Shown here: positions 1 through 64,000 of the stretch, piece after piece | Position numbering within the stretch: position 1 is the stretch's first letter | Layout: each line of letters begins with the position of its first letter | Source: Betaproteobacteria bacterium | Lineage (GTDB): Bacteria > Pseudomonadota > Gammaproteobacteria > Burkholderiales > Ga0077523 | DNA: 64,000 nucleotides | Direction of reading: 5' to 3' | NCBI GenBank assembly: GCA_016713305.1 | Contig: JADJPK010000007.1 | Coordinates: 197,829-261,828, forward strand | Translations under genes and position numbers: made by a program | Notes under the pieces: generated by a model | The model's database searches: none | What the model saw: the letters and a program-made list of their open reading frames with translations, nothing else | Told to the model about the DNA's origin: nothing

Positions 1-597
1 GCCGTTCTCCGAATCGTGGCCGATCTCCTGCCGCACGAATCGAGGTCATGAGCGCCGTTTTCCCCCAGCAACAGATGTCGGATATGACAACGTGACAGGG
101 CATGGCGCCGCCAGCTAGATTAGTGGAGGCGAGGGACCCGTCAGGAAGGGAATGCGTGAAGCGCGCTTGCCATGGCAGGTGCAGGCGCACTTCCGCTGAC
201 GAAGGCGCGTCCGTCGAGCCGGATCAAGCGATCTCTTGAATCGCGACCGGCAGCACGGTCGTTGTTCCGGTCGTCGGCCGCGTCTGGACTCGGGTGCGCC
301 GAGGCTGGTCCTTTCCGCTATTCACAGGCGCTCGCTTGACGGTCCGGAAGGTACTCGCCGAGCCCCATGGTGCGGGCGTCATCTTGAAGTCGCAGCCAAT
401 TCAAGACCCTCGTTCGGGAGGGCGAGAGGAAGACTGCTCTGATTCTCCCCCGGCGCGTGTGCATCCATGCGCACGGCGCGACACAGCCGCACGGATTCGG
501 GCCACGGCCGGCTTTTCCTGGCCGTTGCCCAAACAGCTCCGGCACAGAGATTCGTGCCGGCGGCTTTCAATCAACCGACGACGTGGAGAAGAATCAC

Positions 598-1683
598 ATG
601 AAAAGCATTCGAAACTGCCTGTTGACCGTTGCGCTGGCATGCGTCCTGGCCCCTGTCTCGCACGAGATCGCCGCACAGACGGATGCCGGCTTCCCGCCAC
701 CGTCGGGCGACCACAGCCTCGTCCCGGCCGGGGCGCGGCTGGAACGCCTGTTCGATGGCGGCTGCATGCTGACGGAAGGGGTCGCCGCAGGTCACGACGG
801 CATGATGTACTTCAGCGACATCACGTTCACGGCCTTCTGCAAGGATCCTTCCGGCAAGTACTCGCAGGCGGGCAACATCTGGAAGTTCGATCCCAAGAGC
901 GGCCAGACGTCGATCTTCCGGAGCCCGTCCGGCATGTCCAACGGGATCAAGTTCGACCGCGAGGGGAACATGCTCGCCGCACTGGGCGCCGATTTTGGCG
1001 GCCGCATGCTGATCAGGACCGACATGAAGACCGGCAAGAGCTATGTGCTCACCGGGCTCTTCGAAGGCAAGCCGTACAACGCGTTGAACGACATCACCAT
1101 CGACGAGAAGGGGCGCATCTACTTCACCGATCCGCGCTACCTCGGGCACGAACCGGTGATGGCGGATGGCTTCGCGGCATACCGGCTGGATCCCGACGGC
1201 AAGGTGACCCGCGTGGCCACCAACTGCGGCAAGTGCAACGGCATCCTGATATCTCCCGACCAGAAGACCATGTACATCGTGAGCAACGACAACGGCTGGC
1301 TGGAGTTCCAGAATCTCAAGAAGGGTGAGACCACCCTGCAGGGTCCCCATCTTCTGCAGGCGTACGACGTCGCGGACGATGGCAGCCTGAGCAACCGCCG
1401 CGTGCTGATCGACTACGGCAAGCTGGAAAAGCCGTGCAGCGGGCCCGACGGCATGATTGCCGACGAGAGAGGCAATATCTGGCTGGCGTCGCGGTGCGAG
1501 TACCGTCCCGGCATCCAGGCGATCGACAGGAACGGAAAGGAATTGGCCTACATCTCCACCGGCAACGAACTGCCTACCAACGTAGCGTTCGGCCGCGGTG
1601 CGGACGCAAATCTCCTGTACCTCACTTCCGGCAAGAGCCTGTATCGGATTCGTGTGGGCGTGAAGGGCTACCAGCTGCCCTGA
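598..1683 (+). CDS. Secreted SMP-30/gluconolactonase/LRE-family beta-propeller hydrolase
   Basis: Lies inside ORF 457..1683. Start moved to ATG 598 because MKSIRNCLLTVALACVLAPVSHEIAAQ reads as a signal peptide. Family-like motifs: NDITIDEKGRIYFTDP, NGILISPDQKTMYIVSND, LYLTSGKSLYRI. Confidence 0.75.
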   Translation: MKSIRNCLLTVALACVLAPVSHEIAAQTDAGFPPPSGDHSLVPAGARLERLFDGGCMLTEGVAAGHDGMMYFSDITFTAFCKDPSGKYSQAGNIWKFDPKSGQTSIFRSPSGMSNGIKFDREGNMLAALGADFGGRMLIRTDMKTGKSYVLTGLFEGKPYNALNDITIDEKGRIYFTDPRYLGHEPVMADGFAAYRLDPDGKVTRVATNCGKCNGILISPDQKTMYIVSNDNGWLEFQNLKKGETTLQGPHLLQAYDVADDGSLSNRRVLIDYGKLEKPCSGPDGMIADERGNIWLASRCEYRPGIQAIDRNGKELAYISTGNELPTNVAFGRGADANLLYLTSGKSLYRIRVGVKGYQLP

Positions 1684-2426
1684 TCTTCTCCGGCGCGGGC
1701 GGGAAGCCGCACCGCTGGCCGCGTGTGCCGGTACACGTACCGCTTCGGCATGCAGACCGAGTCTGCCGATGCGGTGCGTGGCCGCCGCAATTGGACGAGT
1801 TGCGAGTTCCTTGCGCGCGGTACTTCAGGTCCTTGCAGCGCTCGCGGGCCAGCTCGATGCTCGGTTCGCCGTGAGCGAGCATTTGCGCGCAGCGGTGGGA
1901 TGCCGCTCGCAGCGGGGTAGACTTCGGAGAGTACCTTCGATCGTCCCGAAGTGTCCGTCAAGCCTCGGAATCAGGAGATCTGCCTGATCGGCCGATGGGC
2001 GGTCCGGGTGGGACGGCCGTTGCGGGGTCTTGCGTGCACGGCCGGTCCATTGAATGCTTCGTGGCGACCCGATGCCTCTCACGCACACTCGTCTGGCGGT
2101 CGACCGGAGCAGTTCAGCCGGAGTGCCATCGCATGGATGACTGATGCAAGTCTTCGAGAACAGCCGGACTGCCAATGTGGTCCGGCACGTTGTCGAGCCT
2201 GCCAATAGCAGGGTCTCGACAGGCTTGGCCGCTGCTTGAAGGCTGCTCGTGAACAGACGTGACAAAATCTTCGAACGGGGCATGTGTCGCGGTCCACTGC
2301 GATGTGGCCCGCTGGTCGTCCAACAAGAGATGGGCGCACACCTTCGGAATTGACTTCCGCAGTCGAGGCAAAAGGCAAGACCTGACCCCGACGATTTTGG
2401 AGTTCCACAGGGAGAGCGACTGAATC

Positions 2427-3059
2427 ATGAAACTGTACGAATTCACGCTTGCGCCGAATCCACGGCGTGTGCGGATGTTTCTGGCCGAGAAGGGCGTCAG
2501 TATTCCCACCGTCCAGGTGAACGTGAGGGAACGTCAGCAGTTCACCGACGAGTTCGCGAAGATCAATCCGTTCGCCGTGGTGCCGGTGCTGGAACTGGAC
2601 GACGGCACCTGCATCGGCGAGTCGGTCGCCATCTGCCGCTATATCGAGGCGTTGTATCCGGAGCCACCGCTTTTCGGCACGGGCGCCAAGGACCAGGCCA
2701 TCGTCGAGATGTGGAACCGGCGGGCGGAGCTCGAAGGATTCATGGCAGCCGGCGAAGCGGCGCGGAATGCGCTGCCGCTGTTCACGGACCGGCGGGTGGC
2801 TGGCGTGCCCGGCGGCTATCCGCAGGTTCCGGAACTGATCGATCAAGGCAAGAGACGGATGGAGCGCTTCTTCGAACTGTGCGACCGGCATCTCGCAGAC
2901 AACGCCTTTCTTGCGGGGCCTGCCTTCACCATTGCCGACATCACGGCGTTCTTGGCGGTGGAGTTCGGCAAGCGGATCGACATCGCCATTCCGGCACGCT
3001 GCGCGAACGTCGTCAGGTGGCACGAGGCGGTATCCGCTCGCCCGAGCGCAGGGGCTTAG
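2427..3059 (+). CDS. Glutathione S-transferase
   Basis: 210-aa ORF. N-terminal thioredoxin-like GST fold (MKLYEF..NPRRVRMFLAEKG, VVPVLELDDGTCIGESVAICRYIE) followed by a helical C-domain. GGGAGAG RBS-like sequence upstream. Confidence 0.85.
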   Translation: MKLYEFTLAPNPRRVRMFLAEKGVSIPTVQVNVRERQQFTDEFAKINPFAVVPVLELDDGTCIGESVAICRYIEALYPEPPLFGTGAKDQAIVEMWNRRAELEGFMAAGEAARNALPLFTDRRVAGVPGGYPQVPELIDQGKRRMERFFELCDRHLADNAFLAGPAFTIADITAFLAVEFGKRIDIAIPARCANVVRWHEAVSARPSAGA

Positions 3060-3312
3060 GCGGCCTGAGGATCCGCATTGCCGAACAGGCGTGCGTGGAT
3101 CGTCCCCGCCGAGTCCGGGGAGGTCGGGCGGGACCGCGGGTTCCGGGCGCGGCGAACTTCGATGGAAGTGGCGTCGACGGCCATTTCGAAGCCACATGGC
3201 CGATGGCGACAGGCGATTTCGCGCTGTTCTCCATGCGCCGGTTGCCCTGCGGGCGGATCGCCCCTCGCGTCGCGGGAGCGTCCGGCCGGAGCTCTCGCGA
3301 CGCGGCGCCGCG

Positions 3313-4212
3313 TCAGCGCTTCTCGACCTGCTTCAGGAACGCATCCATCAAGCCTTCGGGCGCCTCGATGACGTGCTGCGGGGCCGGGAAGCCGCCGGAG
3401 CGGACGTCGGCAATGAAATCCTTGAACCCGCCGACCCTCTCCGCCTGCATCGCCTGCTTCATCGCGTGCAGATCGCGGTACTGCTTGGAGTGACGGGGGT
3501 AGGGCGGAGGATTGCTTCCCAGGATGTCCTCGGCGAACAGGAACTGGATGTCGCCCCCGCTGCCGGCGCCGATGGAGGAAGTGAGAAGCGTCGTGCGCTT
3601 GGTGATCTCGGCCAGGAGCGGTCCGGGAATGACCTCCACCTCGACGGCCCAGGCTCCAGCGTCCTCGATGCGCTTCACTTCCTGGTAGACCCACAGGGCT
3701 TCTTCCACGGTCTTGCCCACCGCGCGCAGTCCCCCGGTCCACGTGCTCTTGCGCGGGACCAGCCCCGCGTGGCCCTGTACCGGTACGCCCGCCTCTGCAG
3801 CCGCGGCGATGAAGCGTGGCGACCACTGGCACATGATGGCGTCGGCACCCAGTTCCATGGCCGTGTAGGCGAGCCGCACGGCCTCGTCCACGCTGGCAGC
3901 CGCCACCAAAGGCACGGAAAACGACATGAACGTGTTGGGCGCCGCCTTGCGGATGGCCGCGGCGAGTTCCGGCCGCTTGGGATCGAAGCGAACCTTCATC
4001 GTGTCGATGCCGGCTTCCTCGGCCGCCGCCGCTTCCTCCGGGGAGAAGGGAAGGGTCTCGCACAGCACCCGCTTGCCCTTGGCGTCGCGCAGGTCCTTGA
4101 CCGTGTAGTTGCGCGTGCCGTAGGCGCCACCCAGCGTCATGATGCGCTTCAGACCGCGTTTTCCTGCGTCGCGCGGCGGAATGCCGCCGTCTCCTGTGGC
4201 GTGACTTGCCAT
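3313..4212 (-). CDS. Ketopantoate hydroxymethyltransferase (PanB)-family protein, paralog-like
   Basis: Lies inside ORF 3313..4437. Start set to ATG 4212 (MASHATG), preceded by AAGGAGGAGAAG. PanB-like motifs: GVPVQGHAGLVPRKSTWTGGLRAVGKT, AWAVEVEVIP, SSIGAGSGGDIQFL. An orthologous panB function is not established. Confidence 0.6.
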   Translation of the reverse strand: MASHATGDGGIPPRDAGKRGLKRIMTLGGAYGTRNYTVKDLRDAKGKRVLCETLPFSPEEAAAAEEAGIDTMKVRFDPKRPELAAAIRKAAPNTFMSFSVPLVAAASVDEAVRLAYTAMELGADAIMCQWSPRFIAAAAEAGVPVQGHAGLVPRKSTWTGGLRAVGKTVEEALWVYQEVKRIEDAGAWAVEVEVIPGPLLAEITKRTTLLTSSIGAGSGGDIQFLFAEDILGSNPPPYPRHSKQYRDLHAMKQAMQAERVGGFKDFIADVRSGGFPAPQHVIEAPEGLMDAFLKQVEKR

Positions 4213-4584
4213 GGTGATCTTCTCCTCCTTGAGTGGTGCCCGTCGGGCTCGGGCGAGTGTACCGCCTGGACAGCGAAGGGGCATCGCCGTCGTTGGCAGG
4301 GTTCGTCGAGTTCTGGGGCGAGTCGTCCCTCGGCCGACGAACCGGCCGTCGTGTCGAGGATGCTTACAGGTTCCTTCGCGCCGTCCGGTCCGGCTCGAAC
4401 GCCGGCCCTGTTTCTCGGGGCAGCGGCGCGGCTCCATCGTGGAAGGTTCGAACCTTGCTGCATGCCCAGGCCGATCCGGAGGCGGGTCGGTCGGTCACCG
4501 GTTTTCAGCCGCCCTCGAGGCAGCGGCAGATCATGGATCGCAGGACATCGCCGCAGTCACTCATGCGGCGCCGAGGAAAGAACA

Positions 4585-5349
4585 ATGAACAAGGGGAATC
4601 CCATGAGATCTTCAATGCTCCGTCGAATGACCGGTATGGCTGCGCTGGCAGGAGCGGCGCTCCTTTCCACCCATTCCGGGGCGTGGGCCGCCGGAGTGCT
4701 CGACCAGGAGAACGGCTTCACGACAGATCCGGGTCTGGCACCCTTCGCCAGCAAGTTCGCGAGCGATTCGGGCGGATTCAGGCGGGTCCAGACAGTGACG
4801 GTCGGGCTGAGCGGATTGCTGACCCGCATCGAAATCGGTCTGGGACGCAACATCGGCTTCGCGGGCGATCCCAGCGACGAGCAGTTCCTCGAAGCGGTCT
4901 CCGATCTGGACGTGAGCACGTGGACCGGGCCGGATGCCAACACCGCGGGCGCCCCGGGGTCAGTGCTGATCGACAACGCGAAGGGCGTCGATTTCCAGAG
5001 AGTGGCCTCCCTGGATGCCGGATTCACGTTTCTGGTGACCGGTTGGGTCGGCTACGACGTGAGCGGTGCCGGCATCATGGTGTCAGCCGGCGACGTGATC
5101 ACGCTCGAGCTCGTGCCCAATGAAGGCAACCGGAACTCCGCGTACGCGTATTCCCAGACCGATGATTACGCGGGCGGCAGCGGCTATTACCAATCGGCTG
5201 CGGGGTCGGCGTTCAACTCGGAATCCGACCATGTCTTCCGGACCTATGTGACCCAGCCCGTTCCCGAGCCGGAATCGTGGGCCCTCATGGGCGTGGGGCT
5301 GGGTGTCCTGAGCTGGGCGGGCCGCAGGTTGCGCAAGGCGTCTGTCTGA
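4585..5349 (+). CDS. PEP-CTERM sorting-domain secreted protein
   Basis: Only the last ~254 aa of the 812-aa ORF 2911..5349 look real. Signal peptide MNKGNPMRSSMLRRMTGMAALAGAALLSTHSGAWA. C-terminal VPEPESWALMGVGLGVLSWAGRRLRK is PEP motif, TM helix and basic tail. Alternative start at 4603. Confidence 0.75.
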   Translation: MNKGNPMRSSMLRRMTGMAALAGAALLSTHSGAWAAGVLDQENGFTTDPGLAPFASKFASDSGGFRRVQTVTVGLSGLLTRIEIGLGRNIGFAGDPSDEQFLEAVSDLDVSTWTGPDANTAGAPGSVLIDNAKGVDFQRVASLDAGFTFLVTGWVGYDVSGAGIMVSAGDVITLELVPNEGNRNSAYAYSQTDDYAGGSGYYQSAAGSAFNSESDHVFRTYVTQPVPEPESWALMGVGLGVLSWAGRRLRKASV

Positions 5350-5401
5350 GACGTCTTCCCGGAGACTGGCCCTGGGGAGGAGAACCGATCCTCCCTGAGG
5401 G

Positions 5402-6916
5402 TCAGTCCTCGGGCCGCATGTGCGGGAAGAGGATCACGTCGCGGATGCTGGGGCTGTCAGTGAGCAGCATCACGAGACGGTCGATGCCGATGCCTTCGCC
5501 CGCCGTCGGCGGCAGGCCGTGCTCCAGTGCCCGGATGTAGTCGGCGTCGAAGTGCATGGCTTCGTGGTCGCCGGCATCCTTCTGCCGCACCTGTTCCATG
5601 AAGCGCTCGGCCTGGTCCTCGGGATCGTTCAACTCGGAGAAGCCGTTGGCGATCTCGCGGCCCGTGATGAACAGTTCGAAGCGGTCCGTGATCTCCGGGT
5701 TGTGGTCGTTGCGTCTGGCGAGCGGTGACACTTCGGCCGGGTAGTCGACGATGAACGTCGGCTGGACGAGCTTCGGCTCGGTCGTTTCCTCAAAGTAGGT
5801 GAGTTGCAGTCCGCCGAGGCCATCGCTCTTCTTGTAGTCCACGCCCATGCGTTCGAACTGCTGCACGAGCCAGCCCCGATCCGCCATCTGCTCTTCGGTG
5901 ATGTGCGGGTGATATTGGCGAACCGCCTGCGATACGGTGAGCCGCGCGAAGGGCGCACCCAGATCGATGATCTGTCCCTGATAGGGCACCTTGACCGTGC
6001 CGAGGACCTTCTGCGCGACCTCCCGGAACATCGCCTCGGTGAGGTCCATCAGGTAACGGTAGTCCTGATAGGCCTCGTAGAACTCGAGCATCGTGAATTC
6101 GGGGTTGTGCCGGGTCGAGATGCCCTCGTTGCGGAAGTTGCGGTTGATCTCGAACACCTTCTCGAATCCGCCCACGACCAGGCGCTTCAGATACAGCTCC
6201 GGCGCGATGCGCAGGTACAGCTGCATGTCCAGCGCGTTGTGGTGAGTGACGAAGGGCCGGGCGGAAGCGCCGCCCGGAATGGGGTGCATCATCGGCGTCT
6301 CGACTTCCAGGTATCCACGCTGGACTAGGAATTCGCGGATGGCCTGGATGATCCTCGAGCGCGCCATGAAGGTGCGGCGGGCGTCTTCCGTGACGATGAG
6401 GTCCACGTACCGCTGGCGGTACTTCTGTTCCTGGTCCGTGAGACCGTGGAATTTCTCCGGCAGCGGCCGCAGCGCCTTGGCCAGCAGCCGGATGCCCGTG
6501 ACTTTCACGGTGAGCTCGCCGGTGCGCGTGCGGAAGAGGGAACCTTCCGCGCCAAGGATGTCGCCGAGGTCCCAATGCTTGAAGGCATCGTGCACTTCGG
6601 CGCCGGCACCGTCGTTGGTCACGTAGAGCTGGATGCGACCCGACATGTCCTGCAGCGTCGCGAAACTCGCCTTGCCCATTACGCGCTTCAGCATCATGCG
6701 GCCCGCGACACAGACCTTCACGCCCGCCGGCTCGAGTTCCTCGTTGGTCCTGCCGTCGTGCGTCCGGTGGAGATCCGCCGCGAGATCCGCGCGCCGGAAG
6801 TCGTTGGGGAACGCGTTGCCTTTGCCGCGCTGCTCGGCGAGCTTGGCCCGGCGCTCGGCGATGATCTGATTGTCGTCCCGGGGAATCTGCTGTTGTTCGT
6901 CGGTCATGATGGGCAA
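5402..6916 (-). CDS. lysS: Lysine--tRNA ligase (class II)
   Basis: 504-aa ORF. OB-fold N-domain and class II motifs ([34 protein letters not shown]). Sits downstream of prfB, as in the E. coli prfB-lysS operon. Confidence 0.95.
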
Positions 6917-6962
6917 CGGAGCCGTGTGCGGTGGGCGAAAGGGGTGTTCGGGCGAGCGGACG

Positions 6963-8067
6963 TCACACGCCCATCTTGAGACTTGCGGTGATGAAGTCGT
7001 CCAGGTCGCCGTCCAGCACGGCCTGGGTGTTGCCGATCTCCACGTTGGTGCGCAGGTCCTTGATGCGGGACTGGTCCAGCACGTAGGAGCGGATCTGGTG
7101 CCCCCAGCCGATGTCGGTCTTGGAGTCCTCCAGCGCCTGCTTCTCCTCTTCGCGCTTGCGCAGTTCCAGCTCGTACAGACGTGCCTTCAGCATGGCCATG
7201 GCCTCCGCGCGGTTGCGGTGCTGCGACCGGTCGTTCTGGCACTGGACGACGATGTTCGTGGGCAGGTGCGTGATGCGGATGGCGGAGTCGGTCTTGTTGA
7301 TGTGCTGGCCGCCGGCGCCGCTTGCGCGGAAGGTATCGATGCGAAGGTCGGCAGGATTGATCTCCACCTCGATGGAGTCGTCGACTTCCGGGTAGACGAA
7401 CACGCTGGCGAAGGACGTGTGGCGCCGCGCGTTCGAATCGAAGGGCGACTTGCGGACCAGCCGGTGCACGCCGGTCTCGGTGCGCAGGGTGCCGTAGGCG
7501 TAGTCGCCGGTCAGCTTGATGGTCGCGCTCTTGATGCCGGCCACGTCGCCGGGAGACTCCTCCAGCAGCTCCACGCCGAAACCACGCCGCTCGCCGAACT
7601 TGAGATACATGCGTTCGAGCATGGACGCCCAGTCCTGGGCCTCGGTGCCGCCCGCGCCGGTCTGGATGTCGATGAAGCAGTTGTTGGGGTCCATCGGATT
7701 CGAGAACATGCGGCGGAATTCGAGATCCGCCACCATCTTCTCGATGCCGTCGACGTCCCCCTCGATCGCCACCAGCGTCTCGTCGTCGCCTTCGTCCTTG
7801 GCGAGATCGAAGAGTTCCTGGTTGTCGGACAGGCCGGAGCCGATGTTCTCCAGCGACAGCACGATGGCCTCGAGCGGCTTGCGCTCCTGGCCCAGATCCT
7901 GCGCCCGCTTCTGGTCGTCCCAGATCTTCGGGTCTTCGGTGAGACGGACGACTTCGCTCAGGCGCGACTTCTTGGTATCGAAGTCAAAGATACCTCCGCA
8001 GTTCCTGGGCGCGCGCGCCCAGGTCCTGGATGTGCTGCGAGATGGCGTTGATGCGTTCCGGTTCCAT
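6963..8067 (-). CDS. prfB: Peptide chain release factor 2, requires programmed +1 frameshift
   Basis: 27 codons ([27 protein letters not shown]) run from ATG 8067 to an in-frame TGA at 7986..7984. The +1 frame continues into ORF 6963..7862, which has RF2 features (SPxDSxxRRHTSF-like [26 protein letters not shown]). Joined length is 367 aa. Confidence 0.95.
7983..7997 (-). promoter_or_regulatory. prfB autoregulatory +1 frameshift site (SD-like GGAGG, TAT, CTT TGA C)
   Basis: The minus strand reads GGAGGTATCTTTGAC. The E. coli site is AGGGGGTATCTTTGAC, with identical spacing of SD-like element, slippery CTT and TGA-C. Confidence 0.85.
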
Positions 8068-8210
8068 GATGTGAGGGTGCCGCAGGCAGTTCGGGGAAAC
8101 GCCGATTTTAGCCTGCGGCGCGCGATTCACCTAGGGAAGCCGTGAGTCATGCGCATGCCGCGACTCAGGCACTGCGGGTGGAAGATGCGAAGTTCCGTGC
8201 CGCCGGGTTC

Positions 8211-9479
8211 TCAGACGAACCGCGGCAGGAAGAGCCCCAGCACCAGTCCCGCCATCGCGGCCCCCATGGGCCCGGCACACCGCAGTGCCAGCGCCCTGCC
8301 GCCTGACAGTGCGGCCATCCCCAGCTTGAAGGCGTTGTTGGACAGGACCGCGATCGCCACGGTGATGGCCACCATCCCGGCTGTGACCTGCCCCAGGTCG
8401 TGGAGACGAAGCGACGAGAGGGTGATGGCGTCCACGTCCGTGAGGCCGAGACGAGTGCGACCGCATAAAGACCGGAAGGGCCGGCAAGATCGCGCAGCCA
8501 CGCGGCCGCGAGAAGCACCCCTCCGTAGAGCAGCCCGAACACGATGGACACCTTCATGGCGGCAGGATTGCGCACCGCTGGCATGGGCGCGGCGTCCGAC
8601 GTGTCGTAGCGGCGCCACAGAAGCGCGACCCCGATGCCGCCGAGAACGAAGCCTGCGGCCAGACCCGGCACGACGTCGATCCAGATCTCCGGCGCCACGA
8701 CGGCGATGACCAGCGCCAGGCGGGCCAGCACCACGATGTTCGCGATGGCGATGACCGGCGCCGAGATGCGCACGGCTTCATCGGAGTCGCGCGCATGCCG
8801 GGCGTACGCCAGCGTCGTGGCGGTGCTGGACACGAGGCCGCCGAACAAGCCCAAAAGCCACGTGCCGTGGCGCTGCCCGACGAATCTCAGGGCCAGATAA
8901 CCGGCCAGGCTCACGCCGGAGATGAGCACCACCATGAGCCAGATCTGCCGCGGATTGATGGCGTCGTAGGGCCCCATGTTCCGGTCGGGCAGGAGCGGAA
9001 GGATCACGAACGACAGCACCGCGAACTGGAGGATGGAGATGAGCTCCGTCCGGTCGAGCTGCAGGGTGAGTCCGCGCAGCTCCGACTTGAAGTACATGAG
9101 CACGGTGGCGCCGATCGCCGTCATCAGGGCGAGCTGCGGGTCGCCCGCCACGGTCATCACGGACAGCGAGAAGCACAGGAGCGCCGCGACGATGGTCGTG
9201 GTACCCGGGTCGTCCGGGATGGGTGCCGCCAGATACACGGCGATCATCATGGCGCCGGTCATGAGGAGGCCGACTGCCGGCAGCCAGGGCACCCCCGGTG
9301 CGCTGTGCGACGAGCGCGAGGCTCGCACCCAGGAGCGCGATGAGCGTGAACGTGCGCAGACCCGCCTTCGCAGCTTGCCGGCGTTCCCGTTCGCCCCCCA
9401 TCAGCAGGCCGATGGCGGCGCTGGTCAGGAATGAATCGAGCTGTTCGAATCCCTCGGCGTTCAGCCATTCCTGCAGCAT
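8211..9479 (-). CDS. MgtC/SapB-family membrane protein with DUF4010-like C-terminal half; frame-disrupted as assembled (2 shifts)
   Basis: N-terminus MLQEWLNAEGF..GGERERRQAAKAGLRTFTLIALLGA starts at ATG 9479 after AAGGAGG. The protein continues in ORF 8165..9328 and finishes in the frame of ORF 8211..8618 (..GLTDVDAITLSSLRLHDLGQV..LPRFV). Shifts lie at a C5 run (9292-9296) and a CC (8446-8447). Confidence 0.7.
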
Positions 9480-9528
9480 CGGGCACCTCCTTGCGGGAAA
9501 CGGCAGTCCGGTCGACCACGGGCAGGCG

Positions 9529-11237
9529 TCATTCCGCGGCGTGCCAGTGATCCACCAGGAGCTGCACCGTGCGATTGCCATTCCATTCGTTCACGTCCAG
9601 CCGGTAGGCGGCGTGGATCCTTGGCGGGACCGGCTGATCGTGCCGGAACAGCATCGCGCACATGGACGGCCCGGCACGCAGCCCGTCGTCGGGCACCACC
9701 TCCAGCCGCATGTGTGCCCCGCCTACCAGACGCTGCGACACCACCCGGAATCCATCCGCAAAGGAGGGGGGCGCGAATCCCTGTCCCCACACTTCGTTCT
9801 GCAGTGCTTCGGCCAGCGGCAGCGTGCGCAGCACCGGGTCCAGAGAACCGTCCGTCTCGATGACTCGCTGCAGATCCGCCGGCGACAGCAGCTCGGCGGT
9901 CACGCGCTCGAATGCGCTGCGAAACGCCGGCAACTGGTGTTCCAGAATGGACAGACCCGCTGCCGCCGCGTGGCCGCCGAAACGGAGCACGAGTCCGGGA
10001 TGCCGGCGGTCGACAAGGTCCAGCGCGTCGCGCAAGTGCAGCGCCGGGATGGACCGGCCCGATCCTTTCAGTTCACCGTCCGGTCCGGAGGCAAAGCACA
10101 GGACCGGACGGTGGAAACGCTCGCGCAGGCGCGAGGCGAGAAGACCGACGACCCCGGCGTGCCAGCCCGCGTCGTGCAGCACCAGGCTCACTCCATCGGT
10201 GACGCCCACCGAGTCGAGGGAGGCGAGCGCGGCCGTCTGCATCTCGGATTCGATGCCGCGGCGCTCGCGGTTGAGTGCGTCGAGGCGGCCGGCCAGCGTC
10301 TGTGCGCGTGATTCGTCGACGGTGATCAGGCACTCGATGCCTTCCGACATGTCTTCCAGGCGGCCGGCTGCATTGATGCGCGGGCCCAGCACGAAGCCAG
10401 TTCGTAGCAGGTGGCCCGGGACAGGCTTCGGCCCGCCGCCCGCGCCAGCGCCGAGATTCCGGGACGGGTCTTGCCGGCCCGAATCCGCTTCAGTCCGTGC
10501 GCCACGAGGATCCTGTTGTTGCCGTCCAGCCGCACCACGTCCGCCACGGTGCCCAGTGCCACAAGGTCCAGCAGGTCTCCGAGGTTCGGTTCCGGCTGAT
10601 GCGCGAAGGCGCCGCGCTGCCGCAACTGCGCGCGCGTGGCCATGGCCACGTAGAACATTACCCCGACACCCGCCAGGCTCTTGCTTGGAAACGCGCATCC
10701 GGCCTGATTGGGATTGACGATGAGTTCCGCCCGCGGCAATTCCGCGCCCGGAAGATGGTGATCGGTCACCAGTACGGGAATGCCGAGACGGCGCGCCTCG
10801 TCGATGCCTTCGAGGCTGGCGATGCCGTTGTCCACGGTGATGATGAGATCGGGCCCGCGCTGCGCCGCGATGCGGACGATCTCGGGGGTGAGCCCGTAGC
10901 CGAATTCGAACCGGTTCGGGACCAGCGAGTCGATCTTCGCACCCAACCGGCGCAGTGCAAGGCACCCCACGGCCGAGGCCGTCGCGCCATCCGCGTCGTA
11001 GTCTCCGACGATCAGCAGGCGCTTGCCGGCCTGGATGGCATCGGCCAGGACGGCGCCCATGTCTTCGGCATTTGCCAGGGCGGAATACGACGCCAGACGG
11101 TCCAGACCCAGTTCAAGTTCGTCCGGGCCGCGAATGCCGCGCGAGGCGAAAACCCTGGCAAGGACGGGGTCCACGCCGTGGTGCATCAAACGCGCCATGG
11201 CGTCCTGCGGAACGGTCCGCTCGATGATTGTTTGCAT
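9529..11237 (-). CDS. recJ: Single-stranded-DNA-specific exonuclease RecJ; frame-disrupted as assembled (1 shift)
   Basis: The N-terminal part is in ORF 10326..11261 (DHH motifs [24 protein letters not shown]). The C-terminal part is in ORF 9529..10965 ([22 protein letters not shown]). They join at ..CYEL|GFVLGPR, where the minus strand has GG instead of GGG (plus-strand 10397-10398). Confidence 0.9.
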
Positions 11238-11373
11238 GAATTTGGTAATCGAACCGCTCAAGGGCCCCCCCGACGGCTTCGATATTAGCTTGCCCTGTCC
11301 GCAACGCGAGCTGTCGTGCGAGAACGGGCGCGGCCGACTTCATCCCATGGTCAAACCTGGGGAGTCCCACTTC

Positions 11374-13371
11374 ATGACCCCGAACAAGAAAACGCGCATC
11401 TCCACGCAGGTGAGCCTGCTGGCCTGCGGCATCTTCATCGCAGCCATCGTCGGCATCTCCCTGCTCGCGTATCTGCGCGCGTCCAGCATCTTCGACAGCC
11501 GGGGCGCCACGGAACTGGGGGCGAGGCTCAAGCTGATCGAAAGCCAGTTCGAGACCTTCGACGCCACGGCCAAATCCAACGCGGACCGCCTGAGCCACGT
11601 CTTCGAGTCCATGCTGGGCGGGAACGTCAGGGTCGACCCGGGCCGCACCATCCAGGTGGGCGAGCACGCATCGCCCGCAGTGACGGCCAATTCGGGCACG
11701 CTCAATCTGGATTTCTCCCAGGTGGACGGGTTCAGCCGCATGACCGGGGGCACGGCGACGGTGTTCGTGCGCATGGGCGACAACTTCCTGCGCGTGACGA
11801 CGTCGGTCAAGAAGCAGGACGGCAGCCGCGCCCTGGGCACCTTGCTGGATACCAAGCATCCTGCCTTTCCGCGCATGCTGGAAGGCACGCCCTATCTGGG
11901 CAAGGCGAGCCTGTTCGGGCGCGACTACATGACCAAGTACAGCCCCGTGAAGGATGCCGGCGGCCGCACGGTCGCCATCCTGTTCGTGGGTTTCGACATC
12001 ACGGAAGGCCTCGCCAAGCTGCATTCGGAGATCGGTGCGGCGCGGATCGGCGAGAAAGGGCACTACTTCGTCATCGATGCGTCCCAGCAGGCCTCCCGCG
12101 GCGAACTGGTGGTTCATCCGGAGGCGAAGGGAAAGAACGTGAGCGGAGGCGGCCTCGAGGCCTACGCGGACATCCTGCAGCAAGGGCAAGGAGCCCTGGA
12201 AAAGGATGGGCGTCTCTACGTGTTCACGAAGCTCGATTCCTGGCAGCGCATCTTCGGGGCATCGGTCGATCTGGGCGAACTGCACTCCGACGCCGTCGTC
12301 CTGGGCAACCTTCTGGGCGGCCTGGGCCTGGCGGTCATTCTCGCCGGCTGTGCCGCCATCTACTTTTCGCTGCACAGGAAACTCCGGCCGCTCGAATTGC
12401 TGGCGCGCGATGCGGAGCGGTTCGGCTCGGGCGATCTCACGGTGCGCTCGCAAGTCAGCAGCGCGGACGAGGCGGGTGAACTGGCCCGGGCCTTCAACGG
12501 CATGGCCGACCAGGTCCGCGACCTCGTCGTCCGTGTGAAGCGTGCGTCCGACAGCGTGCGCGAGGCGGTCGTCCTGGTCCGCAACGAGTCGCGGCACGTG
12601 CTGGACGGTTCGCGCACCCAGAGCGAGTCGGCCTCCCGCGTCGCGGCGGCGCTCGAGGAAGTCAATGCCAGTCTCACCGGTGTGACGGACAACGCGCAGG
12701 ACTCGCGCGAGCTTTCGCAGAAGACGAACCAGCTGTCGGTGCAGGGCGAAGCCGTCGCACTGAAAGCGGCCGACGAGACGGCCGCCATCGCGACATCCGT
12801 ACGCGCGTCAGCGCAGGCGATCGCATCGCTCAACATGCGCTCGGAACAGATCAGCGACGTGGTCAAGGTGATCAAGGACATCGCAGATCAGACCAATCTG
12901 CTCGCGCTCAACGCGGCCATCGAGGCGGCGCGAGCCGGGGAGCAGGGCCGCGGGTTCGCGGTGGTGGCCGACGAAGTGCGCAAGCTGGCCGAACGCACGA
13001 GCCACGCGACCATCGAGATCGGCACCATGATCTCGGCCATCCAGAAGGAGACATCGGATGCCGTCACAGGCATGCGCGGGGGATCGGAACGCGTCGAGGA
13101 GGGCGTGCGCCTGGTGAAGGAGGCCGTCGATGCGCTGACCGAGATCCGCACCGCAGCCGAGATGGCCGTGGCCAAGTCGGCGGAGATCTCGCTGGCGATG
13201 AACGAGCAGAGCGTGGCCGGCACAGAGATCGCCACCAACGTGGAGCGCATCGCCCGCATGGCGGACGAGAACAGCGCCGCCGCAGCGCGGAGTCAGGAAT
13301 CCGTGAGCCGCCTCGAAGCGCTCGCCAGCGATCTCACCGCCCTCACTGCGGGTCTCAAGGTGGGAACGTAA
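11374..13371 (+). CDS. Methyl-accepting chemotaxis protein with periplasmic Cache-type (Cache_3-Cache_2-like) sensor, HAMP and MA domains
   Basis: Lies inside ORF 11023..13371. Start at ATG 11374 ([31 protein letters not shown]; alternative 11347). Cache-like [49 protein letters not shown]. Signalling tip [41 protein letters not shown]. No C-terminal pentapeptide. Confidence 0.9.
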
Positions 13372-13489
13372 TTCCTGTCAGGGTGCGCCTCGGCGGATCC
13401 TGCACAGACCGGCGTCTGCCAAGTACGCTTTCCGGGAGAAGGAAGCCGGCTCCGGACACGTTGCAGGCCGGCGCGGCCCGCTGGCATCC

Positions 13490-14512
13490 CTAGGCGGGCA
13501 CGCCCAGTTTGGCCCCACGCCGCCAGAACCGCAGAAGATCGAGCCGGCCCAGATGGAGGTGCATGCTCCGCTGGCCGGAGATGCCCGTCAGCCTCAGCCT
13601 GTCCAGCATGCCGGTGCCAAGCGCGGTGAGCGCTGGTTCGAGGAACTGCTCGTCGAACGCCTGAAGCGCGCACTGCCAAGCCGAAACATCCGCCGAATCG
13701 GCCGCCCGGCGGCATCTCGAATACTCGAAGAGCACACTTTCACGGGTCGCCGCGGCGAGTACCGGTTGCGCATCGTCCGGAGCCGGAAGGGCTTCGGTCT
13801 CGCTGGCGCGTCCGAGTGCGGTTGTCAGCGGATCGTCCGAGAAGAGGCGATCGACCGGCCGCCTGGATGGAGCCACGTACCGTCCGGGGCCCCAGAACCA
13901 AAGGCTCTTGACCAGCGGATGCCCGGCGTCTTCCCGTGCCGTGTTGACCGGATGGCCGTGCAGGAGCATCTGCGCTTCGTTCAACCGCTTGATCCACGGA
14001 AGCGCGCCGTCGCCTTGCGGCAACAACCGGTCGATGGGCCGTCCATGCGCGGCCGACAGCGCCGTCGTCTGCATGTCCGGCTGCGATGGAAGGCGGGCCA
14101 CCCACCGGTCCGGAGCGATGGCCAGGAACGAGATGCCGTCGGCAGCGAAGAAGGCGTTCAATGCCTCGATCAACGCCGCGGCCTCGGTCTCGAGGATCTC
14201 CAGCGACTCGGCGGCCGTGAGGAAGATCTCGGCGCCCCGGGCTTGCATGTTGACCGGATCGGCGCACATCCAGACCGCTTCACCCGCCTGCCGCTCGCCT
14301 CGCTGGACGAGCAGGGCCGCGAAGGGCGCGGGCGAGGAGGCGAACCCCCATTGCTGGCCGAGCCAGTCCTCCACGCCGGCGACGGGATGGGCATGGCGCC
14401 GGCCTTTGGCCAGCATCCGTTCCAGCGCCGGCAGTTCGAGACCGGTATAGGGCCGCGGGTCGGTCATGTCGGGCCAGAACAGGCCGGGCACGAGAAAGTG
14501 AAGGCTGCGCAT
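13490..14512 (-). CDS. Conserved hypothetical protein (resembles proteins annotated as RpfE-type regulator / phosphoglycerate-mutase-like)
   Basis: Lies inside ORF 13490..14665. Start set to ATG 14512 (MRSLHFLVPGLFWPD). Coding-like composition throughout. The function assignment rests only on my recollection of similar annotations and is not verified. Confidence 0.55.
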   Translation of the reverse strand: MRSLHFLVPGLFWPDMTDPRPYTGLELPALERMLAKGRRHAHPVAGVEDWLGQQWGFASSPAPFAALLVQRGERQAGEAVWMCADPVNMQARGAEIFLTAAESLEILETEAAALIEALNAFFAADGISFLAIAPDRWVARLPSQPDMQTTALSAAHGRPIDRLLPQGDGALPWIKRLNEAQMLLHGHPVNTAREDAGHPLVKSLWFWGPGRYVAPSRRPVDRLFSDDPLTTALGRASETEALPAPDDAQPVLAAATRESVLFEYSRCRRAADSADVSAWQCALQAFDEQFLEPALTALGTGMLDRLRLTGISGQRSMHLHLGRLDLLRFWRRGAKLGVPA

Positions 14513-14681
14513 GGGAAGCGGTCTCGAAAGTGCGTGAAACTCGAAAGGGGCGGGTACTGGAACGGCCGGCGCGCTGCTCTGCAGAGTCTCGTATTGCCCC
14601 GGACCAAGCGAAATGGATTCCAGCCCGGGAATTGCGGGCCGCTCTGGCACAATCCGGCTGTCCACCGTCCCCCGGTCCTCC

Positions 14682-15926
14682 GTGCTTCCGTTCGAATACT
14701 TCGTGGGCCTGCGCTACACGCGGGCCAAGCGCCGCAATCACTTCATCTCCTTCATTTCCATGACGTCGATGGGAGGCATCGCGCTCGGCGTGGCTGCGCT
14801 GATCGTCGTGCTGTCGGTGATGAACGGCTTCCAGAAGGAGTTGCGGACACGGATCCTCGGGGTGGCGGCGCACGTGCAGCTCACGGGCGCCGGCGACGGA
14901 TTATCCGGATGGCAGACGGTGGCGCAACGCGCCCGGCAGCATCCCGGCGTGACCGCGGCGGCGCCCTACGTGAACGCGCAAGGCCTGTTGTCCTATGATC
15001 AGACGGTGCAAGGCTCCGTCATTCGCGGCGTGCTGCCCGAACTGGAGGATTCCGTCGCCGACATCGGCCGCCACATGAAGGGCGGATTGTTCTCGGCTCT
15101 CCGCCCGGGCGAATTCGGCATCGTCCTGGGACTCGAACTCGCGCGCAATCTCGGCGTGCGGCTGAACGAAAAGGTGACCGTCATCGCCCCGCAGGGGCAG
15201 GTGACGGCGGCGGGTGTGCTGCCGCGGATCAAGCAATTCCGCGTGGTGGGCTTCTTCGAGGTCGGCATGTACGAGTACGACTCGGGCCTCGCCCTCATGC
15301 ATCTCGCCGACGCGCAGAAGCTCTATCGCATGAACGACGACGTGTCCGGTGTGCGGCTGAAACTGACGGATCTGTTCGATGCGCCGGAGATCAGTCGCGA
15401 ATTGGCGACATCCCTCGGAAGCAGCGTCACGGTCAGCGACTGGACCCGCAGCCATGGGAATTTCTTCCGCGCCGTGCAGATCGAGAAGCGGGTCATGTTC
15501 ATCATCCTGACACTCATCGTGGCGGTGGCCGCCTTCAACATCGTGTCCACGCTGGTCATGGCGGTCACGGACAAGCGGGCCGACATCGCGATCTTGCGGA
15601 CCCTGGGCGCATCGCCTGCCGCGATCTTGCGGATCTTCGTGGTGCAGGGTTCGCTCATCGGCCTTGCCGGCACCGTCATCGGCGTCGTCGCCGGCATCCT
15701 GCTGGCCATGAACGTGGACGTCGTCGTCCCCCTCATCGAGCGCACGTTCGGTGTCCAGTTCCTCGACAAGGACGTGTACTACATCAGCGAACTGCCCTCG
15801 GACCTGCACCAGGCCGACGTCGTGGTGATCGCGGTGGTCTCCTTCTTCCTGACTCTTCTGGCCACCCTGTATCCGAGCTATCGAGCGGCCCGGATCAATC
15901 CGGCAGCCGCCTTGCGCTATGAGTGA
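14682..15926 (+). CDS. Lipoprotein-releasing ABC transporter permease, LolC/LolE family
   Basis: Lies inside ORF 14613..15926. Probable GTG start at 14682 ([26 protein letters not shown]). MacB-like periplasmic domain and FtsX-type C-terminal TM helices. Its 3' end overlaps lolD by 8 nt. Confidence 0.9.
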
Positions 15927-16614
15927 AACCGGTCAAGCAGCTCCCGTCATCCGTTGCCGCGGACTGGCCAAGACCTACGCGGAGGGCGTGGCGCCCGTGG
16001 ACGTGCTCCGCTGTGTCGCTCTCGACGTGCGGCGCGGCGAGACGATCGCCATCGTGGGGGCCTCGGGATCGGGCAAGAGCACGCTCCTGCATCTTCTGGG
16101 CGGCCTGGATGCGCCGAGCGGCGGCGAGGTTGCGCTGATGGGTCAACCGGTGCAGGGGCTGTCGCCGCGGTCGCTGGGCGAACTGCGCAACCGCGCATTG
16201 GGCTTCGTCTATCAGTTCCACCACCTGCTGCCGGAGTTCAGCGCGCTCGAGAACGTCGCGATGCCGCTGTACATCCGCCGCACGGCGGAGAAGGAGGCTC
16301 ACGAGGCCGCGCGCGCCATGCTCGAACGCGTGGGTCTCGCCAGCCGGCTGCAGCACGTTCCCGGCGAGATGTCGGGCGGTGAACGGCAACGGGCCGCGCT
16401 CGCCAGGGCGCTCGTCACACAGCCGGCGGCACTGCTCGCCGACGAGCCGACCGGCAATCTGGATCGGCGCAATGCCGAGGCAGTGCTCGATCTCATGCTG
16501 GAGCTCAATCGCGGTCTGGGCACGAGCCTCGTGATCGTCACGCACGACATGGGCATCGCGGGACGGATGGACCGCGTGCTCAGGCTCGAAGACGGCCGGC
16601 TCCAAGCGGCCTGA
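15919..16614 (+). CDS. lolD: Lipoprotein-releasing ABC transporter ATP-binding protein
   Basis: 231 aa. Walker [10 protein letters not shown], signature MSGGERQR, Walker [12 protein letters not shown]. Translationally coupled to the LolC/E gene. Confidence 0.92.
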
Positions 16615-16724
16615 CGGCTGCAAGCCCGGAGCCGGCACGATGAGGAATCCGCAAGGTCGCGCCGCGCAGCGTCGAAGCGCGAATCCGGCTGCGGCCTTCC
16701 CGAGACACTGACGGCATTGCTCCC

Positions 16725-19081
16725 GTGGGTCCGGCCGCCTTCTTCGCCGCAGGTGCCTGGCTGCTGCAGCAGCAACCCCGGCTTCCCTCTCTGGCGGCGG
16801 CGTCCATTCTGGTTCCGCTGCTGCTTTGTGCGCGGTACTGGTGGAACGCATCGCCGGCGGCGCTTCGCATCGCGAGCCGTCTGGCCCTGGGCCTCGCGTG
16901 CTTCGCTGCGGGCTTCTACTGGGCGGCCGCCTACGGCGGTTGGCGGCTCGCGGACGAGCTCCCCGCACGGTGGGAGGGACGCGACGTGCGGCTGCGCGGC
17001 ACGGTGACCGGTCTTCCGGAGCGGACCGCGAGCGGATGGCGATTCGGTGTCGAGACGGAGCGGGTCATCACGCCCGATGCGGAGGTTCCACATCGGCTGC
17101 TGATCACGTTGATGGATGATCCCGCCGAACCGGCCGTGACGACGGAACCGCCCGTGGAGGCGGGCGAGCACCTCGTGTTCACGGCTCGGCTGCGCCGGCC
17201 TCACGGAACCTACAACCCGCACGGATTCGATTTCGAAGGCTGGCTGCTGGAGCGCGGCTTTCGCGCCACCGGTTACGTCCGCACCGGCGAGCCGTTCAGC
17301 CGGGAACGCCCGGTGCCCTGGCAGTTCTCCGGCGGCATCGACCGATGGCGGGCATCGCTGCGCAGCCATCTGCTCGCGGCGGTGCCGGAGTCCGCCTTCG
17401 CCGGCGTGCTCGTCGCGCTGGCCATCGGCGACCAGCAGGCGATCACCGCCGAGCAGTGGCAGGTCTACACCCGCACCGGCGTCAACCACCTCATGAGCAT
17501 CTCGGGCCTGCACATCACCATGCTCGGTGCGGTCGCCGGATTCGCCGTGTCGAGACTGTGGCGCCGTTCCTCGCGCCTGGTTCGAGCCCTGCCTGCCGTC
17601 GATGCCGGCGCCTGGGCGGACTGGCCACCGCCTTCGGTTACGCGATGCTTTCCGGATTCGCCGTGCCGGCACAGCGCACGTTGTGGATGCTGGCCACGGC
17701 CGTGATTGCGGGCCGCCTGCGCATGCGGGTGACGCCCTGGGACACGCTGGGGTTGGCCCTGGCGGTGGTCGTTGCCGCGGATCCCATGGCCGTCATCTCG
17801 CCGGGATTCTGGCTTTCGTTCGGTGCCGTGGCCTGGCTCATGTTCGCCGGCGGGAGGGAAGAGAGGTCCACGCCAGCCGCGCACCGCTGGTCACGCGCCC
17901 AATGGGCACTGTTCCTGGGGCTCACGCCGCTGCTCGTGGCGATGTTCCAGCAGGTGTCGATCGTCGGGCCGCTGGCCAACGCGTTCGCGATTCCCCTGGT
18001 GAGTCTGGCTGTCGTCCCGCTGACGCTGGCCGCGACCGTCCTGCCCTGGAGCGGTCCGGCGCAGCTGGCGGCATGGCTGCTGGACTGGCTGCACACCGCT
18101 CTTTCGACCATCGCCGCATGGTCCTGGGCCCAGTACGTCCAGCCCGCACCGCCCGCCTGGACCGTGCCGTTGGCTTGTGCAGGAGCGCTGTGGCTCCTGC
18201 TTCCGCGGGGTTTCCCTTCCCGGTGGGTGGGGGTCTTGGCGTTTCTTCCGCTCGTGGCATTCCGGCCGGATCCGCTGCCGGAGGAGGAAGCGCTCGTCAC
18301 GATGCTGGACGTGGGCCAGGGCCTCGCGGTGCTGGTGCGCACGCGGGACCAGGCGCTGCTCTTCGACACCGGCCCCGGATGGTCGGCGGAAGCCGACAGC
18401 GCGAGCCGGGTGATCCTGCCGTATCTGCGAGGGGAGGGAATCGACCGGCTCGGCGCACTCGTGGTGAGCCACGACGATCGCGATCACACCGGTGGCGCCA
18501 GGTCACTGGTCAGGGGAATGGCCATCGATTCGGTGCTCACATCGCTTCCCGCGTCCAGCCCAGCCCTGGGCAGCCATCCGCGTGTGCTGAAGTGCGTGGC
18601 GGGCCAGTCGTGGACGTGGAGCGGCGTGAACTTCGCCATGCTGTATCCGTCGAATCCATCCCCCGCAGCCACGGTGCGGGACAATGCGCGCAGTTGCGTG
18701 CTGCGGGTCGAGGCGGGAGGCAGGAGCGTGCTCGTCGCCGCCGACATCGAGCGCGATGCGGAAACGGAGATTCTGCGCAGCGGCGCCGCATTGGAATCGA
18801 CCGTGCTGGTGGTTCCCCACCATGGCAGCGCGACGTCGTCGACGCCGGCGTTCGTTGCCGCCGTGCATCCACAGTCCGCCTGGTTCGCCGTCGGGTACCG
18901 CAACCGTTTCGGGCATCCTCACCCCGATGTGATTTCGCGCTATCGTGAGTTGGGGGTGACGATGGCGCGCTCCGACGTTTCGGGCGCCGTCACCGCGCGG
19001 CTGTCGCGGGCCGGACTCGAGATGCAGGCGTGGCGCCGTGTGGCCCGGCGCTATTGGCACACCCCCATCGATTCGATCTGA
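16725..19081 (+). CDS. comEC: DNA internalization-related competence protein ComEC/Rec2 (with C-terminal metallo-beta-lactamase domain); frame-disrupted as assembled (1 shift)
   Basis: ORF 16725..17705 carries the N-terminal part (..TGVNHLMSISGLHITMLG..). ORF 17345..19081 carries the rest (..LATAFGYAMLSGFAVPAQRTLWML.., MLDVGQGLAVLVRT, VVSHDDRDHTGG). The join ..AGAWA|GLATAFGY needs one extra G at 17618-17619. Confidence 0.88.
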
Positions 19082-19095
19082 GGAATTCCCGCCCC

Positions 19096-21270
19096 GTGTT
19101 CAAGTCGGTTCCACAGGAAGTCACCCAGCCGTCGGCTCTCGTCGCGCAATGGCGCGCCGATGGCGCCCGCCTTCAGCCTGGAGACGAGGGCGTGCTCACC
19201 GATGTCATCGATGCGGTGGGGCAGAGCGACGGTGACCCCTGGCACATGGCACTGGAGGCGGCGGATGTCCTGGCCTACCTCAAGCTCGATGCGGACTCGC
19301 TGCTGGCAGCGCTGTTCCTGGGGGTCGGGTCGGATGCGCAGACGGTCGAACGCCTGATCGACGGCCGCAAGAACGACGTGTGGAGTCTGGTCGAGGGCGC
19401 GCGGCGCATGCGCGATCTGCACGCTCTGCTGCCGGAGGAAAGCGCCAAGCGGCGGTCGCCGGACCAGGCCGCGCAGGTGGAGCGGCTGCGCAAGATGGTG
19501 CTGGCCATGGCGCAGGACGGACGCGTGGTCGTGCTCCATCTGGCGTTCCACCTCGTGAACCTGCGCCGCCTCGTGCGCGACGGCGATGCGAAGCAGCGGG
19601 CGGACGCCGCCCACGAGACCTTCGAACTCCTGGCGCCGCTCGCCAACCGGCTTGGCATCTGGCAGGTGAAGTGGGAGATGGAGGATCTCGCGTTTCGCGC
19701 ACGGGATCCCGACGGCTACAAGAAGATCGCATCGCAGCTGGACGAGAAGCGCGCCGACCGCGAGCGCTTCATCGCGGACGTGACGGCGCTGCTCAGACGC
19801 GAACTGGCAGGCGCCGGCCTGCGTGCGGACGTGAGCGGACGTCCCAAGCACATCTACAGCATCTGGAAGAAGATGCAGCGCAAGGATCTGGGCTTCCAGG
19901 ACCTCTTCGACGTGCGTGGCGTGCGCATCCTGGTGGACGACGTGAAGGACTGCTACGCGGCGCTGGGCCTGGTCCATCACCTCTGGGCGCCCATTCCGCG
20001 GGAGTTCGACGATTACATCGCGCGCCCCAAGGCCAACAACTACCGCTCGCTGCACACGGCCGTGATCGGGCCGGAAGAGAAGGTGCTGGAAGTGCAGATC
20101 CGTACGCACGAGATGCATCAGGCGAACGAACTGGGCGTCGCCGCACACTGGCGCTACAAGGAAGGCGGCCATCGTGCCGACTCCGGTTACGGCCGCCATA
20201 TCGCGTGGCTGCGGCAGGTCCTCGACTGGCGTCTGGGCAGCGCGGACAGCGAGGAGCTGGCCCAGGAGTTCCGTGCCGAACTGCTGCAGGACAGCGTCTA
20301 CGTGATCACGCCGCAGGGGCAGGTGATCGCCCTGCCGTCGGGCTCGACTCCGGTGGATTTCGCGTACTACGTCCATTCGGGTCTCGGGCATCGATGCCGG
20401 GGCGCGAAGGTGAATGGCCAGATCGTGCCGCTCACGCATCGCCTCGCGAACGGCGACCGGGTGGAGATCATCGCCACGGCCGAGGGGGGGCCCAGCATGG
20501 ACTGGCTCAACCCGGCACGGGGGTTCCTCGCGAGCGGACGCGCACGCGCCAAGGTGCGCCAGTGGTTCAACAACCAGAACCTCGAGCAGTCCATCGCGCA
20601 GGGCCGGCAGATGCTGGAGCGCGAGGCCCACCGCGTCGGTGTGGCCATGCCGCCGCTGGACAGTCTTGCCACGGCCCTGGGCCATGCCAAGCCGGACGAT
20701 CTGCTCGCAGCGCTGGGCCGAGGGGAGATCGGTCAGCGGACCTTGCAGACCGCGCTGCGCGGCCGGTCCGCCGAACCGCCGGCCGAGCCGGCCGCGCTTC
20801 CTCCCTCGTTCGTGGGGGAGAACGCGAATGCGGCACGTCCCGGCGGAATTCTCGTGGTGGGCATCGACCGTCTCCTCACCCAGCTCGCACGCTGCTGCCG
20901 TCCGCTTCCCCCGGATGCCATCGTGGGTTTCGTCACCAAGGGCAAGGGCGTGTCCATCCACCGCCAGGATTGCCCCAACGTGAAGCAACTCCCGGCCGAA
21001 CGGCGGCTCGAGGCGCAATGGGGCGCAACGCCCCGCGATGCCAGGTTCCAGACCGATGTGGAGGTGACCGGATCGGCCGAGGGACTGCTGCGTACGGTGG
21101 TCGACGTGCTCGGAAAGGAGAGGGTCACGGTGCGCGCTGCCCGGACGTCGGGCCGGGGTGCGAGCGAACGGGTCCGCCTGACGGTGGAAGTCTCCGACGA
21201 ACTTCAGCTGCAGCGGGTCGTCTCGCTCCTGCGCGAGGTGCCGGGCGTCACGGCCGTCAGGCGCTGCTGA
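19096..21270 (+). CDS. relA: RelA/SpoT-family (p)ppGpp synthetase, RelA-like
   Basis: Lies inside ORF 19030..21270. Probable GTG start at 19096, after the comEC stop. Synthetase motifs RPKHIYSIWKKMQRK and YRSLHTAV. TGS domain (VYVITPQGQVIALPSGSTPVDFAY) and ACT-like C-terminus. The N-terminal HD region looks degenerate, as in RelA. Confidence 0.85.
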   Translation: MFKSVPQEVTQPSALVAQWRADGARLQPGDEGVLTDVIDAVGQSDGDPWHMALEAADVLAYLKLDADSLLAALFLGVGSDAQTVERLIDGRKNDVWSLVEGARRMRDLHALLPEESAKRRSPDQAAQVERLRKMVLAMAQDGRVVVLHLAFHLVNLRRLVRDGDAKQRADAAHETFELLAPLANRLGIWQVKWEMEDLAFRARDPDGYKKIASQLDEKRADRERFIADVTALLRRELAGAGLRADVSGRPKHIYSIWKKMQRKDLGFQDLFDVRGVRILVDDVKDCYAALGLVHHLWAPIPREFDDYIARPKANNYRSLHTAVIGPEEKVLEVQIRTHEMHQANELGVAAHWRYKEGGHRADSGYGRHIAWLRQVLDWRLGSADSEELAQEFRAELLQDSVYVITPQGQVIALPSGSTPVDFAYYVHSGLGHRCRGAKVNGQIVPLTHRLANGDRVEIIATAEGGPSMDWLNPARGFLASGRARAKVRQWFNNQNLEQSIAQGRQMLEREAHRVGVAMPPLDSLATALGHAKPDDLLAALGRGEIGQRTLQTALRGRSAEPPAEPAALPPSFVGENANAARPGGILVVGIDRLLTQLARCCRPLPPDAIVGFVTKGKGVSIHRQDCPNVKQLPAERRLEAQWGATPRDARFQTDVEVTGSAEGLLRTVVDVLGKERVTVRAARTSGRGASERVRLTVEVSDELQLQRVVSLLREVPGVTAVRRC

Positions 21271-21529
21271 ACCGGGCCGCGCCCACGGGGCGCGGGTCCG
21301 GGCCTCGTCGGTCGTTCCGTTCCCGATTGTCCCCCGGCAGAAATGCCGAGGGTTTCGCTGCGTGCCGAGATGGTGCGTCCGCGAGCCTTCCTCTGCGGGC
21401 CGCCGGTCGTCCCCTCAAGCAACGCGGCGGCCGACCGGAGTTCATGGACGCGTTTCGGGCCTGACCTTCTCATTGCTTTCGCCATGGATTTCCGGCCGGA
21501 ATGTGAGGAGTCCGCCGTTCTGCGCCGTC

Positions 21530-21556
21530 TCAAGTTCATTTCCCTGTTTCCGTTAA
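21530..21556 (+). promoter_or_regulatory. Candidate sigma-28 (FliA) promoter TCAA-N15-TCCGTTAA
   Basis: Compared with the enteric consensus TAAA-N15-GCCGATAA: exact 15-nt spacer and 6/8 match in the -10 element. It ends 81 nt upstream of ATG 21637. Confidence 0.4.
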
Positions 21557-21636
21557 GAGACTCGCACGACCGCGAGAACACCCCCGGATGCGCCGGGGCG
21601 GTTCGTCGTGCGAACGCCACAGAACAAACTGGATAC

Positions 21637-22833
21637 ATGAACTCGACGAACCATTCGGTACCGCGGAGGCCTCGGCCGATACTCGTAGGGACGGCGTGCG
21701 TGGGGGCGGCCCTCACGGCAGCGTGGTTTCTGCTCAATTTCAGTCCCTTCGCGGCGGTGATCGTCGCGGCGGCCGGCACTGCCGCACCCTGGGTGTGGCA
21801 CGCGTTCCGAACGCCGTTGGATGCCCATTCGTCGCGTTCCGAGGAGCATCGGGACTCCGGCAACGTCCCGCTCGGCGATGCGCTTGCCAGGATGGGGACG
21901 GCCACGACACGTCTGCTCGAAGGGTCCGATGACGAGTTGCGCAGGATCGACGGGCTGGTGTCGGATGCCATCCCGGACCTCATCAAGAGCTTCAGCGACA
22001 TCACGGCCCAGGCCAAGCGCCAGCAGGAACTCACCCTGGCGGCGGCCAACAGCGACGAGATGCGCGCGCGGTTCCACGGATTCGTTGCAGAGGCTTCCAG
22101 CACGCTCCAGCAGTACGTCGACCGGCTGGTGGAAGGCAGCCGCTCGGGCATGGAACTGGTCGAGCAGATGGAAAACATCGAGAGCCGGGTGAAGGATGTC
22201 ACGGGCTTCCTGGACGAGATCGACTCCATCGCCAAGCAGACGAATCTTCTCGCGCTCAACGCGGCCATCGAGGCCGCCCGCGCGGGCGAGGCAGGGCGCG
22301 GATTCGCCGTGGTCGCCGACGAAGTGAGGACGCTCTCCGGCCGCACCGCGACCTTCAGCCGGCAGATCCTGGATCAGATGAAGGGCATCGAGGTGGAGAT
22401 CCAGCGTGCCGACGAACGCATCAACGCCATGGCGTCGCAGGACATGGTGTCTGCACTCGGCGCCAAGTCCAATGTCGAGACGGCGCTGAACGAGCTGGGC
22501 GACGCCAACATGGCGATGAACGACTCGGCCGCGGAAGTCTCCCGCATCGCCGGCGAACTGGAGCACACGGTCAACGCCGCGGTCACGAACCTTCAGTTCC
22601 AGGATCTCACCACCCAGCTGATCGGCCACGCCCGTCACCAGAACGAGGCGATCCGCGAACTGCTGGCGCACATCACGCAGGTCGGCGGCGCTCTGGCCGA
22701 CGACAGCTTTGCTTCCCAGGCGGGTTCCCTGCTCGCCGAATTCGATCAGCGGCTCACAAGAGCGCAGGCGGCCGCCGAGCGCACTCCGGTACGGCAGCAA
22801 GGCATGGATACCGGGGCCGTGGAACTGTTTTGA
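21637..22833 (+). CDS. Membrane-anchored MCP-signalling-domain protein without periplasmic sensor or recognisable HAMP
   Basis: Lies inside ORF 21343..22833. Start at ATG 21637 (MNSTNHS..). Two closely spaced TM helices ([19 protein letters not shown] / [17 protein letters not shown]). Tip motif [40 protein letters not shown]. Located directly upstream of cheY-cheA. Confidence 0.85.
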
Positions 22834-22862
22834 ACCTTACTCGCAAGTCGGGAGATTGATAG

Positions 22863-23228
22863 ATGTCAAAGACGATTCTCGCCGTGGACGACTCTCCGTC
22901 GATCCGCAATATGGTCGCTTTCACGCTCAAGAGCGCGGGCTACGACGTAGTGGAGGCGGTCGACGGCCAGGATGGTCTCGACAAGGCCAAGTCCAAGCAG
23001 GTGAACCTCGTGCTCACCGACCAGAACATGCCCCGCATGGATGGACTCACCCTGGTGAAGAATCTGCGCGCCATGCCCCAGTACAAGTCGGCACCCATCC
23101 TCATTCTCACCACGGAATCGTCGGATGACATGAAGGCGAAGGGCCGTGCCGCGGGTGCGACGGGCTGGCTGGTGAAGCCCTTCGATCCGCCCCGGCTGCT
23201 GGAGGTCGTCAAGAAGGTCATCGGCTGA
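22863..23228 (+). CDS. cheY: Chemotaxis response regulator CheY
   Basis: 121-aa stand-alone receiver domain: DD (AVDDS), phospho-acceptor D in LVLTDQNMPRMDG, T (ILTTES), K (LVKPF). Confidence 0.93.
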   Translation: MSKTILAVDDSPSIRNMVAFTLKSAGYDVVEAVDGQDGLDKAKSKQVNLVLTDQNMPRMDGLTLVKNLRAMPQYKSAPILILTTESSDDMKAKGRAAGATGWLVKPFDPPRLLEVVKKVIG

Positions 23229-23247
23229 CGCCCGGGAGCGCGAAGTC

Positions 23248-25500
23248 ATGAGCTTCGACATGGGGCAGTTCACGCAGGTGTTCTTCGACGAGGCCAAGGA
23301 GCACATCGCGACCATCGAGGAGGTCCTTCTCCGGCTCGACCTCGTCGAACCGGGTCTGGAAGATCTCAACGCGATCTTCCGCGCGGCGCACTCCATCAAG
23401 GGCGGGGCCGGCACGTTCGGGTTTGCCGACATGGCGGATTTCACCCACGTCGCGGAGACGCTCCTCGACAGGCTGCGCAAGCAGGAGCTGAAGCTGACCG
23501 CCGCCATGGTGGATGCGCTGCTCGAGTCGAACGATGTGATCAAGTCCATGCTGGAGGCGCACCAGAACGGGGGTGAGGCCGACGGTGCGATCGAGCAGGA
23601 AGTGCGAGGGCGCCTGGAAGCGCTGTCGTCCGGGGAAGCACCGAGCGCCGAGCCAGTACGGTCTTCGGGCGCCGTCGCCCGGCCGCGCGAAGCACGCCGT
23701 TTCGTGATCCGGTTTCCCCACGCCAACGTGAGCTCCGATCAGGCGCTCGCCAATCTCCTCGCCGAGCTGAGGGCCCTGGGCACTCTGCATGTGGTTGAAC
23801 AGCCCGCGCCCGGGCGTACTGAACCGGATGCACGCTGGGAACTGGTCCTCGACACCACTGCGGAGCGTGCCGAACTGGTGGATCTGTTCGATTTCGTCCT
23901 GTCGCCCTCGCGGCTGGAACTGGACGAAGTGGAAGCAGGCGCGGATATCCCCGGTGTGGCGCAGGCGGGTGATGAGGGCTTCGGCTTCTTCGAGGAAGCG
24001 GCAGGCGCTCCGCCGAAGGAAGAAGGTTTCGGCTTCTTCGACGATGCCGCCGGCGCACCCGTCCAGGAGGCCGGTTTCGGCTTCTTCGACAATGCACCGG
24101 GCACCGCGTCGCAGGCCGGGGATTCCGCGGAGCGAAACCAGCCTTTCGGTTTCTTCGACGGTGCGCCGGGCGAGCCGGGCACGTCGACGCAAGCGGAACC
24201 GGCGTCTTCGAACGCGGCCACTCCCGCGCGCCGGGCCACCGATGCCTCGGGCAAGTCCGACGCACCGGCGGGTCGACGCGCGACGGACAAGGCGGCCGCA
24301 GCGGCCGCCAGTGGCGACACCTCGATCCGCGTGAGCGTGGAAAAGGTCGACCAGCTCATCAATCTGGTGGGCGAGCTGGTGATCACCCAATCGATGCTCG
24401 CCCAGGCCGTGATGCGTGCCGACCTGGCGGTGGACGACACGCTCGTGAATGGCATCGCACAGCTGGAGCGCAACTCCCGCGATCTGCAGGAGGCGGTGAT
24501 GTCCATCCGCATGCTCCCGATCGCCTTCGTGTTCAGCCGCTTTCCGCGGCTGGTGCGCGACATCGCGGGCAAGCTCGGCAAGAACGTCGATCTCAAGCTG
24601 GTAGGCGAGCAGACGGAACTGGACAAGGGCGTGATCGAGAAGATCGCGGACCCCCTGACCCATCTGGTGCGCAACAGCCTGGACCACGGGCTGGAGAGCG
24701 CAGCCGACCGCGAGGCCGCCGGCAAGCCGGCCAAGGGGACCATCACGCTGCGGGCCTTCCATCAGGGCGGCAACATCGTCATCGAAGTGGCCGACGACGG
24801 CAGGGGGCTCGACCGGGAGAAGATTCTCGCCAAGGCCCGGTCGCGCGGCATGCCGGTGGACGATTCGATGAGCGATGCCGAGGTTTTCGGGCTCATCTTC
24901 GAGGCGGGCTTTTCCACGGCCGAACAGGTCACGGACATCTCCGGCCGCGGTGTCGGCATGGACGTCGTGCGCCGGAACATCATGGCACTCGGCGGACGTG
25001 TCGACATCGCGAGCCAGCTGGGCAAGGGCTGCACGGTGTCGATCCGGCTGCCGCTCACGCTGGCCATTCTCGATGGCATCTCGGTGGCCGTGGGAGATTC
25101 GCTGTACATCGTGCCGCTGGGATTCATCGTGGAGTCCCTGCAGCCGCAACAGACCGACATCCGGACCATCGCGGGCTCCGGACTCGTCATGCAGGTAAGG
25201 GGCGATTACCTCCCTGTCGTGAGGCTGCACGACGAGATGGGTGTCACGCCGAAGATCCGGGAATTCCACCGCGGCATCACTGTCATCATTGAATCCGACG
25301 GGGCAAGAGCAGCGATGTTCGTCGACGAACTGGTGGGGCAGCACCAGGTGGTCATCAAGAGTCTGGAGAGCAACTACCGCAAGGTGCCGGGGATCTCCGC
25401 CGCCACGATCATGGGAGACGGCAGGGTCGCGATGATCCTGGATGTCGCTCACATCGTGCGCAAGGCCACTTCGAAGAAGGAGTATCAGGAAGCCGCTTGA
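23248..25500 (+). CDS. cheA: Chemotaxis histidine kinase CheA
   Basis: 750 aa. Hpt/P1 ([16 protein letters not shown]), a P2-like segment, an acidic GFGFF repeat linker, P3 dimerisation domain, HATPase ([10 protein letters not shown]-boxes) and a CheW-like P5 domain. Confidence 0.95.
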
Positions 25501-25603
25501 GCGGTGTCATAGCAGCCGGGGTCTGGAACCGGGAGACGGCACCGACACGGTGCGGCCACCCGGCACACGTCGAAGCGACGAACGTCATGAGAGGGCAACG
25601 TCG

Positions 25604-27995
25604 ATGAAAGCACTGAGTATCAAAGTGCGGTTTGCAGTGGCAGGGCTGGTCATGCTTGCGGGCATGAGCGCGATCGGGGTGCTGGGCTTGCAGGGCATGT
25701 TCAGCGCAAAGGAAGGATTGCGGACGGTCTACGAGGACCGGGTGGTTCCCCTGAAACAGCTGAAGCATGTCGCGGATGCCTACGCCGTCAGCGTGATCGA
25801 CGCCGTGAACAAGGCCAACGCCGGTCTTGCCAGTGCCGAGGAAACCCTCAAGGCTGTCGATACCGCCCAGACCGACATCAAGCGGGAATGGGGACAGTAC
25901 GCTGCGACGTTCATGACTCCCGACGAGAAGAAGCTGGCCGGGGAAGTGAACGCGACCATGGCGGTGGCCGATGCCTCGGTGCTTGAACTGGAGAAGTTCC
26001 TCCAAGGCAAGACCGGATCGCTCAAGGGAGCGCTCGGTGCCTTCGATGGTCCGCTCTATGCCACGGTCGATCCGGTAGGCGGAAAGATCAGTGACCTGGT
26101 GGAACTGCAACTGCGGGTCGCACAGGAGAATTACAGCGCGGCTGTAGCCGACTACGGCCACAAGCGCACGGTCGTGATCGCGATCGGTGGGGTGGTGGCG
26201 GTCCTGGCGGTCGTCATCGGATTCTTCCTGTACCGGAACATCGTACCGCCCATTGTGCGGCTGGCCGGTCAGATGCGCGAGATCACGGCTGGGAACACCG
26301 AACTGGAGGTGGACAGCGACCGCCGGGATGAGCTCGGTGAGGTCGTGAGCGCCTTCCGGGATCTGTTCGGCAAGGTGCGCAGCGATCTCGCGGAAGCGCA
26401 GCAGCGTGCGACGGTGAACGAACGCATTCGCCAGGCACTGGACAGCGCCAGCACCAACGTGATGGTGGCCGACACGGACGGCAAGATCGTGTTCATGAAC
26501 AAGTCCGTCACGGAGATGCTCGGCCGCAACGAAGCGGAGCTCAGGACGCAACTGCCCGGGTTCAGCGTGAACGCAGCCCTGGGCGCCAACTTCGATGCGT
26601 TCCATCGGAATCCTTCCCACCAGCGCAACCTGCTCGCCGCGCTGCAGACGACGCACCGCACGCAGATCAAGGTGGGACCGCTCACCTTCGCGCTTACCGC
26701 CAATCCCATCGTGGATGGCGAAGGCAGGCGCATCGGAACGGTCGTGGAGTGGAACGACCGGACCATGGAAGTACGGGTCGAAGAAGAGATCGGTCGCGTC
26801 GTGTCGGCGGCAGCATCCGGTGACTATTCGCAGCGGGTTCCCGAAGACGGAAAGAGCGGTTTCTTCCTGCAGATGGCGCAGGGACTCAACCGGATCGTGG
26901 GTGTCTCGGAAAGCGGCATCGGCGAGGTGGGCCGGGTGTCGAGAGCCGTTGCCTCCGGCGATCTCACGCAGAAGGTCACCGGAGACTTCGACGGGCAGTT
27001 CGCGGAGCTGCAGGCGGATTCCAACGCGACGAACGAGCGTCTGCGGGAGGTGATTGGTCAGATCCGGGAGTCTGTGGAGTCGATCACGACGGCGTCGAAG
27101 GAGATAGCGGCTGGGAACACGGACCTGTCTGGGCGGACGGAGGAGCAGGCGTCGAGTCTGGAGGAGACGGCGAGCTCGATGGAGGAGTTGACGTCGACGG
27201 TGAAGCAGAACGCGGAGAACGCGCGTCAGGCGAACCAGTTGGCGATCGGTGCCTCGGACGTTGCGGTGCGTGGTGGGGATGTGGTGAGGGAAGTGGTGCA
27301 GACGATGGGAGGGATCAGCGAGAGCAGCAAGAAGATTGCGGACATCATCTCGGTGATCGACGGGATTGCGTTCCAGACGAACATTCTGGCGCTGAACGCG
27401 GCGGTGGAAGCGGCGAGGGCAGGGGAACAGGGACGAGGTTTGCGGTGGTGGCGACGGAGGTGAGGAATCTGGCGCAGAGGAGTGCGGGGGCGGCGAAGGA
27501 GATCAGGGAGCTGATCTCGGACTCGGTGGGGAAGGTGGAGTCGGGAGCCGGCTGGTGGACGAGGCGGGGAGGACGATGGAAGAGATCGTGGTGTCGGTGA
27601 AGAGGGTGACGGACATCATGGCGGAGATCACGGCGGCGTCGGTGGAGCAGAGTGCGGGGATCGAGCAGGTGAACCAGGCGATCACGCAGATGGACGAGGT
27701 GACGCAGCAGAATGCGGCGCTGGTGGAGCAGGCGGCGGCGGCGGCGGAGAGTCTGGAGGAACAGGCGCAGATGCTGTCGCAGGCGGTGTCGGTGTTCAAG
27801 CTGGGACAGGAGGCGGAGGGGTGGGACGGGAAGGCGGAGCGGCGCGGGCCGGACCGTGCGAAGAACGTGGCGCGGCTGCCGAAAGCGGAAGGAGCGAAAG
27901 GGGCGAAGCCGGCGGCCAAGCCGAAGTCGCTGGGTGCTCCGGCGGCGAAGGTGGTGGGTGGAGATGCGGCGACCGACGAGTGGCAAGAGTTCTGA
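25604..27995 (+). CDS. MCP 'A': 4-helix-bundle (TarH-like) periplasmic sensor, HAMP, PAS, MA domain, C-terminal EWQEF; frame-disrupted as assembled (2 shifts)
   Basis: Start ATG 25604 ([29 protein letters not shown]), inside ORF 25442..27463. The protein continues through a short middle frame into ORF 27555..27995. Compared with paralog copies, single Gs are missing at 27437-27438 (GGG->GG) and 27543-27545 (GGGG->GGG). Confidence 0.88.
27035..27995 (+). repeat. MCP signalling-domain DNA cassette, copy A (long form including linker, EWQEF and stop)
   Basis: Near-identical at the DNA level to 33096..34057. The central part also matches 30235..30974 and 35333..36025. Confidence 0.9.
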
Positions 27996-28045
27996 TGCCC
28001 AGGGCGGAGCACACCCTGTAAACCTGCTGCAACCGCCCGACCCGC

Positions 28046-28068
28046 GATGCCGGACACTGTCCGGCATC
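28046..28068 (+). terminator. Hairpin after MCP A (possible weak terminator)
   Basis: GATGCCGGA-cactg-TCCGGCATC is a perfect 9-bp stem. The following T tract is poor (GCCGTTTCC). Confidence 0.3.
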
Positions 28069-28240
28069 GCCGTTTCCGGAGCCGGGAAGTCCGGTACCGG
28101 ACTTCCGGCGCATGTCGGGCGGGGGCGGCCTGCCCCCGCAATCCGGGCCCTTCTCGCGTGTCGTGCATTCCCTGCAAAGGGCGACGATCCGACTTCCATC
28201 CGCCCGGCTGCATGGCCGGTTCTGACGTAGCACAAAGCCC

Positions 28241-28267
28241 TCAAGTCCGGTCTCCAGCATCCGTGAA
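28241..28267 (+). promoter_or_regulatory. Candidate sigma-28 promoter TCAA-N15-TCCGTGAA
   Basis: Exact 15-nt spacer and 5/8 match in the -10 element. The same TCAAG/TCCGT variant occurs at 21530. The -10 overlaps ATG 28267, which favours the downstream TTG 28336 start for MCP B. Confidence 0.35.
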
Positions 28268-28335
28268 TGGTCAAGTACGAACGTGGGGCGCAGGGTCATC
28301 CCGTTCGTCAAGACGCAAACTACAAGGAATGCAAA

Positions 28336-31149
28336 TTGAAGTTGTTCCAGAAACTGAGCAATGCAGGTGTCGGGTTCAAGCTGACGGGCGTGGCCGTCAT
28401 CGCCGTGGGCGTGGTCATGGGATCGCTCGCGTGGCTGATCGGGAATTCGGCGCGCGATGCCATGGACGAGGGGGCGCTCGAGCGCCTCAAGATCGAACTC
28501 AACATGACGGTCGATCTGCTCTCCAACTATGGCGAGCGCCTGGACACCGAGGCAGAGCACCTCATGTCGGTGATCAGATCCCAATATTCCGGCAGCTTCT
28601 CGGCGGACTTGCGTCATCCAGCGGCCGTGGGCGGCCGGTCCGTCCCCGCATTGGTCAATGGCGGGCGGGTGCTGAACGGAGAACACCGCAATCTGGATAC
28701 GCTCCGCGACACGACCCACGCCGTCGCAACGCTCTTCGTTCACGACGGCCAGGACTTCGTGCGGGTGGCGACCTCCCTGCGCGACAAGGAAGGCAACCGG
28801 GTTTCCGGAACGCCGCTGGACCGCAACAGCCCTGCCTACGCCGCGCTGTCGGCCGGGCAGTCCTTCCGTGGCCATGCCGAACTGTTCGGCCGCGAGTACG
28901 TCACCCGCTACGAGCCGCTCAAGTCGGCTGACGGCCGCATTGCAGGCGCCTTGTTCGTGGGACTCGACATCAGTGACGAACTGGCCGCGGTGAAGAAGCG
29001 CATCCGCAGCGTGAAGGTCGGCGAGACCGGCTACATCTATGCGCTGGATGCATCGCCCGGACCGCACTACGGTTTTGCGACGATCCATCCGGCCAAGGAA
29101 GGCCTGAGCCTGCTTGCGGCCAAGGATGCGAATGGCCACGAATTCATCAAGGAGATCGTGGAGAAGCGCGAAGGCGTCATCCACTATCCCTGGTTCAATC
29201 CGGAACTGGGCGACAAGGCGCCGCGCGACAAGATCGTCGTGTACGGGCCCGTGAAGTCGTGGAACTGGGTGGTCGGGGTGGGCAGCTACTCGGACGAGTT
29301 CTCCCGGAGCGCCTCGATGCTTCGCAACCGTGTCTTCATGGTGGCGGGCGCCGGACTCGTCCTGCTGGGCCTGGCACTGTTCTTCGCCATCCGGCAGGTG
29401 ATCGTCAAGCCTCTGGGCAAGGCCGTGGCGGCGGCGGAAGAGATCGCCGGCGGCAATCTCAATCACGAGGTGGAAAGCGACAGCCGAGACGAAGTGGGGT
29501 CCCTGCTGACGGCATTGAACGACATGCGGGTGAAGCTCCTCGAGCGCATCGAAGCCGATCAGCGCGTTTCACGAGAGGCCCTCAGGGTGAAGGTCGCGCT
29601 CGATGGTTCCGCCACGCCGGTCCGCATCGCGGACAACGAGGGCACGCTGCTGTACATCAACGAGGCGATGCGCCGGACGCTCAAGCAGATCGAGCCCGAG
29701 ATGCGCCGGAAGCACCCCGATTTCTCCGCCGAGACACTCGTGGGCAAGAGCGTCGGCGTGTTCTACGACGATCCGAAGGCGGCGTTGGCCCGCCTGGCCA
29801 GTCTCAGCGGTCTCGTCCGTACGGACATGGTCATCGGCGGCCGGGATTTCGAGATCACCACGACACCGATCATGGACGCGAACGGAGTGCGTCTGGGCAG
29901 CGTCGGAGAATGGTCGGACCGCACGGACCAGCGACGTGCGGAACGGGAGATCCAGAGTTCGGTGCAGGCCGCTGCAGGGGGAGACTTCTCCCGCCTGGTA
30001 CCTCTCGACGACAAACAGGGCTTCCTGCGGCAGATGGCCGAGGGGCTCAACCAGATCATGCAGTCCTGCGATACCAATCTTGCGGGCGTCGCGACGGTGC
30101 TCGACGGCCTCGCCGGGGGCGATCTCACCAAGCGTGTCGATGGCGCGTTCGAGGGACGCTTCGCCAGTCTCCAGGAGGACACCAACGTCTCGATGGATCG
30201 GCTCGGCGAAGTCGTGAGCCAGATCCGCGATTCGGTGGAGTCGATCACGACGGCGTCGAAGGAGATAGCGGCTGGGAACACGGACCTGTCTGGGCGGACG
30301 GAGGAGCAGGCGTCGAGTCTGGAGGAGACGGCGAGTTCGATGGAGGAGCTGACGTCGACGGTGAAGCAGAACGCGGACAACGCGCGTCAGGCGAACCAGT
30401 TGGTGGTGGGGGGCGTCGGAAGTGGCGCAGCGTGGTGGGGATGTGGTGAGGAAGTGGTGCAGACGATGGGAGGGATCAGCGAGAGCAGCAAGAAGATTGC
30501 GGACATCATCTCGGTGATCGACGGGATTGCGTTCCAGACGAACATTCTGGCGCTGAACGCGGCGGTGGAAGCGGCGAGGGCAGGGGAACAGGGACGAGGG
30601 TTTGCGGTGGTGGCGACGGAGGTGAGGAATCTGGCGCAGAGGGAGTGCAGGGGCGGCGAAGGAGATCAAGGAGCTGATCTCGGACTCGGTGGGGAAGGTG
30701 GAATCAGGGAGCCGGCTGGTGGACGAGGCGGGGAGGCGATGGAAGAGATCGTGGTGTCGGTGAAGAGGGTGACGGACATCATGGCGGAGATCACGGCGGC
30801 GTCGGTGGAGCAGAGTGCGGGGATCGAGCAGGTGAACCAGGCGATCACGCAGATGGACGAGGTGACGCAGCAGAATGCGGCGCTGGTGGAGCAGGCGGCG
30901 GCGGCGGCGGAGAGTCTGGAGGAACAGGCGCAGATGCTGTCGCAGGCGGTGTCGGTGTTCAAGCTGGGACAGGAAGGGGAAGGTCGGGACGGGAGCGCGC
31001 AACGGCGTGGGCCGGAGCGTTCCACGAATGTCGCGAGGTTGCCCAAAGCCGAAAAGGTCAAACCCGCCAGACCCGCCGCACTCAGCGCGCCGAAATCCCG
31101 GGTGGTCAATGCGAGGTCGGGATCGGACGAGGAATGGGAAGAGTTCTGA
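28336..31149 (+). CDS. MCP 'B': Cache_3-Cache_2-like periplasmic sensor, HAMP, PAS, MA domain, C-terminal EWEEF; contains two compensated frameshift pairs
   Basis: ORF 28267..31149 (960 aa). Likely TTG start at 28336 ([27 protein letters not shown]), with AAGGA upstream. Cache motifs: [52 protein letters not shown]. Two segments, 30413-30450 and 30643-30737, translate to nonsense relative to the paralogs. Confidence 0.88.
30235..30974 (+). repeat. MCP signalling-domain DNA cassette, copy B
   Basis: Identity starts at GTGGAGTCGATCACGACGGCG and ends at AAGCTGGGACAGGA. Confidence 0.9.
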
Positions 31150-31247
31150 TGCTCCAACCGTGCGGCAGTCGGAGGAGAAGCATATTCCGGTGACGAGCGA
31201 TCCTCCGCGGCAGTCACGCCAGGCACGATGAACGCGCATTGCCCCGA

Positions 31248-31285
31248 ACGGCGGCCTCGAACAGAGAGCCGCCGTCTTTCATTCT
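31248..31285 (+). terminator. Rho-independent terminator candidate after MCP B
   Basis: ACGGCGGC-(12-nt loop)-GCCGCCGT followed by the T-rich CTTTCATTCT. Confidence 0.45.
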
Positions 31286-31368
31286 GTCGCGCGGGAACGC
31301 GAACCGGTGGCAGACCGATGGAAAGGCCGCCTGCGGCAGTGGGTATGAGAAATTTCTCAGTACCTGCA

Positions 31369-31395
31369 TAAAGTCGCAGAGGTACCGGCCGTAAT
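31369..31395 (+). promoter_or_regulatory. Candidate sigma-28 promoter TAAAGT-N-GCCGTAAT
   Basis: TAAA-N15-GCCGTAAT. The -35 region TAAAGT matches the consensus TAAAGTTT at 6/8, and the -10 matches 5/8. It ends 81 nt upstream of ATG 31476. Confidence 0.45.
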
Positions 31396-31475
31396 GCCGC
31401 GAAGAAGGGCCGAACTGTCTTCACGAATCGGGTTGCGGCCCCGATGCTGTCCCCTCTTCGTACAAAGGATTTCGC

Positions 31476-34057
31476 ATGACCCGCCTCTTGAACAGGCTTT
31501 CCCTCCGAGCCAAATTCGTGGTGATCGGCGTCGTGGCCTCCGCCGCCATGCTCACCGCACTGGGCTTCCTGCTCAGCACCCTGCAGGAGTCCATCGCGTT
31601 CTCGGCCAAGGAAAGGCTCGGTATCGAATACCACAAGCCCCTGCGGCATCTCCTCGAGAAGATCGCCGTGGCCCAGGGTGACCCCGCGGCCCGGGAGGCA
31701 GTCAAGCCTGCCATCGCAGCCGTGGATGCGGTCCACGAAAGACTCGGGGGCACGCTGGACATCGGCGATCGGTGGAAGAACGTCAAGACGCAATGGGACA
31801 GCGTTGTGTCCGCGGACGCATCTGCCGATCTCAAGCCGGTGGCCACGGCAGTCGCAGCGCTCATGGACCATGTCGGCAACACGTCGAACCTCATTCTCGA
31901 TCCGGACCTGGACTCGTTCTACCTGATGGATATCGCGGTGGCGCGCATACCGCACGCGGTGGAGAAGCTCCTCTTGCTGCGCGACGGCGGTGGTGAAGTC
32001 GTGGCGGCCCGCAAGATGACGGGTGAACAACGGACGCTGCTTTCGACCACGGCAGGTGTGGCGGTCGGCTTTCGCGAAGCGATCCAGGCGTCCCTCGACA
32101 CGGCGGTCGGAAACAACGGAACGCTTGCGGGGCTGCGCGCGAAGCATGACGACCTTGCCCGGGCGACCGACACGTTCTTCGGTCTGGTTCAGAAGGATCT
32201 GCTGAGCGCGGAACGTCTGGAGCTGGCACCGGCACGCTATTCGGAAGCTGCCCATGGGGCGATCGCCACGAACTTCGCCTTCTACGACGCGGTGGCCCCG
32301 GGATTGGACGGCCTGCTCGAGGCCCGGGTCGCGAAGCTTTCGTGGAAGAGAAACCTGCTTGCGGGAATCGTGCTCGCGCTGATGGCGTTCGCCGGATTCC
32401 TCGCGCGCGTCGTTCTCAACGATATCCTGAGAAATGCCGCAAAGGCGGCCGATGCTGCCGACCGGTTGTCCCGTGGAGACATGGAGTTCGACGTTGCGGC
32501 CAATACCCGAGACGAACTGGGCGCGATGCTGAACTCCATGGCCGCGATGAAGCGGACGGTTCAGCGTTACGTCGATGGACAGATCGAACTGGGCCGTCAG
32601 CACGAGGCAGGGATGATCGCCTACCGGCTCGATCCTCAGGAATTCGAGGGTGCGTACCGTGACATGGCAACCCGCACCAACGCAGCGGTCCAGACGCACA
32701 TCGAAGTGACCCGGCAACTGGTCGCCGTTCTGGACAAGTACGCCCACGGTGACTTCCATGTCGACATGACTCCCCTTCCCGGCGAACTGGGCGCCGTCTC
32801 CGAAGCTGCGGCACGCGCCAAGCGCAACATGGTCGACATCAGCGGGGAGATTCAGACGCTGGCGGACGCGGCGGGGCGCGGCGAGTTCCAGGTGCGCGGT
32901 GATACCGGGCGCTATCACGGTACCTATCGCCAGATGGTCGAGGGGATGAACCGCTTGATGGAGACGGCCGATCGCGGTGTGACGGAGGTCGGGCGCGCGC
33001 TGCAGCAGCTCGCCCGGGCGGATCTGTCCCATTCGGTGTCCGGGGATTTCCAGGGCCAGTTCCGGCAGCTTCAAGACGATGCGAACCAGTCGACGGAGCG
33101 TCTGCGGGAGGTGATTGGTCAGATCCGGGAGTCTGTGGAGTCGATCACGACGGCGTCGAAGGAGATAGCGGCTGGGAACACGGACCTGTCTGGGCGGACG
33201 GAGGAGCAGGCGTCGAGTCTGGAGGAGACGGCGAGCTCGATGGAGGAGCTGACGTCGACGGTGAAGCAGAACGCGGACAACGCGCGTCAGGCGAATCAGC
33301 TGGTGGTGGGGGCGTCGGAAGTGGCGCAGCGGGGTGGGGATGTGGTGAGGGAAGTGGTGCAGACGATGGGGGGATCAGCGAGAGCAGCAAGAAGATCGCG
33401 GACATCATCGGGGTGATCGACGGGATTGCGTTCCAGACGAACATCCTGGCGCTGAACGCGGCGGTGGAAGCGGCGCGTGCAGGCGAGCAGGGACGAGGGT
33501 TTGCGGTGGTGGCGACGGAGGTGAGGAATCTGGCGCAGAGGAGTGCAGGGGCGGCGAAGGAGATCAAGGAGCTGATCTCGGACTCGGTGGGGAAGGTGGA
33601 GTCGGGGAGCCGGCTGGTGGACGAGGCGGGGAGGACGATGGAAGAGATCGTGGTGTCGGTGAAGAGGGTGACGGACATCATGGCGGAGATCACGGCGGCG
33701 TCGGTGGAGCAGAGTGCGGGGATCGAGCAGGTGAACCAGGCGATCACGCAGATGGACGAGGTGACGCAGCAGAATGCGGCGCTGGTGGAGCAGGCGGCGG
33801 CGGCGGCGGAGAGTCTGGAGGAACAGGCGCAGATGCTGTCGCAGGCGGTGTCGGTGTTCAAGCTGGGACAGGAGGCGGAGGGGTGGGACGGGAAGGCGGA
33901 GCGGCGCGGGCCGGACCGTGCGAAGAACGTGGCGCGGCTGCCGAAGGCGGAAGGAGCGAAAGGGGCGAAGCCGGCGGCCAAGCCGAAGTCGCTGGGTGCT
34001 CCGGCGGCGAAGGTGGTGGGTGGAGATGCGGCGACCGACGAGTGGCAAGAGTTCTGA
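31476..34057 (+). CDS. MCP 'D': unclassified helical periplasmic sensor, HAMP region(s), MA domain, C-terminal EWQEF; frame-disrupted as assembled (1 shift)
   Basis: ORF 31476..33416 ([33 protein letters not shown]..) joins ORF 33413..34057. One base is lost at 33368-33373 (ATGGGAGGGATC in the paralogs versus ATGGGGGGATC here). Confidence 0.88.
33096..34057 (+). repeat. MCP signalling-domain DNA cassette, copy D (long form)
   Basis: Identity with copy A starts at GAGCGTCTGCGGGAGGTGATTGG and runs to the stop codon. The copies diverge within a few nt after TGA. Confidence 0.9.
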
Positions 34058-34185
34058 TCGCATCGGCGGTGGTCTTGTTCCCGTTCGGTGACAGGGAGCA
34101 CCGTATCGATCGTCGACCGGAGAGTCCCGCCCTGCCCGGAAATCCGGCGCAGGCGCTGCGACGCCCGGCCCCACTATCTCCAGGG

Positions 34186-34212
34186 TAAATATTCCCCGCC
34201 ACCTGCCGACAA
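34186..34212 (+). promoter_or_regulatory. Candidate sigma-28 promoter TAAA-N15-GCCGACAA
   Basis: 7/8 match to GCCGATAA with an exact 15-nt spacer. It ends 38 nt upstream of ATG 34250. Confidence 0.5.
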
Positions 34213-34249
34213 GGGGTTGGCAAGACCGATAAACCGTCAGGGGAATGCA

Positions 34250-36121
34250 ATGGGCAGTGGCAGTGGCAGCAGCGGTGGAAGGAGCGGTGGCATGGGCAAC
34301 AGCAGTGATGGCGGTAACGGCCGTGGCGGCGGCTGGTTCGGTCGGTCAAGGAAGAAAACCATCGAAGCGGGAGGCCGGCGCTTCGATGCAGACGAAGTGT
34401 GGGAGATGTGGGCGCGCCTCGAGGCGCTGAGTCGATCCCAGGCCGTCATCGAATTCACGCCGGAAGGCGAAGTCCTGAAGGCGAACTCCAACTTTCTCTC
34501 GGTCATGGGCTATCCGCTCGAGGACATTCAGGGGCGGCACCATCGCATGTTCGTCGAGCCGTCCTATGCGCAGAGCCCGGACTACGCGCAGTTCTGGGAA
34601 GGCCTGCGCAAGGGCGAGTTCAGGGCGGGACTCTTCAAGCGTATCGGCAGCGGCGACAGGGAAGTCTGGATCCAGGCGAGCTACAACCCGGTTCTGGACT
34701 CGAGCGGCCGGGTCCTCAAGATCGTCAAGTACACCACCGATGTCACGGCGGAGCAGGAGCGCACTGCACACGCGGCGGCCAAACTGCAGGCGATCGACCG
34801 GTCGCAAGGCGTCATCGAGTTCGATCTCGACGGCCGTATCGTCTCGGCGAACCGCAATTTTCTCGATGCACTGGGCTACTCCCCGGGGGAGATCGCTGGC
34901 CAGCATCACGCCATGTTCGTGGAGCCGGCCGAGCGGCAGAGCGATGACTACCGGAGGTTCTGGGAAAAGCTGCGTCGTGGCGAGTTCGACTCGGGCAAGT
35001 ACAAGCGCGTGGGCAAGGGCGGCCGCACGGTGTGGATTCAGGCGACCTACAACCCGGTTCTCGATGCGTCGGGCAGGCCGGTGAAGGTCGTGAAGTTCGC
35101 CCAGATCATCACGGAGCAGGTGGAGGCGGCCCAGGCCACCGAGCGCGCAGTGGCGGACGTCATGCGGATCGTCTCGGCGGCTGCGAACGATGACCTCAGC
35201 CTGCGCATCGATTGCCAAGGCAAGTCGGGAGAGTTCGAGACCCTGTGCGCGGGAGTCAACCGACTCATGGATACGATGTCCGATGTCGTCGGCCGGATGC
35301 GGGATGCCTCGGACGTCATCACCACCAGCGCCAAGGAGATAGCGGCTGGGAACACGGACCTGTCTGGTCGGACGGAGGAGCAGGCGTCGAGTCTGGAGGA
35401 GACGGCGAGTTCGATGGAGGAGCTGACGTCGACGGTGAAGCAGAACGCGGACAACGCGCGTCAGGCGAACCAGTTGGTGGTGGGGGCGTCGGAAGTGGCG
35501 CAGCGTGGTGGGGATGTGGTGAGGGAAGTGGTGCAGACGATGGGAGGGATCAGCGAGAGCAGCAAGAAGATTGCGGACATCATCTCGGTGATCGACGGGA
35601 TTGCATTCCAGACGAACATTCTGGCGCTGAACGCGGCGGTGGAGGCGGCGAGGGCTGGGGAGCAGGGACGGGGATTTGCGGTGGTGGCGACGGAGGTGAG
35701 GAACCTGGCGCAGAGGAGTGCGGGGGCGGCGAAGGAGATCAAGGAACTGATCTCGGACTCGGTGGGGAAGGTGGAGTCGGGGAGCCGGCTGGTGGACGAG
35801 GCGGGGAGGACGATGGAAGAGATCGTGGTGTCGGTGAAGAGGGTGACGGACATCATGGCGGAGATCACGGCGGCGTCGGTGGAGCAGAGTGCGGGGATCG
35901 AGCAGGTGAACCAGGCGATCACGCAGATGGACGAGGTGACGCAGCAGAATGCGGCGCTGGTGGAGCAGGCGGCGGCGGCGGCGGAGAGTCTGGAGGAACA
36001 GGCGCAGATGCTGTCGCAGGCGGTGGTGGCGTTCAAGCTGGAACAGGAGAGCCAGGACACGGGTCCCCTGCAGCGCCGCCGTGCGGCGTCGACGCACCGC
36101 ATCGCGGTCCAGGCGGCTTGA
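34250..36121 (+). CDS. MCP 'E': soluble receptor with Gly/Ser-rich N-terminus, two PAS domains and MA domain, no pentapeptide
   Basis: Lies inside ORF 34088..36121. Start at ATG 34250 ([28 protein letters not shown]). No TM segment visible. The PAS-like unit is duplicated ([45 protein letters not shown], then [45 protein letters not shown]). Confidence 0.9.
35333..36025 (+). repeat. MCP signalling-domain DNA cassette, copy E
   Basis: Identity starts at AAGGAGATAGCGGCTGGGAACACGG and ends at ..CTGTCGCAGGCGGTG. Confidence 0.9.
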
Positions 36122-36205
36122 TGTCTCTTCCTCGGAGGCGCCGCTGCCGGCAGCCCATGCTGCCCGGAGACGACCCGCCTTTCGGGGCAGCGCAGGTGAG
36201 GAGTG

Positions 36206-36232
36206 TCAAGTTGGCAGCGGCGAAGCCGCTAA
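36206..36232 (+). promoter_or_regulatory. Candidate sigma-28 promoter TCAAGTTG-N11-GCCGCTAA
   Basis: TCAA-N15-GCCGCTAA, a 7/8 match to GCCGATAA. It ends 82 nt upstream of cheW ATG 36314. Confidence 0.5.
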
Positions 36233-36313
36233 CTCCCCGGAGAGCCGGGTGATGGCCGCTGCCAAGGCATCGGCGAAGGACGCCACCGTTCAGATCGCGG
36301 GAAAGGGAACGCA

Positions 36314-36823
36314 ATGAAAACAGATACGAAAGACAGTCTTGCCAAGGGATCGATCGAGGCAGCCCAGGCGGCCGGAGAATTCCTGACGTTCCGGTTGGGG
36401 GAAGAGGAGTACGGGATCGAGATCCTGAAGGTGCAGGAGATCCGGGGTTACGATGCCGTGACGACCATTGCCAACGCACCCTCGTTCATCAAGGGCGTCA
36501 TCAACCTGCGGGGGGTCATCGTGCCCATCGTGGACCTTCGCATCAAATTCGGGGTCGGCCAGGCCGACTACAACCAGTTCACCGTCGTCATCGTGCTCAA
36601 CGTGGGCAGCCGCGTCGTCGGCATCGTGGTCGACAGCGTCTCGGACGTGATGACCCTCACGTCGGAGCAGATCAAACCGGCGCCGGAATTCTCGTCCAGC
36701 TTCGACACGCGCTATCTCACCGGCATCGGCGCGATCGACGATCGCATGCTGATCCTCGTGGACATCGAACGGCTGATGCTGTCCTCGGACATGGCGCTGG
36801 TCGACGAAGCGGCCGCGGCCTAG
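36314..36823 (+). CDS. cheW: Chemotaxis coupling protein CheW
   Basis: 169 aa. [25 protein letters not shown] and [15 protein letters not shown] are classic CheW motifs. Confidence 0.93.
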
Positions 36824-37741
36824 ATGGCCACCGTCCAGTCCGGAACGCGCTCAGGCACCGTCGATCCGAAACAGCTGGCCGCGCAGTTCGCGGCCTCGCG
36901 TGACGCGTCGCGCGAGTTCGAATACACCCCCGCGGACTTCGAGGCCGTGCGCGCACTCATCTACAAGCGTGCCGGCATCTCGCTGTCGCCGGTGAAGGCG
37001 GACATGGTCTACAGCCGTCTCGCCCGGCGGCTGCGTGCGCGGGGCATGAAGCGCTTCTCCGAGTACATCGACTATCTCCGCGGCGGCGGCGACGACGAGG
37101 AGTGGGAGGCGTTCACGAACGCGCTCACCACGAACCTCACATCGTTCTTTCGCGAGGAGCATCACTTCCCGATCCTCGCGAATCATCTGCAGAGCCTGCG
37201 TGGACGCAATCCGTCCATCTGGTGCTGCGCATCGTCCACGGGCGAGGAACCCTACTCGCTCGCGATGACGGCGGTGGAGGCGTTCGGCAGCTTCAACATT
37301 CCGGTCAGCATTCTCGCTTCGGACCTGGATACGAACGTGCTGGCCAAGGCGCGGGCGGGTGTCTATCCGGCCGAGCGCATCGAACGGTTGTCGGCAGAAC
37401 GGGTGAAGCGCTTCTTCATGCGCGGTACGGGTGCCCAGGAAGGTCTCGTCAAGGTCCGCCCGGAACTGGCCAAGCTGGTGTCGTTCAAGCAGATCAATCT
37501 GCTGTCCAGCCCGCTCCCCGTGCAAGGACAATTCGATGCGGTGTTCTGCCGGAACGTGATGATCTACTTCGACAAGGCGACGCAGGCTTCGATCCTGAGA
37601 CGCTTCGTCCCTCACATGAATCCCGATGCGCTCCTGTTCGTGGGCCACTCCGAGAGCCTCTTCCACGTGTCGGACGTCTTTCATCTGCGAGGCAAGACCG
37701 TCTACGACCTGGTGAAAGGGGGAGGGGCGAATGTCGTTTGA
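36824..37741 (+). CDS. cheR: Chemotaxis protein methyltransferase CheR
   Basis: 305 aa. TTNLTSFFREEHHF, SAM-binding IWCCASSTGEEPYSLAM, FCRNVMIYFD. The start directly abuts the cheW stop (TAGATG). Confidence 0.93.
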   Translation: MATVQSGTRSGTVDPKQLAAQFAASRDASREFEYTPADFEAVRALIYKRAGISLSPVKADMVYSRLARRLRARGMKRFSEYIDYLRGGGDDEEWEAFTNALTTNLTSFFREEHHFPILANHLQSLRGRNPSIWCCASSTGEEPYSLAMTAVEAFGSFNIPVSILASDLDTNVLAKARAGVYPAERIERLSAERVKRFFMRGTGAQEGLVKVRPELAKLVSFKQINLLSSPLPVQGQFDAVFCRNVMIYFDKATQASILRRFVPHMNPDALLFVGHSESLFHVSDVFHLRGKTVYDLVKGGGANVV

Positions 37742-38348
37742 TGCAGCGCTCGAATCCCTCGCGACCAATCTCTACTTCGACCGGACGTTCGACCGCCATG
37801 CAGTCAAGGTCCTGCCGGGCGAGTTCTACGTCACCGATCGCGACATGGTGCTCGTGACGACGCTGGGCTCCTGCGTGGCCGCGTGCATCCGCGATGCCGA
37901 TCTGGGCATCGGGGGCATCAATCACTTCATGCTGCCCGACACGTCGACGGTCGAGGCGGGCGCGCCAGCTTCGACATCGGCCCGCTACGGGACCTATGCC
38001 ATGGAACTGCTGATCAACGAACTGGTGAAGCTCGGGGCGCGGCGCAAGCACCTGGTCGCGAAAGTGTTCGGCGGAGGCAATGTGCTGGGCAACATGACCG
38101 TCACGAACGTGGGCCAGCGCAACGCGTCCTTCGTGCTGGGGTATCTGTCGATGGAAGGCATCCCCGTGCTGGCCAAGGACCTGCTGGACGAGCATCCACG
38201 CAAGGTCTATTTCTTTCCGCGCACCGGCAAGGTGCTGATCAAGAAACTGCGCAGCGTGCGCAACGAGACCCTGGTGGAGCGCGAGACCGATTACGCGAAG
38301 CGTCTCAAGACGACCCGGGTGTCGGGAGACGTGGAGTTGTTCGCATGA
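37731..38348 (+). CDS. cheD: Chemoreceptor glutamine deamidase CheD
   Basis: 205 aa. [11 protein letters not shown] with the catalytic Cys context, [18 protein letters not shown]. Overlaps cheR by 11 nt. Confidence 0.9.
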
Positions 38349-39451
38349 CGCTGGCCATGCATGCAGCACCGGCGGCAGACCGGAAGATCAGGGTCGTGGT
38401 GGTGGACGATTCGGCCCTGATCCGCTCGGTGCTCAAGAAGCTGCTCGAGACGGCGCCCGACATCGAAGTGGTCGGGGTGGCGTCCGACCCCATCGTGGCA
38501 CGCGAAGTCATTCGCAGCACCGAGCCCGATGTGATCACGCTGGACGTCGAGATGCCGCGCATGGACGGGCTGGAATTCCTGTCGCGTCTCATGCGCCTCA
38601 AGCCGACGCCCGTGGTGATGGTGTCTTCGCTGACCGCGCGCGGCTCCGAAGTGACCTTGCGGGCGCTCGAGCTCGGCGCCGTCGACTTCGTGGCAAAGCC
38701 CAAGTTCGACATCCAGCACGGATTGCAGGAGACCGCGCGCGAGATCGTGGAGAAGGTGAGGGCGGCCTCCCACGCGCGGGTGCGCAAATCGGTGCCGGTG
38801 GAGTCCGGTCCCGCCAATTCCGCGGATGTCGTCCTGCCGGCCACGCTGTCACGCGTCGCGGCCACGGAGAAGGTCATCATCGTTGGCGCGAGCACGGGCG
38901 GAACCGAAGCCATCAAGGCGTTCCTGACCCGGATGCCGGCCGACTGCCCCGGGATTCTTATCGCCCAGCACATGCCCGAGGCTTTCACCAAGTCCTTCGC
39001 CCAGCGCCTGGATGGCCTGTGCCGGATCAAGGTTCACGAAGCCCAGGGTGGCGAGCGGGTACTCCCGGGCCACGCCTTCATTGCACCGGGACACTCGCAT
39101 CTGCTGCTCGCGCGGAGCGGCGCCAACTATGTGACCGAACTGTCCCAGGCCCCTCCCGTCAACCGGCATCGGCCGTCGGTGGACGTACTGTTCCGGTCGG
39201 CCGCGAACGTCGCGGGGCGCAATGCCATGGGCGTGATCCTGACGGGCATGGGCAAGGATGGTGCGGCGGGCATGCTGGAAATGAAGCAGGGGGGAGCCTA
39301 TACGTTTGCGCAGGACGAGGCCTCCTGCGTGGTCTTCGGGATGCCCCGCGAGGCGATCGCGCTGGGCGGAGTCGACGAAGTCGTCCCCCTCGACGACATT
39401 GCGTCCCGGGTGCTGCTGCGCCTGGGCGCGGAGCGCACGATCAGGGTTTAG
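38345..39451 (+). CDS. cheB: Chemotaxis response regulator protein-glutamate methylesterase CheB
   Basis: Lies inside ORF 37883..39451. ATG 38345 overlaps the cheD stop (ATGA). Receiver domain ([21 protein letters not shown]) plus esterase domain ([19 protein letters not shown]). Confidence 0.93.
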
Positions 39452-39495
39452 CGGCCACCTTCGGGGGCCATTGCAGTCGTTTCAGGAGAGCAGTC

Positions 39496-39801
39496 ATGCA
39501 GACGCAGGTTCAGAAATCAGGCGACAGGGCGACCATCCGGTTGAACGGACGGTTCGATTTCAACGCGCACCGCCATTTCCGCGAGGCCTACGAGTCCCAT
39601 CTGTCGGCCAAGGAGGTGAAGGAGTTCGAGATCGACATGGCCCAGGTCGACTATGTGGACAGTTCCGCCCTGGGCATGCTCCTCATGCTCAAGGAAAAGG
39701 CGCATGCCAGCGCCAAGTCGGTGGTTCTCGCGAACTGCAAGGGCACGGTCAAGCAGGTGCTGGACATCGCCAATTTCGGCAAGCTCTTCACCATGCGGTA
39801 A
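39496..39801 (+). CDS. STAS-domain protein (anti-sigma-factor-antagonist-like)
   Basis: Lies inside ORF 39019..39801. ATG 39496 follows AGGAGAG. 101 aa. YVDSSALGMLLML matches the SpoIIAA-type DSSGLG phospho-serine loop. Located 44 nt after cheB on the same strand. Confidence 0.8.
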   Translation: MQTQVQKSGDRATIRLNGRFDFNAHRHFREAYESHLSAKEVKEFEIDMAQVDYVDSSALGMLLMLKEKAHASAKSVVLANCKGTVKQVLDIANFGKLFTMR

Positions 39802-39887
39802 GTTTGTCCGGAGTCCGGAATCCTGTCCCTGACGGCGGCGCAGGCCTTGGAAGTGCCGCCGGTTTCGGCTAGACTCCGCTCTCTTTT

Positions 39888-39964
39888 AGGCGCGTAGCTC
39901 AGCTGGTTAGAGCACCACCTTGACATGGTGGGGGTCGTTGGTTCGAGTCCAATCGCGCCTACCA
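39888..39964 (+). tRNA. tRNA-Val (anticodon GAC)
   Basis: Cloverleaf folded by hand. Acceptor AGGCGCG/CGCGCCT, D-arm GCTC..GAGC, anticodon arm CCACC-TTGACAT-GGTGG, T-arm GTTGG-TTCGAGT-CCAAT, encoded CCA. Confidence 0.9.
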
Positions 39965-40076
39965 AAGATCACAAATGCGGGAGTCGGGTGGCACGGACGG
40001 CCGGAAGCGGCCACGGGTTGCCGGCTCCCGTGTTCATGTCGGCCCCACTGCGCAACACTGACCTGACGCGGCACAC

Positions 40077-41986
40077 ATGCTTTCGATCCGATTGCCCGAC
40101 GGCGCGACCAAGGAGTTTCCGGGGCCGGTGACGGTCGCCGACGTGGCGGCATCCATCGGACCGGGTCTCGCCAAGGCCGCGATCGCGGGCAAGGTGGACG
40201 GGCGACTGGTGGACCTCTCCTTCCTGGTGGTGAACGACAGCCAGGTCGCCATCGTGACGGGCAAGGATGCCGAAGGTCTGGAGATCATCCGTCACTCCAC
40301 CGCGCATCTTCTGGCCTACGCGGTCAAGGAACTCTTCCCCGATGCCCAGGTGACCATCGGTCCGGTGATCGAGAACGGGTTCTACTACGACTTTTCGTAC
40401 AAGCGGCCCTTCACGCCCGAGGATCTCGCGGTCATCGAGAACCGGATGGCGGAGCTGGCCGGGCGTGACCACGCCGTGAAGCGCGAGGTGTGGAAACGGG
40501 ACGACGCGGTGGCCTTCTTCAAGTCCATCGGCGAGCACTACAAGGCGGAGATCATCGCCTCGATCCCGTCGAACGAGGACATCTCCCTCTACCGCGAGGG
40601 GGACTTCATCGACCTGTGCCGCGGCCCGCACGTGCCGTCGACGGGCAAGCTGAAGGTGTTCAAGCTGATGAAGGTTGCCGGCGCCTACTGGCGCGGCGAC
40701 TCCAAGAACGAGATGCTCCAGCGGATTTACGGGACCGCGTGGGCATCCAAGGCCGACCAGGATGCCTATCTGCACATGCTGGAGGAAGCCGAAAAGCGGG
40801 ATCACCGCAAGCTCGGCCGCCAGCTCGATCTCTTCCACGTGCAGGACGAAGCCCCCGGGATGGTCTTCTGGCATCCCCACGGCTGGACGCTCTGGCAGCA
40901 GGTGGAGCAATACATGCGGCGGATGCTGGCGGCCAACGGCTACCGGGAAGTCCGCACGCCCATGGTCATGGATCGCGCGCCCTCTGGGAACGCTCCGGGC
41001 ATTGGGAAAACTACCGGGAACACATGTTCACGACGTCGTCGGAAAACCGCGACTACGCCGTGAAGCCGATGAACTGCCCGGGCCATGTGCAGATCTTCAA
41101 TCAGGGGCTGCGCAGCTACCGCGATCTTCCCCTGCGGCTGGCCGAATTCGGTGCGTGCCATCGCAACGAGCCGTCCGGTGCCCTGCACGGAATCATGCGG
41201 GTCCGCGCCTTCACCCAGGACGATGCCCACATCTTCTGCCGTGAAGACCAGGTGCAGGACGAGGCGGCCAGCTTCATCGACCTGCTCCAGCGGATCTATG
41301 CGGACTTCGGCTTCCACGAGATCCTGATCAAGCTGTCCACCCGTCCGGAGAAGCGTATCGGCGCGGACGAGACCTGGGATCGCGCCGAGGCGGCGCTCAG
41401 TTCCGCACTGGATGCCAAGGGCCTCCAATGGGAACTCAATCCAGGGGAAGGCGCGTTCTACGGTCCCAAGATCGAGTTTTCCCTCAAGGATTCCATCGGC
41501 CGGGTCTGGCAATGCGGCACCCTGCAGCTCGATTTCGAGCTGCCCGGCCGTCTGGACGCGGAGTTCGTCGACGAGGACAACACCCGCAAGACGCCGGTCA
41601 TGCTGCATCGGGCCATTCTCGGGTCACTGGAGCGTTTCATCGGCATCCTGATCGAGAACTACGCCGGGGCACTGCCCCTGTGGCTCTCGCCAGTGCAGGC
41701 CGTGGTGCTGAACATCTCGGAAGCCCAGCGGGGTTACGCCACCCAAGTGGGGGGGCGGCTGGGGGCCGCAGGCTTCCGCGTCGAAACCGACTTGAGGAAT
41801 GAGACGATTAACCTTAAGATTCGGGAACATAGCTTGAGGAAGCTGCCCTACCAGATCGTCGTCGGCGAAAAAGAGGTCGCTGGGGGTCTGGTGGCAGTTC
41901 GTGCGCGGGGTGGTCAGAACCTGGGGACGATGACACTCGACGAGTTCGAGGCGCGTCTCAGATCGGAACTGCCTGCCGGCGCTTAA
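40077..41986 (+). CDS. thrS: Threonine--tRNA ligase; frame-disrupted as assembled (1 shift)
   Basis: ORF 40077..41063 carries the TGS domain and N-terminal part ([14 protein letters not shown].., [12 protein letters not shown]). ORF 40490..41986 carries the rest (..[18 protein letters not shown], class II core, anticodon-binding domain). The frames change at the CGCGCGCC tract, 40974-40981. Confidence 0.92.
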
Positions 41987-42006
41987 CTTACCAGGAGGTA
42001 ACACCC

Positions 42007-42525
42007 ATCCTTCAAGATCGCGAGTTGCGGATCAACGGCGAGATCAATGCGTCGGAGGTCCGGTTGGTCGGTGCAGACGGTGAGCCCATCGGAGTCGTGA
42101 GCCTGTCGGTCGCGACGCAGATGGCCGAGGAAGCAGAACTCGATCTCGTGGAGATCGCACCGACAGCGAAGCCGCCGGTTTGCCGCATCATGGATTTCGG
42201 CAAGTTCAAGTACAGCGAATCCAAGAAGCGGCACGAAGCCAAACTCAAGCAGAAGCAGATCCAGGTCAAGGAGATCAAGTTTCGCCCCGGCACGGACGAG
42301 GGCGATTACCAGATCAAGTTGCGGAACCTGATCCGCTTTCTCGGCGAGGGCGACAAGACCAAGGTCACTCTGCGGTTCCGTGGACGGGAAATGGCGCACC
42401 AGGAATTCGGGATCAAGCTGCTGGAGCGCGTGAAGCAGGATCTCGAGGCGCACGGGGTGGTCGAGCAGTTTCCGAAGCTCGAAGGCCGGCAGATGATCAT
42501 GGTGCTGGCGCCCAAGAAGAAGTGA
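42007..42525 (+). CDS. infC: Translation initiation factor IF-3, probable non-AUG (ATC) start
   Basis: The ORF track starts at TTG 42025 ([20 protein letters not shown]..). The frame is open upstream to ATC 42007, which lies 8 nt after AGGAGG (41993-41998). infC classically uses an AUU-class start codon. The 3' boundary is firm; the 5' boundary is 42007 or 42025. Confidence 0.85.
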
Positions 42526-42653
42526 TGCGGAAGTGAGGTTTTCCGGGCTGTCCTTCACGGCGAAGGAGGGCCCGAAAGAAGCGCCTGACCGGCAGTCTAA
42601 GCGTCCGCGGCATGCGGGCCGCCTATCAAGCGCAGCAAACCAAGGAGTACACG

Positions 42654-42851
42654 ATGCCGAAGATGAAGACCAAGCGCAGCGCGTCCAAGCGCTTTCGCGC
42701 ACAGGGCAGTGGCGGGATCAAGCGGGGCAAGGCCTTCCTGCGCCACATCCTCACCAAGAAGTCCACGAAGCGCAAGCGTCATCTGCGCGGTTCGACTCAG
42801 GTGCACGAGTCGAACGAGAAGTCCGTCCGTGCCATGATGCCTTACGCGTGA
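42654..42851 (+). CDS. rpmI: 50S ribosomal protein L35
   Basis: Lies inside ORF 42612..42851. Starts at [14 protein letters not shown]. 65 aa. Confidence 0.93.
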
Positions 42852-42861
42852 GGAGAGCGAG

Positions 42862-43227
42862 ATGCCGCGAGTAAAGCGTGGAGTAACCGCACGGGCCCGT
42901 CACAAGAAGGTGCTGGCCCAGGCCAAGGGATACCGTGGCCGTCGCAGCAACGTCTACAAGATCGCCAAGCAGGCTGTCATGCGCGCCGGGCAGTATGCCT
43001 ATCGCGACCGCCGCAATCGCAAGCGTGTTTTCCGCCGCCTGTGGATCGCACGGATCAATGCGGCAGCGCGCTCGCTCGATCTTGGCCTCACGTACAGCAC
43101 GTTCATGAACGGTCTCAAGAAGGCGGCCATCGAAGTGGATCGCAAGGTCCTCTCCGACCTGGCGATCTTCGACAAGGACGCATTCGCGCAGCTGGCGAGC
43201 CAGGCCAAGGCGAGCCTCGGCCGGTAA
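42862..43227 (+). CDS. rplT: 50S ribosomal protein L20
   Basis: 121 aa. [28 protein letters not shown]. Confidence 0.95.
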
Positions 43228-43250
43228 GGATTCCGGCCCGCGAAGAAAAA

Positions 43251-43276
43251 GGAGGCCTTCGTGGCCTCCGTTTTTT
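43251..43276 (+). terminator. Rho-independent terminator after rplT
   Basis: GGAGGCC-ttcgt-GGCCTCC followed by G+TTTTTT. An A-tract lies upstream. Confidence 0.75.
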
Positions 43277-43431
43277 GACACTACGAATCCCCTCGACGCA
43301 TGGCATCGAGCGGTTCTGCCCGGATCGGGTGCCGGCGCGTGCGCTTTCCGGCCGGGGCGACACCGGCCCGGCGTGGCACTCGCGTGCACCGTGACGAACG
43401 CCATCACTTTTTCTGACAGGCCCTGGAGAAC

Positions 43432-44430
43432 ATGGACGAACTCGACAGCGTGGTCGCCGAAGCCGAACAGGCCTTTGCGGCAGTCGAGGATGCAGCGCTG
43501 CTGGAGCAGGTCAAGGCGCGCTTCCTGGGCAAGTCCGGTGTGCTGACGGAAGCCTCCAAGGGGTTGGGAAAGCTCGAACCGTCCCAGCGCAAGGAGGCGG
43601 GGCAGCGCATCAATGCCGCCAAGGATCGCGTCGAAAGCCTTCTGTCCCTCCGGCGCGATGCGCTCGCCCAGGCCGCGCTGGATGCCCGCCTCAAGGAAGA
43701 AGCGGTGGACGTCACCCTGCCCGGCCGCAAGCGGGGCGGGGGCAGCATCCATCCGATCATGCGCACGTGGCAGCGGGTGGAGGAGATCTTCGCCTCCATC
43801 GGGTTCGACGTCGCGGACGGTCCGGAGATCGAGACCGACTGGTACAACTTCACGGCGCTCAATCAGCCCGAGAATCATCCGGCGCGATCGATGCACGACA
43901 CCTTCTACGTGGAAGGCGGACTGCTCCTGCGGACCCACACGAGCCCGATGCAGGTGCGCTACGCCCGCATGCATCAGCCTCCCATCAAGGTGATCGCACC
44001 CGGGCGCACCTACCGCGTCGATTCCGATGCGACGCACTCGCCCATGTTCCACCAGGTCGAGGGGCTGTGGATCGGCGAGAACATCAGCTTCGCGGACCTG
44101 AAGGGCGTGTATACGGACTTCCTCAGGCGCTTTTTCGAGACCGACCAGCTCAAGGTGCGCTTCCGGCCTTCGTTCTTTCCGTTCACCGAGCCATCGGCCG
44201 AGATCGACATGGCGTTCGGGTCGGGGCCGCTCGAAGGCCGCTGGCTCGAGATTTCCGGATCCGGTCAGGTGCACCCGAACGTGATCCGCAACTTCGGCCT
44301 GGATCCCGAGCGCTACATCGGTTTTGCCTTCGGTTCCGGCCTGGAACGTCTGACCATGCTGCGCTACGGCGTGAACGATCTGCGTCTGTTCTTCGAGGGA
44401 GATCTGCGCTTCCTCCGGCAGTTCGCGTGA
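43432..44430 (+). CDS. pheS: Phenylalanine--tRNA ligase alpha subunit
   Basis: 332 aa. [11 protein letters not shown], class II motifs ([27 protein letters not shown]). Confidence 0.95.
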
Positions 44431-44438
44431 GGTAACCC

Positions 44439-46856
44439 ATGCAATTCTCGGAAAGCTGGCTTCGTAGTCTCGCGAATCCGCCGCTCGGAACGGATGATCT
44501 GACGCATCTGCTCACCATGTCCGGCCTCGAAGTGGAGGAGTGCGAGCCCGTCGCGAAGCCCTTCGAGGGGATCGTCGTCGGCCAGGTCGTCGAGGCGCAG
44601 AAGCATCCCAATGCCGATCGGCTCAAGGTCTGCAAGGTCGACGCGGGAACCGGCACGCTTCTCACCATCGTGTGTGGCGCGCCGAACGTCACCGCGGGCA
44701 TGAAGGCGCCGCTGGCGATGATCGGGCGCATCTTCCGGCGGAGGACGGCGCGGACTCCATGGTGATCCGGCGGGCGAGCATGCGCGGGGTCGAGAAGCGA
44801 AGGGATGCTGTGTTCGGCCCGCGAACTGGGGTTGTCGGAGGACCACAGCGGGCTGCTGGTGCTTCCGGACAGTGCGCAGATCGGCCGCCCGGTGCGCGAG
44901 GTCCTGGATCTGGACGATCACCGCATCACCATCAAGCTCACCCCCAATCGCGCGGACTGCCTGTCGGTGCTGGGAATCGCGCGTGAAGTCGCTGCGCTCA
45001 CCGGGACGCCTCTTGCGCCGCCGGTCATTGCGCCCGTGCCGGCTGTGAGCGATGCCCGCCATCCGGTGAAGATCAGCGATGCCGCCGGTTGCGGCCGCTT
45101 CACCGGCCGTGTGATCCGCAACGTGAATGCGGTCGCGCCCACGCCGGATTGGATGCGCACGCGTCTGGAGCGGGCCGGCCAGCGCTCGATCTCCGCACTG
45201 GTGGACGTCACCAACTACGTGATGCTGGAACTCGGCCGACCGCTGCACGTGTACGACGTGGACAAGCTGCAGGGGCCGATCGACGTGCGCTTCGGGCGCA
45301 GCGGCGAAACGCTGGAACTGCTGAACGGACAGACCGTCACGCTGGAGCCGGACGTTCTCGCGATCACCGACGATCGCGGACCGATCGGATTGGCCGGCAT
45401 CATGGGCGGGGAGACGACCAAGGCCGATCTCGACACGAAGCATTGCCTTCTCGAGGCGGCTTTCTTCTTTCCCGAGGCCATCGCGGGCCGTGCGCGCCGT
45501 TACAACTTCGGCAGCGACGCCTCCCACCGCTTCGAGCGCGGCGTGGATTTCGACAATAACGTCGACGGCATCGAACGCGCCACGCAACTCATTCTGGACA
45601 TCTGCGGAGGCGAAGCCGGACCGGTGACCGACGTCATCGCGGCGCTCCCTTCCCGGACGCCGGTCGCCATGCGCACTGCCCGGGCGCGCAAGGTCATCGG
45701 CGTGCCGATCACCGACGAGGAGATGGGGGACATTTTTCGCCGTCTCGGTCTGGCCCACGAGTATCGCCCGCTGGGCGAACGCGACGGCACCTATGTGGTC
45801 ACCCCGCCGTCGTTCCGCTTCGACATCAACATCGAAGAGGATCTCATCGAGGAAATCGCGCGCGTCTACGGGTTCGAGCGGATCCCCACCGAACCTCCCG
45901 TCGTTCCAGCCGCCATGCGGGGAAAGCCCGAGGCGCGCCGCCCCGTTCACGGAATCCGCGGCGCGCTGGCGGATCTGGGGTACCACGAAGTCGTGAACTT
46001 CAGTTTCGTGGACGCGCAATGGGAGGCGGATTTCAGCGGTTGCACCGATCCCATCAAGGTGCTGAATCCGATCGCCTCGCAGATGTCGGTGATGCGCACG
46101 AGCCTGATCGCGGGCCTTGCCGACAACATCCGCTACAACCTCAACCGCAAGCAGTCGCGGGTTCGCGTGTTCGAAATCGGGCGCGTGTTCCTGCGGGACG
46201 CCGGGGTGAGCGACGGCCCCCTCGAGGTCGCAGGCATCCGGCAGCCCCTGCGTGTGGCCGGCGCAGCCTTCGGATCCGAGTCGGAGGAACAGTGGGGCGA
46301 GCCCCGCCGGACCGTGGACTTCTTCGACGTCAAGGGAGACGTCGAGGAACTGCTGTCGCCGCGGATCGCCTCCTTTTCGCCTCTTCGGCATCCGGCGCTG
46401 CATCCGGGGCGCGCGGCGAACGTGATCGTGGAAGGAGCCATTGCCGGGTGGATCGGCGAACTTCACCCGCGCCTGCAGCAGAAGTACGAATTTCCGTCAC
46501 CCGTCATGCTGTTCGAACTCGACGGGGAACTGCTCACGCGACGCCTCATCCCGGTCTTCCGGGAAGTGTCGAAGCTGCCCTCGGTACAACGCGATCTCGC
46601 GGTCGTGGTGGATGCAGGAATACCGGCAGGCGACTTGCTTGAAGCCCTGCGGAAGGGTCTCCCGGAAATCGTGGAGAGCGTCGAGGTTTTTGACGTATAT
46701 CGCGGAAAAGGCGTGGAAAATGGGAAGCGCAGTCTTGCGTTCCGAGTCCTTATGCAAGATACTCGTCGGACCCTCACGGACGCTGAAGCAGACGACGTGA
46801 TGGCACGCGCGATTACGTTGCTCGAACGCTCGTTCGGTGCACAGTTGAGGAAATAA
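44439..46856 (+). CDS. pheT: Phenylalanine--tRNA ligase beta subunit; two compensating frame shifts as assembled
   Basis: ORF 44439..44765 ([16 protein letters not shown].. tRNA-binding domain) and ORF 44805..46856 are in the same frame. The ~70 nt between them read correctly only in another frame (..[23 protein letters not shown]..). A G is missing at 44724-44726 and there is an extra A at 44795-44796. Confidence 0.92.
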
Positions 46857-46864
46857 GGCACACC

Positions 46865-47167
46865 ATGACTCTGACCAAGGCGGAGCTCGCGGACCTGCTG
46901 TTCGAGAAGGTCGGCCTCAACAAGCGTGAAGCGAAGGACATGGTGGAGATGTTCTTCGAGGAAGTCCGGGTGGCGCTGGAAAACGGGGAGGGCGTCAAGC
47001 TCTCCGGCTTCGGCAACTTCCAGCTTCGCGACAAGCCGCAGCGTCCCGGACGCAATCCCAAGACGGGTGAAGAGATCCCCATCACGGCCCGCCGCGTCGT
47101 GACGTTTCACGCGAGCCAGAAGCTGAAGGCCATGGTGGAAAAGAACTACCATGGACAGTCCGAATAA
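46865..47167 (+). CDS. ihfA: Integration host factor subunit alpha
   Basis: 100 aa. [54 protein letters not shown]. Confidence 0.95.
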
Positions 47168-47528
47168 CGGCGAGATCGTCCTGCCGCCGATCCCGGCGAA
47201 GCGCTACTTCACCATCGGCGAAGTAAGCGAATTGTGCGGGGTGAAGCCGCACGTGCTTCGTTACTGGGAGCAGGAATTCACCCAGTTGAAGCCGGTCAAG
47301 CGCCGGGGCAATCGCCGTTACTACCAGCATCACGAAGTCCTCCTGATCCGCCGCATTCGCGAACTGCTCTACGAGGAAGGCTTCACGATCAGCGGTGCCA
47401 GGCATCGCCTCGCGCAAAGCGAGGAAGACGAGAGCGCGAAGGCCGAGCCGGTCACCGAGAAGCGGGAAGACGTGCTGTCGACGCTGCGCGACGAGATCCG
47501 TGGTGTCATCGAACTGCTGACGGTGTGA
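47151..47528 (+). CDS. MerR-family transcriptional regulator (conserved partner of ihfA)
   Basis: 125 aa. [36 protein letters not shown]. Confidence 0.85.
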
Positions 47529-47659
47529 CGAACGACTGCTGCCGTCGGTTCGCTCGCATTCACTGCCTCCGCACCCATTGCTGCCGCATTCTCCTGGCTG
47601 TCCGCTTCTCGTCAATTGCGTTTCTGGGAGGGCGCGCCCTCCGATATACTCGCGGTCTT

Positions 47660-47736
<77 letters not shown>

Positions 47737-47843
47737 GTTCTTCGGTGATCCGTGCGCAAGCGCATCGGCGTCACCGTGCCGGGTGCCTCGTCGTGCGATT
47801 CGGGCGCGAATGACCGGTGAAATCGCCATCGTTCCGGCCCGCC

Positions 47844-48587
47844 ATGCGGATTCTCCTCAGTAACGACGACGGATACTTCGCTCCCGGCCTTCAGGCCCTG
47901 GCGGAAGCGCTCGCACCTCTTGGCACCCTTACCGTGGTCGCGCCGGAGCGGGACAGGTCCGGCGCTAGCAACTCCCTTACGCTCGATCGACCGCTCGCGG
48001 TCCGCAAGTCCCATCTCGGCTATTTCTACGTCAACGGCACGCCCACCGACTGTGTGCATCTGGCCGTGACCGGCCTGCTCGACGAGCTGCCCGACATCGT
48101 GGTCTACGGCATCAATCACGGGACCAACATGGGGGCCGACACCATCTACTCCGGCACGGTGGCCGCGGCCACGGAGGGATTCCTCCTCGGGGTCCCGGCG
48201 ATCGCCATGTCGCTCGCGAGCCGTCACGGGGGACACTATGCGACGGCGGGCCGGGTTGCCGCGGAACTCGTGAAGCGGGTGATCGACCAGCGGCCTTCGG
48301 CGCCGTTCCTTCTGAATGTGAACGTCCTTGACGTGCTCCACGAGTCCCTCAAGGGACTGCGCGTCACGCGGCTGGGCAAGCGTCACAAGGCCGAGTCGGT
48401 CATCAAGTCGCAGAACCCGCGCGGCGATACCGTGTACTGGATCGGAGCCGCGGGTGGCGCGGCCGATGCAGGGCCAGGTACGGATTTCCACGCGGTAGGC
48501 GAAGGGTACGTTTCGGTCACGCCGCTGCAGATCGATCTCACCCATTTCGGGCAGATCGACGCAGTCCGGGATTGGATAGGCGGCTGA
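47844..48587 (+). CDS. surE: 5'/3'-nucleotidase SurE
   Basis: Lies inside ORF 47817..48587. Starts at [19 protein letters not shown]. Also GINHGTNMG and YSGTVAAA. Confidence 0.93.
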
Positions 48588-48625
48588 GGCTGACATCCGT
48601 GGATTCCCGGCATCTGGGCATCGGC

Positions 48626-49258
48626 ATGACATCGCAGCGCACGCGGCTGCGCATGGTCGAGCGACTGCGGGAACAGGGCATTCGCGACGAGATCGTCCTC
48701 ACGGCGATGGCCGAGGTGCCGCGTCACATCTTCGTCGACGAGGCGCTGCAGAGCCGGGCCTACGAGGATCTCTCGCTCCCCATCGGATTCGGACAGACGA
48801 TCTCCGCGCCTCTCACCGTTGCGCGCATGGTGGAACTCGCGCGGGCCGGGCGCCATCTCAATCGGGTGCTGGAAGTGGGCACCGGTTGCGGCTATCAGGC
48901 AGCGGTGCTGTCGCGGATCGCCCGGGAAGTGTATTCGGTCGAGCGCATCGCGGCCCTGCTCGGCAAGGCCCGCCGCAACCTGCGCGAACTCCGTTTTGCC
49001 AACATCAAGCTCAAGCACGCGGATGGTCAACTGGGCCTGGAGCAGATGGGACCCTTCGATGCGATCGTGATGGCAGCGGCGGCCACCGTCATTCCGGAGG
49101 CCCTGACGGCCCAACTGGAAGTCGGGGGCAAGCTCGTCCTGCCCATCGGTACCAAGGAGCAGCGTCTGGTCGTGGTGGAGCGCACCGAGCGATCCCTGGT
49201 CGAGACAGTGCTGGAGGTCGTCAATTTCGTGCCCTTGCTGCCGGGTACCCGCGTCTGA
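48626..49258 (+). CDS. pcm: Protein-L-isoaspartate O-methyltransferase
   Basis: Lies inside ORF 48572..49258. Start set to ATG 48626 ([14 protein letters not shown]), after the surE stop. Motifs [12 protein letters not shown] and [16 protein letters not shown] start at 48572 is the alternative. Confidence 0.9.
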
Positions 49259-49260
49259 CG

Positions 49261-50262
49261 ATGGCCCGCGTCCGGGTCTTTGCCCTGTGCTTGTTCGTGA
49301 TGTTCGCAGGCGGTTGTGCGTGGAACGAACAGCCCATTCACTCGCCGGGCGGCACACCCTCGGCGTCCAGGCCCTCCGGGAAGCCGATGGCGGCATCCCG
49401 GGTGTCCAGGCGAAAGGGCGACGAACGGCCCGAATACTACGTCGTGCAACGGGGCGACACCCTGTTCGGTATCGCACTGGATTTCGGATTCGACTACCGC
49501 GACATCGCGAACTGGAACGATCTGCAGGACCCGTCTCGCATTCTCGTGGGCCAGCGCCTGCGCCTGCAGCCTCCTGCGCCGAAGGCGGTGCTTCCTCCCG
49601 CCGGAACCGAGATCAAGCCCGTCGCGATCCGCAGCACCATCGAATCGGAGCCTTTGCCACCGGCACCTGCCGCCAGTGATGCCCATGCCACCAAGACGGT
49701 CGATGGCAAGGTTCCTGTCTTTTCCGCGCCGAAGGCTCTCGCGTTGCCCTATTCCGAGCAGGCCCTGGCACAACTCAAGGGCACGCAGGCCACGTCCGCC
49801 CCGGCCACCGCTGCCGAGCCCCCACGCAAGTCGACGCCCCCGCCTTCGGAGCCAGACGCCAAGGCTTCGGTGGACAAGGAACCGGTCGACGACGAAGCGG
49901 TGGAATGGGTGTGGCCGGTGCGGGGCGAACTGCTGTATCGCTTCGGCGATGCCGGCCGGTTGAAAGGCATCGGCATCGGCGGCAAAGCGGGGCAGCCGGT
50001 GGCGGCGGCGGCGAACGGCAAGGTCGTCTACAGCGGCAGCGGGCTTCGCGGTTACGGCAATCTGGTCATCGTGAAGCACAACGAGACCTATCTGTCGGTG
50101 TACGCCCACAACCAGAGCGTGATGGTGAAGGAAGGCGACATGGTGAAGCGCAATCAGAAGATCGCCGAGATGGGCGACACCGGTGCCGCGAGGGTGGGCC
50201 TGCACTTCGAGGTGCGCCGTTTCGGCAAGCCGGTGGATCCGCTGGGAACGTTGCCGCAATAG
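49261..50262 (+). CDS. nlpD: Lipoprotein NlpD (LysM + M23 peptidase domains)
   Basis: Lies inside ORF 48886..50262. ATG 49261. Lipobox LFVMFAGGC. LysM YYVVQRGDTLFGIALDFG. M23 GIGIGGKAGQPVAAAANGKVVYSG..YGNLVIVKH..YAHN. Confidence 0.9.
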   Translation: MARVRVFALCLFVMFAGGCAWNEQPIHSPGGTPSASRPSGKPMAASRVSRRKGDERPEYYVVQRGDTLFGIALDFGFDYRDIANWNDLQDPSRILVGQRLRLQPPAPKAVLPPAGTEIKPVAIRSTIESEPLPPAPAASDAHATKTVDGKVPVFSAPKALALPYSEQALAQLKGTQATSAPATAAEPPRKSTPPPSEPDAKASVDKEPVDDEAVEWVWPVRGELLYRFGDAGRLKGIGIGGKAGQPVAAAANGKVVYSGSGLRGYGNLVIVKHNETYLSVYAHNQSVMVKEGDMVKRNQKIAEMGDTGAARVGLHFEVRRFGKPVDPLGTLPQ

Positions 50263-50334
50263 GCAGCACCCGGTCCAGACGTTGTCCCTGAGACCGGGCA
50301 ATGGCGGCATGATCCGATGCCGCAAGGTAGTCCG

Positions 50335-51032
50335 CTAGCGTCTGACTGCATTCGGAACACGACCGGCAGGAAACGGCCGCCCAGGCGGCCGTTTTCGTCG
50401 CGAGAGAAACCGCGCCAGGACGCGACGGCGGCGTGCTACGAGGCCCAGCAAGCCCAGACCGCCCAGCATCATGGCATACGTCTCGGGCTCGGGAACGGCA
50501 ACCATCAGGTTGTCCACCACCACGGAATTGCCCTTGAATGAGATCGAGCGGATATCGGCAGCGTCGCGCGTGATGCCCAGGAACACGCCTTCGTTGTAGC
50601 CGAATTCGTCGGTATTCACGCTGAATGTGTGCGACTCGATGATCTGGTTGTTGTCACCGTAGGCGGAAACCACCACGGCGAAAGGAACAGATCGCCGAGT
50701 TCCACATGGTTGACCAACGCGCCCGCACTGGCCGCAAGTTGGTCGAAAGTGAATCGGAGTTCGCCCACGGCATCGGTGGCAGCGAAGTGATTGGACCCCA
50801 GATGCCGTTGGTACCGAGATCGGCGATGAAGGCACCGAGCATCGAACCCATGTCGCCGGTGAAGGTGATGCCGGAAGAGATGATTTCCGGGCCCAGGGTG
50901 GCGTACCCGTCATAGGCTTCGAAGTCCACCATCACGTTGGGCACGCCGATGTCGGCCATATCGTGAGTCAGCGCGGCGTGGGCAGGCGGCGATGGCCAGG
51001 GTGGAGGCCAGAATCAGATTCTTGATGTTCAT
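50335..51032 (-). pseudogene. PEP-CTERM secreted protein, at least 3 frame shifts as assembled
   Basis: Signal peptide MNIKNLILASTLAIAA starts at ATG 51032. The protein then runs through three different frames (..AHAALTHDMADIGVPNVMVDFEAYDGY..GTNGIW | GSNHFAATDAVGELRFTFDQL.. | ..VVVSAYGDNNQIIESHTF..VAVPEPETYAMMLGGLGLLGLVARRRR). The open frame runs through the terminator hairpin, so the true 3' end is uncertain. Confidence 0.6.
50371..50395. terminator. Bidirectional terminator hairpin between convergent nlpD and the PEP-CTERM gene
   Basis: AAACGGCCGC-ccag-GCGGCCGTTT is a perfect 10-bp stem, with T run GTTTT on the plus strand and TTT on the minus strand. Confidence 0.55.
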
Positions 51033-51101
51033 GATCAATCCTGTCAAATGGGGAATGGCGACGAGGCCGCCGCCACCCCGTTGCACGAAATCCTGGTCGG
51101 A

Positions 51102-53164
51102 TCAGGAACCGACCACGCCACCGTCCTGCTTGGTGATCACCACCACGCCTGAGCGGGGCTTGTAGACCTGAGTGCGCTCGCTGTGGGTGGTGAGTCCGTT
51201 GGCTCCGCTGTCGGGCCACGTGGATCTCTCGGTGAAATTGACAGACCAGTCCTCGCCGGGGTGCTGAATCCCGACGAACAGGGTTCTGCCATCCGGAGTG
51301 CCGACGACGCCGGTGACTTCGCAGTTCTTCGGGCTGGTCAGGAAGCGCTTCGTCGCACCGGTGGACGGATCCGCGCACATCATCACGTTGCCGCCGATGT
51401 TGGCCCAGTCGCCCGCTGCGTCACCGGCCCGGTCGGTCTGGATCCACAGCCGACCGTCCTTGTCGAACCAGAGGCCGTCCGGTGCGCCGTAGTCGTCACC
51501 GTTGATGTTGCCCTGATGGTGGGGTCCGATCCTGACTGTCCCCCACTGGACGAACAGGTCCCATTGGAAGGTGGTGGCGGCAACATCCAGGCCATGGCCC
51601 ACGCCATCTCGCCAGCGAATGATGTGGCCATAGCGATTGTCGATGCGCGGATTCGCCGCGTCGGGCAGGTCGCGCAAGGCCGGCACTGGTGCTGCCGTCG
51701 GGGTTGTTGAAACCGGGTCGGTCGCGTGCGGGTGGCACGTCGCCGGTTGTTGTTGGTCATGGTCATGTACACCTCGCCCGTGACCGGATGTGCCGCGCCC
51801 CACTCGGGGCGGTCCATCATGGTGGCGCCCAGGCGGTCGGCAGCTTGGCGGCAGCGAATCAGTACGTCGGCCTGGTCCTTGAAACCATTGGCCACGGTCA
51901 GACCGTTCTGACCCCACACCAGAGGCATCCAGACGCCCGTGCCGTCTGCGTTGAACTTGGCCACAAACAGGGTGCCCTGGTCCAGCATGTCGCGGTTGGC
52001 CGCCCGGTTCTTGCGATTGAGCTTGTTGGCGCAGACGAACTTGTAGACATACTCGTTGCGTTCGTCGTCACCCATGTAGAAGGCGACCCGGTCATTCCTG
52101 TCCACCACGACCTGGGCGCTCTCGTGCTTGGTTCGACCCATCGCGGTACGCTTCACCGGAACGCTGTTGGGGTTCCACGGATCGATTTCCACCACCCACC
52201 CGAAGCGGTGCGGCTCGTTGGGGTGCAAGTCAGCTCGGAAGCGTTGGTCGGCTTCGTGCCAGCGGTAACCAAAGCCGCCCTTCACCACGCCGTAGCGGGA
52301 TTGTCCCTTGTGATGATGAACTTGCGGTCCAGGTTTCGTAGCCCCTCGACGTCACCGGTTTCGTTGGAGAAGTAGCCGTTCCAGTTTTCTCGCACGTGAG
52401 ATAGGTGTCCCAGGGTGTAACCGTGGCACAGTTGTTCATTGCCCAGGACCAGAGTCCCCGTGGGTCAGCCGCCGTCTTCATCATCGAGTGTCCGGCGGCT
52501 GGTCCACTGATCTTGCAGGGAGTATTGCCCGTGATGCGGCGGTTGAATGCGGAGGACGTTGCACCTTCCAGTCACCGCCGATCTTGCGCACCTCGACGAC
52601 ATTCACGCCATGGGCGGCCGTTGCGCGCGCACCATCTCCAGCGTAGGGGTTTCGGCGGCATAGTCGGCGGCAGGCTTGATGTTGTTCACCAATGCGGGAT
52701 CGACATACTCGCTGTTGGTCACCAGCAGGCCACGGGGCTGGACAGCCCGGAGGTCCCCGCCAGGGAATGGGAAGAAGCATCCCGTCGGTGTGGGCGCCAG
52801 CAATGCAACTGCGTCGCTCGCCAGCGCCCGCGGGGCCCAGTGGGAGCGCGGTCAGTCCCCCAGGCCACCAGCACTTTGCGCTTAGCCCGATGGGACTGTA
52901 CGGCATCGGTCGGCTGGACTTCGCGGAGACTGGCGAGAAGCCGATGGCGCCGGAGGGGCGGGAGCGGCTTCGGCGTGGCTCGTCAGGCTATCAGGAAACG
53001 CCGCCGAGCAAGGCCGCGGCAGAAACGCCGGTGGAGCCTTTGAGGAAATCGCGGCGGGACAGGTTCCGCTCCTCGATCAGGTCCAGAATGCTCGGATTTC
53101 CGGAATCGTTCGTGACGGTGTCGTGCGGATTCAGTTTGCCATCAGGGTGCAGATTGCTGCTCAC
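51102..53164 (-). pseudogene. phoX: PhoX-type (DUF839) Tat-secreted alkaline phosphatase, at least 6 frame shifts as assembled
   Basis: GTG 53164 follows AAGGAG. Tat signal SRRDFLKGSTGVSAAALLGG. Recognisable pieces are scattered over all three frames: KVLVAWG, AHTDGM, GLLVTNSEYVD, AAHGVNVVEVRK, NNCATVTPWDTYLTCE, ORF 51383..52288 (RFGWVVEIDPWNP..TKHESAQVV..) and ORF 51102..51917 (..GAPDGLWFDKDGRLWIQTD..FVGIQHPGE). Confidence 0.7.
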
Positions 53165-53609
53165 AGGTGACTCCTTTTCGCATGGTCTCGGGGTTATGTG
53201 CCATATCGTCATACGACTTGTCGTGTCGTCTTACGATGGGGCCGAGCGACAGTACAAGCGTCGGATTTCAGGTCTGTGAAAGCGGCCTGGTTCCTGGCAG
53301 GAGCGACAGGGTCGGGGTAGGCGGACTGCGGTACTGCAAGTGATGTCGCGATCGACACGCTGCAAGGCGCGCCCACCTCTGGCAACCCGGACCCGCGGGG
53401 AGGTCCGTGCACCGGAGGCGGGTCTCGCCGGTCCCGCACATGGGCTTCAGTCCGGCAAAGCTCAGCGCACAGGGAGTCTCATTCTGGGGAGTGTCCGGCG
53501 GACTTCGCCTGAGGTGCATCACTGCGCCGTTGTTCGGTGTGCCGGCCGCGCATTGCCACCTGACCACCTCGGGCCTCGTCCCGGGCTGAGTGCTGCTGTT
53601 GCGACTTTC

Positions 53610-55588
53610 CTAGACGTCGAACTCCTTGACGGCCCGCTTGAGTTCCGCCAGTTCGCTGCCGCTCGTTTCGCTGGCGTATCGCACACGGATGTAGAGGGAC
53701 TGGATAGCACCGAGCGCGGCCGCCTGGGCCGGGGTGAGCGAGGCGGCGATGCGAGCGACGTAGTCGCGCGGGCCCTCGTGCGGCTCGCGTCCCAGGCCTC
53801 GTCTGGAAAGCTTTCTGGATACGGTGTTCCAAGCGGACAGAGCCTGGTCGCGCACCTTGGGGCGGTGCCGGCGCAGAGCGATGAGCGTGAGCAAGGTGAT
53901 GACGATCGCAGTCGCGATGATGAGCATGAAGGCCACGCCTCGCCACGAGACCTGCCGCCCGGTGAGTTCCGACAGCATGGCCAGCTGACGTTCCTGGGTG
54001 TAACCCAGCACCCACTGGTTCCATCCGTTCGTCAGCGTGTCCACGGCGAACCGCATGCGCTTCAACCACTCGTTGTCCGCTCTCGCGAGCAGCGGCAGGG
54101 GATCGCTGGCGGGGACCGCGGCGGCCATGCCTGCTTCGATCCGTTGCGGCGACACGGCGGCCGTCGGGTCGACGCGAACCCAGCCCGATCCGTCGAGCCA
54201 CACTTCCGCCCAGGCGTGGGCGTCGGACTGGCGCACGATCATGTAACCGCCCACGGGGTTGAACACGCCCCCCTGATAGCCCGTCACGACCCGCGCAGGA
54301 ACGCCGGCGGCGCGCATCAGCACGACGAAGCTGGAGGCGAAATGCTCGCAGAATCCGCGCCGGTCCCGAACAGGAATTCGTCCACGCTGTGCGTGCCCAG
54401 CTCCGGCGGAACCAAGGTGTAGAAGAAGGGTTGCTCGCGGAACAGGGTCAGCGCCTGCCGGATGATCTCGTTCGGGTCGGAAGACTGTGCCCGCCAGGAT
54501 TCGGCGAGCTTTACGGCCTGCGGATTGAAGCTCGGAGGCAGCCGCAACGCGCGCGCGAGAATGCCCTGCGATTCGTTGAGGCTCATCCGGTAGTTCAGGT
54601 AGGAACTCATCGGGTAACGCACGCGCGTGCGGATGGGCCGCAGCGAGAGCAACTCGAAATCCGACGAGATGAGGCCATACTCGGGCCGGTCCGACGGGAT
54701 GTCGATGCCGAACATCCAGCGCATGTTGTGCGGCTCGAGCGTGACGTGATAGCGAAGCGGTTCTCCCGTGACACGTGCCTCGCGCCGGAAACTCATGCTG
54801 CCTTCGCCCACGCGCCACGTACGGCCGTCGAAGTCCCACATGACAGGACCGCGCCAGTAGAGCCGGGACGACTGCGGCGGGGGCGATTCGAACTCCACGC
54901 GGAAGGCCACGGCGTCCGAGAGACTGAGACTCGACAGGCTGCCGGGCGACATGGAGTCGGACAACCCCGACATGCCGCCGGTGGACGAGTGCGGCAGCGC
55001 CCAGAGCGGCCCTTGTATGCGCGGGAACAGCAGGAACAGCACCAGCATCACCGGCACCGCCTGGGCGAGCAGCAGTGCGGAATGGCGCAGCAATGCCGGG
55101 ATGGACCGGGGGCCTGCCTGCCGTTGCATGCCGATCAGATAGGCCGTGATCAGCCAGACACAGATCAGGAGATACAGACCCATCGTCAGGGCCTGCGAGT
55201 ACAGGAAGTTCGTGATGACGGCGAAGTAGCCCAGGAACACGACGACGTTCGCATCGCGCGCCGTGCGCAGTTCCATGAGCTTGAGGCACATCATGAGGAT
55301 CAGCAGGGCGACGGCGGCGTCGCGGCCGAACAGCATGCCGTAGGAGAGCCATGTGCCCGCAGCCGCGGCCAAGGCCAGCACCGCGAGCATCCAGGTCTTG
55401 GGGAGCCCATAGCCGCGCCAGGCAAAGGCCGCGCGCAGACCCATGGTGGCGACCGCCAACGCCGATATCCACAGCGGCACGCGCAGGGCGTGCGGGGCGA
55501 GCACGAGGGCGAGACATCCGATCAGGGATACCACGCGATGCGTCGTGAGCGCTTCGGCCTCCAGCAGTGCGGATTTGCGCTTTCTCAT
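53610..55588 (-). CDS. Transglutaminase-domain membrane protein (TgpA-like: DUF3488 + transglutaminase core + DUF4129-like tail); frame-disrupted as assembled (1 shift)
   Basis: The N-terminal polytopic part is in ORF 54317..55618, from ATG 55588 (MRKRKSALLEAEAL..). The C-terminal part is in ORF 53610..55625 (RRGFCEHFASSFVVLMRAAGVPARVVTGYQGG..DAHAWAEVW). The join ..DEFLFGT|RRGFCEH needs one extra C, corresponding to plus-strand GG at 54362-54363. The start overlaps the DUF58 stop (ATGA). Confidence 0.85.
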
Positions 55589-56544
55589 CGGCCGAACAGT
55601 GCCAGGACCTCGAGACACCGGTCACGCTGGGCCGGTCCGCTCGAACTGGGGATGTCCATGCCCGGAACGTGCAGCGAATAGGGCATTCCGGAGGAGTCGG
55701 CGCGCACCACCCAGGCCGCGAGGCGCGACAGCCGGCGTTCCGTATTGAAGTCCTGCGGGCAGTCGCGCCAGTCGAGCCGCAGCTGGGCGCGCGATGGTCC
55801 CCCGGAGAATTCCTTGGTGACGGGCATGTCGCGGCGGGCCATCGCCTTCCACGCGATCCGCTTCAGCGAGTCGCCACGCTGATAGTCGCGCAGACCGGCG
55901 AAGTCGTCTTCCCCGCCTGCGGATGCAGGACCCGACCCGGCCTGCGATACGAACGATGGCACCGGCGGGGCGCCCGTCTCCGGGCGCGGATAGACGAGCG
56001 CACGCTGGGAGAAGCGCAGATAGCTCCAGGCCCGGAAAAGTCCGAGCGGATAGCTGGTCGCGATTTCCATGCGGCCCGGTTCCAGCCAGCCGCGGGTCTG
56101 GGCGACCATCTCGACGAAGGATTCGGATTCGTCTCGCGCCGGCACGTTGGTGAACTGGGCGAACTCGTGGTTGCGGCGCAGACCGACTGCGAAGCGGGGA
56201 AGCTCGGTCGGGTTACGGATCGACACGCGGAAGCGGACGTGGTCGCCGGCGAACACGTTCTCCTGACGGCCCGGACGGATGTCCAGTCCCGCGAGGTTGC
56301 GCCACGTGTGCAGCAGACTCACCACACCCACGCCGGCCAAGAGAAACGTGAGCACGTAGCCCAGCCCGAGGTTGTAGTTGATCGACCCCAGCAGCATCAG
56401 TCCGAGCGTGAGACAGAACATGCCGCCCATGCGCGAAGGCAGGATGTAGACGCGGTTCTGGGTGAGCACGACCGGCTCGCGGCCTTCCCCGGGCGCCGGT
56501 TGCGGGCGGGGACGTGCGCGCAGCGAAAGAGAGGCGAACTTCAC
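55585..56544 (-). CDS. DUF58-domain protein (MoxR-system partner)
   Basis: 319 aa. Two N-terminal TM helices, then GEDDFAGLRDYQRGDSLKRIAWKA, which is typical of DUF58. Confidence 0.85.
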   Translation of the reverse strand: MKFASLSLRARPRPQPAPGEGREPVVLTQNRVYILPSRMGGMFCLTLGLMLLGSINYNLGLGYVLTFLLAGVGVVSLLHTWRNLAGLDIRPGRQENVFAGDHVRFRVSIRNPTELPRFAVGLRRNHEFAQFTNVPARDESESFVEMVAQTRGWLEPGRMEIATSYPLGLFRAWSYLRFSQRALVYPRPETGAPPVPSFVSQAGSGPASAGGEDDFAGLRDYQRGDSLKRIAWKAMARRDMPVTKEFSGGPSRAQLRLDWRDCPQDFNTERRLSRLAAWVVRADSSGMPYSLHVPGMDIPSSSGPAQRDRCLEVLALFGR

Positions 56545-56578
56545 GGACGGAGCCTGCGGCGCCGGCGGGGCGTGCCGG

Positions 56579-57496
56579 TCAGGGGATCGGTACCGAGGCG
56601 ATCACGCGGGCAGCCGCCTCGTCGCCCGTGCTCGCCGCGTTGGTGCTCGCCGCGATGAGCCGGTGGCCGGCCACGCTGGAAAAGACGGTCTGGACGTCCT
56701 CGGGCAGCACGGCCGTGCGGTTGTCCATGAATGCCCACGCCCGCGAGGCGTTGAGCAGCGCGAGACCGGCGCGTGGCGAGAGGCCGCTGGCGAACTCGGC
56801 CGAACGTCGCGTGTGCGCGAGGATGGCCTGGACGTAGTCCAGCAACGCAGGGGCCACGTGCACGGCGCGCGCCTGCTGCTGCAGCGAGATCAGCGATTTC
56901 GGGTCCAGGGCGGGTGACATGGCGGCGATCATGGCACGGCGTTCTTCCCCCGCAAGCAGGGCGCGTTCCGCGCTGGCATCCGGGTAGCCCAGGCGAATGC
57001 GCATCAGGAAGCGGTCGAGTTGCGATTCGGGCAGCGGGAAGGTCCCGACCTGATGCGAGGGATTCTGCGTGGCGATGACGAAGAAAGGTTCCGGCAGTCG
57101 CCGCGTCTGGCCCTCCACCGTGACCTGCTGCTCTTCCATGGCCTCCAGCAGGGCGCTCTGCGCCTTGGGCGTGGCACGGTTGACCTCGTCCGCCAGCACC
57201 ACCTGGGAAAAGACCGGGCCGGGATGGAACTCGAAGGTGCCGCTGTCCCGGTTGAACACGGACATGCCCAGGATGTCGGTCGGGAGCAGGTCGGCCGTGA
57301 ACTGGACTCGCTGGAAGTCGAGCCCCAGAACCTTGGCGAGCGCGTGGGCCAGCGTGGTCTTTCCCACGCCCGGCAGGTCCTCGATCAGTAGGTGGCCGCG
57401 TGCGAGGATGCAGGCGACGGTGAGTTTCAGCTGCTGCTGCTTGCCGAGGACGATGGCGCCTACGGCGTCGAGGATGGATTCGATTTCGCGAGTCAT
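56579..57496 (-). CDS. MoxR-family AAA+ ATPase
   Basis: 305 aa. Walker A LIEDLPGVGKTTLA, Walker B VVLADEVNRATPKAQSALLEAMEE, ATQNP. Confidence 0.92.
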   Translation of the reverse strand: MTREIESILDAVGAIVLGKQQQLKLTVACILARGHLLIEDLPGVGKTTLAHALAKVLGLDFQRVQFTADLLPTDILGMSVFNRDSGTFEFHPGPVFSQVVLADEVNRATPKAQSALLEAMEEQQVTVEGQTRRLPEPFFVIATQNPSHQVGTFPLPESQLDRFLMRIRLGYPDASAERALLAGEERRAMIAAMSPALDPKSLISLQQQARAVHVAPALLDYVQAILAHTRRSAEFASGLSPRAGLALLNASRAWAFMDNRTAVLPEDVQTVFSSVAGHRLIAASTNAASTGDEAAARVIASVPIP

Positions 57497-57760
57497 GGAA
57501 CGCTTCCGGGCTCCGGCGTGTTGTTGGTTGGGCGGATCGCGCGCGTCTTCTGGGGCCGGCCGGCTCCTGCCGCCGTCGCCCTCTGGAGCATTTGCGGGTC
57601 TTCGCCCCCGTTCTTTAGCGGAACCCGGATGTCATGAGCCATATCGGGGGCCTTGTCTGGAGCGTGGCATCAGGGCGGACGACGGAGGGGGAAGGCCGCC
57701 TCCGGATCACCTGCCCAATGACAACCCGGCGCACCGGATCGTTCGCGCGGCCAATGGGGG

Positions 57761-60484
57761 TCAAGCCGGTTTGGCAAGTCCACGCCATGTGGTGAGGTCA
57801 CGGCGCACGCGGCGCATGGAAGGATCGTCGGGGTCGGGTCCGACCTCGAAACCCAGGTCGGACATGAGATGGAGCATCCTGGTGTTGTGGCTCATCACGA
57901 AGCCGACCATCACTTCGAGGCCGCGGTCCCGGGCGGCTTCCATCAGCGCGGACATCAGCCGGCGGCCGATGCCCTTGCCGTGCCAGCCGTCCGCCACGGC
58001 GATGGCGAACTCGCAGGTGTGCTCCTCCGGCGTCATCACGTAGCGCGCGACCGCGATCTGTTCGTCGGGGACGCCGTCGTGTACCACCGCGATCAGGGCG
58101 AGTTCGCGGTCGTAGTCGATCTGCGTGAATCGCACGAGCATCCGCTCGGAGAGTTCGTTCATCGCGTTGACGAAGCGGAAGTAGCGGGACTCCTCCGAAA
58201 GCCCGCGCACGAAGGCCTGCTCCATTTCCGCGTCCTCCGGCCGGATGGCACGCACGGTCACGGAGCGCCCGTCCGGCCAGCTCCACTCCCGGGTCAAATG
58301 AGTGGGGTAGGGGCAGATGGCCATGTGTTCATAGCGGCCGCGGGACCGGGGGCCGGAACTCTTCACGACCATGCGCGCGTCGGCCACGACGGCCCCCGTT
58401 TCGTCCGCAATGAGCGGATTGATGTCCAGCGACTCGATGGCAGGAATCTCGCACACGAGTTCCGAGACTCGCAGCAGCGTCTCCTCGATGGCGCTCATGC
58501 TGGCGGCGGGCCAGCCTCGCCACGCATCGAGCGACCCGGCCACCCGCGTGCGGGCGATGAGCGCATGGGCCAGCATGCCGTTGAGAGGGGGCAGCGCCAC
58601 CGAGCGGTCCGCGACGATTTCCACTTCGCGGCCTCCCGCACCGAATGCGATGACCGGACCGAACACGGAATCCGTCGACACACCGATCATGAGTTCGCGC
58701 CCGTGCCGCTTGACGGCCATGGGTTCGACCGCCACGCCTTCGATGCGGGCTCCAGGTTGAGCCAGTTGCACGTCCTCGACGATGCGCTGGAAGGCCTCCC
58801 TGACCTGGCGACCGTCCTGGAGATTGAGCCACACACCGCCCACGTCCGACTTGTGCGTGATGTCGGGCGAGTTGACCTTGAGCGCCACGGGAAAGCCGAA
58901 CTGCTGGGCCGCCGTGATCGCCGCCACCGCATCCGTGGCAATGGCAACCGGTGCCACGGAGACGTGGAACGCCGCGAGCACCGCCTTGGTCTCCGATTCC
59001 GACAGCACGGTCCGCCCCTGGCCGATCGCGTTGTCGATGATCATCGTGGCGCCCTCGACGTCCGGTGACTTCTCCTGTATCGACAGCGGACCGGGCACCT
59101 GCATGAGCAGACGCTGGTTTTCGTAGAAGCCCGCAATCGCGGCGAACGCTTCCACCGCGGGTTCCGGGGACTGGAATGTCGGCAGCCGCTCGGCGTGCAG
59201 TGCCCGCAGCGGTTCGCGCACGCTCAGTTCCCCCATGAAGCATGCGATCACCGGCTTCGCGGCCCGTTCCGCGGCCTCCTTGACGATGCCGGCCACGGCG
59301 GCAGGGTCGCTCATGGCCTGTGGCGTGACGATGGCGAGGAGTCCGTCGACACCAGGGTCCTCCAGGCATGCGCCGATGGCGTGACGGTACAAGTCGGGTC
59401 GGGCATCTTCCATCAGATCGACCGGGTTGTCGCGCGACCAGTGTGGCGGCAGCTTGCGGTCCAGTTCCGCGATGGTCCCGGGCGACAGCGGGCCGACCGT
59501 GAGCCCCATGTCGGACGCGCGGTCCACCGCCATCACGCCCGGCCCGCCGCCGTTGGTGATCACGGCGAGCCGTCTGCCCACTGGACGATAGCGCGAAGAA
59601 AGATACTTGGCGGCTGCGAAGAGCTGCAGGAAGCCGGCCACCCGCACGGCGCCGCAGCGGCGAAGCACCGCGTCGAACGCCTCGTCGGGGCCTGCGAGTG
59701 CGCCAGTGTGCGTGGTGGCCGCTTTGGATCCGGCGGGGCCCCGGCCGCTCTTCAGCACGACCACGGGTTTGATGCGCGCGGCGGCCCGCAAGGCACTCGT
59801 GAAGCGGCGGGCGTGCTTCACACCTTCCACGTACATCACGATGCTTTCGGTCTCGAGGTCGAGCGTGAGGAAGTCCAGCGCCTCGGCAAACCCGACGTCC
59901 AGCTGATTACCGAGCGATACGACGCTCGAGAAGCCGACGCCGTCCGTGGCGGCACGATCGAGCACGGCGCTGGTGAGTCCGCCCGACTGCGAGAGAAGGG
60001 CGACGCTTCCACGCGCGACGGGGGCAAGCCCGAACGTGGCGTTCAATCCCGACGAGGGCCGTGCGATTCCCAGCGAATTGGGACCGAGCAGCCTGAGTCC
60101 CGACTTCTGCGCGGTCGCGCAGATTCGCGCGAGGATCCGGTTGTTGTCCGCCCTGTCGGTTCCCAGCCCGGCCGTCAGGATGGCAGCGGCGCCCGCACCG
60201 ATGGACGCCGCCTCGGTCACGATGTCGGGCAGCGTGTCCGCACGCGTGGCAATCACCACGAGATCGGGCTGTACGGGGAGATCGGCAAGACGCGGATAGC
60301 TCTTGAGTCCGGCCACCGTGGCATGGCGAGGATTCACCGGCAGGAGCGTGCCGCGGAAGGGACCGCCTCGCATCTGCCGCAGGACGGCTCCTCCCGCGGA
60401 CAGGACGTTGTCGCTGGCTCCGACCAGGGCAACGATCTCCGGCTCGAACAGGCGGGATAGCGGATGGCGGCGTGCGAACGGCAT
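57761..60484 (-). CDS. Pat/YfiQ-type protein lysine acetyltransferase (ADP-forming acyl-CoA synthetase-like domains + C-terminal GNAT)
   Basis: 907 aa. CoA-binding N-terminus (IVALVGAS), succinyl-CoA-ligase-like and ATP-grasp regions. C-terminal GNAT (EFAIAVADGWHGKGIGRRLMSALMEAARDRG). Confidence 0.88.
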   Translation of the reverse strand: MPFARRHPLSRLFEPEIVALVGASDNVLSAGGAVLRQMRGGPFRGTLLPVNPRHATVAGLKSYPRLADLPVQPDLVVIATRADTLPDIVTEAASIGAGAAAILTAGLGTDRADNNRILARICATAQKSGLRLLGPNSLGIARPSSGLNATFGLAPVARGSVALLSQSGGLTSAVLDRAATDGVGFSSVVSLGNQLDVGFAEALDFLTLDLETESIVMYVEGVKHARRFTSALRAAARIKPVVVLKSGRGPAGSKAATTHTGALAGPDEAFDAVLRRCGAVRVAGFLQLFAAAKYLSSRYRPVGRRLAVITNGGGPGVMAVDRASDMGLTVGPLSPGTIAELDRKLPPHWSRDNPVDLMEDARPDLYRHAIGACLEDPGVDGLLAIVTPQAMSDPAAVAGIVKEAAERAAKPVIACFMGELSVREPLRALHAERLPTFQSPEPAVEAFAAIAGFYENQRLLMQVPGPLSIQEKSPDVEGATMIIDNAIGQGRTVLSESETKAVLAAFHVSVAPVAIATDAVAAITAAQQFGFPVALKVNSPDITHKSDVGGVWLNLQDGRQVREAFQRIVEDVQLAQPGARIEGVAVEPMAVKRHGRELMIGVSTDSVFGPVIAFGAGGREVEIVADRSVALPPLNGMLAHALIARTRVAGSLDAWRGWPAASMSAIEETLLRVSELVCEIPAIESLDINPLIADETGAVVADARMVVKSSGPRSRGRYEHMAICPYPTHLTREWSWPDGRSVTVRAIRPEDAEMEQAFVRGLSEESRYFRFVNAMNELSERMLVRFTQIDYDRELALIAVVHDGVPDEQIAVARYVMTPEEHTCEFAIAVADGWHGKGIGRRLMSALMEAARDRGLEVMVGFVMSHNTRMLHLMSDLGFEVGPDPDDPSMRRVRRDLTTWRGLAKPA

Positions 60485-60731
60485 ACCGACATTCTAGGGA
60501 AGGTCCGGCAAACGTGCGCGGATCGATTGGCGGTCGCGAGGGGACGATGGCCGGGCGGGAGGCGAGGGCGAGATCGGGCCTCCGGCCGAGGCGGCCCGTG
60601 CTGCCGGGGCCCGCTTCGGACGGCTCCTTTCTCCTGGGGTGCACGGAAGCCCGCCCCGCGCGGATTCTGGCGGTCCCGATCCCAGCCGGGCATGCACGGC
60701 AGATTTTCCATTCAGCCTTGCGCCATTTGCC

Positions 60732-60758
60732 TAAAGTTCCCATCGGGCCATCCGAAAA
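60732..60758 (+). promoter_or_regulatory. Candidate sigma-28 promoter TAAAGTTC-N11-TCCGAAAA
   Basis: 7/8 match to TAAAGTTT, exact N11, and 6/8 match to GCCGATAA. Located 61 nt upstream of TTG 60819. Confidence 0.5.
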
Positions 60759-60818
60759 CCGTTCTTGCCGCATGTCCCGCAGAGGCCTGTTTCCGGCACA
60801 CCCACACGGAGGGTTCCC

Positions 60819-62546
60819 TTGAACGCCACGTTGTCCACGCCACCCAAGACCGTTTCTCGACGGGACCGCATCTTCCTGACGCCGGTGATCTTCACCGGTA
60901 CGCTGCTGCTGTTGCATGGGCTGACGTTGCTTGCCAGCTGGAGGGCCGTTTCCGATAGCCAGACGGCTCTTCTGCCGTCGCTTGCCTGCGCAGCCGCGTT
61001 GGTCGTGGGAGGCGGTTACCTGTGGTGGATCCGCCGTTCGTTGACGGCCCCGCTGACCGCCCTGAGCGAACACGTGCGCACTCTGAGCCAGGCGCGGGGC
61101 GATCTGTCCCGGCCGGTTCCCGAGGTGGGAGGATCGGCGCTCGAGCCGCTGGCCGAGGGCGTGACTGCGCTGCAGCAGCAGATCCGGACGATGGTCACCG
61201 ACACGCGGCAGATGAGCGTCAGCATCGCCATCGGGGCATGCCGCATGTCGAAGCTCATGCAGGGGACGGCGGACAGCGCGCGCGGCCAGGGCCAGCTGAC
61301 CGAGGTGATCTTCGAATCGAGCAACGAGGTGAGCGGTGCGATGGCCACGGTCAATCAGCACGCCCGGTCCATCGCCGGTTCGACGAGCACGAACCTCGAG
61401 GCGGCGCGGCACTCCTATGACGAGCTTCTGGGCGTGGTGGAATGCATCCAGGGCATCGGCGATCGGCTCAGCGCCTTCAACGGCACCGTGCAGGAATTGG
61501 CGACCACCTCCCGTTCCATACGCGACATCGGCGCGCTGATCAACGACATTTCCGATCAGACAAACCTCCTGGCCCTCAATGCGGCCATCGAAGCGGCCAG
61601 AGCCGGCGAGGTGGGACGAGGATTCGCGGTGGTTGCGGACGAAGTCCGGAAGCTCGCTGAAAAGGTCAAGTCCGCCACGGGCGTGATCGCGGAATCCACG
61701 TCCAACATGATCGACCTCGTGGAGAACACGCTCGTCGAGACGGGCAAGATCAACGACGACGCACAGGAGACCCGGCGCGTCGTCGAGAAGTCGTCACAGA
61801 ACTTCGAGACCATGGTGCGCGACTTCAACACCATGAGCGGCCAGCTCGAGGAGATCACGGGGGCGATCGTCCAGTTGGACGGCACCAATCAGGATGTTCA
61901 CTCGAAGGTGAGGGACATCCATGGGCTGTCGCGGGAAGTGACGCGACAGATGACCGATTCGCTCACGCAGTCGCGGGAGCTGCGGGATGCCACCGAGCGC
62001 GTCCAGGGTCTCGTGGCCAGATTCAGGCTGGGATCCAGTTCGTTCGACCGGATTTTCGACATCACGTCGAACTACCGGGACCGCATCGAGTCGTGGCTCG
62101 CGAAGGAATCCGAGTCGGGCCTCGATCTGTTCGACACGCAGTACCGCCAGATCCTCGACAGCGACCCGCCACGTTTCCACACGAACTACGACGAGCGCAT
62201 CGAGACGGGGCTGCGGCGTTATCTCGACGAGGTGCTGAGCGAGATGGAAGGGCTGCGCTACAGCTTCTGCGTGGATCGCAACGGGTACACGCCTTCGCAC
62301 AACACGAAGTTTTCCAGGCCGCTCACGGGCGACCGGGCGCAAGACCTTCTGCACAGCCGGGTGAAGCGCAAGTTCGACGATGACACCGGGCTTCGCGCTG
62401 CGCGCAACGAAGCCGACTCGCTGCTGCAGTCCTACATGCGGGACACCGGCGAACTCCTCGACGATCTGTCGATGCCCATCCGTATCCAGGGCCGGCACTG
62501 GGGTGCGCTGCGCGTGGGCTTCGACCCCGCGCTGCTGCTGAAATAG
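60819..62546 (+). CDS. Methyl-accepting chemotaxis protein with an additional ~170-aa C-terminal sensor-like domain
   Basis: ORF 60765..62546. Preferred start is TTG 60819, after GGAGGG and downstream of the sigma-28 candidate. Two TM helices, a HAMP-like region and tip [41 protein letters not shown]. After the MA domain comes ..[63 protein letters not shown]. Confidence 0.85.
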
Positions 62547-62581
62547 ATGCGCCGCAGACCGCGACCGTTCCGGACTGGAGT

Positions 62582-63376
62582 TCAGTCCCGGCCGTAGGGT
62601 GAGCTGCCTTCCAATCGGAACAGTCGCGCGATGCAGACGAGGCCGAGCATTCCGCCGAGAACCGTGAGACCGAGGGCCGGCCAGGCGGTGGCGCCCAGGG
62701 TGTTCAACCGGGATATCTCCAGCACCGCGAAGTCGTAGAGGGCGTGACCGAGGGCCGGCCAAAGCAGTGACCGCGTGGCGATGGCCGCGAGCGCGAAGAT
62801 GGCTCCCATCAACGTGGTGATGCACATCTGCAGGACCGCAAGGTGCAGGGGTTCTCCGGCCACGACGTTCATCATGTGGAACGTCCCGAACAGGGCGGTC
62901 GAGATCAGGGCTCCGCGCTTCAGACCCAGGCGCCGGCACAGTGCGGCCATTACTACCCCCCGGAACAGCCACTCCTCGTTGATGCCCACCAGAACGGTGG
63001 TTCCCAGCACCCGGAGAGAACGGTGCACGTCCGTTCCCACGTTCGCTGGCAGGCTGGAGCGCACGCTGAACCAGGCCCCCGCGGCGGCAATGAGCAGGAT
63101 CAACAGGGGGAGCGCCCCGCTCGAGAATACGGGGGACGGGGCGTGTCAGCTGAGGTATCTGGCGGGAAACCAGGCGAGCGTAGCCACGAGAAGCAGCACG
63201 GCGACCTGAAGTTCCGTGGGAAAGTAGTGGAGGATGAACTCGGGGTCGGCGTACTTGTAGGGGGAACGGAGCGCACCCCAGACATAGAGCCCCAGCGCGG
63301 AGGCGGCGACCGCCAAGACACGCGGCAGGCTATCCAGGTGCCCTTGGCGCGGGACGTCGCGCACGGAAAGGGTCAC
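62582..63376 (-). pseudogene. CPBP-family intramembrane glutamic endopeptidase (CAAX protease-like) interrupted by an in-frame TGA
   Basis: ORF 62582..63103 carries the CPBP motifs (GINEEWLFRGV, FGTFHMMN, ALGHALYDF). In the same frame upstream, a hydrophobic N-terminal part (..LAVAASALGLYVWGAL..VAVLLLVATLAWFPARYLS) runs from GTG 63376 and ends at TGA 63148..63146. Confidence 0.6.
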
Positions 63377-64000
63377 GATGTGCCCTGGTGCTTCTCGAAC
63401 GTGTGGAGCTGGTCCTTCCGCAGCCGGTGGACGCCGAACATCAGCCCGCCCGTCGATGCGGGAAGAGAGACGTCTCCCTTGATGCGCACGATGATGTAGT
63501 CGCTGCCTTCCTCGATGAGGTCCGCGTCCTTGGCGCGAAGGAGAGAGGGAGGCATGAGTCCGACGGCGCGCCCACCCACCAGATGAAGGCTTCCGACGTC
63601 CGCCCGCACCCCGCTCGGGCGCAGCTGATTTCGTGCGCCGCGTTCCACGAGTTCCCTCAGCTGGATGGCGGCGGCCCGAAGCTCCGTCGCCAGGCGGTCC
63701 AGTACCTCGGCCGGCGGGTCTGCAATCTCGCCCGGAGAATAGGTGCCGGGCAGATGGATGAGATAGCGACCCATCGTTTCGCCCGATTCCAGGTGTGCCA
63801 CCAGCGTCACCCGGAAGCGGTCGTCCACGCACTCCTGCAGGAAGGCAAACGGCTGCAGAGGCAGACCGGCGTCGCCCTTGGCAAGGACGGGGCTGCCGTT
63901 CATGGCGTCGGCCACAATCCGGTAAGGATCGACGTGCCCATACTTCTTTTCGTACGCTGCGGCGGCGTGATCGTTGGCGGCGTTCTCCACCACATCGGCC
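63373..64000 (-). CDS. Hypothetical protein, 5'-truncated by the window edge
   Basis: ORF 63373..63993 remains open to position 64000. Composition is coding-like (..YEKKYGHVDPYRIVADAMNG..GRYLIHLPGTYSPGE..DYIIVRIKGDVSLP..). I do not recognise the family. Its stop overlaps the GTG of the CPBP gene (GTGA). Confidence 0.55.
   Translation of the reverse strand, partial: ADVVENAANDHAAAAYEKKYGHVDPYRIVADAMNGSPVLAKGDAGLPLQPFAFLQECVDDRFRVTLVAHLESGETMGRYLIHLPGTYSPGEIADPPAEVLDRLATELRAAAIQLRELVERGARNQLRPSGVRADVGSLHLVGGRAVGLMPPSLLRAKDADLIEEGSDYIIVRIKGDVSLPASTGGLMFGVHRLRKDQLHTFEKHQGTS

Follow-up and report, generated by a model that had tools for sequence, protein, structure and literature searches.

The tandem tar-tap pair of Escherichia coli places receptor genes within the che operon, Tsr defines the 36H (36-heptad) receptor class, and the C-terminal xWxxF pentapeptide is the CheR/CheB tether. 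The E. coli receptor paralogs are not known to have undergone homogenisation of their DNA. In Campylobacter jejuni, the receptors Tlp2, Tlp3 and Tlp4 have identical signalling domains joined to sensors that are ~30% identical (PMC9769880), and recombination and tlp-bounded rearrangements have been reported for Campylobacter tlp genes (PMC6433261). In the lpl cluster of Staphylococcus aureus, the unit of exchange is the 3′ part of an ORF, the spacer and the 5′ part of the next ORF (PMC2568036), and in the tandem mammalian paralogs TLR1 and TLR6 gene conversion limits the divergence of one part while others diverge (PMC2077338).

The window analysed here (a 64,000-nucleotide stretch of betaproteobacterial DNA) contains four co-oriented MCP genes (A, B, D and E) between cheA and cheW. 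Like the C. jejuni group A receptors Tlp2/3/4, these are paralogous receptors with one signalling domain and differing sensors. The Campylobacter genes are, however, dispersed, whereas those of the window form a tandem array inside a che operon, and the Campylobacter receptors belong to another length class and phylum, with no G-only codon usage reported. The genes of the region, assigned by Pfam matches, are as follows:

22863-23228, plus strand: cheY, response regulator (Response_reg), start of the che cluster core
23248-25500, plus strand: cheA, histidine kinase (Hpt, H-kinase_dim, HATPase_c, CheW), directly 5′ of the receptor array
25604-27995, plus strand: mcpA, with 4HB_MCP, HAMP, PAS and HAMP_2, the cassette and an EWQEF tail
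28267-31149, plus strand: mcpB, with Cache_3-Cache_2, HAMP, PAS and HAMP_2, the cassette and an EWEEF tail
31476-34057, plus strand: mcpD, with a helical sensor, HAMP, HAMP_N3 and HAMP_2, the cassette and an EWQEF tail
~34250-36121, plus strand: mcpE, soluble dual-PAS receptor (PAS_3 twice; MCPsignal 4-172/172), with the cassette and a short unique tail
36314-36823, plus strand: cheW (CheW), directly 3′ of the array
36824-39451, plus strand: cheR (36824-37741), cheD (37731-38348) and cheB (38345-39451)

The start of mcpE is uncertain (its ORF opens at 34088). The mcpD sensor gave no Pfam match and was absent from all genomes and JGI metagenome contigs searched. An ortholog of mcpB (P0001/L087) shows 69% amino acid identity. 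The exact cheY protein is present on 15 metagenome contigs and the exact cheW protein on 16 contigs; mcpE is covered by independent contigs (L004/L120 and L001), and the cheR/cheD/cheB region by gene calls on contigs L002 and L003, both of which align gap-free with the window. Every gene between 18.9 and 48.6 kb was assigned a role in chemotaxis, the stringent response or translation, and no site-specific recombinase or reverse transcriptase beside the variable genes was found among them. A dedicated cassette-shuffling system (shufflon, invertase or diversity-generating retroelement) was considered and rejected, the repeats being direct, 0.7-1 kb long and adjoined by neither type of enzyme.

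As the original prediction stated, the same signalling-domain DNA, referred to here as the cassette, is present in all four tandem genes:

27035-27995, plus strand: copy A; the core common to all four is about 27098-27812
30235-30975, plus strand: copy B
33096-34057, plus strand: copy D
35333-36025, plus strand: copy E

The tract is 0.69-0.96 kb long and pairwise nucleotide identity among the copies is 96.1-97.3%: 97.1% for A and D over 961-962 nt (27035-27995 vs 33096-34057), 97.0% for A and B over 739-741 nt, 97.3% for B and D, and 96.7% for A and E over 691-693 nt. Over one run of 247 nt the four copies show no substitution at all (p<1e-5). The 101-mer quoted in the prediction is identical at 27074, 30235 and 33135, and its last 77 nt recur in E from 35333 with one mismatch (0 matches expected from shuffles). 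Flanks of the cassettes are unalignable or ~46-65% identical. In A numbering, the tract spans 27035-27995 in A and D, the equivalent of 27074 to 27812 in B, and the equivalent of 27098 to 27788 in E; 27035-27097 and 27813-27995 are shared by A and D only. Copies A and D stay 99.5% identical through the linker, EWQEF and the stop codon, and are 46% identical in the intergenic DNA beyond; B and E leave the repeat earlier, at about 30975 and 36026, also as predicted. The further statement that the upstream parts are unrelated does not wholly hold: next to the cassette, A, B and D have a homologous, if diverged, linker of 60 aa (53-65% amino acid identity), and in the adjoining 120 aa A matches B at 41%. 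Pairwise alignment places the cassette identity far above that to the three other MCP genes of the window (only ~36% amino acid and ~50% nucleotide identity). These genes had been used to argue against protein-level constraint, but with proteins so dissimilar they make a weak control; orthologous cassettes in relatives are the proper one.

Differences among the copies are clustered, and two private patches can be delineated:

27243-27267, plus strand: A-private patch (10 residues) with genome-typical codons, resembling relative L087 (alignment with L087_B)
about 33398-33485, plus strand: D-private patch (~87 nt) across the receptor tip, with CGT, GGC and ATC codons as in relatives

Eight of 12 A-private substitutions fall within 22 nt (p<5e-5), and the differences of the D patch are likewise clustered (p=0.0015). 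The mosaic described earlier is thus borne out as copy-private patches, but not as conflicting phylogenetic partitions, there being only 3 phylogenetically informative sites among the four cassettes. The peptide quoted for B spans a frameshift. Pairwise tests of the GENECONV type, run conditional on the polymorphic sites and proposed as a check in the prediction, were not significant (only A-D gave p=0.02, uncorrected), in contrast to the clustering of differences.

At the protein level, the shared module aligns gap-free to Tsr 264-530 (6s1k; E residues 8-274; phmmer, E=1e-97), and E residues 2-267 align gap-free to 3zx6 (phmmer). From HAMP to the C-terminus its length equals that of Tsr, with no heptad insertions or deletions. 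MCPsignal (PF00015) was found in A, B and E and was missed in the truncated D ORF but present in repaired D; the conserved receptor tip is present in these domains (A, B and E as given, D after repair). As judged from these alignments, the cassette encodes a Tsr-like (36-heptad type) kinase-control module, with predicted methylation helices, flexible bundle and CheA/CheW-binding tip. After the flexible linker, A and D carry the pentapeptide EWQEF and B carries EWEEF (conceptual repair); mcpE has none and ends in ...RIAVQAA. The same 36-heptad module, with xWxxF on some receptors only, is seen in E. coli Tsr/Tar, but, unlike the E. coli paralogs, the four copies in the window are 96-97% identical.

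The array had been put forward as an undescribed system. It is not one: the pattern is common in related bacteria and was observed at 33 other betaproteobacterial loci among those examined, in metagenomic betaproteobacteria as well as in complete genomes (L038, L057 and L080), those of Variovorax included, where identity reaches 99.7% over about 770 nt. As in the window, che clusters of Variovorax, Actimicrobium, Herminiimonas and Noviherbaspirillum have 2-9 MCP genes in the same orientation beside cheW, with cassettes of 0.7-0.9 kb that are 85-99.9% identical in nucleotide sequence and follow different upstream parts. The cassette protein of these genera is 81-84% identical to that of the window. 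Their cassettes, unlike those of the window, have ordinary composition (four-fold G 0.32-0.50, C 0.43-0.54). In the literature searched, no paper describing these betaproteobacterial tandem MCP arrays as such was found; identical domains are nonetheless published for C. jejuni Tlp2/3/4, as cited above.

In the window, 91% of cassette four-fold sites are G and 0/123 are C, compared to 41-45% G and 42% C elsewhere, and AGG makes up half of the cassette Arg codons; codons of the two-fold C/T type are unaffected. This anomaly was overlooked in the original prediction. The switch in composition falls exactly at the repeat edge of each copy, the A/D-only tail included. Compared to relatives, the change is one-directional, from C to G and never from G to C: 13-37 sites have C in the relative and G in the window, and none are reversed. 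A recombination-linked, strand-specific process acting, in this lineage, solely on DNA under concerted evolution, or selection for a G-rich, C-poor non-template strand, is a doubtful and tentative explanation; candidate processes would be error-prone repair synthesis, or a bias of conversion or repair that is specific to G/C transversions. If true, such a non-template strand would readily form R-loops and G-quadruplexes, resist Rho-dependent termination and give a weakly folded mRNA, and it could itself promote exchange between copies.

Cassettes of orthologous receptors in relatives are 77-87% identical to those of the window in nucleotide sequence. In the B ortholog of L087, the sensor shows 74% nucleotide identity and the cassette matches those of the window at 82-85%; for the E-like gene in L011 the values are 66-70% and 77-79%. 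Since ortholog cassettes are 77-85% and housekeeping flanks 74-82% identical, each cassette of the window resembles its paralogs more than it does its ortholog, a comparison made on two pairs, B (L087) and E (L011). Near-identical A, B or D was not found in the other data sets searched. Derived synonymous states that relatives lack, among them AGG for Arg and G in four-fold positions, are common to all four copies, whereas the private patches of A and D, with relatives' codons, look ancestral, as expected of unconverted remnants. Array content is X-B-cheW in L087 and X-E-cheW in L011, which fits the earlier suggestion that direct repeats permit gain and loss of receptor genes. In L087, two neighbouring cassette fragments are merely 86% alike, and homogenisation is therefore not universal.

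Copies A, B and D as given contain seven 1-nt indels within their cassettes, and these frameshifts were not noticed in the original prediction:

27436-27437, plus strand: one G missing in A (between GGACGA and GGTTTG)
27542-27543, plus strand: one G missing in A (between GGAGTC and GGGAGC)
30408-30449, plus strand: paired indels in B, an extra G at 30408 and a G missing after 30449, with 14 codons out of frame
30641-30737, plus strand: paired indels in B, an extra G at 30641 and an A missing after 30736, with ~32 codons out of frame
33370-33371, plus strand: one A missing in D (between GATGGG and GGGATC)

The two deletions in mcpA shift the frame 0>2>1, and conceptual repair gives a full-length MCP; mcpB is an open ORF with two stretches out of frame and a Pfam MCPsignal match split in two; mcpD is broken by its one deletion; mcpE is the sole copy intact as given. 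Undoing all seven indels yields four full-length MCPs. Most likely, the indels are consensus errors of assembly in repeated DNA and not biology, because thrS and pheT are broken too. Frame-breaking indels show ~25-fold enrichment within the cassettes (Poisson P about 1e-7), where most of the indels fall in G runs, and C. jejuni commonly has pseudogenised chemoreceptors (PMC9769880), all of which would suit real indels, with A, B and D decaying or phase-variable and only E functional. This is rather unlikely: thrS and pheT, which are essential, have the same type of defect, including one paired +1/-1, and recJ and phoX are likewise frame-broken in the window; comEC lacks a G here yet is intact in a 98%-identical strain; and each cassette indel is private to one copy amid otherwise identical DNA, with no nonsense or radical substitutions. 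Phase-variable contingency genes were considered separately and rejected, since the indels sit either between G runs or within runs of 2-6 G, which are short for slippage switches (usually at least 7-8 nt).

The enrichment of indels does indicate a poor consensus within the cassettes, reads mis-assigned between copies could inflate identity, and the paired +1/-1 indels of B sit where the copies differ. Assembly or polishing might accordingly have made or strongly inflated the identity, through cross-copy read correction or repeated assembly of one gene end, but this is very improbable: four distinct sensors and four distinct downstream junctions are present, in several samples the k=31 contigs are broken precisely at the repeat edge (35996), independent short-read contigs contain an E cassette that is 97.8-98.9% identical and likewise G-only in composition, L004 spans the E sensor, cassette and cheW, and finished isolate genomes carry similar repeats. 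A collapsed or duplicated repeat was likewise judged improbable, the junctions being unique and independent contigs ending at or spanning the repeat edge. In L004 and L006 the 3′ edge of the cassette is shifted by 5 nt, where short-read chimeras are possible. Distinctly unlikely, too, is a single recent event in which four existing sensors each received a duplicated or pasted copy of one module and the few differences are later mutations. High identity with just 3 informative sites would fit such a recent common origin, as would the weak pairwise tests, but tract boundaries differ by copy, and the A and D patches are clustered and match relatives' codons, as random new mutations would not. Moreover, B and E orthologs in relatives carry their own cassettes, and the gene-cassette fusions thus predate homogenisation. 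Alleles at E-private sites also vary among independent contigs L001 and L004 and the window, both contigs having the A/B/D allele at some positions, though short-read chimeras are possible. Protein-level purifying selection with codon bias alone, without exchange between copies, is hardly credible. The module is 82-90% identical in amino acid sequence across genera and some 38-mers are common to many metagenomes; however, orthologous cassettes encoding such proteins are only 70-87% identical in nucleotide sequence vs 96-100% in the window, the copies hardly vary at synonymous sites, and identity stops abruptly, at a different point in each gene. The original argument that the identity exceeds protein constraint is upheld by this comparison.

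Concerted evolution by interlocus gene conversion, as originally proposed, is well supported as the best explanation of cassette identity, copy-specific boundaries, greater similarity within than between genomes, derived codons common to the copies, their patchy differences and the varying make-up of the arrays in relatives. We put the probability at roughly 0.8, jointly with the identification of the locus as a chemotaxis operon, mcp-cheY-cheA-[mcpA-mcpB-mcpD-mcpE]-cheW-cheR-cheD-cheB, of an uncultured activated-sludge betaproteobacterium. The identity and the other features just listed are observed, whereas the recombination mechanism and the functional benefit are inferred. Non-reciprocal homologous recombination between the tandem direct repeats would keep the module DNA 96-100% alike, conversion tracts would differ in extent from copy to copy, and unequal exchange between the same repeats would add or remove receptor genes. 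RecA-type exchange similarly keeps part of repeated genes alike in tufA/tufB, rRNA operons and lpl, and the exchange geometry of lpl is that of cassette tail, spacer and next sensor in the window. Those are, however, other gene families, whereas homogenisation in the window is confined to the output half of a two-part signalling protein; TLR1/TLR6, eukaryotic, two in number and of unrelated folds, offer an analogy only.

The array receptors are encoded together with cheA, cheW, cheR and cheB (Pfam matches on the neighbours), and cheR, cheD and cheB encode the adaptation enzymes acting on the shared module. The likely consequence of homogenisation is that all receptors would show one surface to CheA, CheW, CheR and CheB and could pack into one array, with a putative xWxxF tether on A, B and D and none on E.

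The four tandem receptor genes mcpA, mcpB, mcpD and mcpE (A, B, D and E below) are located between cheA and cheW, on the + strand, in a chemotaxis cluster of the window, whose overall G+C content is 65.5%.

Chemotaxis cluster and receptor genes
~21484-22833, + strand, MCP gene
22863-23228, + strand, cheY
23248-25500, + strand, cheA
25604-27995, + strand, A: 4HB_MCP + HAMP + PAS + HAMP_2
28267-31149, + strand, B: Cache_3-Cache_2 + HAMP + PAS + HAMP_2
31476-34057, + strand, D: helical sensor without Pfam match, plus HAMP, HAMP_N3 and HAMP_2
~34250-36121, + strand, E: soluble dual-PAS protein
36314-36823, + strand, cheW
36824-37741, + strand, cheR
37731-38348, + strand, cheD
38345-39451, + strand, cheB
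3′ of cheB, STAS gene, then tRNA-Val and thrS-infC-rpmI-rplT-pheST

The near-identical DNA cassette (0.69-0.96 kb) encoding the signalling end of each receptor, which the original prediction had noticed from the sequence alone, was borne out by alignment. The 101-mer quoted there is identical at 27074, 30235 and 33135, and the 77 nt at its 3′ end recur at 35333 with one mismatch, against a chance expectation of none. The core that all four copies have in common (27098-27812 on copy A; an alignment of 719 columns) shows pairwise identities of 96.1-97.2%, with 39 substitution sites and one 247-nt run without any. Between A and D the repeat is longer (27035-27995 versus 33096-34057, 97.1% identical); it takes in the linker, the EWQEF codons and the stop codon, which match at 99.5%, and past the stop the match falls to 46% in the intergenic DNA. 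B exits the repeat at ~30975, its tail being homologous yet only 65% identical, and E exits at 36026. The other three MCP genes of the window are ~36% identical to the cassette in amino acids and ~50% in nucleotides, as opposed to 96-97% among the copies, though they are a weak control because they belong to different receptor classes. The parts upstream of the cassette had been described as unrelated; this holds for the input parts, which differ, but not for a diverged 60-residue linker directly 5′ of the cassette, which is common to A, B and D (53-65% identity), nor for the next 120 residues, across which A and B are 41% identical. Scanning 22.5-40 kb for promoters and terminators gave results at or below shuffle expectation, and an RNA element was rejected, as no part of the array has an Rfam match.

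As given, only E has an intact frame. The original prediction overlooked the following single-base indels in A, B and D.

Indels in the cassettes of A, B and D
A, + strand, one G missing after 27436 and one G missing after 27542
B, + strand, first pair: extra G at 30408 and G missing after 30449 (compensated out-of-frame stretch)
B, + strand, second pair: extra G at 30641 and A missing after 30736 (compensated out-of-frame stretch)
D, + strand, A missing after 33370

Conceptual reversal of these seven changes (repair, below) yields four full-length receptors. Frame defects of this kind are also present in unique DNA: in thrS (extra C near 40940) and pheT (paired indel within 44690-44765, producing an in-frame stop at 44763-44765), in recJ (− strand, one frame change at ~10330), in comEC (one frame change; one G missing at 17617), which is intact with 785 residues in a 98%-identical strain (L161), and in phoX (− strand, 51100-53000), which is split over at least three frames. 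With two essential genes among those affected, consensus errors are the best reading of these defects. Indel density is ~25 times higher in the cassettes (7 in 2.84 kb versus at least 7 in 61 kb; Poisson P ~1e-7). Homopolymer density was rejected as the cause of this excess, as the cassettes have no surplus of G/C runs of 3 nt or more (ratio 0.85). Short-read contigs of the same species show no indel against the window from 35996 to 39915. The simplest reading, we infer, is an assembly in which reads that fit more than one copy defeated error correction. No genome or JGI metagenome contig was found to contain the D sensor; searches for a same-species B with repaired B and for a same-species cassette plus tail returned best matches of 69% (protein) and 83% identity, respectively. 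Independent contigs cover E and none of A, B or D. The prfB gene (6963-8126, − strand) carries a canonical RF2 programmed +1 frameshift site at ~7989 (GGAGG TAT CTT TGA C), which, unlike the other frameshifts in the window, is a natural one.

The translated cassette aligns without gaps to residues 264-530 of E. coli Tsr (E = 1e-97), a region that makes up the complete kinase-control module, with its two methylation helices, flexible bundle and tip for CheA/CheW binding; this is the 36-heptad receptor type. Repaired A and D end in EWQEF and repaired B in EWEEF. Both are forms of xWxxF, by which E. coli receptors tether CheR and CheB; the C-terminus of E lacks it.

Metagenomes of activated sludge and related sources hold 15-16 contigs that encode exactly the CheW and CheY proteins of the window. 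Several k=31 contigs begin exactly at 35996, 30 nt before E parts from the other copies, which is expected assembler behaviour at a repeat edge. One locus (L004/L120) covers the E sensor, cassette and cheW in one stretch, and another contig (L001) runs into the cassette from the cheW side. The sensors and downstream junctions are also all different, so that one gene assembled several times does not account for the repeat. In L001 (4480-5927), which is from another sample, similarity to the window stops at the 3′ end of tRNA-Val (window 39888-39964), followed by a phage-type integrase where the window has thrS; this suggests an integrative element at tRNA-Val in some strains.

We consider gene conversion among the four cassettes, as originally proposed, to be well supported (probability about 0.8). 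The ortholog comparison is based on two relatives. L087, a locus from an activated-carbon metagenome with flanks 74-79% identical to the window, has an ortholog of B (69% amino-acid identity) directly before cheW, with a sensor 74% identical in nucleotides and a cassette 82-85% identical to the window cassettes. L011 (“Betaproteobacteria bacterium Ga0077526”), the closest genome found (CheW 84% identical, flanks 78-82%), has an E-like dual-PAS gene before cheW, its sensor being 66-70% and its cassette 77-79% identical. Orthologous cassettes are thus 77-85% identical and paralogous ones 96-97%; it follows that each window cassette is much closer to its paralogs than to its ortholog. Derived synonymous states missing from the relatives are common to all four copies. 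Private substitutions are clustered: 8 of 12 in A fall within 22 nt (p<5e-5) and 7 of 10 in D within 87 nt (p=0.0015). Both patches carry the relatives’ codons (GCC, GGC, CGT, ATC) and the peptide SDVAVRGG and, from their sequence, look like remnants that escaped homogenisation. A single recent duplication, the alternative source of near-identical copies, is less supported, since the clustered relative-like patches together with copy-specific boundaries favour repeated, partial conversion tracts. Against the conversion reading, which the orthologs, derived codons, patches and edges back, pairwise conversion-tract tests were not significant, and only three sites are phylogenetically informative, each backing a different grouping.

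A further point against it is that the two neighbouring cassette fragments of L087 are only 86% alike. At E-private sites (window 35368-36030), the window, L001, L004/L120 and a further contig, L006, mix E and A/B/D alleles variously, and in L004 and L006, A/B/D-type sequence reaches 5 nt further at the 3′ edge; the allele mix and the shifted edge fit conversion tracts that segregate among strains, or chimeras of short reads. Directly before cheW, the window has E, L011 an E-like gene and L087 the B ortholog, and this differing array content is consistent with receptors being gained and lost when repeats exchange unequally. The contigs of both relatives (L087 1-3503 and L011 1-2930) start inside the cassette of the preceding MCP, which indicates that short-read assemblies break in the repeat. 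The E-like cassette of L011 (1990-2680), a short-read MAG, is without two stretches (~67 and ~47 nt) present in all other cassettes, perhaps because the repeat was misassembled or because this copy has degenerated. Under gene conversion, new sensor ends would be joined to one output module kept uniform by recombination, so that every receptor would fit the same kinase, adaptor and adaptation enzymes.

A compositional anomaly overlooked in the original prediction sets the cassettes apart. At four-fold degenerate sites, G makes up 91% in the cassette versus 41% in the four sensors (n=1139) and 45% in eight other genes, and C is found at 0 of 123 sites versus 42% in both comparison sets. The C/(C+T) ratio of two-fold C/T codons is unchanged (0.76 versus 0.76-0.79 elsewhere). 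AGG is the main Arg codon of the cassette (5-7 of 11-12, versus ~7% elsewhere), and the coding strand is 46% G and 19% C. The G-rich tracts (27098-27995, 30259-30975, 33159-34057 and 35333-36025) track the repeat edges of each copy, sharply at both ends in E; the tail specific to A and D is also G-rich (four-fold G 0.76), and the unique tails of B and E are not. Elsewhere in the window, no 150-codon stretch has this composition, whichever frame is read. Four-fold G is 0.92 and C is 0 in an independent short-read contig from this species, the L087 cassette is intermediate (0.68 and 0.17), and Variovorax cassettes, 82-84% identical in protein, are ordinary (G 0.32-0.38, C 0.50-0.54). At shared four-fold sites, 13-37 positions have C in the relative and G in the window; the reverse never occurs.

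Several features are by-products of this composition. Canonical G-quadruplex motifs occur in the coding strand where the receptor tip is encoded, in B (30578-30600) and E (35652-35673), as well as in A if repaired, and are missing from the ancestral-like patch of D; others lie where the shared core ends on its 3′ side (27803-27830, 30966-30993 and 33865-33892). Nine of the window’s 11 + strand GCTGGTGG octamers (E. coli Chi) fall within cassettes. The cassette mRNA is less structured than genome-typical recodings (-254 versus -310±10 kcal/mol, z=5.4), a consequence of the G/C imbalance that does not separate the candidate causes. Open antisense and +1 frames across the cassettes likewise result from G at third positions, and a hidden overlapping gene was rejected, as these ORFs have no Pfam match. 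Translational optimisation was rejected because ribosomal protein genes favour C. Homogenisation and G enrichment do not correlate across 33 loci with at least two cassettes (rho 0.19 and -0.13, not significant), which rules out a universal conversion-driven G bias; thus, conversion does not in general bring G enrichment with it. As a source of the G-only codons, a mutational or repair bias that is specific to this lineage and coupled to recombination seems to us unlikely; the codons may also reflect selection on the transcript or DNA, or history. Our literature search found no description of a C-to-G conversion bias.

The claim that the array is an undescribed system does not stand. In a survey of 76 loci collected via CheW and 72 via a cassette 38-mer, 33 carry two to nine tandem cassettes each, with maximum within-locus identities of 79-99.9% over ~0.7-0.9 kb. 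Variovorax sp. W6 and V. paradoxus NBRC 15149, both with complete genomes, are among the sources of these loci, as are Actimicrobium, Herminiimonas and Noviherbaspirillum. An adjacent gene pair of V. paradoxus (L080) has 767 nt in common at 98.3% and differing upstream parts. In Variovorax loci, cheW too is present twice inside the same MCP array, the two copies being 95-99% identical (6056-6501 versus 10083-10529 in locus L057, 10059-10476 versus 14174-14591 in L080, and others), so that homogenisation there is not confined to receptor genes. A published parallel is found in C. jejuni, where Tlp2, Tlp3 and Tlp4 have identical signalling domains and sensors that are ~30% identical (PMC9769880), and recombination and rearrangements of tlp genes have been reported (PMC6433261). 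For tandem paralogs clustered in Staphylococcus aureus, an exchange unit has been described that begins in the end of a gene and reaches into the start of its neighbour (PMC2568036), a geometry with which the window array can be compared; TLR1/TLR6 provide a eukaryotic analogue (PMC2077338). The literature search found no description of gene conversion among tandem betaproteobacterial MCP genes. Among these bacteria, the array is an ordinary one.

The frameshifts call for caution with the assembly. Since such cassettes break short-read assemblies and draw long-read consensus errors, receptor counts and “pseudogenes” in MAGs are unreliable at these loci. The array itself is a clear case, found in nature, of the way in which bacteria can widen the range of signals they sense. 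It is unusual that C is lost altogether from four-fold sites, and only within the repeat; if indeed linked to recombination, this loss would be one of the few means of studying conversion-associated sequence drive in bacteria.

Follow-up and report, generated by a model that had tools for sequence, protein, structure and literature searches.

Four tandem chemoreceptor genes, flanked by cheA and cheW within the 64,000-nucleotide stretch of DNA analysed here (the window), were found to share a module of 0.75-0.96 kb in which silent sites carry G wherever the code allows it, as NNG codons in the four-fold families and as an increased use of AGG, GAG, CAG and AAG. Gene conversion is ongoing among the four receptor genes, in tracts whose ragged ends differ from copy to copy, and keeps the module copies 96-100% identical in nucleotide sequence; the codon switch present in each gene is the junction between unique DNA of genome style and this homogenised module. 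We believe, with slightly better than even confidence in the explanation taken as a whole, that the module was homogenised, that its G-only dialect arose in situ and that the driver acts at the level of the nucleic acid.

The receptor genes, the module copies and the che genes described here lie on the + strand. Upstream of the receptors is cheA (ORF at 23248..25500; Hpt, H-kinase_dim, HATPase_c and CheW domains), whose product exactly matches MBK8016856.1 and whose codon style is normal, with a four-fold G/(G+C) of 0.51. According to Pfam, MCP1 (25604..27995) consists of a 4HB/TarH sensor, HAMP, PAS, HAMP_2 and MCPsignal, MCP2 (28336..31149) of a Cache_3-Cache_2 sensor, HAMP, PAS_4, HAMP_2 and MCPsignal, and MCP3 (31476..34057) of an N-terminal sensor without family assignment followed by HAMP, HAMP_N3, HAMP_2 and MCPsignal. 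MCP4 (34250..36121; Pfam and ORF) is cytoplasmic, with two PAS domains leading into MCPsignal, and its reading frame is intact. Downstream of the array, cheW, cheR, cheD and cheB (36314..39451; Pfam, including the L081 and L082 gene tables) form a region of normal codon style (G/(G+C) 0.52-0.54). The sensor parts of MCP1-MCP4 are mutually unrelated, and the product of the module is the cytoplasmic part of the receptors, that is, the MCP signalling hairpin (MCPsignal) plus a C-terminal tail. It contains the conserved hairpin-tip sequence and belongs to PF00015, which was matched with E-values of 3e-58 in MCP4, 1e-41 in MCP2, 3e-45 in the 3' piece of MCP3, and 1e-26 and 1e-9 in the two pieces of MCP1; moreover, the module protein is still under purifying selection. 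Rfam, promoter and terminator scans gave no match within or between the receptor genes.

The segment that the initial annotation had singled out (27035-27995) is module copy 1, which by change point and identity profile extends over 27028..27995 and keeps the G-only dialect through the stop codon. Copy 2 spans 30234..30974 (change point; identity of at least 0.9 to copies 1, 3 and 4) and is followed by an MCP2 tail of host codon style (30975..31149; identity of 0.3-0.77 to copy 3). Copy 3 occupies 33065..34057 (change point), again with the dialect running through the stop codon, and copy 4, at 35333..36047 (change point and alignment), precedes a unique MCP4 tail of host-like style (36048..36121; identity to the other copies of 0.47 or less). 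GC skew in 300-nt windows was 0.35-0.46 within each of the four copies and about -0.12 to +0.2 elsewhere in the 24-38 kb region, which confirms that the switch in composition and strand first noticed at the cassette boundary is real. The copies are composed of 46% G, 19% C, 21% A and 13% T, purines making up 67% of the module, and their overall GC (0.63-0.69) is at the host level.

Background genes of the window use C- and G-ending codons about equally; in copy 4 (35333-36118), the counts were GCC 0 / GCG 40, GGC 0 / GGG 11, CTC 0 / CTG 13, ACC 0 / ACG 15, GTC 1 / GTG 26 and TCC 0 / TCG 12. Summed over four-fold sites, G and C numbered 58/1 and 70/3 in the two pieces of copy 1, 27/0 in the first in-frame part of copy 2, 46/0 and 104/4 in copy 3 and 112/0 in copy 4. 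This corresponds to a G/(G+C) of 0.96-1.00 across the module copies, as against 0.50 +/- 0.04 (range 0.39-0.58) in 25 further genes or gene parts from the window, a set that takes in the sensor halves of these four receptors (0.45-0.54) and the MCP at 11374 (0.47). The four-fold families are therefore almost all G-ending in the cassette, as had been read from the letters, and the bias neither lies within the normal spread of the window nor runs through the sensor-encoding parts. Codon context and amino-acid composition were rejected as the cause, since an expectation built from host usage by codon family and following base gave a G fraction of only 0.48 at the 112 sites of copy 4, with a probability of 2e-36 of finding no C. 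Among arginine codons, AGG represented 6/15 in copy 4 and 5/18 in copy 3, an enrichment over the background of 45/778 (Fisher p = 1.7e-4) that nevertheless falls short of the earlier claim that arginine is mostly AGG; similarly, the ATA, ATT, TCT, AGT and TTG codons listed as a further trait do occur, but only at or slightly above background frequency. Two-fold families ending in a purine prefer G (CAG 23/0, AAG 9/0, GAG 23/6; the GAG share is 79% in the module vs 58% in the background), and those ending in a pyrimidine retain their preference for C (GAC 9 / GAT 1, AAC 8 / AAT 1; C over T in 77% in the module vs 82% in the background). In comparison with 196 homologues, codon positions 1 and 2 were within 1.5 sd, and position 3 deviated by +4.3 sd for G and -3.0 sd for C (frequencies of 0.74 and 0.14, where the homologues average 0.39 and 0.41), T at this position being 0.076 in the module and 0.095 in the homologues.

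Maximum-likelihood change points were located at 27022/27028, 30228/30234, 33056/33065 and 35332/35344, at most 40 nt from the boundaries originally proposed (27035, 30235, 33096 and 35333), and they fall where the identity tracts end in the respective copies. From about 27037 through its stop codon, copy 1 is identical to copy 3, and the tracts form a mosaic in which copies 1 and 3 are the same over columns 91-270 and 601-1050 of alignment A1, copies 1 and 2 over columns 361-480, and copies 2 and 4 over columns 211-300, the flanks of the shared tracts having diverged to identities of 0.2-0.6. The MCP2 tail, which is homologous to the tail of copies 1 and 3 (EEWEEF vs DEWQEF ends) and lies beyond the converted tract, has four-fold counts of 8 G / 12 C, the unique MCP4 tail has 8 G / 5 C, and the sequence of the homologous signalling-helix segment just upstream of copy 4 (35185-35332) is unique and follows host codon style. 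Among strain variants of copy 4, alleles of copies 1-3 are found; most strain polymorphisms are at third positions, and many are equal to alleles of other copies. As concerted evolution would have it, the paralogous copies (96-100%) are more alike than any of them is to the closest relative among the matches listed, L088 (87%), and the mosaic tracts have differing ends and diverged flanks. The spread among receptors that had been postulated is thus borne out by the way in which the four copies are pieced together from shared tracts that end at different points, and a history of the cassette separate from that of the sensor-encoding parts is supported.

Copies 1-3 contain seven single-base indels. 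In MCP1, 1-nt deletions after 27436 and after 27542 disrupt the frame, MCP2 has four 1-nt indels (30408, 30449, 30641 and 30736) that compensate in pairs, and MCP3 has one 1-nt deletion after 33370, the insertion of one base restoring the frame. Since thrS is also frameshifted in the same assembly, these are probably assembly errors. Exact-sequence look-ups of the four MCP products found none on record, and a homology search with MCP2 found no protein of the same species. With indel errors in thrS and in copies 1-3, the dialect might be suspected of being an assembly or sequencing artefact, or else the imprint of an overlapping gene in another frame or strand that imposes G periodicity; in fact, a reading frame offset to codon position 3 contains no stop anywhere in the module (ORF 35212-36252) and long antisense ORFs exist. 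However, independent Illumina metagenome contigs from other samples (L081 and L084) carry copy 4 at ~99% with the same 0 C, so the module is not an assembly artefact. Against an overlapping gene, strain and copy polymorphisms cluster at the third positions of the MA frame, the alternative-frame products are of low complexity (G/E/D/A or R/L/H/P) as by-products of NNG codons, giving no sign of an alternative-frame ORF with a constraint of its own, and the antisense ORFs reach far past the module, which is common in DNA of 65% GC. We regard both explanations as effectively refuted.

The initial annotation ascribed the cassette to horizontal acquisition, by which a donor with G-ending usage would have given the module, which then spread among the resident receptors. 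The sharply atypical composition, the boundaries inside genes and the spread by conversion shown above all speak for it. We carried out donor scans with the module protein in GTDB representatives, JGI metagenomes and a 5.8-billion-protein search, and none of the matches listed displayed donor-like codon usage. Over about 200 homologues listed, the mean four-fold G/(G+C) was 0.46 (99th percentile 0.74, minimum 0.29), and only close relatives with syntenic che clusters approached the bias. Five to six related lineages, which are metagenomic fragments (the dialect being surveyed within 64 kb of the source genome), have the same bias in the signalling part only and in a weaker form (about 0.65-0.9). 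The G fractions of this part were 0.82 in L088, 0.84 in L090, 0.65-0.90 in L169, 0.69-0.74 in L089, 0.6-0.79 in L170 and 0.65 in L087, and those of the sensor parts 0.3-0.55. Among the matches listed, the closest relatives of the module are the loci with the closest CheW, CheR and CheD (in L169, similarities of 80, 72 and 68%, respectively, and 89% for the module), and neither phylogenetic discordance nor donor-like composition was found among them; module similarity ranks with that of the three Che proteins, and the bias is graded with relatedness. Overall GC is that of the host, and we know of no genome that uses GCC 0 / GCG 40. No mobility genes, att-like or other insertion ends, direct repeats or inverted repeats were found at the module borders, which are in frame within genes and differ between copies. 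The source species itself is not among the matches listed, so a donor could be unsampled, but on this evidence we consider horizontal acquisition quite unlikely as the cause. These comparisons indicate that the dialect is not the codon usage of a foreign genome and that the module was inherited together with the che cluster. Since the bias is graded in the relatives and confined to the signalling part, it was therefore built up in situ in the module lineage, and conversion then brought it into each receptor.

The use of G wherever synonymous and the enrichment of AGG, without a C-to-T footprint, exclude cytosine deamination, symmetric GC-biased gene conversion and translational optimisation. 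For deamination, T at position 3 is lower than in homologues, GAT and AAT amount to 1/10 and 1/9, and the switch occurs in mid-gene; symmetric conversion would raise both G and C, and only G is raised at position 3; and optimisation is at odds with the use of the host-rare GGG and AGG. The E. coli Chi sequence (GCTGGTGG) occurs 16 times vs 3.3 expected, but 9/16 are within module copies as a by-product of CTG-GTG-G codons and the seven sites outside have no orientation bias, and this link was dropped. A general link between homogenised arrays and G bias was likewise discarded (Spearman rho -0.19, not significant; other high-identity arrays are unbiased), as was local replication skew, which correlates with the G fraction (rho 0.46, 141 loci) but spans only 0.39-0.54.

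A non-adaptive process that deserves consideration is strand-asymmetric biased gene conversion, in which inter-copy heteroduplexes would have a constant strand polarity, for example via a nascent lagging strand switching between tandem copies. C:C, C:T and T:T mismatches would evade MutS and G:G and A:A would be corrected, so that silent pyrimidine-to-purine differences would spread among the copies and the reverse ones would not. It is known that C:C mismatches are weakly repaired. This model would account for a switch exactly at the tract ends with homologous segments outside in host style, for a complete saturation (0/112) such as a drive would give, and for a purine wherever synonymous, including AGG for CGN. 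Furthermore, GC skew on the + strand stays between +0.02 and +0.05 throughout the window, so the genes are probably co-oriented with replication, and the model then predicts G on the sense strand. However, 88-94% identical tandem signalling-domain arrays in other taxa (L025, L070, L049, L037, L016 and Xanthomonadales loci) are unbiased (0.34-0.51), some of them despite a positive local skew, while the solo gene of L170 and the single-copy cluster gene of L087 are biased all the same. In addition, the gain of G over A seen in GAG is not predicted, and there is no mirror-image C-rich case in the about 200 listed homologues. We take asymmetric conversion to be rather unlikely.

Very unlikely, in our opinion, is a codon-biased translational control in which the all-NNG module would make synthesis depend on C34 or modified-U34 tRNAs, including tRNA-Arg CCU and tRNA-Gly CCC, whose supply would vary with conditions such as oxygen. 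In other bacteria, tRNA modification has been described as tuning codon-biased regulons, and the preference for G in all families (CAG, AAG and GAG included), the use of host-rare GGG and AGG and the PAS domains of MCP4 could be accommodated. Yet nothing at the tRNA level would explain why AGG is enriched over CGG, a pattern that fits an avoidance of C at the base level; the bias is uniform over all codon families, and where the same proteins are encoded outside the tracts, the style is that of the host. Only tRNA-Val GAC and tRNA-Pro GGG genes are present within the window.

An unusual constraint at the nucleic-acid level, which the initial annotation had offered as its alternative, is a viable reading and the one that we favour. 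In a more specific form, which we put forward tentatively, a persistent pressure specific to the sense strand would enrich the non-template strand in G and keep the transcript poor in C, and it could be either selection or a self-reinforcing fixation drive. One consequence would be an mRNA that is much less structured: the minimum free energy of the module mRNA was -253.5 kcal/mol, vs -302.6 +/- 9.1 when the module was recoded 60 times with host usage (z = +5.4), and other coding segments gave -321 +/- 17. The transcript would also be expected to be poor in the C-rich, G-poor tracts needed by Rho, a factor that prefers RNA rich in C and poor in G (PMC9160355, PMC6144790). Finally, a purine-rich RNA on a pyrimidine-rich template would be prone to form R-loops, and these could feed recombination between copies; the non-template strand has the positive GC skew (0.35-0.46 over ~0.8 kb) and G clusters of R-loop-forming sequences, with 17-27 runs of three or more G per copy. 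In a regex scan, the codons for the hairpin tip (ARAGEQGRG) of copy 4 (35652..35673) contained a canonical G-quadruplex motif, which also occurs in copy 2 (30578-30600), but the motif is absent in copies 1 and 3 and was rejected as a conserved feature. Against this reading, selection acting on an overall property of the RNA or DNA ought to level off short of 100%, and the host style of same-domain parts outside the tracts in this window would fit a process tied to conversion no less well than transcript selection. By analogy with immunoglobulin switch regions, R-loops might make the module a self-reinforcing recombination hotspot, a further reading to which we give little credence. Through such a hotspot, all receptors belonging to an array would retain the same signalling module, new sensor domains could be captured onto it, and the G bias at silent sites would be either the trace left by the process or the cause that was selected.

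Codon usage is normally viewed as a property of the genome or of expression level, and here a sub-genic module has a strand-specific dialect of its own, with 0/112 silent C as against about 50% a few codons upstream in the same genes and with a gradation across relatives. A drive, if that is the cause, would be the strand-asymmetric equivalent of biased gene conversion, and composition-based scans could mistake such a process for selection or foreign origin. If the cause is selection, it would represent an unrecognised RNA- or DNA-level constraint on chemoreceptor genes, for which R-loops, Rho avoidance and mRNA structure are candidates. In practice, intragenic compositional islands need not indicate horizontal transfer.

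Literature searches on chemoreceptor gene conversion, G-ending codons and strand-biased conversion found no prior description of this phenomenon, although several known systems share part of it. Immunoglobulin switch regions are repeated and transcribed, with a G-rich non-template strand, G clusters and recombination between copies, as in the module, but this is protein-coding bacterial sequence and its R-loops are putative, predicted from the sequence alone. The skew caused by deamination in transcription or replication also depletes C on one strand; it is, however, a small C-to-T effect on the exposed strand that covers whole transcription units, whereas here T is not raised, G replaces C and the effect begins in mid-gene. 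Purine loading, or Szybalski's rule, is a purine excess on the mRNA-synonymous strand, mainly at third codon positions (PMC3950714, PMC2447400), and the module resembles it in both respects; purine loading is genome-wide and mild, and the excess described here is confined to 0.75-0.96 kb in a 65% GC genome. GC-biased gene conversion occurs in bacteria (PMC4450053) and is similar in that a fixation bias tied to recombination shifts the composition of silent sites, but it acts alike on both strands and increases G as well as C, in contrast to a one-strand gain of G in which C is eliminated and C/T is not boosted. Tlp2, Tlp3 and Tlp4 of Campylobacter jejuni have identical signalling domains and divergent sensors (PMC9769880). 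As in our array, receptors of one genome share an identical cytoplasmic module while their ligand-binding parts are distant; no strand-specific synonymous bias has been reported for those Tlps, unlike the G-only dialect that ends here at the tract borders. The identical module shared in both cases points to module homogenisation and to compatibility with one CheA/CheW array.

The chemotaxis cluster of the window (GC 65.5%) starts with cheA (23248-25500, +), continues with four tandem chemoreceptor genes and carries cheW, cheR, cheD and cheB, all on the + strand, 3' of the last receptor gene. The sensor parts of the receptors are mutually unrelated: 4HB/TarH, HAMP and PAS in MCP1 (25604-27995, +), Cache_3-Cache_2, HAMP and PAS in MCP2 (28336-31149, +), an unassigned N-terminal sensor with HAMP, HAMP_N3 and HAMP_2 in MCP3 (31476-34057, +), and two cytoplasmic PAS domains in MCP4 (34250-36121, +). 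All four end in a common MCPsignal module, whose copies (copy 1 being the segment 27035-27995) share 96-100% nucleotide identity across 0.75-0.96 kb. In this 439 kb MAG contig, only two protein accessions lie between CheA (MBK8016856.1) and CheR (MBK8016859.1).

The initial annotation had described a codon and strand switch at this cassette that spared the sensor-encoding parts, and both points are confirmed here. The base composition of the module is G 46%, C 19%, A 21% and T 13%, and, in 300-nt windows, every copy has a GC skew of 0.35-0.46, against values near zero in the surroundings. C and G are about equal in background four-fold codons, and G/(G+C) at these sites was 0.50 +/- 0.04 (range 0.39-0.58) across 25 genes or parts of genes elsewhere in the window, a set that takes in the four receptor sensor halves, all within that range, and the MCP genes at 11374-13371, 21271-22833 and 60735-62546. 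The module pieces lie far outside, with G/C counts of 58/1, 70/3, 27/0, 46/0, 104/4 and 112/0; in copy 4, GCC/GCG was 0/40, GGC/GGG 0/11, CTC/CTG 0/13, ACC/ACG 0/15, GTC/GTG 1/26 and TCC/TCG 0/12. When host usage is taken by codon family and following base, the G fraction expected at the 112 core four-fold sites is 0.48, so that the probability of finding no C is 2e-36; amino-acid or codon-context effects are thus excluded. The three additional MCP genes, also on the + strand, show ordinary C/G usage (0.47-0.55), and their signalling domains are only distant relatives of the module. The claim that arginine is mostly AGG held only in part: this codon is enriched (6/15 and 5/18 versus 45/778 in the background, p = 1.7e-4), but makes up less than half of the Arg codons.

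The module writes G at every synonymous opportunity. Compared with 196 homologous signalling domains, its codon positions 1 and 2 are within 1.5 sd, and position 3 deviates strongly (G 0.74, +4.3 sd; C 0.14, -3.0 sd). Since C is preferred as usual in two-fold pyrimidine-ending codons (GAC 9/GAT 1, AAC 8/AAT 1, and also ATC 12/16) and T is not elevated, this is not a footprint of cytosine deamination. Symmetric gBGC is likewise excluded, as C falls. G also gains over A (GAG 79% versus 58% in the background; CAG and AAG 100% versus 88%), and AGG takes over part of CGN. GGG and AGG are rare in the host, so the dialect runs contrary to ordinary translational preference and translational optimisation is ruled out. 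Differences between strains and between copies fall mostly at third positions, and therefore the signalling-domain frame is the one under selection. Since almost every codon has G as its last base, the frame starting at the third codon base is free of stops and open over the whole module (35212-36252, +, with equivalents in the other copies); its product would be Gly/Glu/Asp/Ala-rich. Long antisense ORFs are present as well. We judged the products of both to be low-complexity by-products of NNG codons rather than genes, and this, together with the third-position variation, excludes an overlapping gene.

The switch had been placed at the repeat boundaries and, in fact, the four maximum-likelihood change points (27022/27028, 30228/30234, 33056/33065 and 35332/35344) are where identity between copies starts. 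In MCP2, successive four-fold sites (G or c) read ccccGcccccGcccccGGcccGc, then 28 G. As the switch falls mid-gene, a mutation bias acting on the whole transcription unit is excluded. The proposed spread among receptors was also borne out. The copies form a mosaic (by columns of their alignment, copy 1 equals copy 3 at 91-270 and 601-1050 and copy 2 at 361-480, and copy 2 equals copy 4 at 211-300), the tract ends differ in each receptor gene, and strain variants of copy 4 bear alleles found in copies 1-3 of the window, so that conversion is ongoing. The MCP2 tail (30975-31149) is homologous to the copy 1 and copy 3 tail, both ending in an EW-x-EF motif, and yet, lying outside the identical tract, it is in host style (8 G/12 C). 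Similarly, the MCP4 signalling domain opens with a helix segment (35185-35332) that has a unique sequence and is in host style, whereas the homologous codons of copies 1-3 are in G style. It is thus the converted DNA, and not the protein domain as such, that carries the dialect. In the window there are 16 occurrences of the E. coli Chi octamer GCTGGTGG versus 3.3 expected, with two in every module copy, there always on the + strand (27551, 27719, 30715, 30882, 33613, 33781, 35788, 35956); the seven sites of the window outside the modules display no orientation bias.

Activated-sludge and other metagenomes contributed 16 contigs that carry the CheW of the window. Two short-read contigs of megahit type (L081 and L084) reach into copy 4 at about 99% identity and carry the same bias there (98-112 G and 0 C at four-fold positions), which rules out an assembly or sequencing artefact as its source. 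The strain of L081 matches the window up to a tRNA-Val(GAC) gene and, past it, departs from the window with a phage-type integrase and a DUF1233 gene (window 39888-39964; L081 4480-5927), a strain-variable island at this tRNA. Within or adjoining G runs, copies 1-3 contain seven single-base indels: two in copy 1 (after 27436 and after 27542), four in copy 2 (30408, 30449, 30641 and 30736) and one in copy 3 (after 33370); copy 4 is intact. The four of copy 2 offset each other pairwise, since a reading frame that begins at codon position 3 meets no stops. The essential single-copy thrS (threonyl-tRNA synthetase, 40077-41983, +) is itself split between two frames at about 40976-40980, with residues 1-301 of its L169 orthologue in one and 300-635 in the other. 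Since this points to uncorrected indel errors in the assembly, the cassette indels are probably errors of the same kind in repeats, and not pseudogenisation. Elsewhere (5402-8126, -), the ORFs of lysyl-tRNA synthetase (5402-7186) and a peptide chain release factor (6963-8126) have 224 nt in common, the lysS ORF likely extending upstream of its true start.

Homologue scans with the module protein did not return the source species itself among the matches listed. In about 200 homologous signalling domains from 168 loci among these matches, the mean G fraction at four-fold sites is 0.46 (sd 0.10, 99th percentile 0.74), and high values are confined to the closest relatives listed: L088 (0.82, 91% amino-acid identity), L090 (0.84, its contig ending in a second identical 119-nt copy), L169 (0.65-0.90, an MCP2 orthologue adjoining cheW-cheR-cheD-cheB, on a contig starting within a preceding module), L089 (0.69-0.74, three tandem copies), L170 (0.6-0.79, a solo gene), L087 (0.65) and, with mild bias, L171 and L172. 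Only the signalling part of these genes is biased, the sensor part being normal (0.3-0.55), and in these sequences the bias rises stepwise toward the lineage of the window. L171 also carries, 1 kb downstream of cheB (5103-5519), a small cytidine/deoxycytidylate-deaminase-family gene (PF00383, MafB19-deam match) that is probably the tRNA adenosine deaminase TadA. Across 141 loci among L001-L172, a higher G fraction in the signalling domain goes with a higher local GC skew of the sense strand outside it (Spearman 0.46, p = 1e-8), an ordinary replication-strand effect spanning only about 0.39-0.54. The horizontal acquisition initially proposed finds no support in these comparisons. Among the matches listed, the loci with the closest CheW, CheR and CheD also have the closest module (80/72/68% and 89% in L169; 69/62/61% and 88% in L087) and thus the module was inherited with the cluster; moreover, the bias is graded in relatives, the homologues listed average only 0.46, and the overall GC of the module is that of the host. 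We consider it somewhat more probable than the contrary that the dialect arose in situ and spread by conversion.

Within this in-situ reading, we tentatively suggest a sense-strand driver at the nucleic-acid level, although its chances seem well below even: a G-rich non-template strand and a C-poor transcript would be favoured by an advantage at that level or by a self-reinforcing drive. No configuration is known to be more prone to R-loops than purine-rich RNA on a pyrimidine-rich template. By prediction, the module mRNA would be far less structured (MFE -253.5 versus -302.6 +/- 9.1 kcal/mol in 60 host-usage recodings, z = +5.4, and -321 +/- 17 kcal/mol in other coding segments) and, with C/G = 0.4, it would lack tracts of the kind on which Rho acts, rich in C and poor in G (PMC9160355, PMC6144790). 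However, the specific benefit is only proposed, and selection on a global property rarely saturates. Complete saturation and a tract-bound pattern, together with the probable co-orientation with replication (+ strand GC skew +0.02 to +0.05 across the whole window), would suit a non-adaptive, strand-asymmetric conversion bias, as might arise, for example, if MutS missed pyrimidine-pyrimidine mismatches in heteroduplexes whose polarity is fixed. Yet tandem arrays 88-94% identical in other taxa are unbiased (0.34-0.51), some of them with positive local skew, solo or single-copy relatives are still biased, and the gain of G over A is left unexplained, so that we regard this explanation as rather unlikely.

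Paralogous receptors whose sensors diverge but whose signalling domains are identical have precedents, among them C. jejuni Tlp2/3/4 (PMC9769880), which MCP1-4 of the window resemble in this respect. In the literature we found no account of silent sites following a complete, strand-specific dialect within a sub-genic module. Of the known effects, both of them mild, purine loading is genome-wide and gBGC strand-symmetric (PMC3950714, PMC4450053). In contrast to purine loading, the dialect described here is complete and belongs to a sub-genic module and, unlike gBGC, it is strand-specific.
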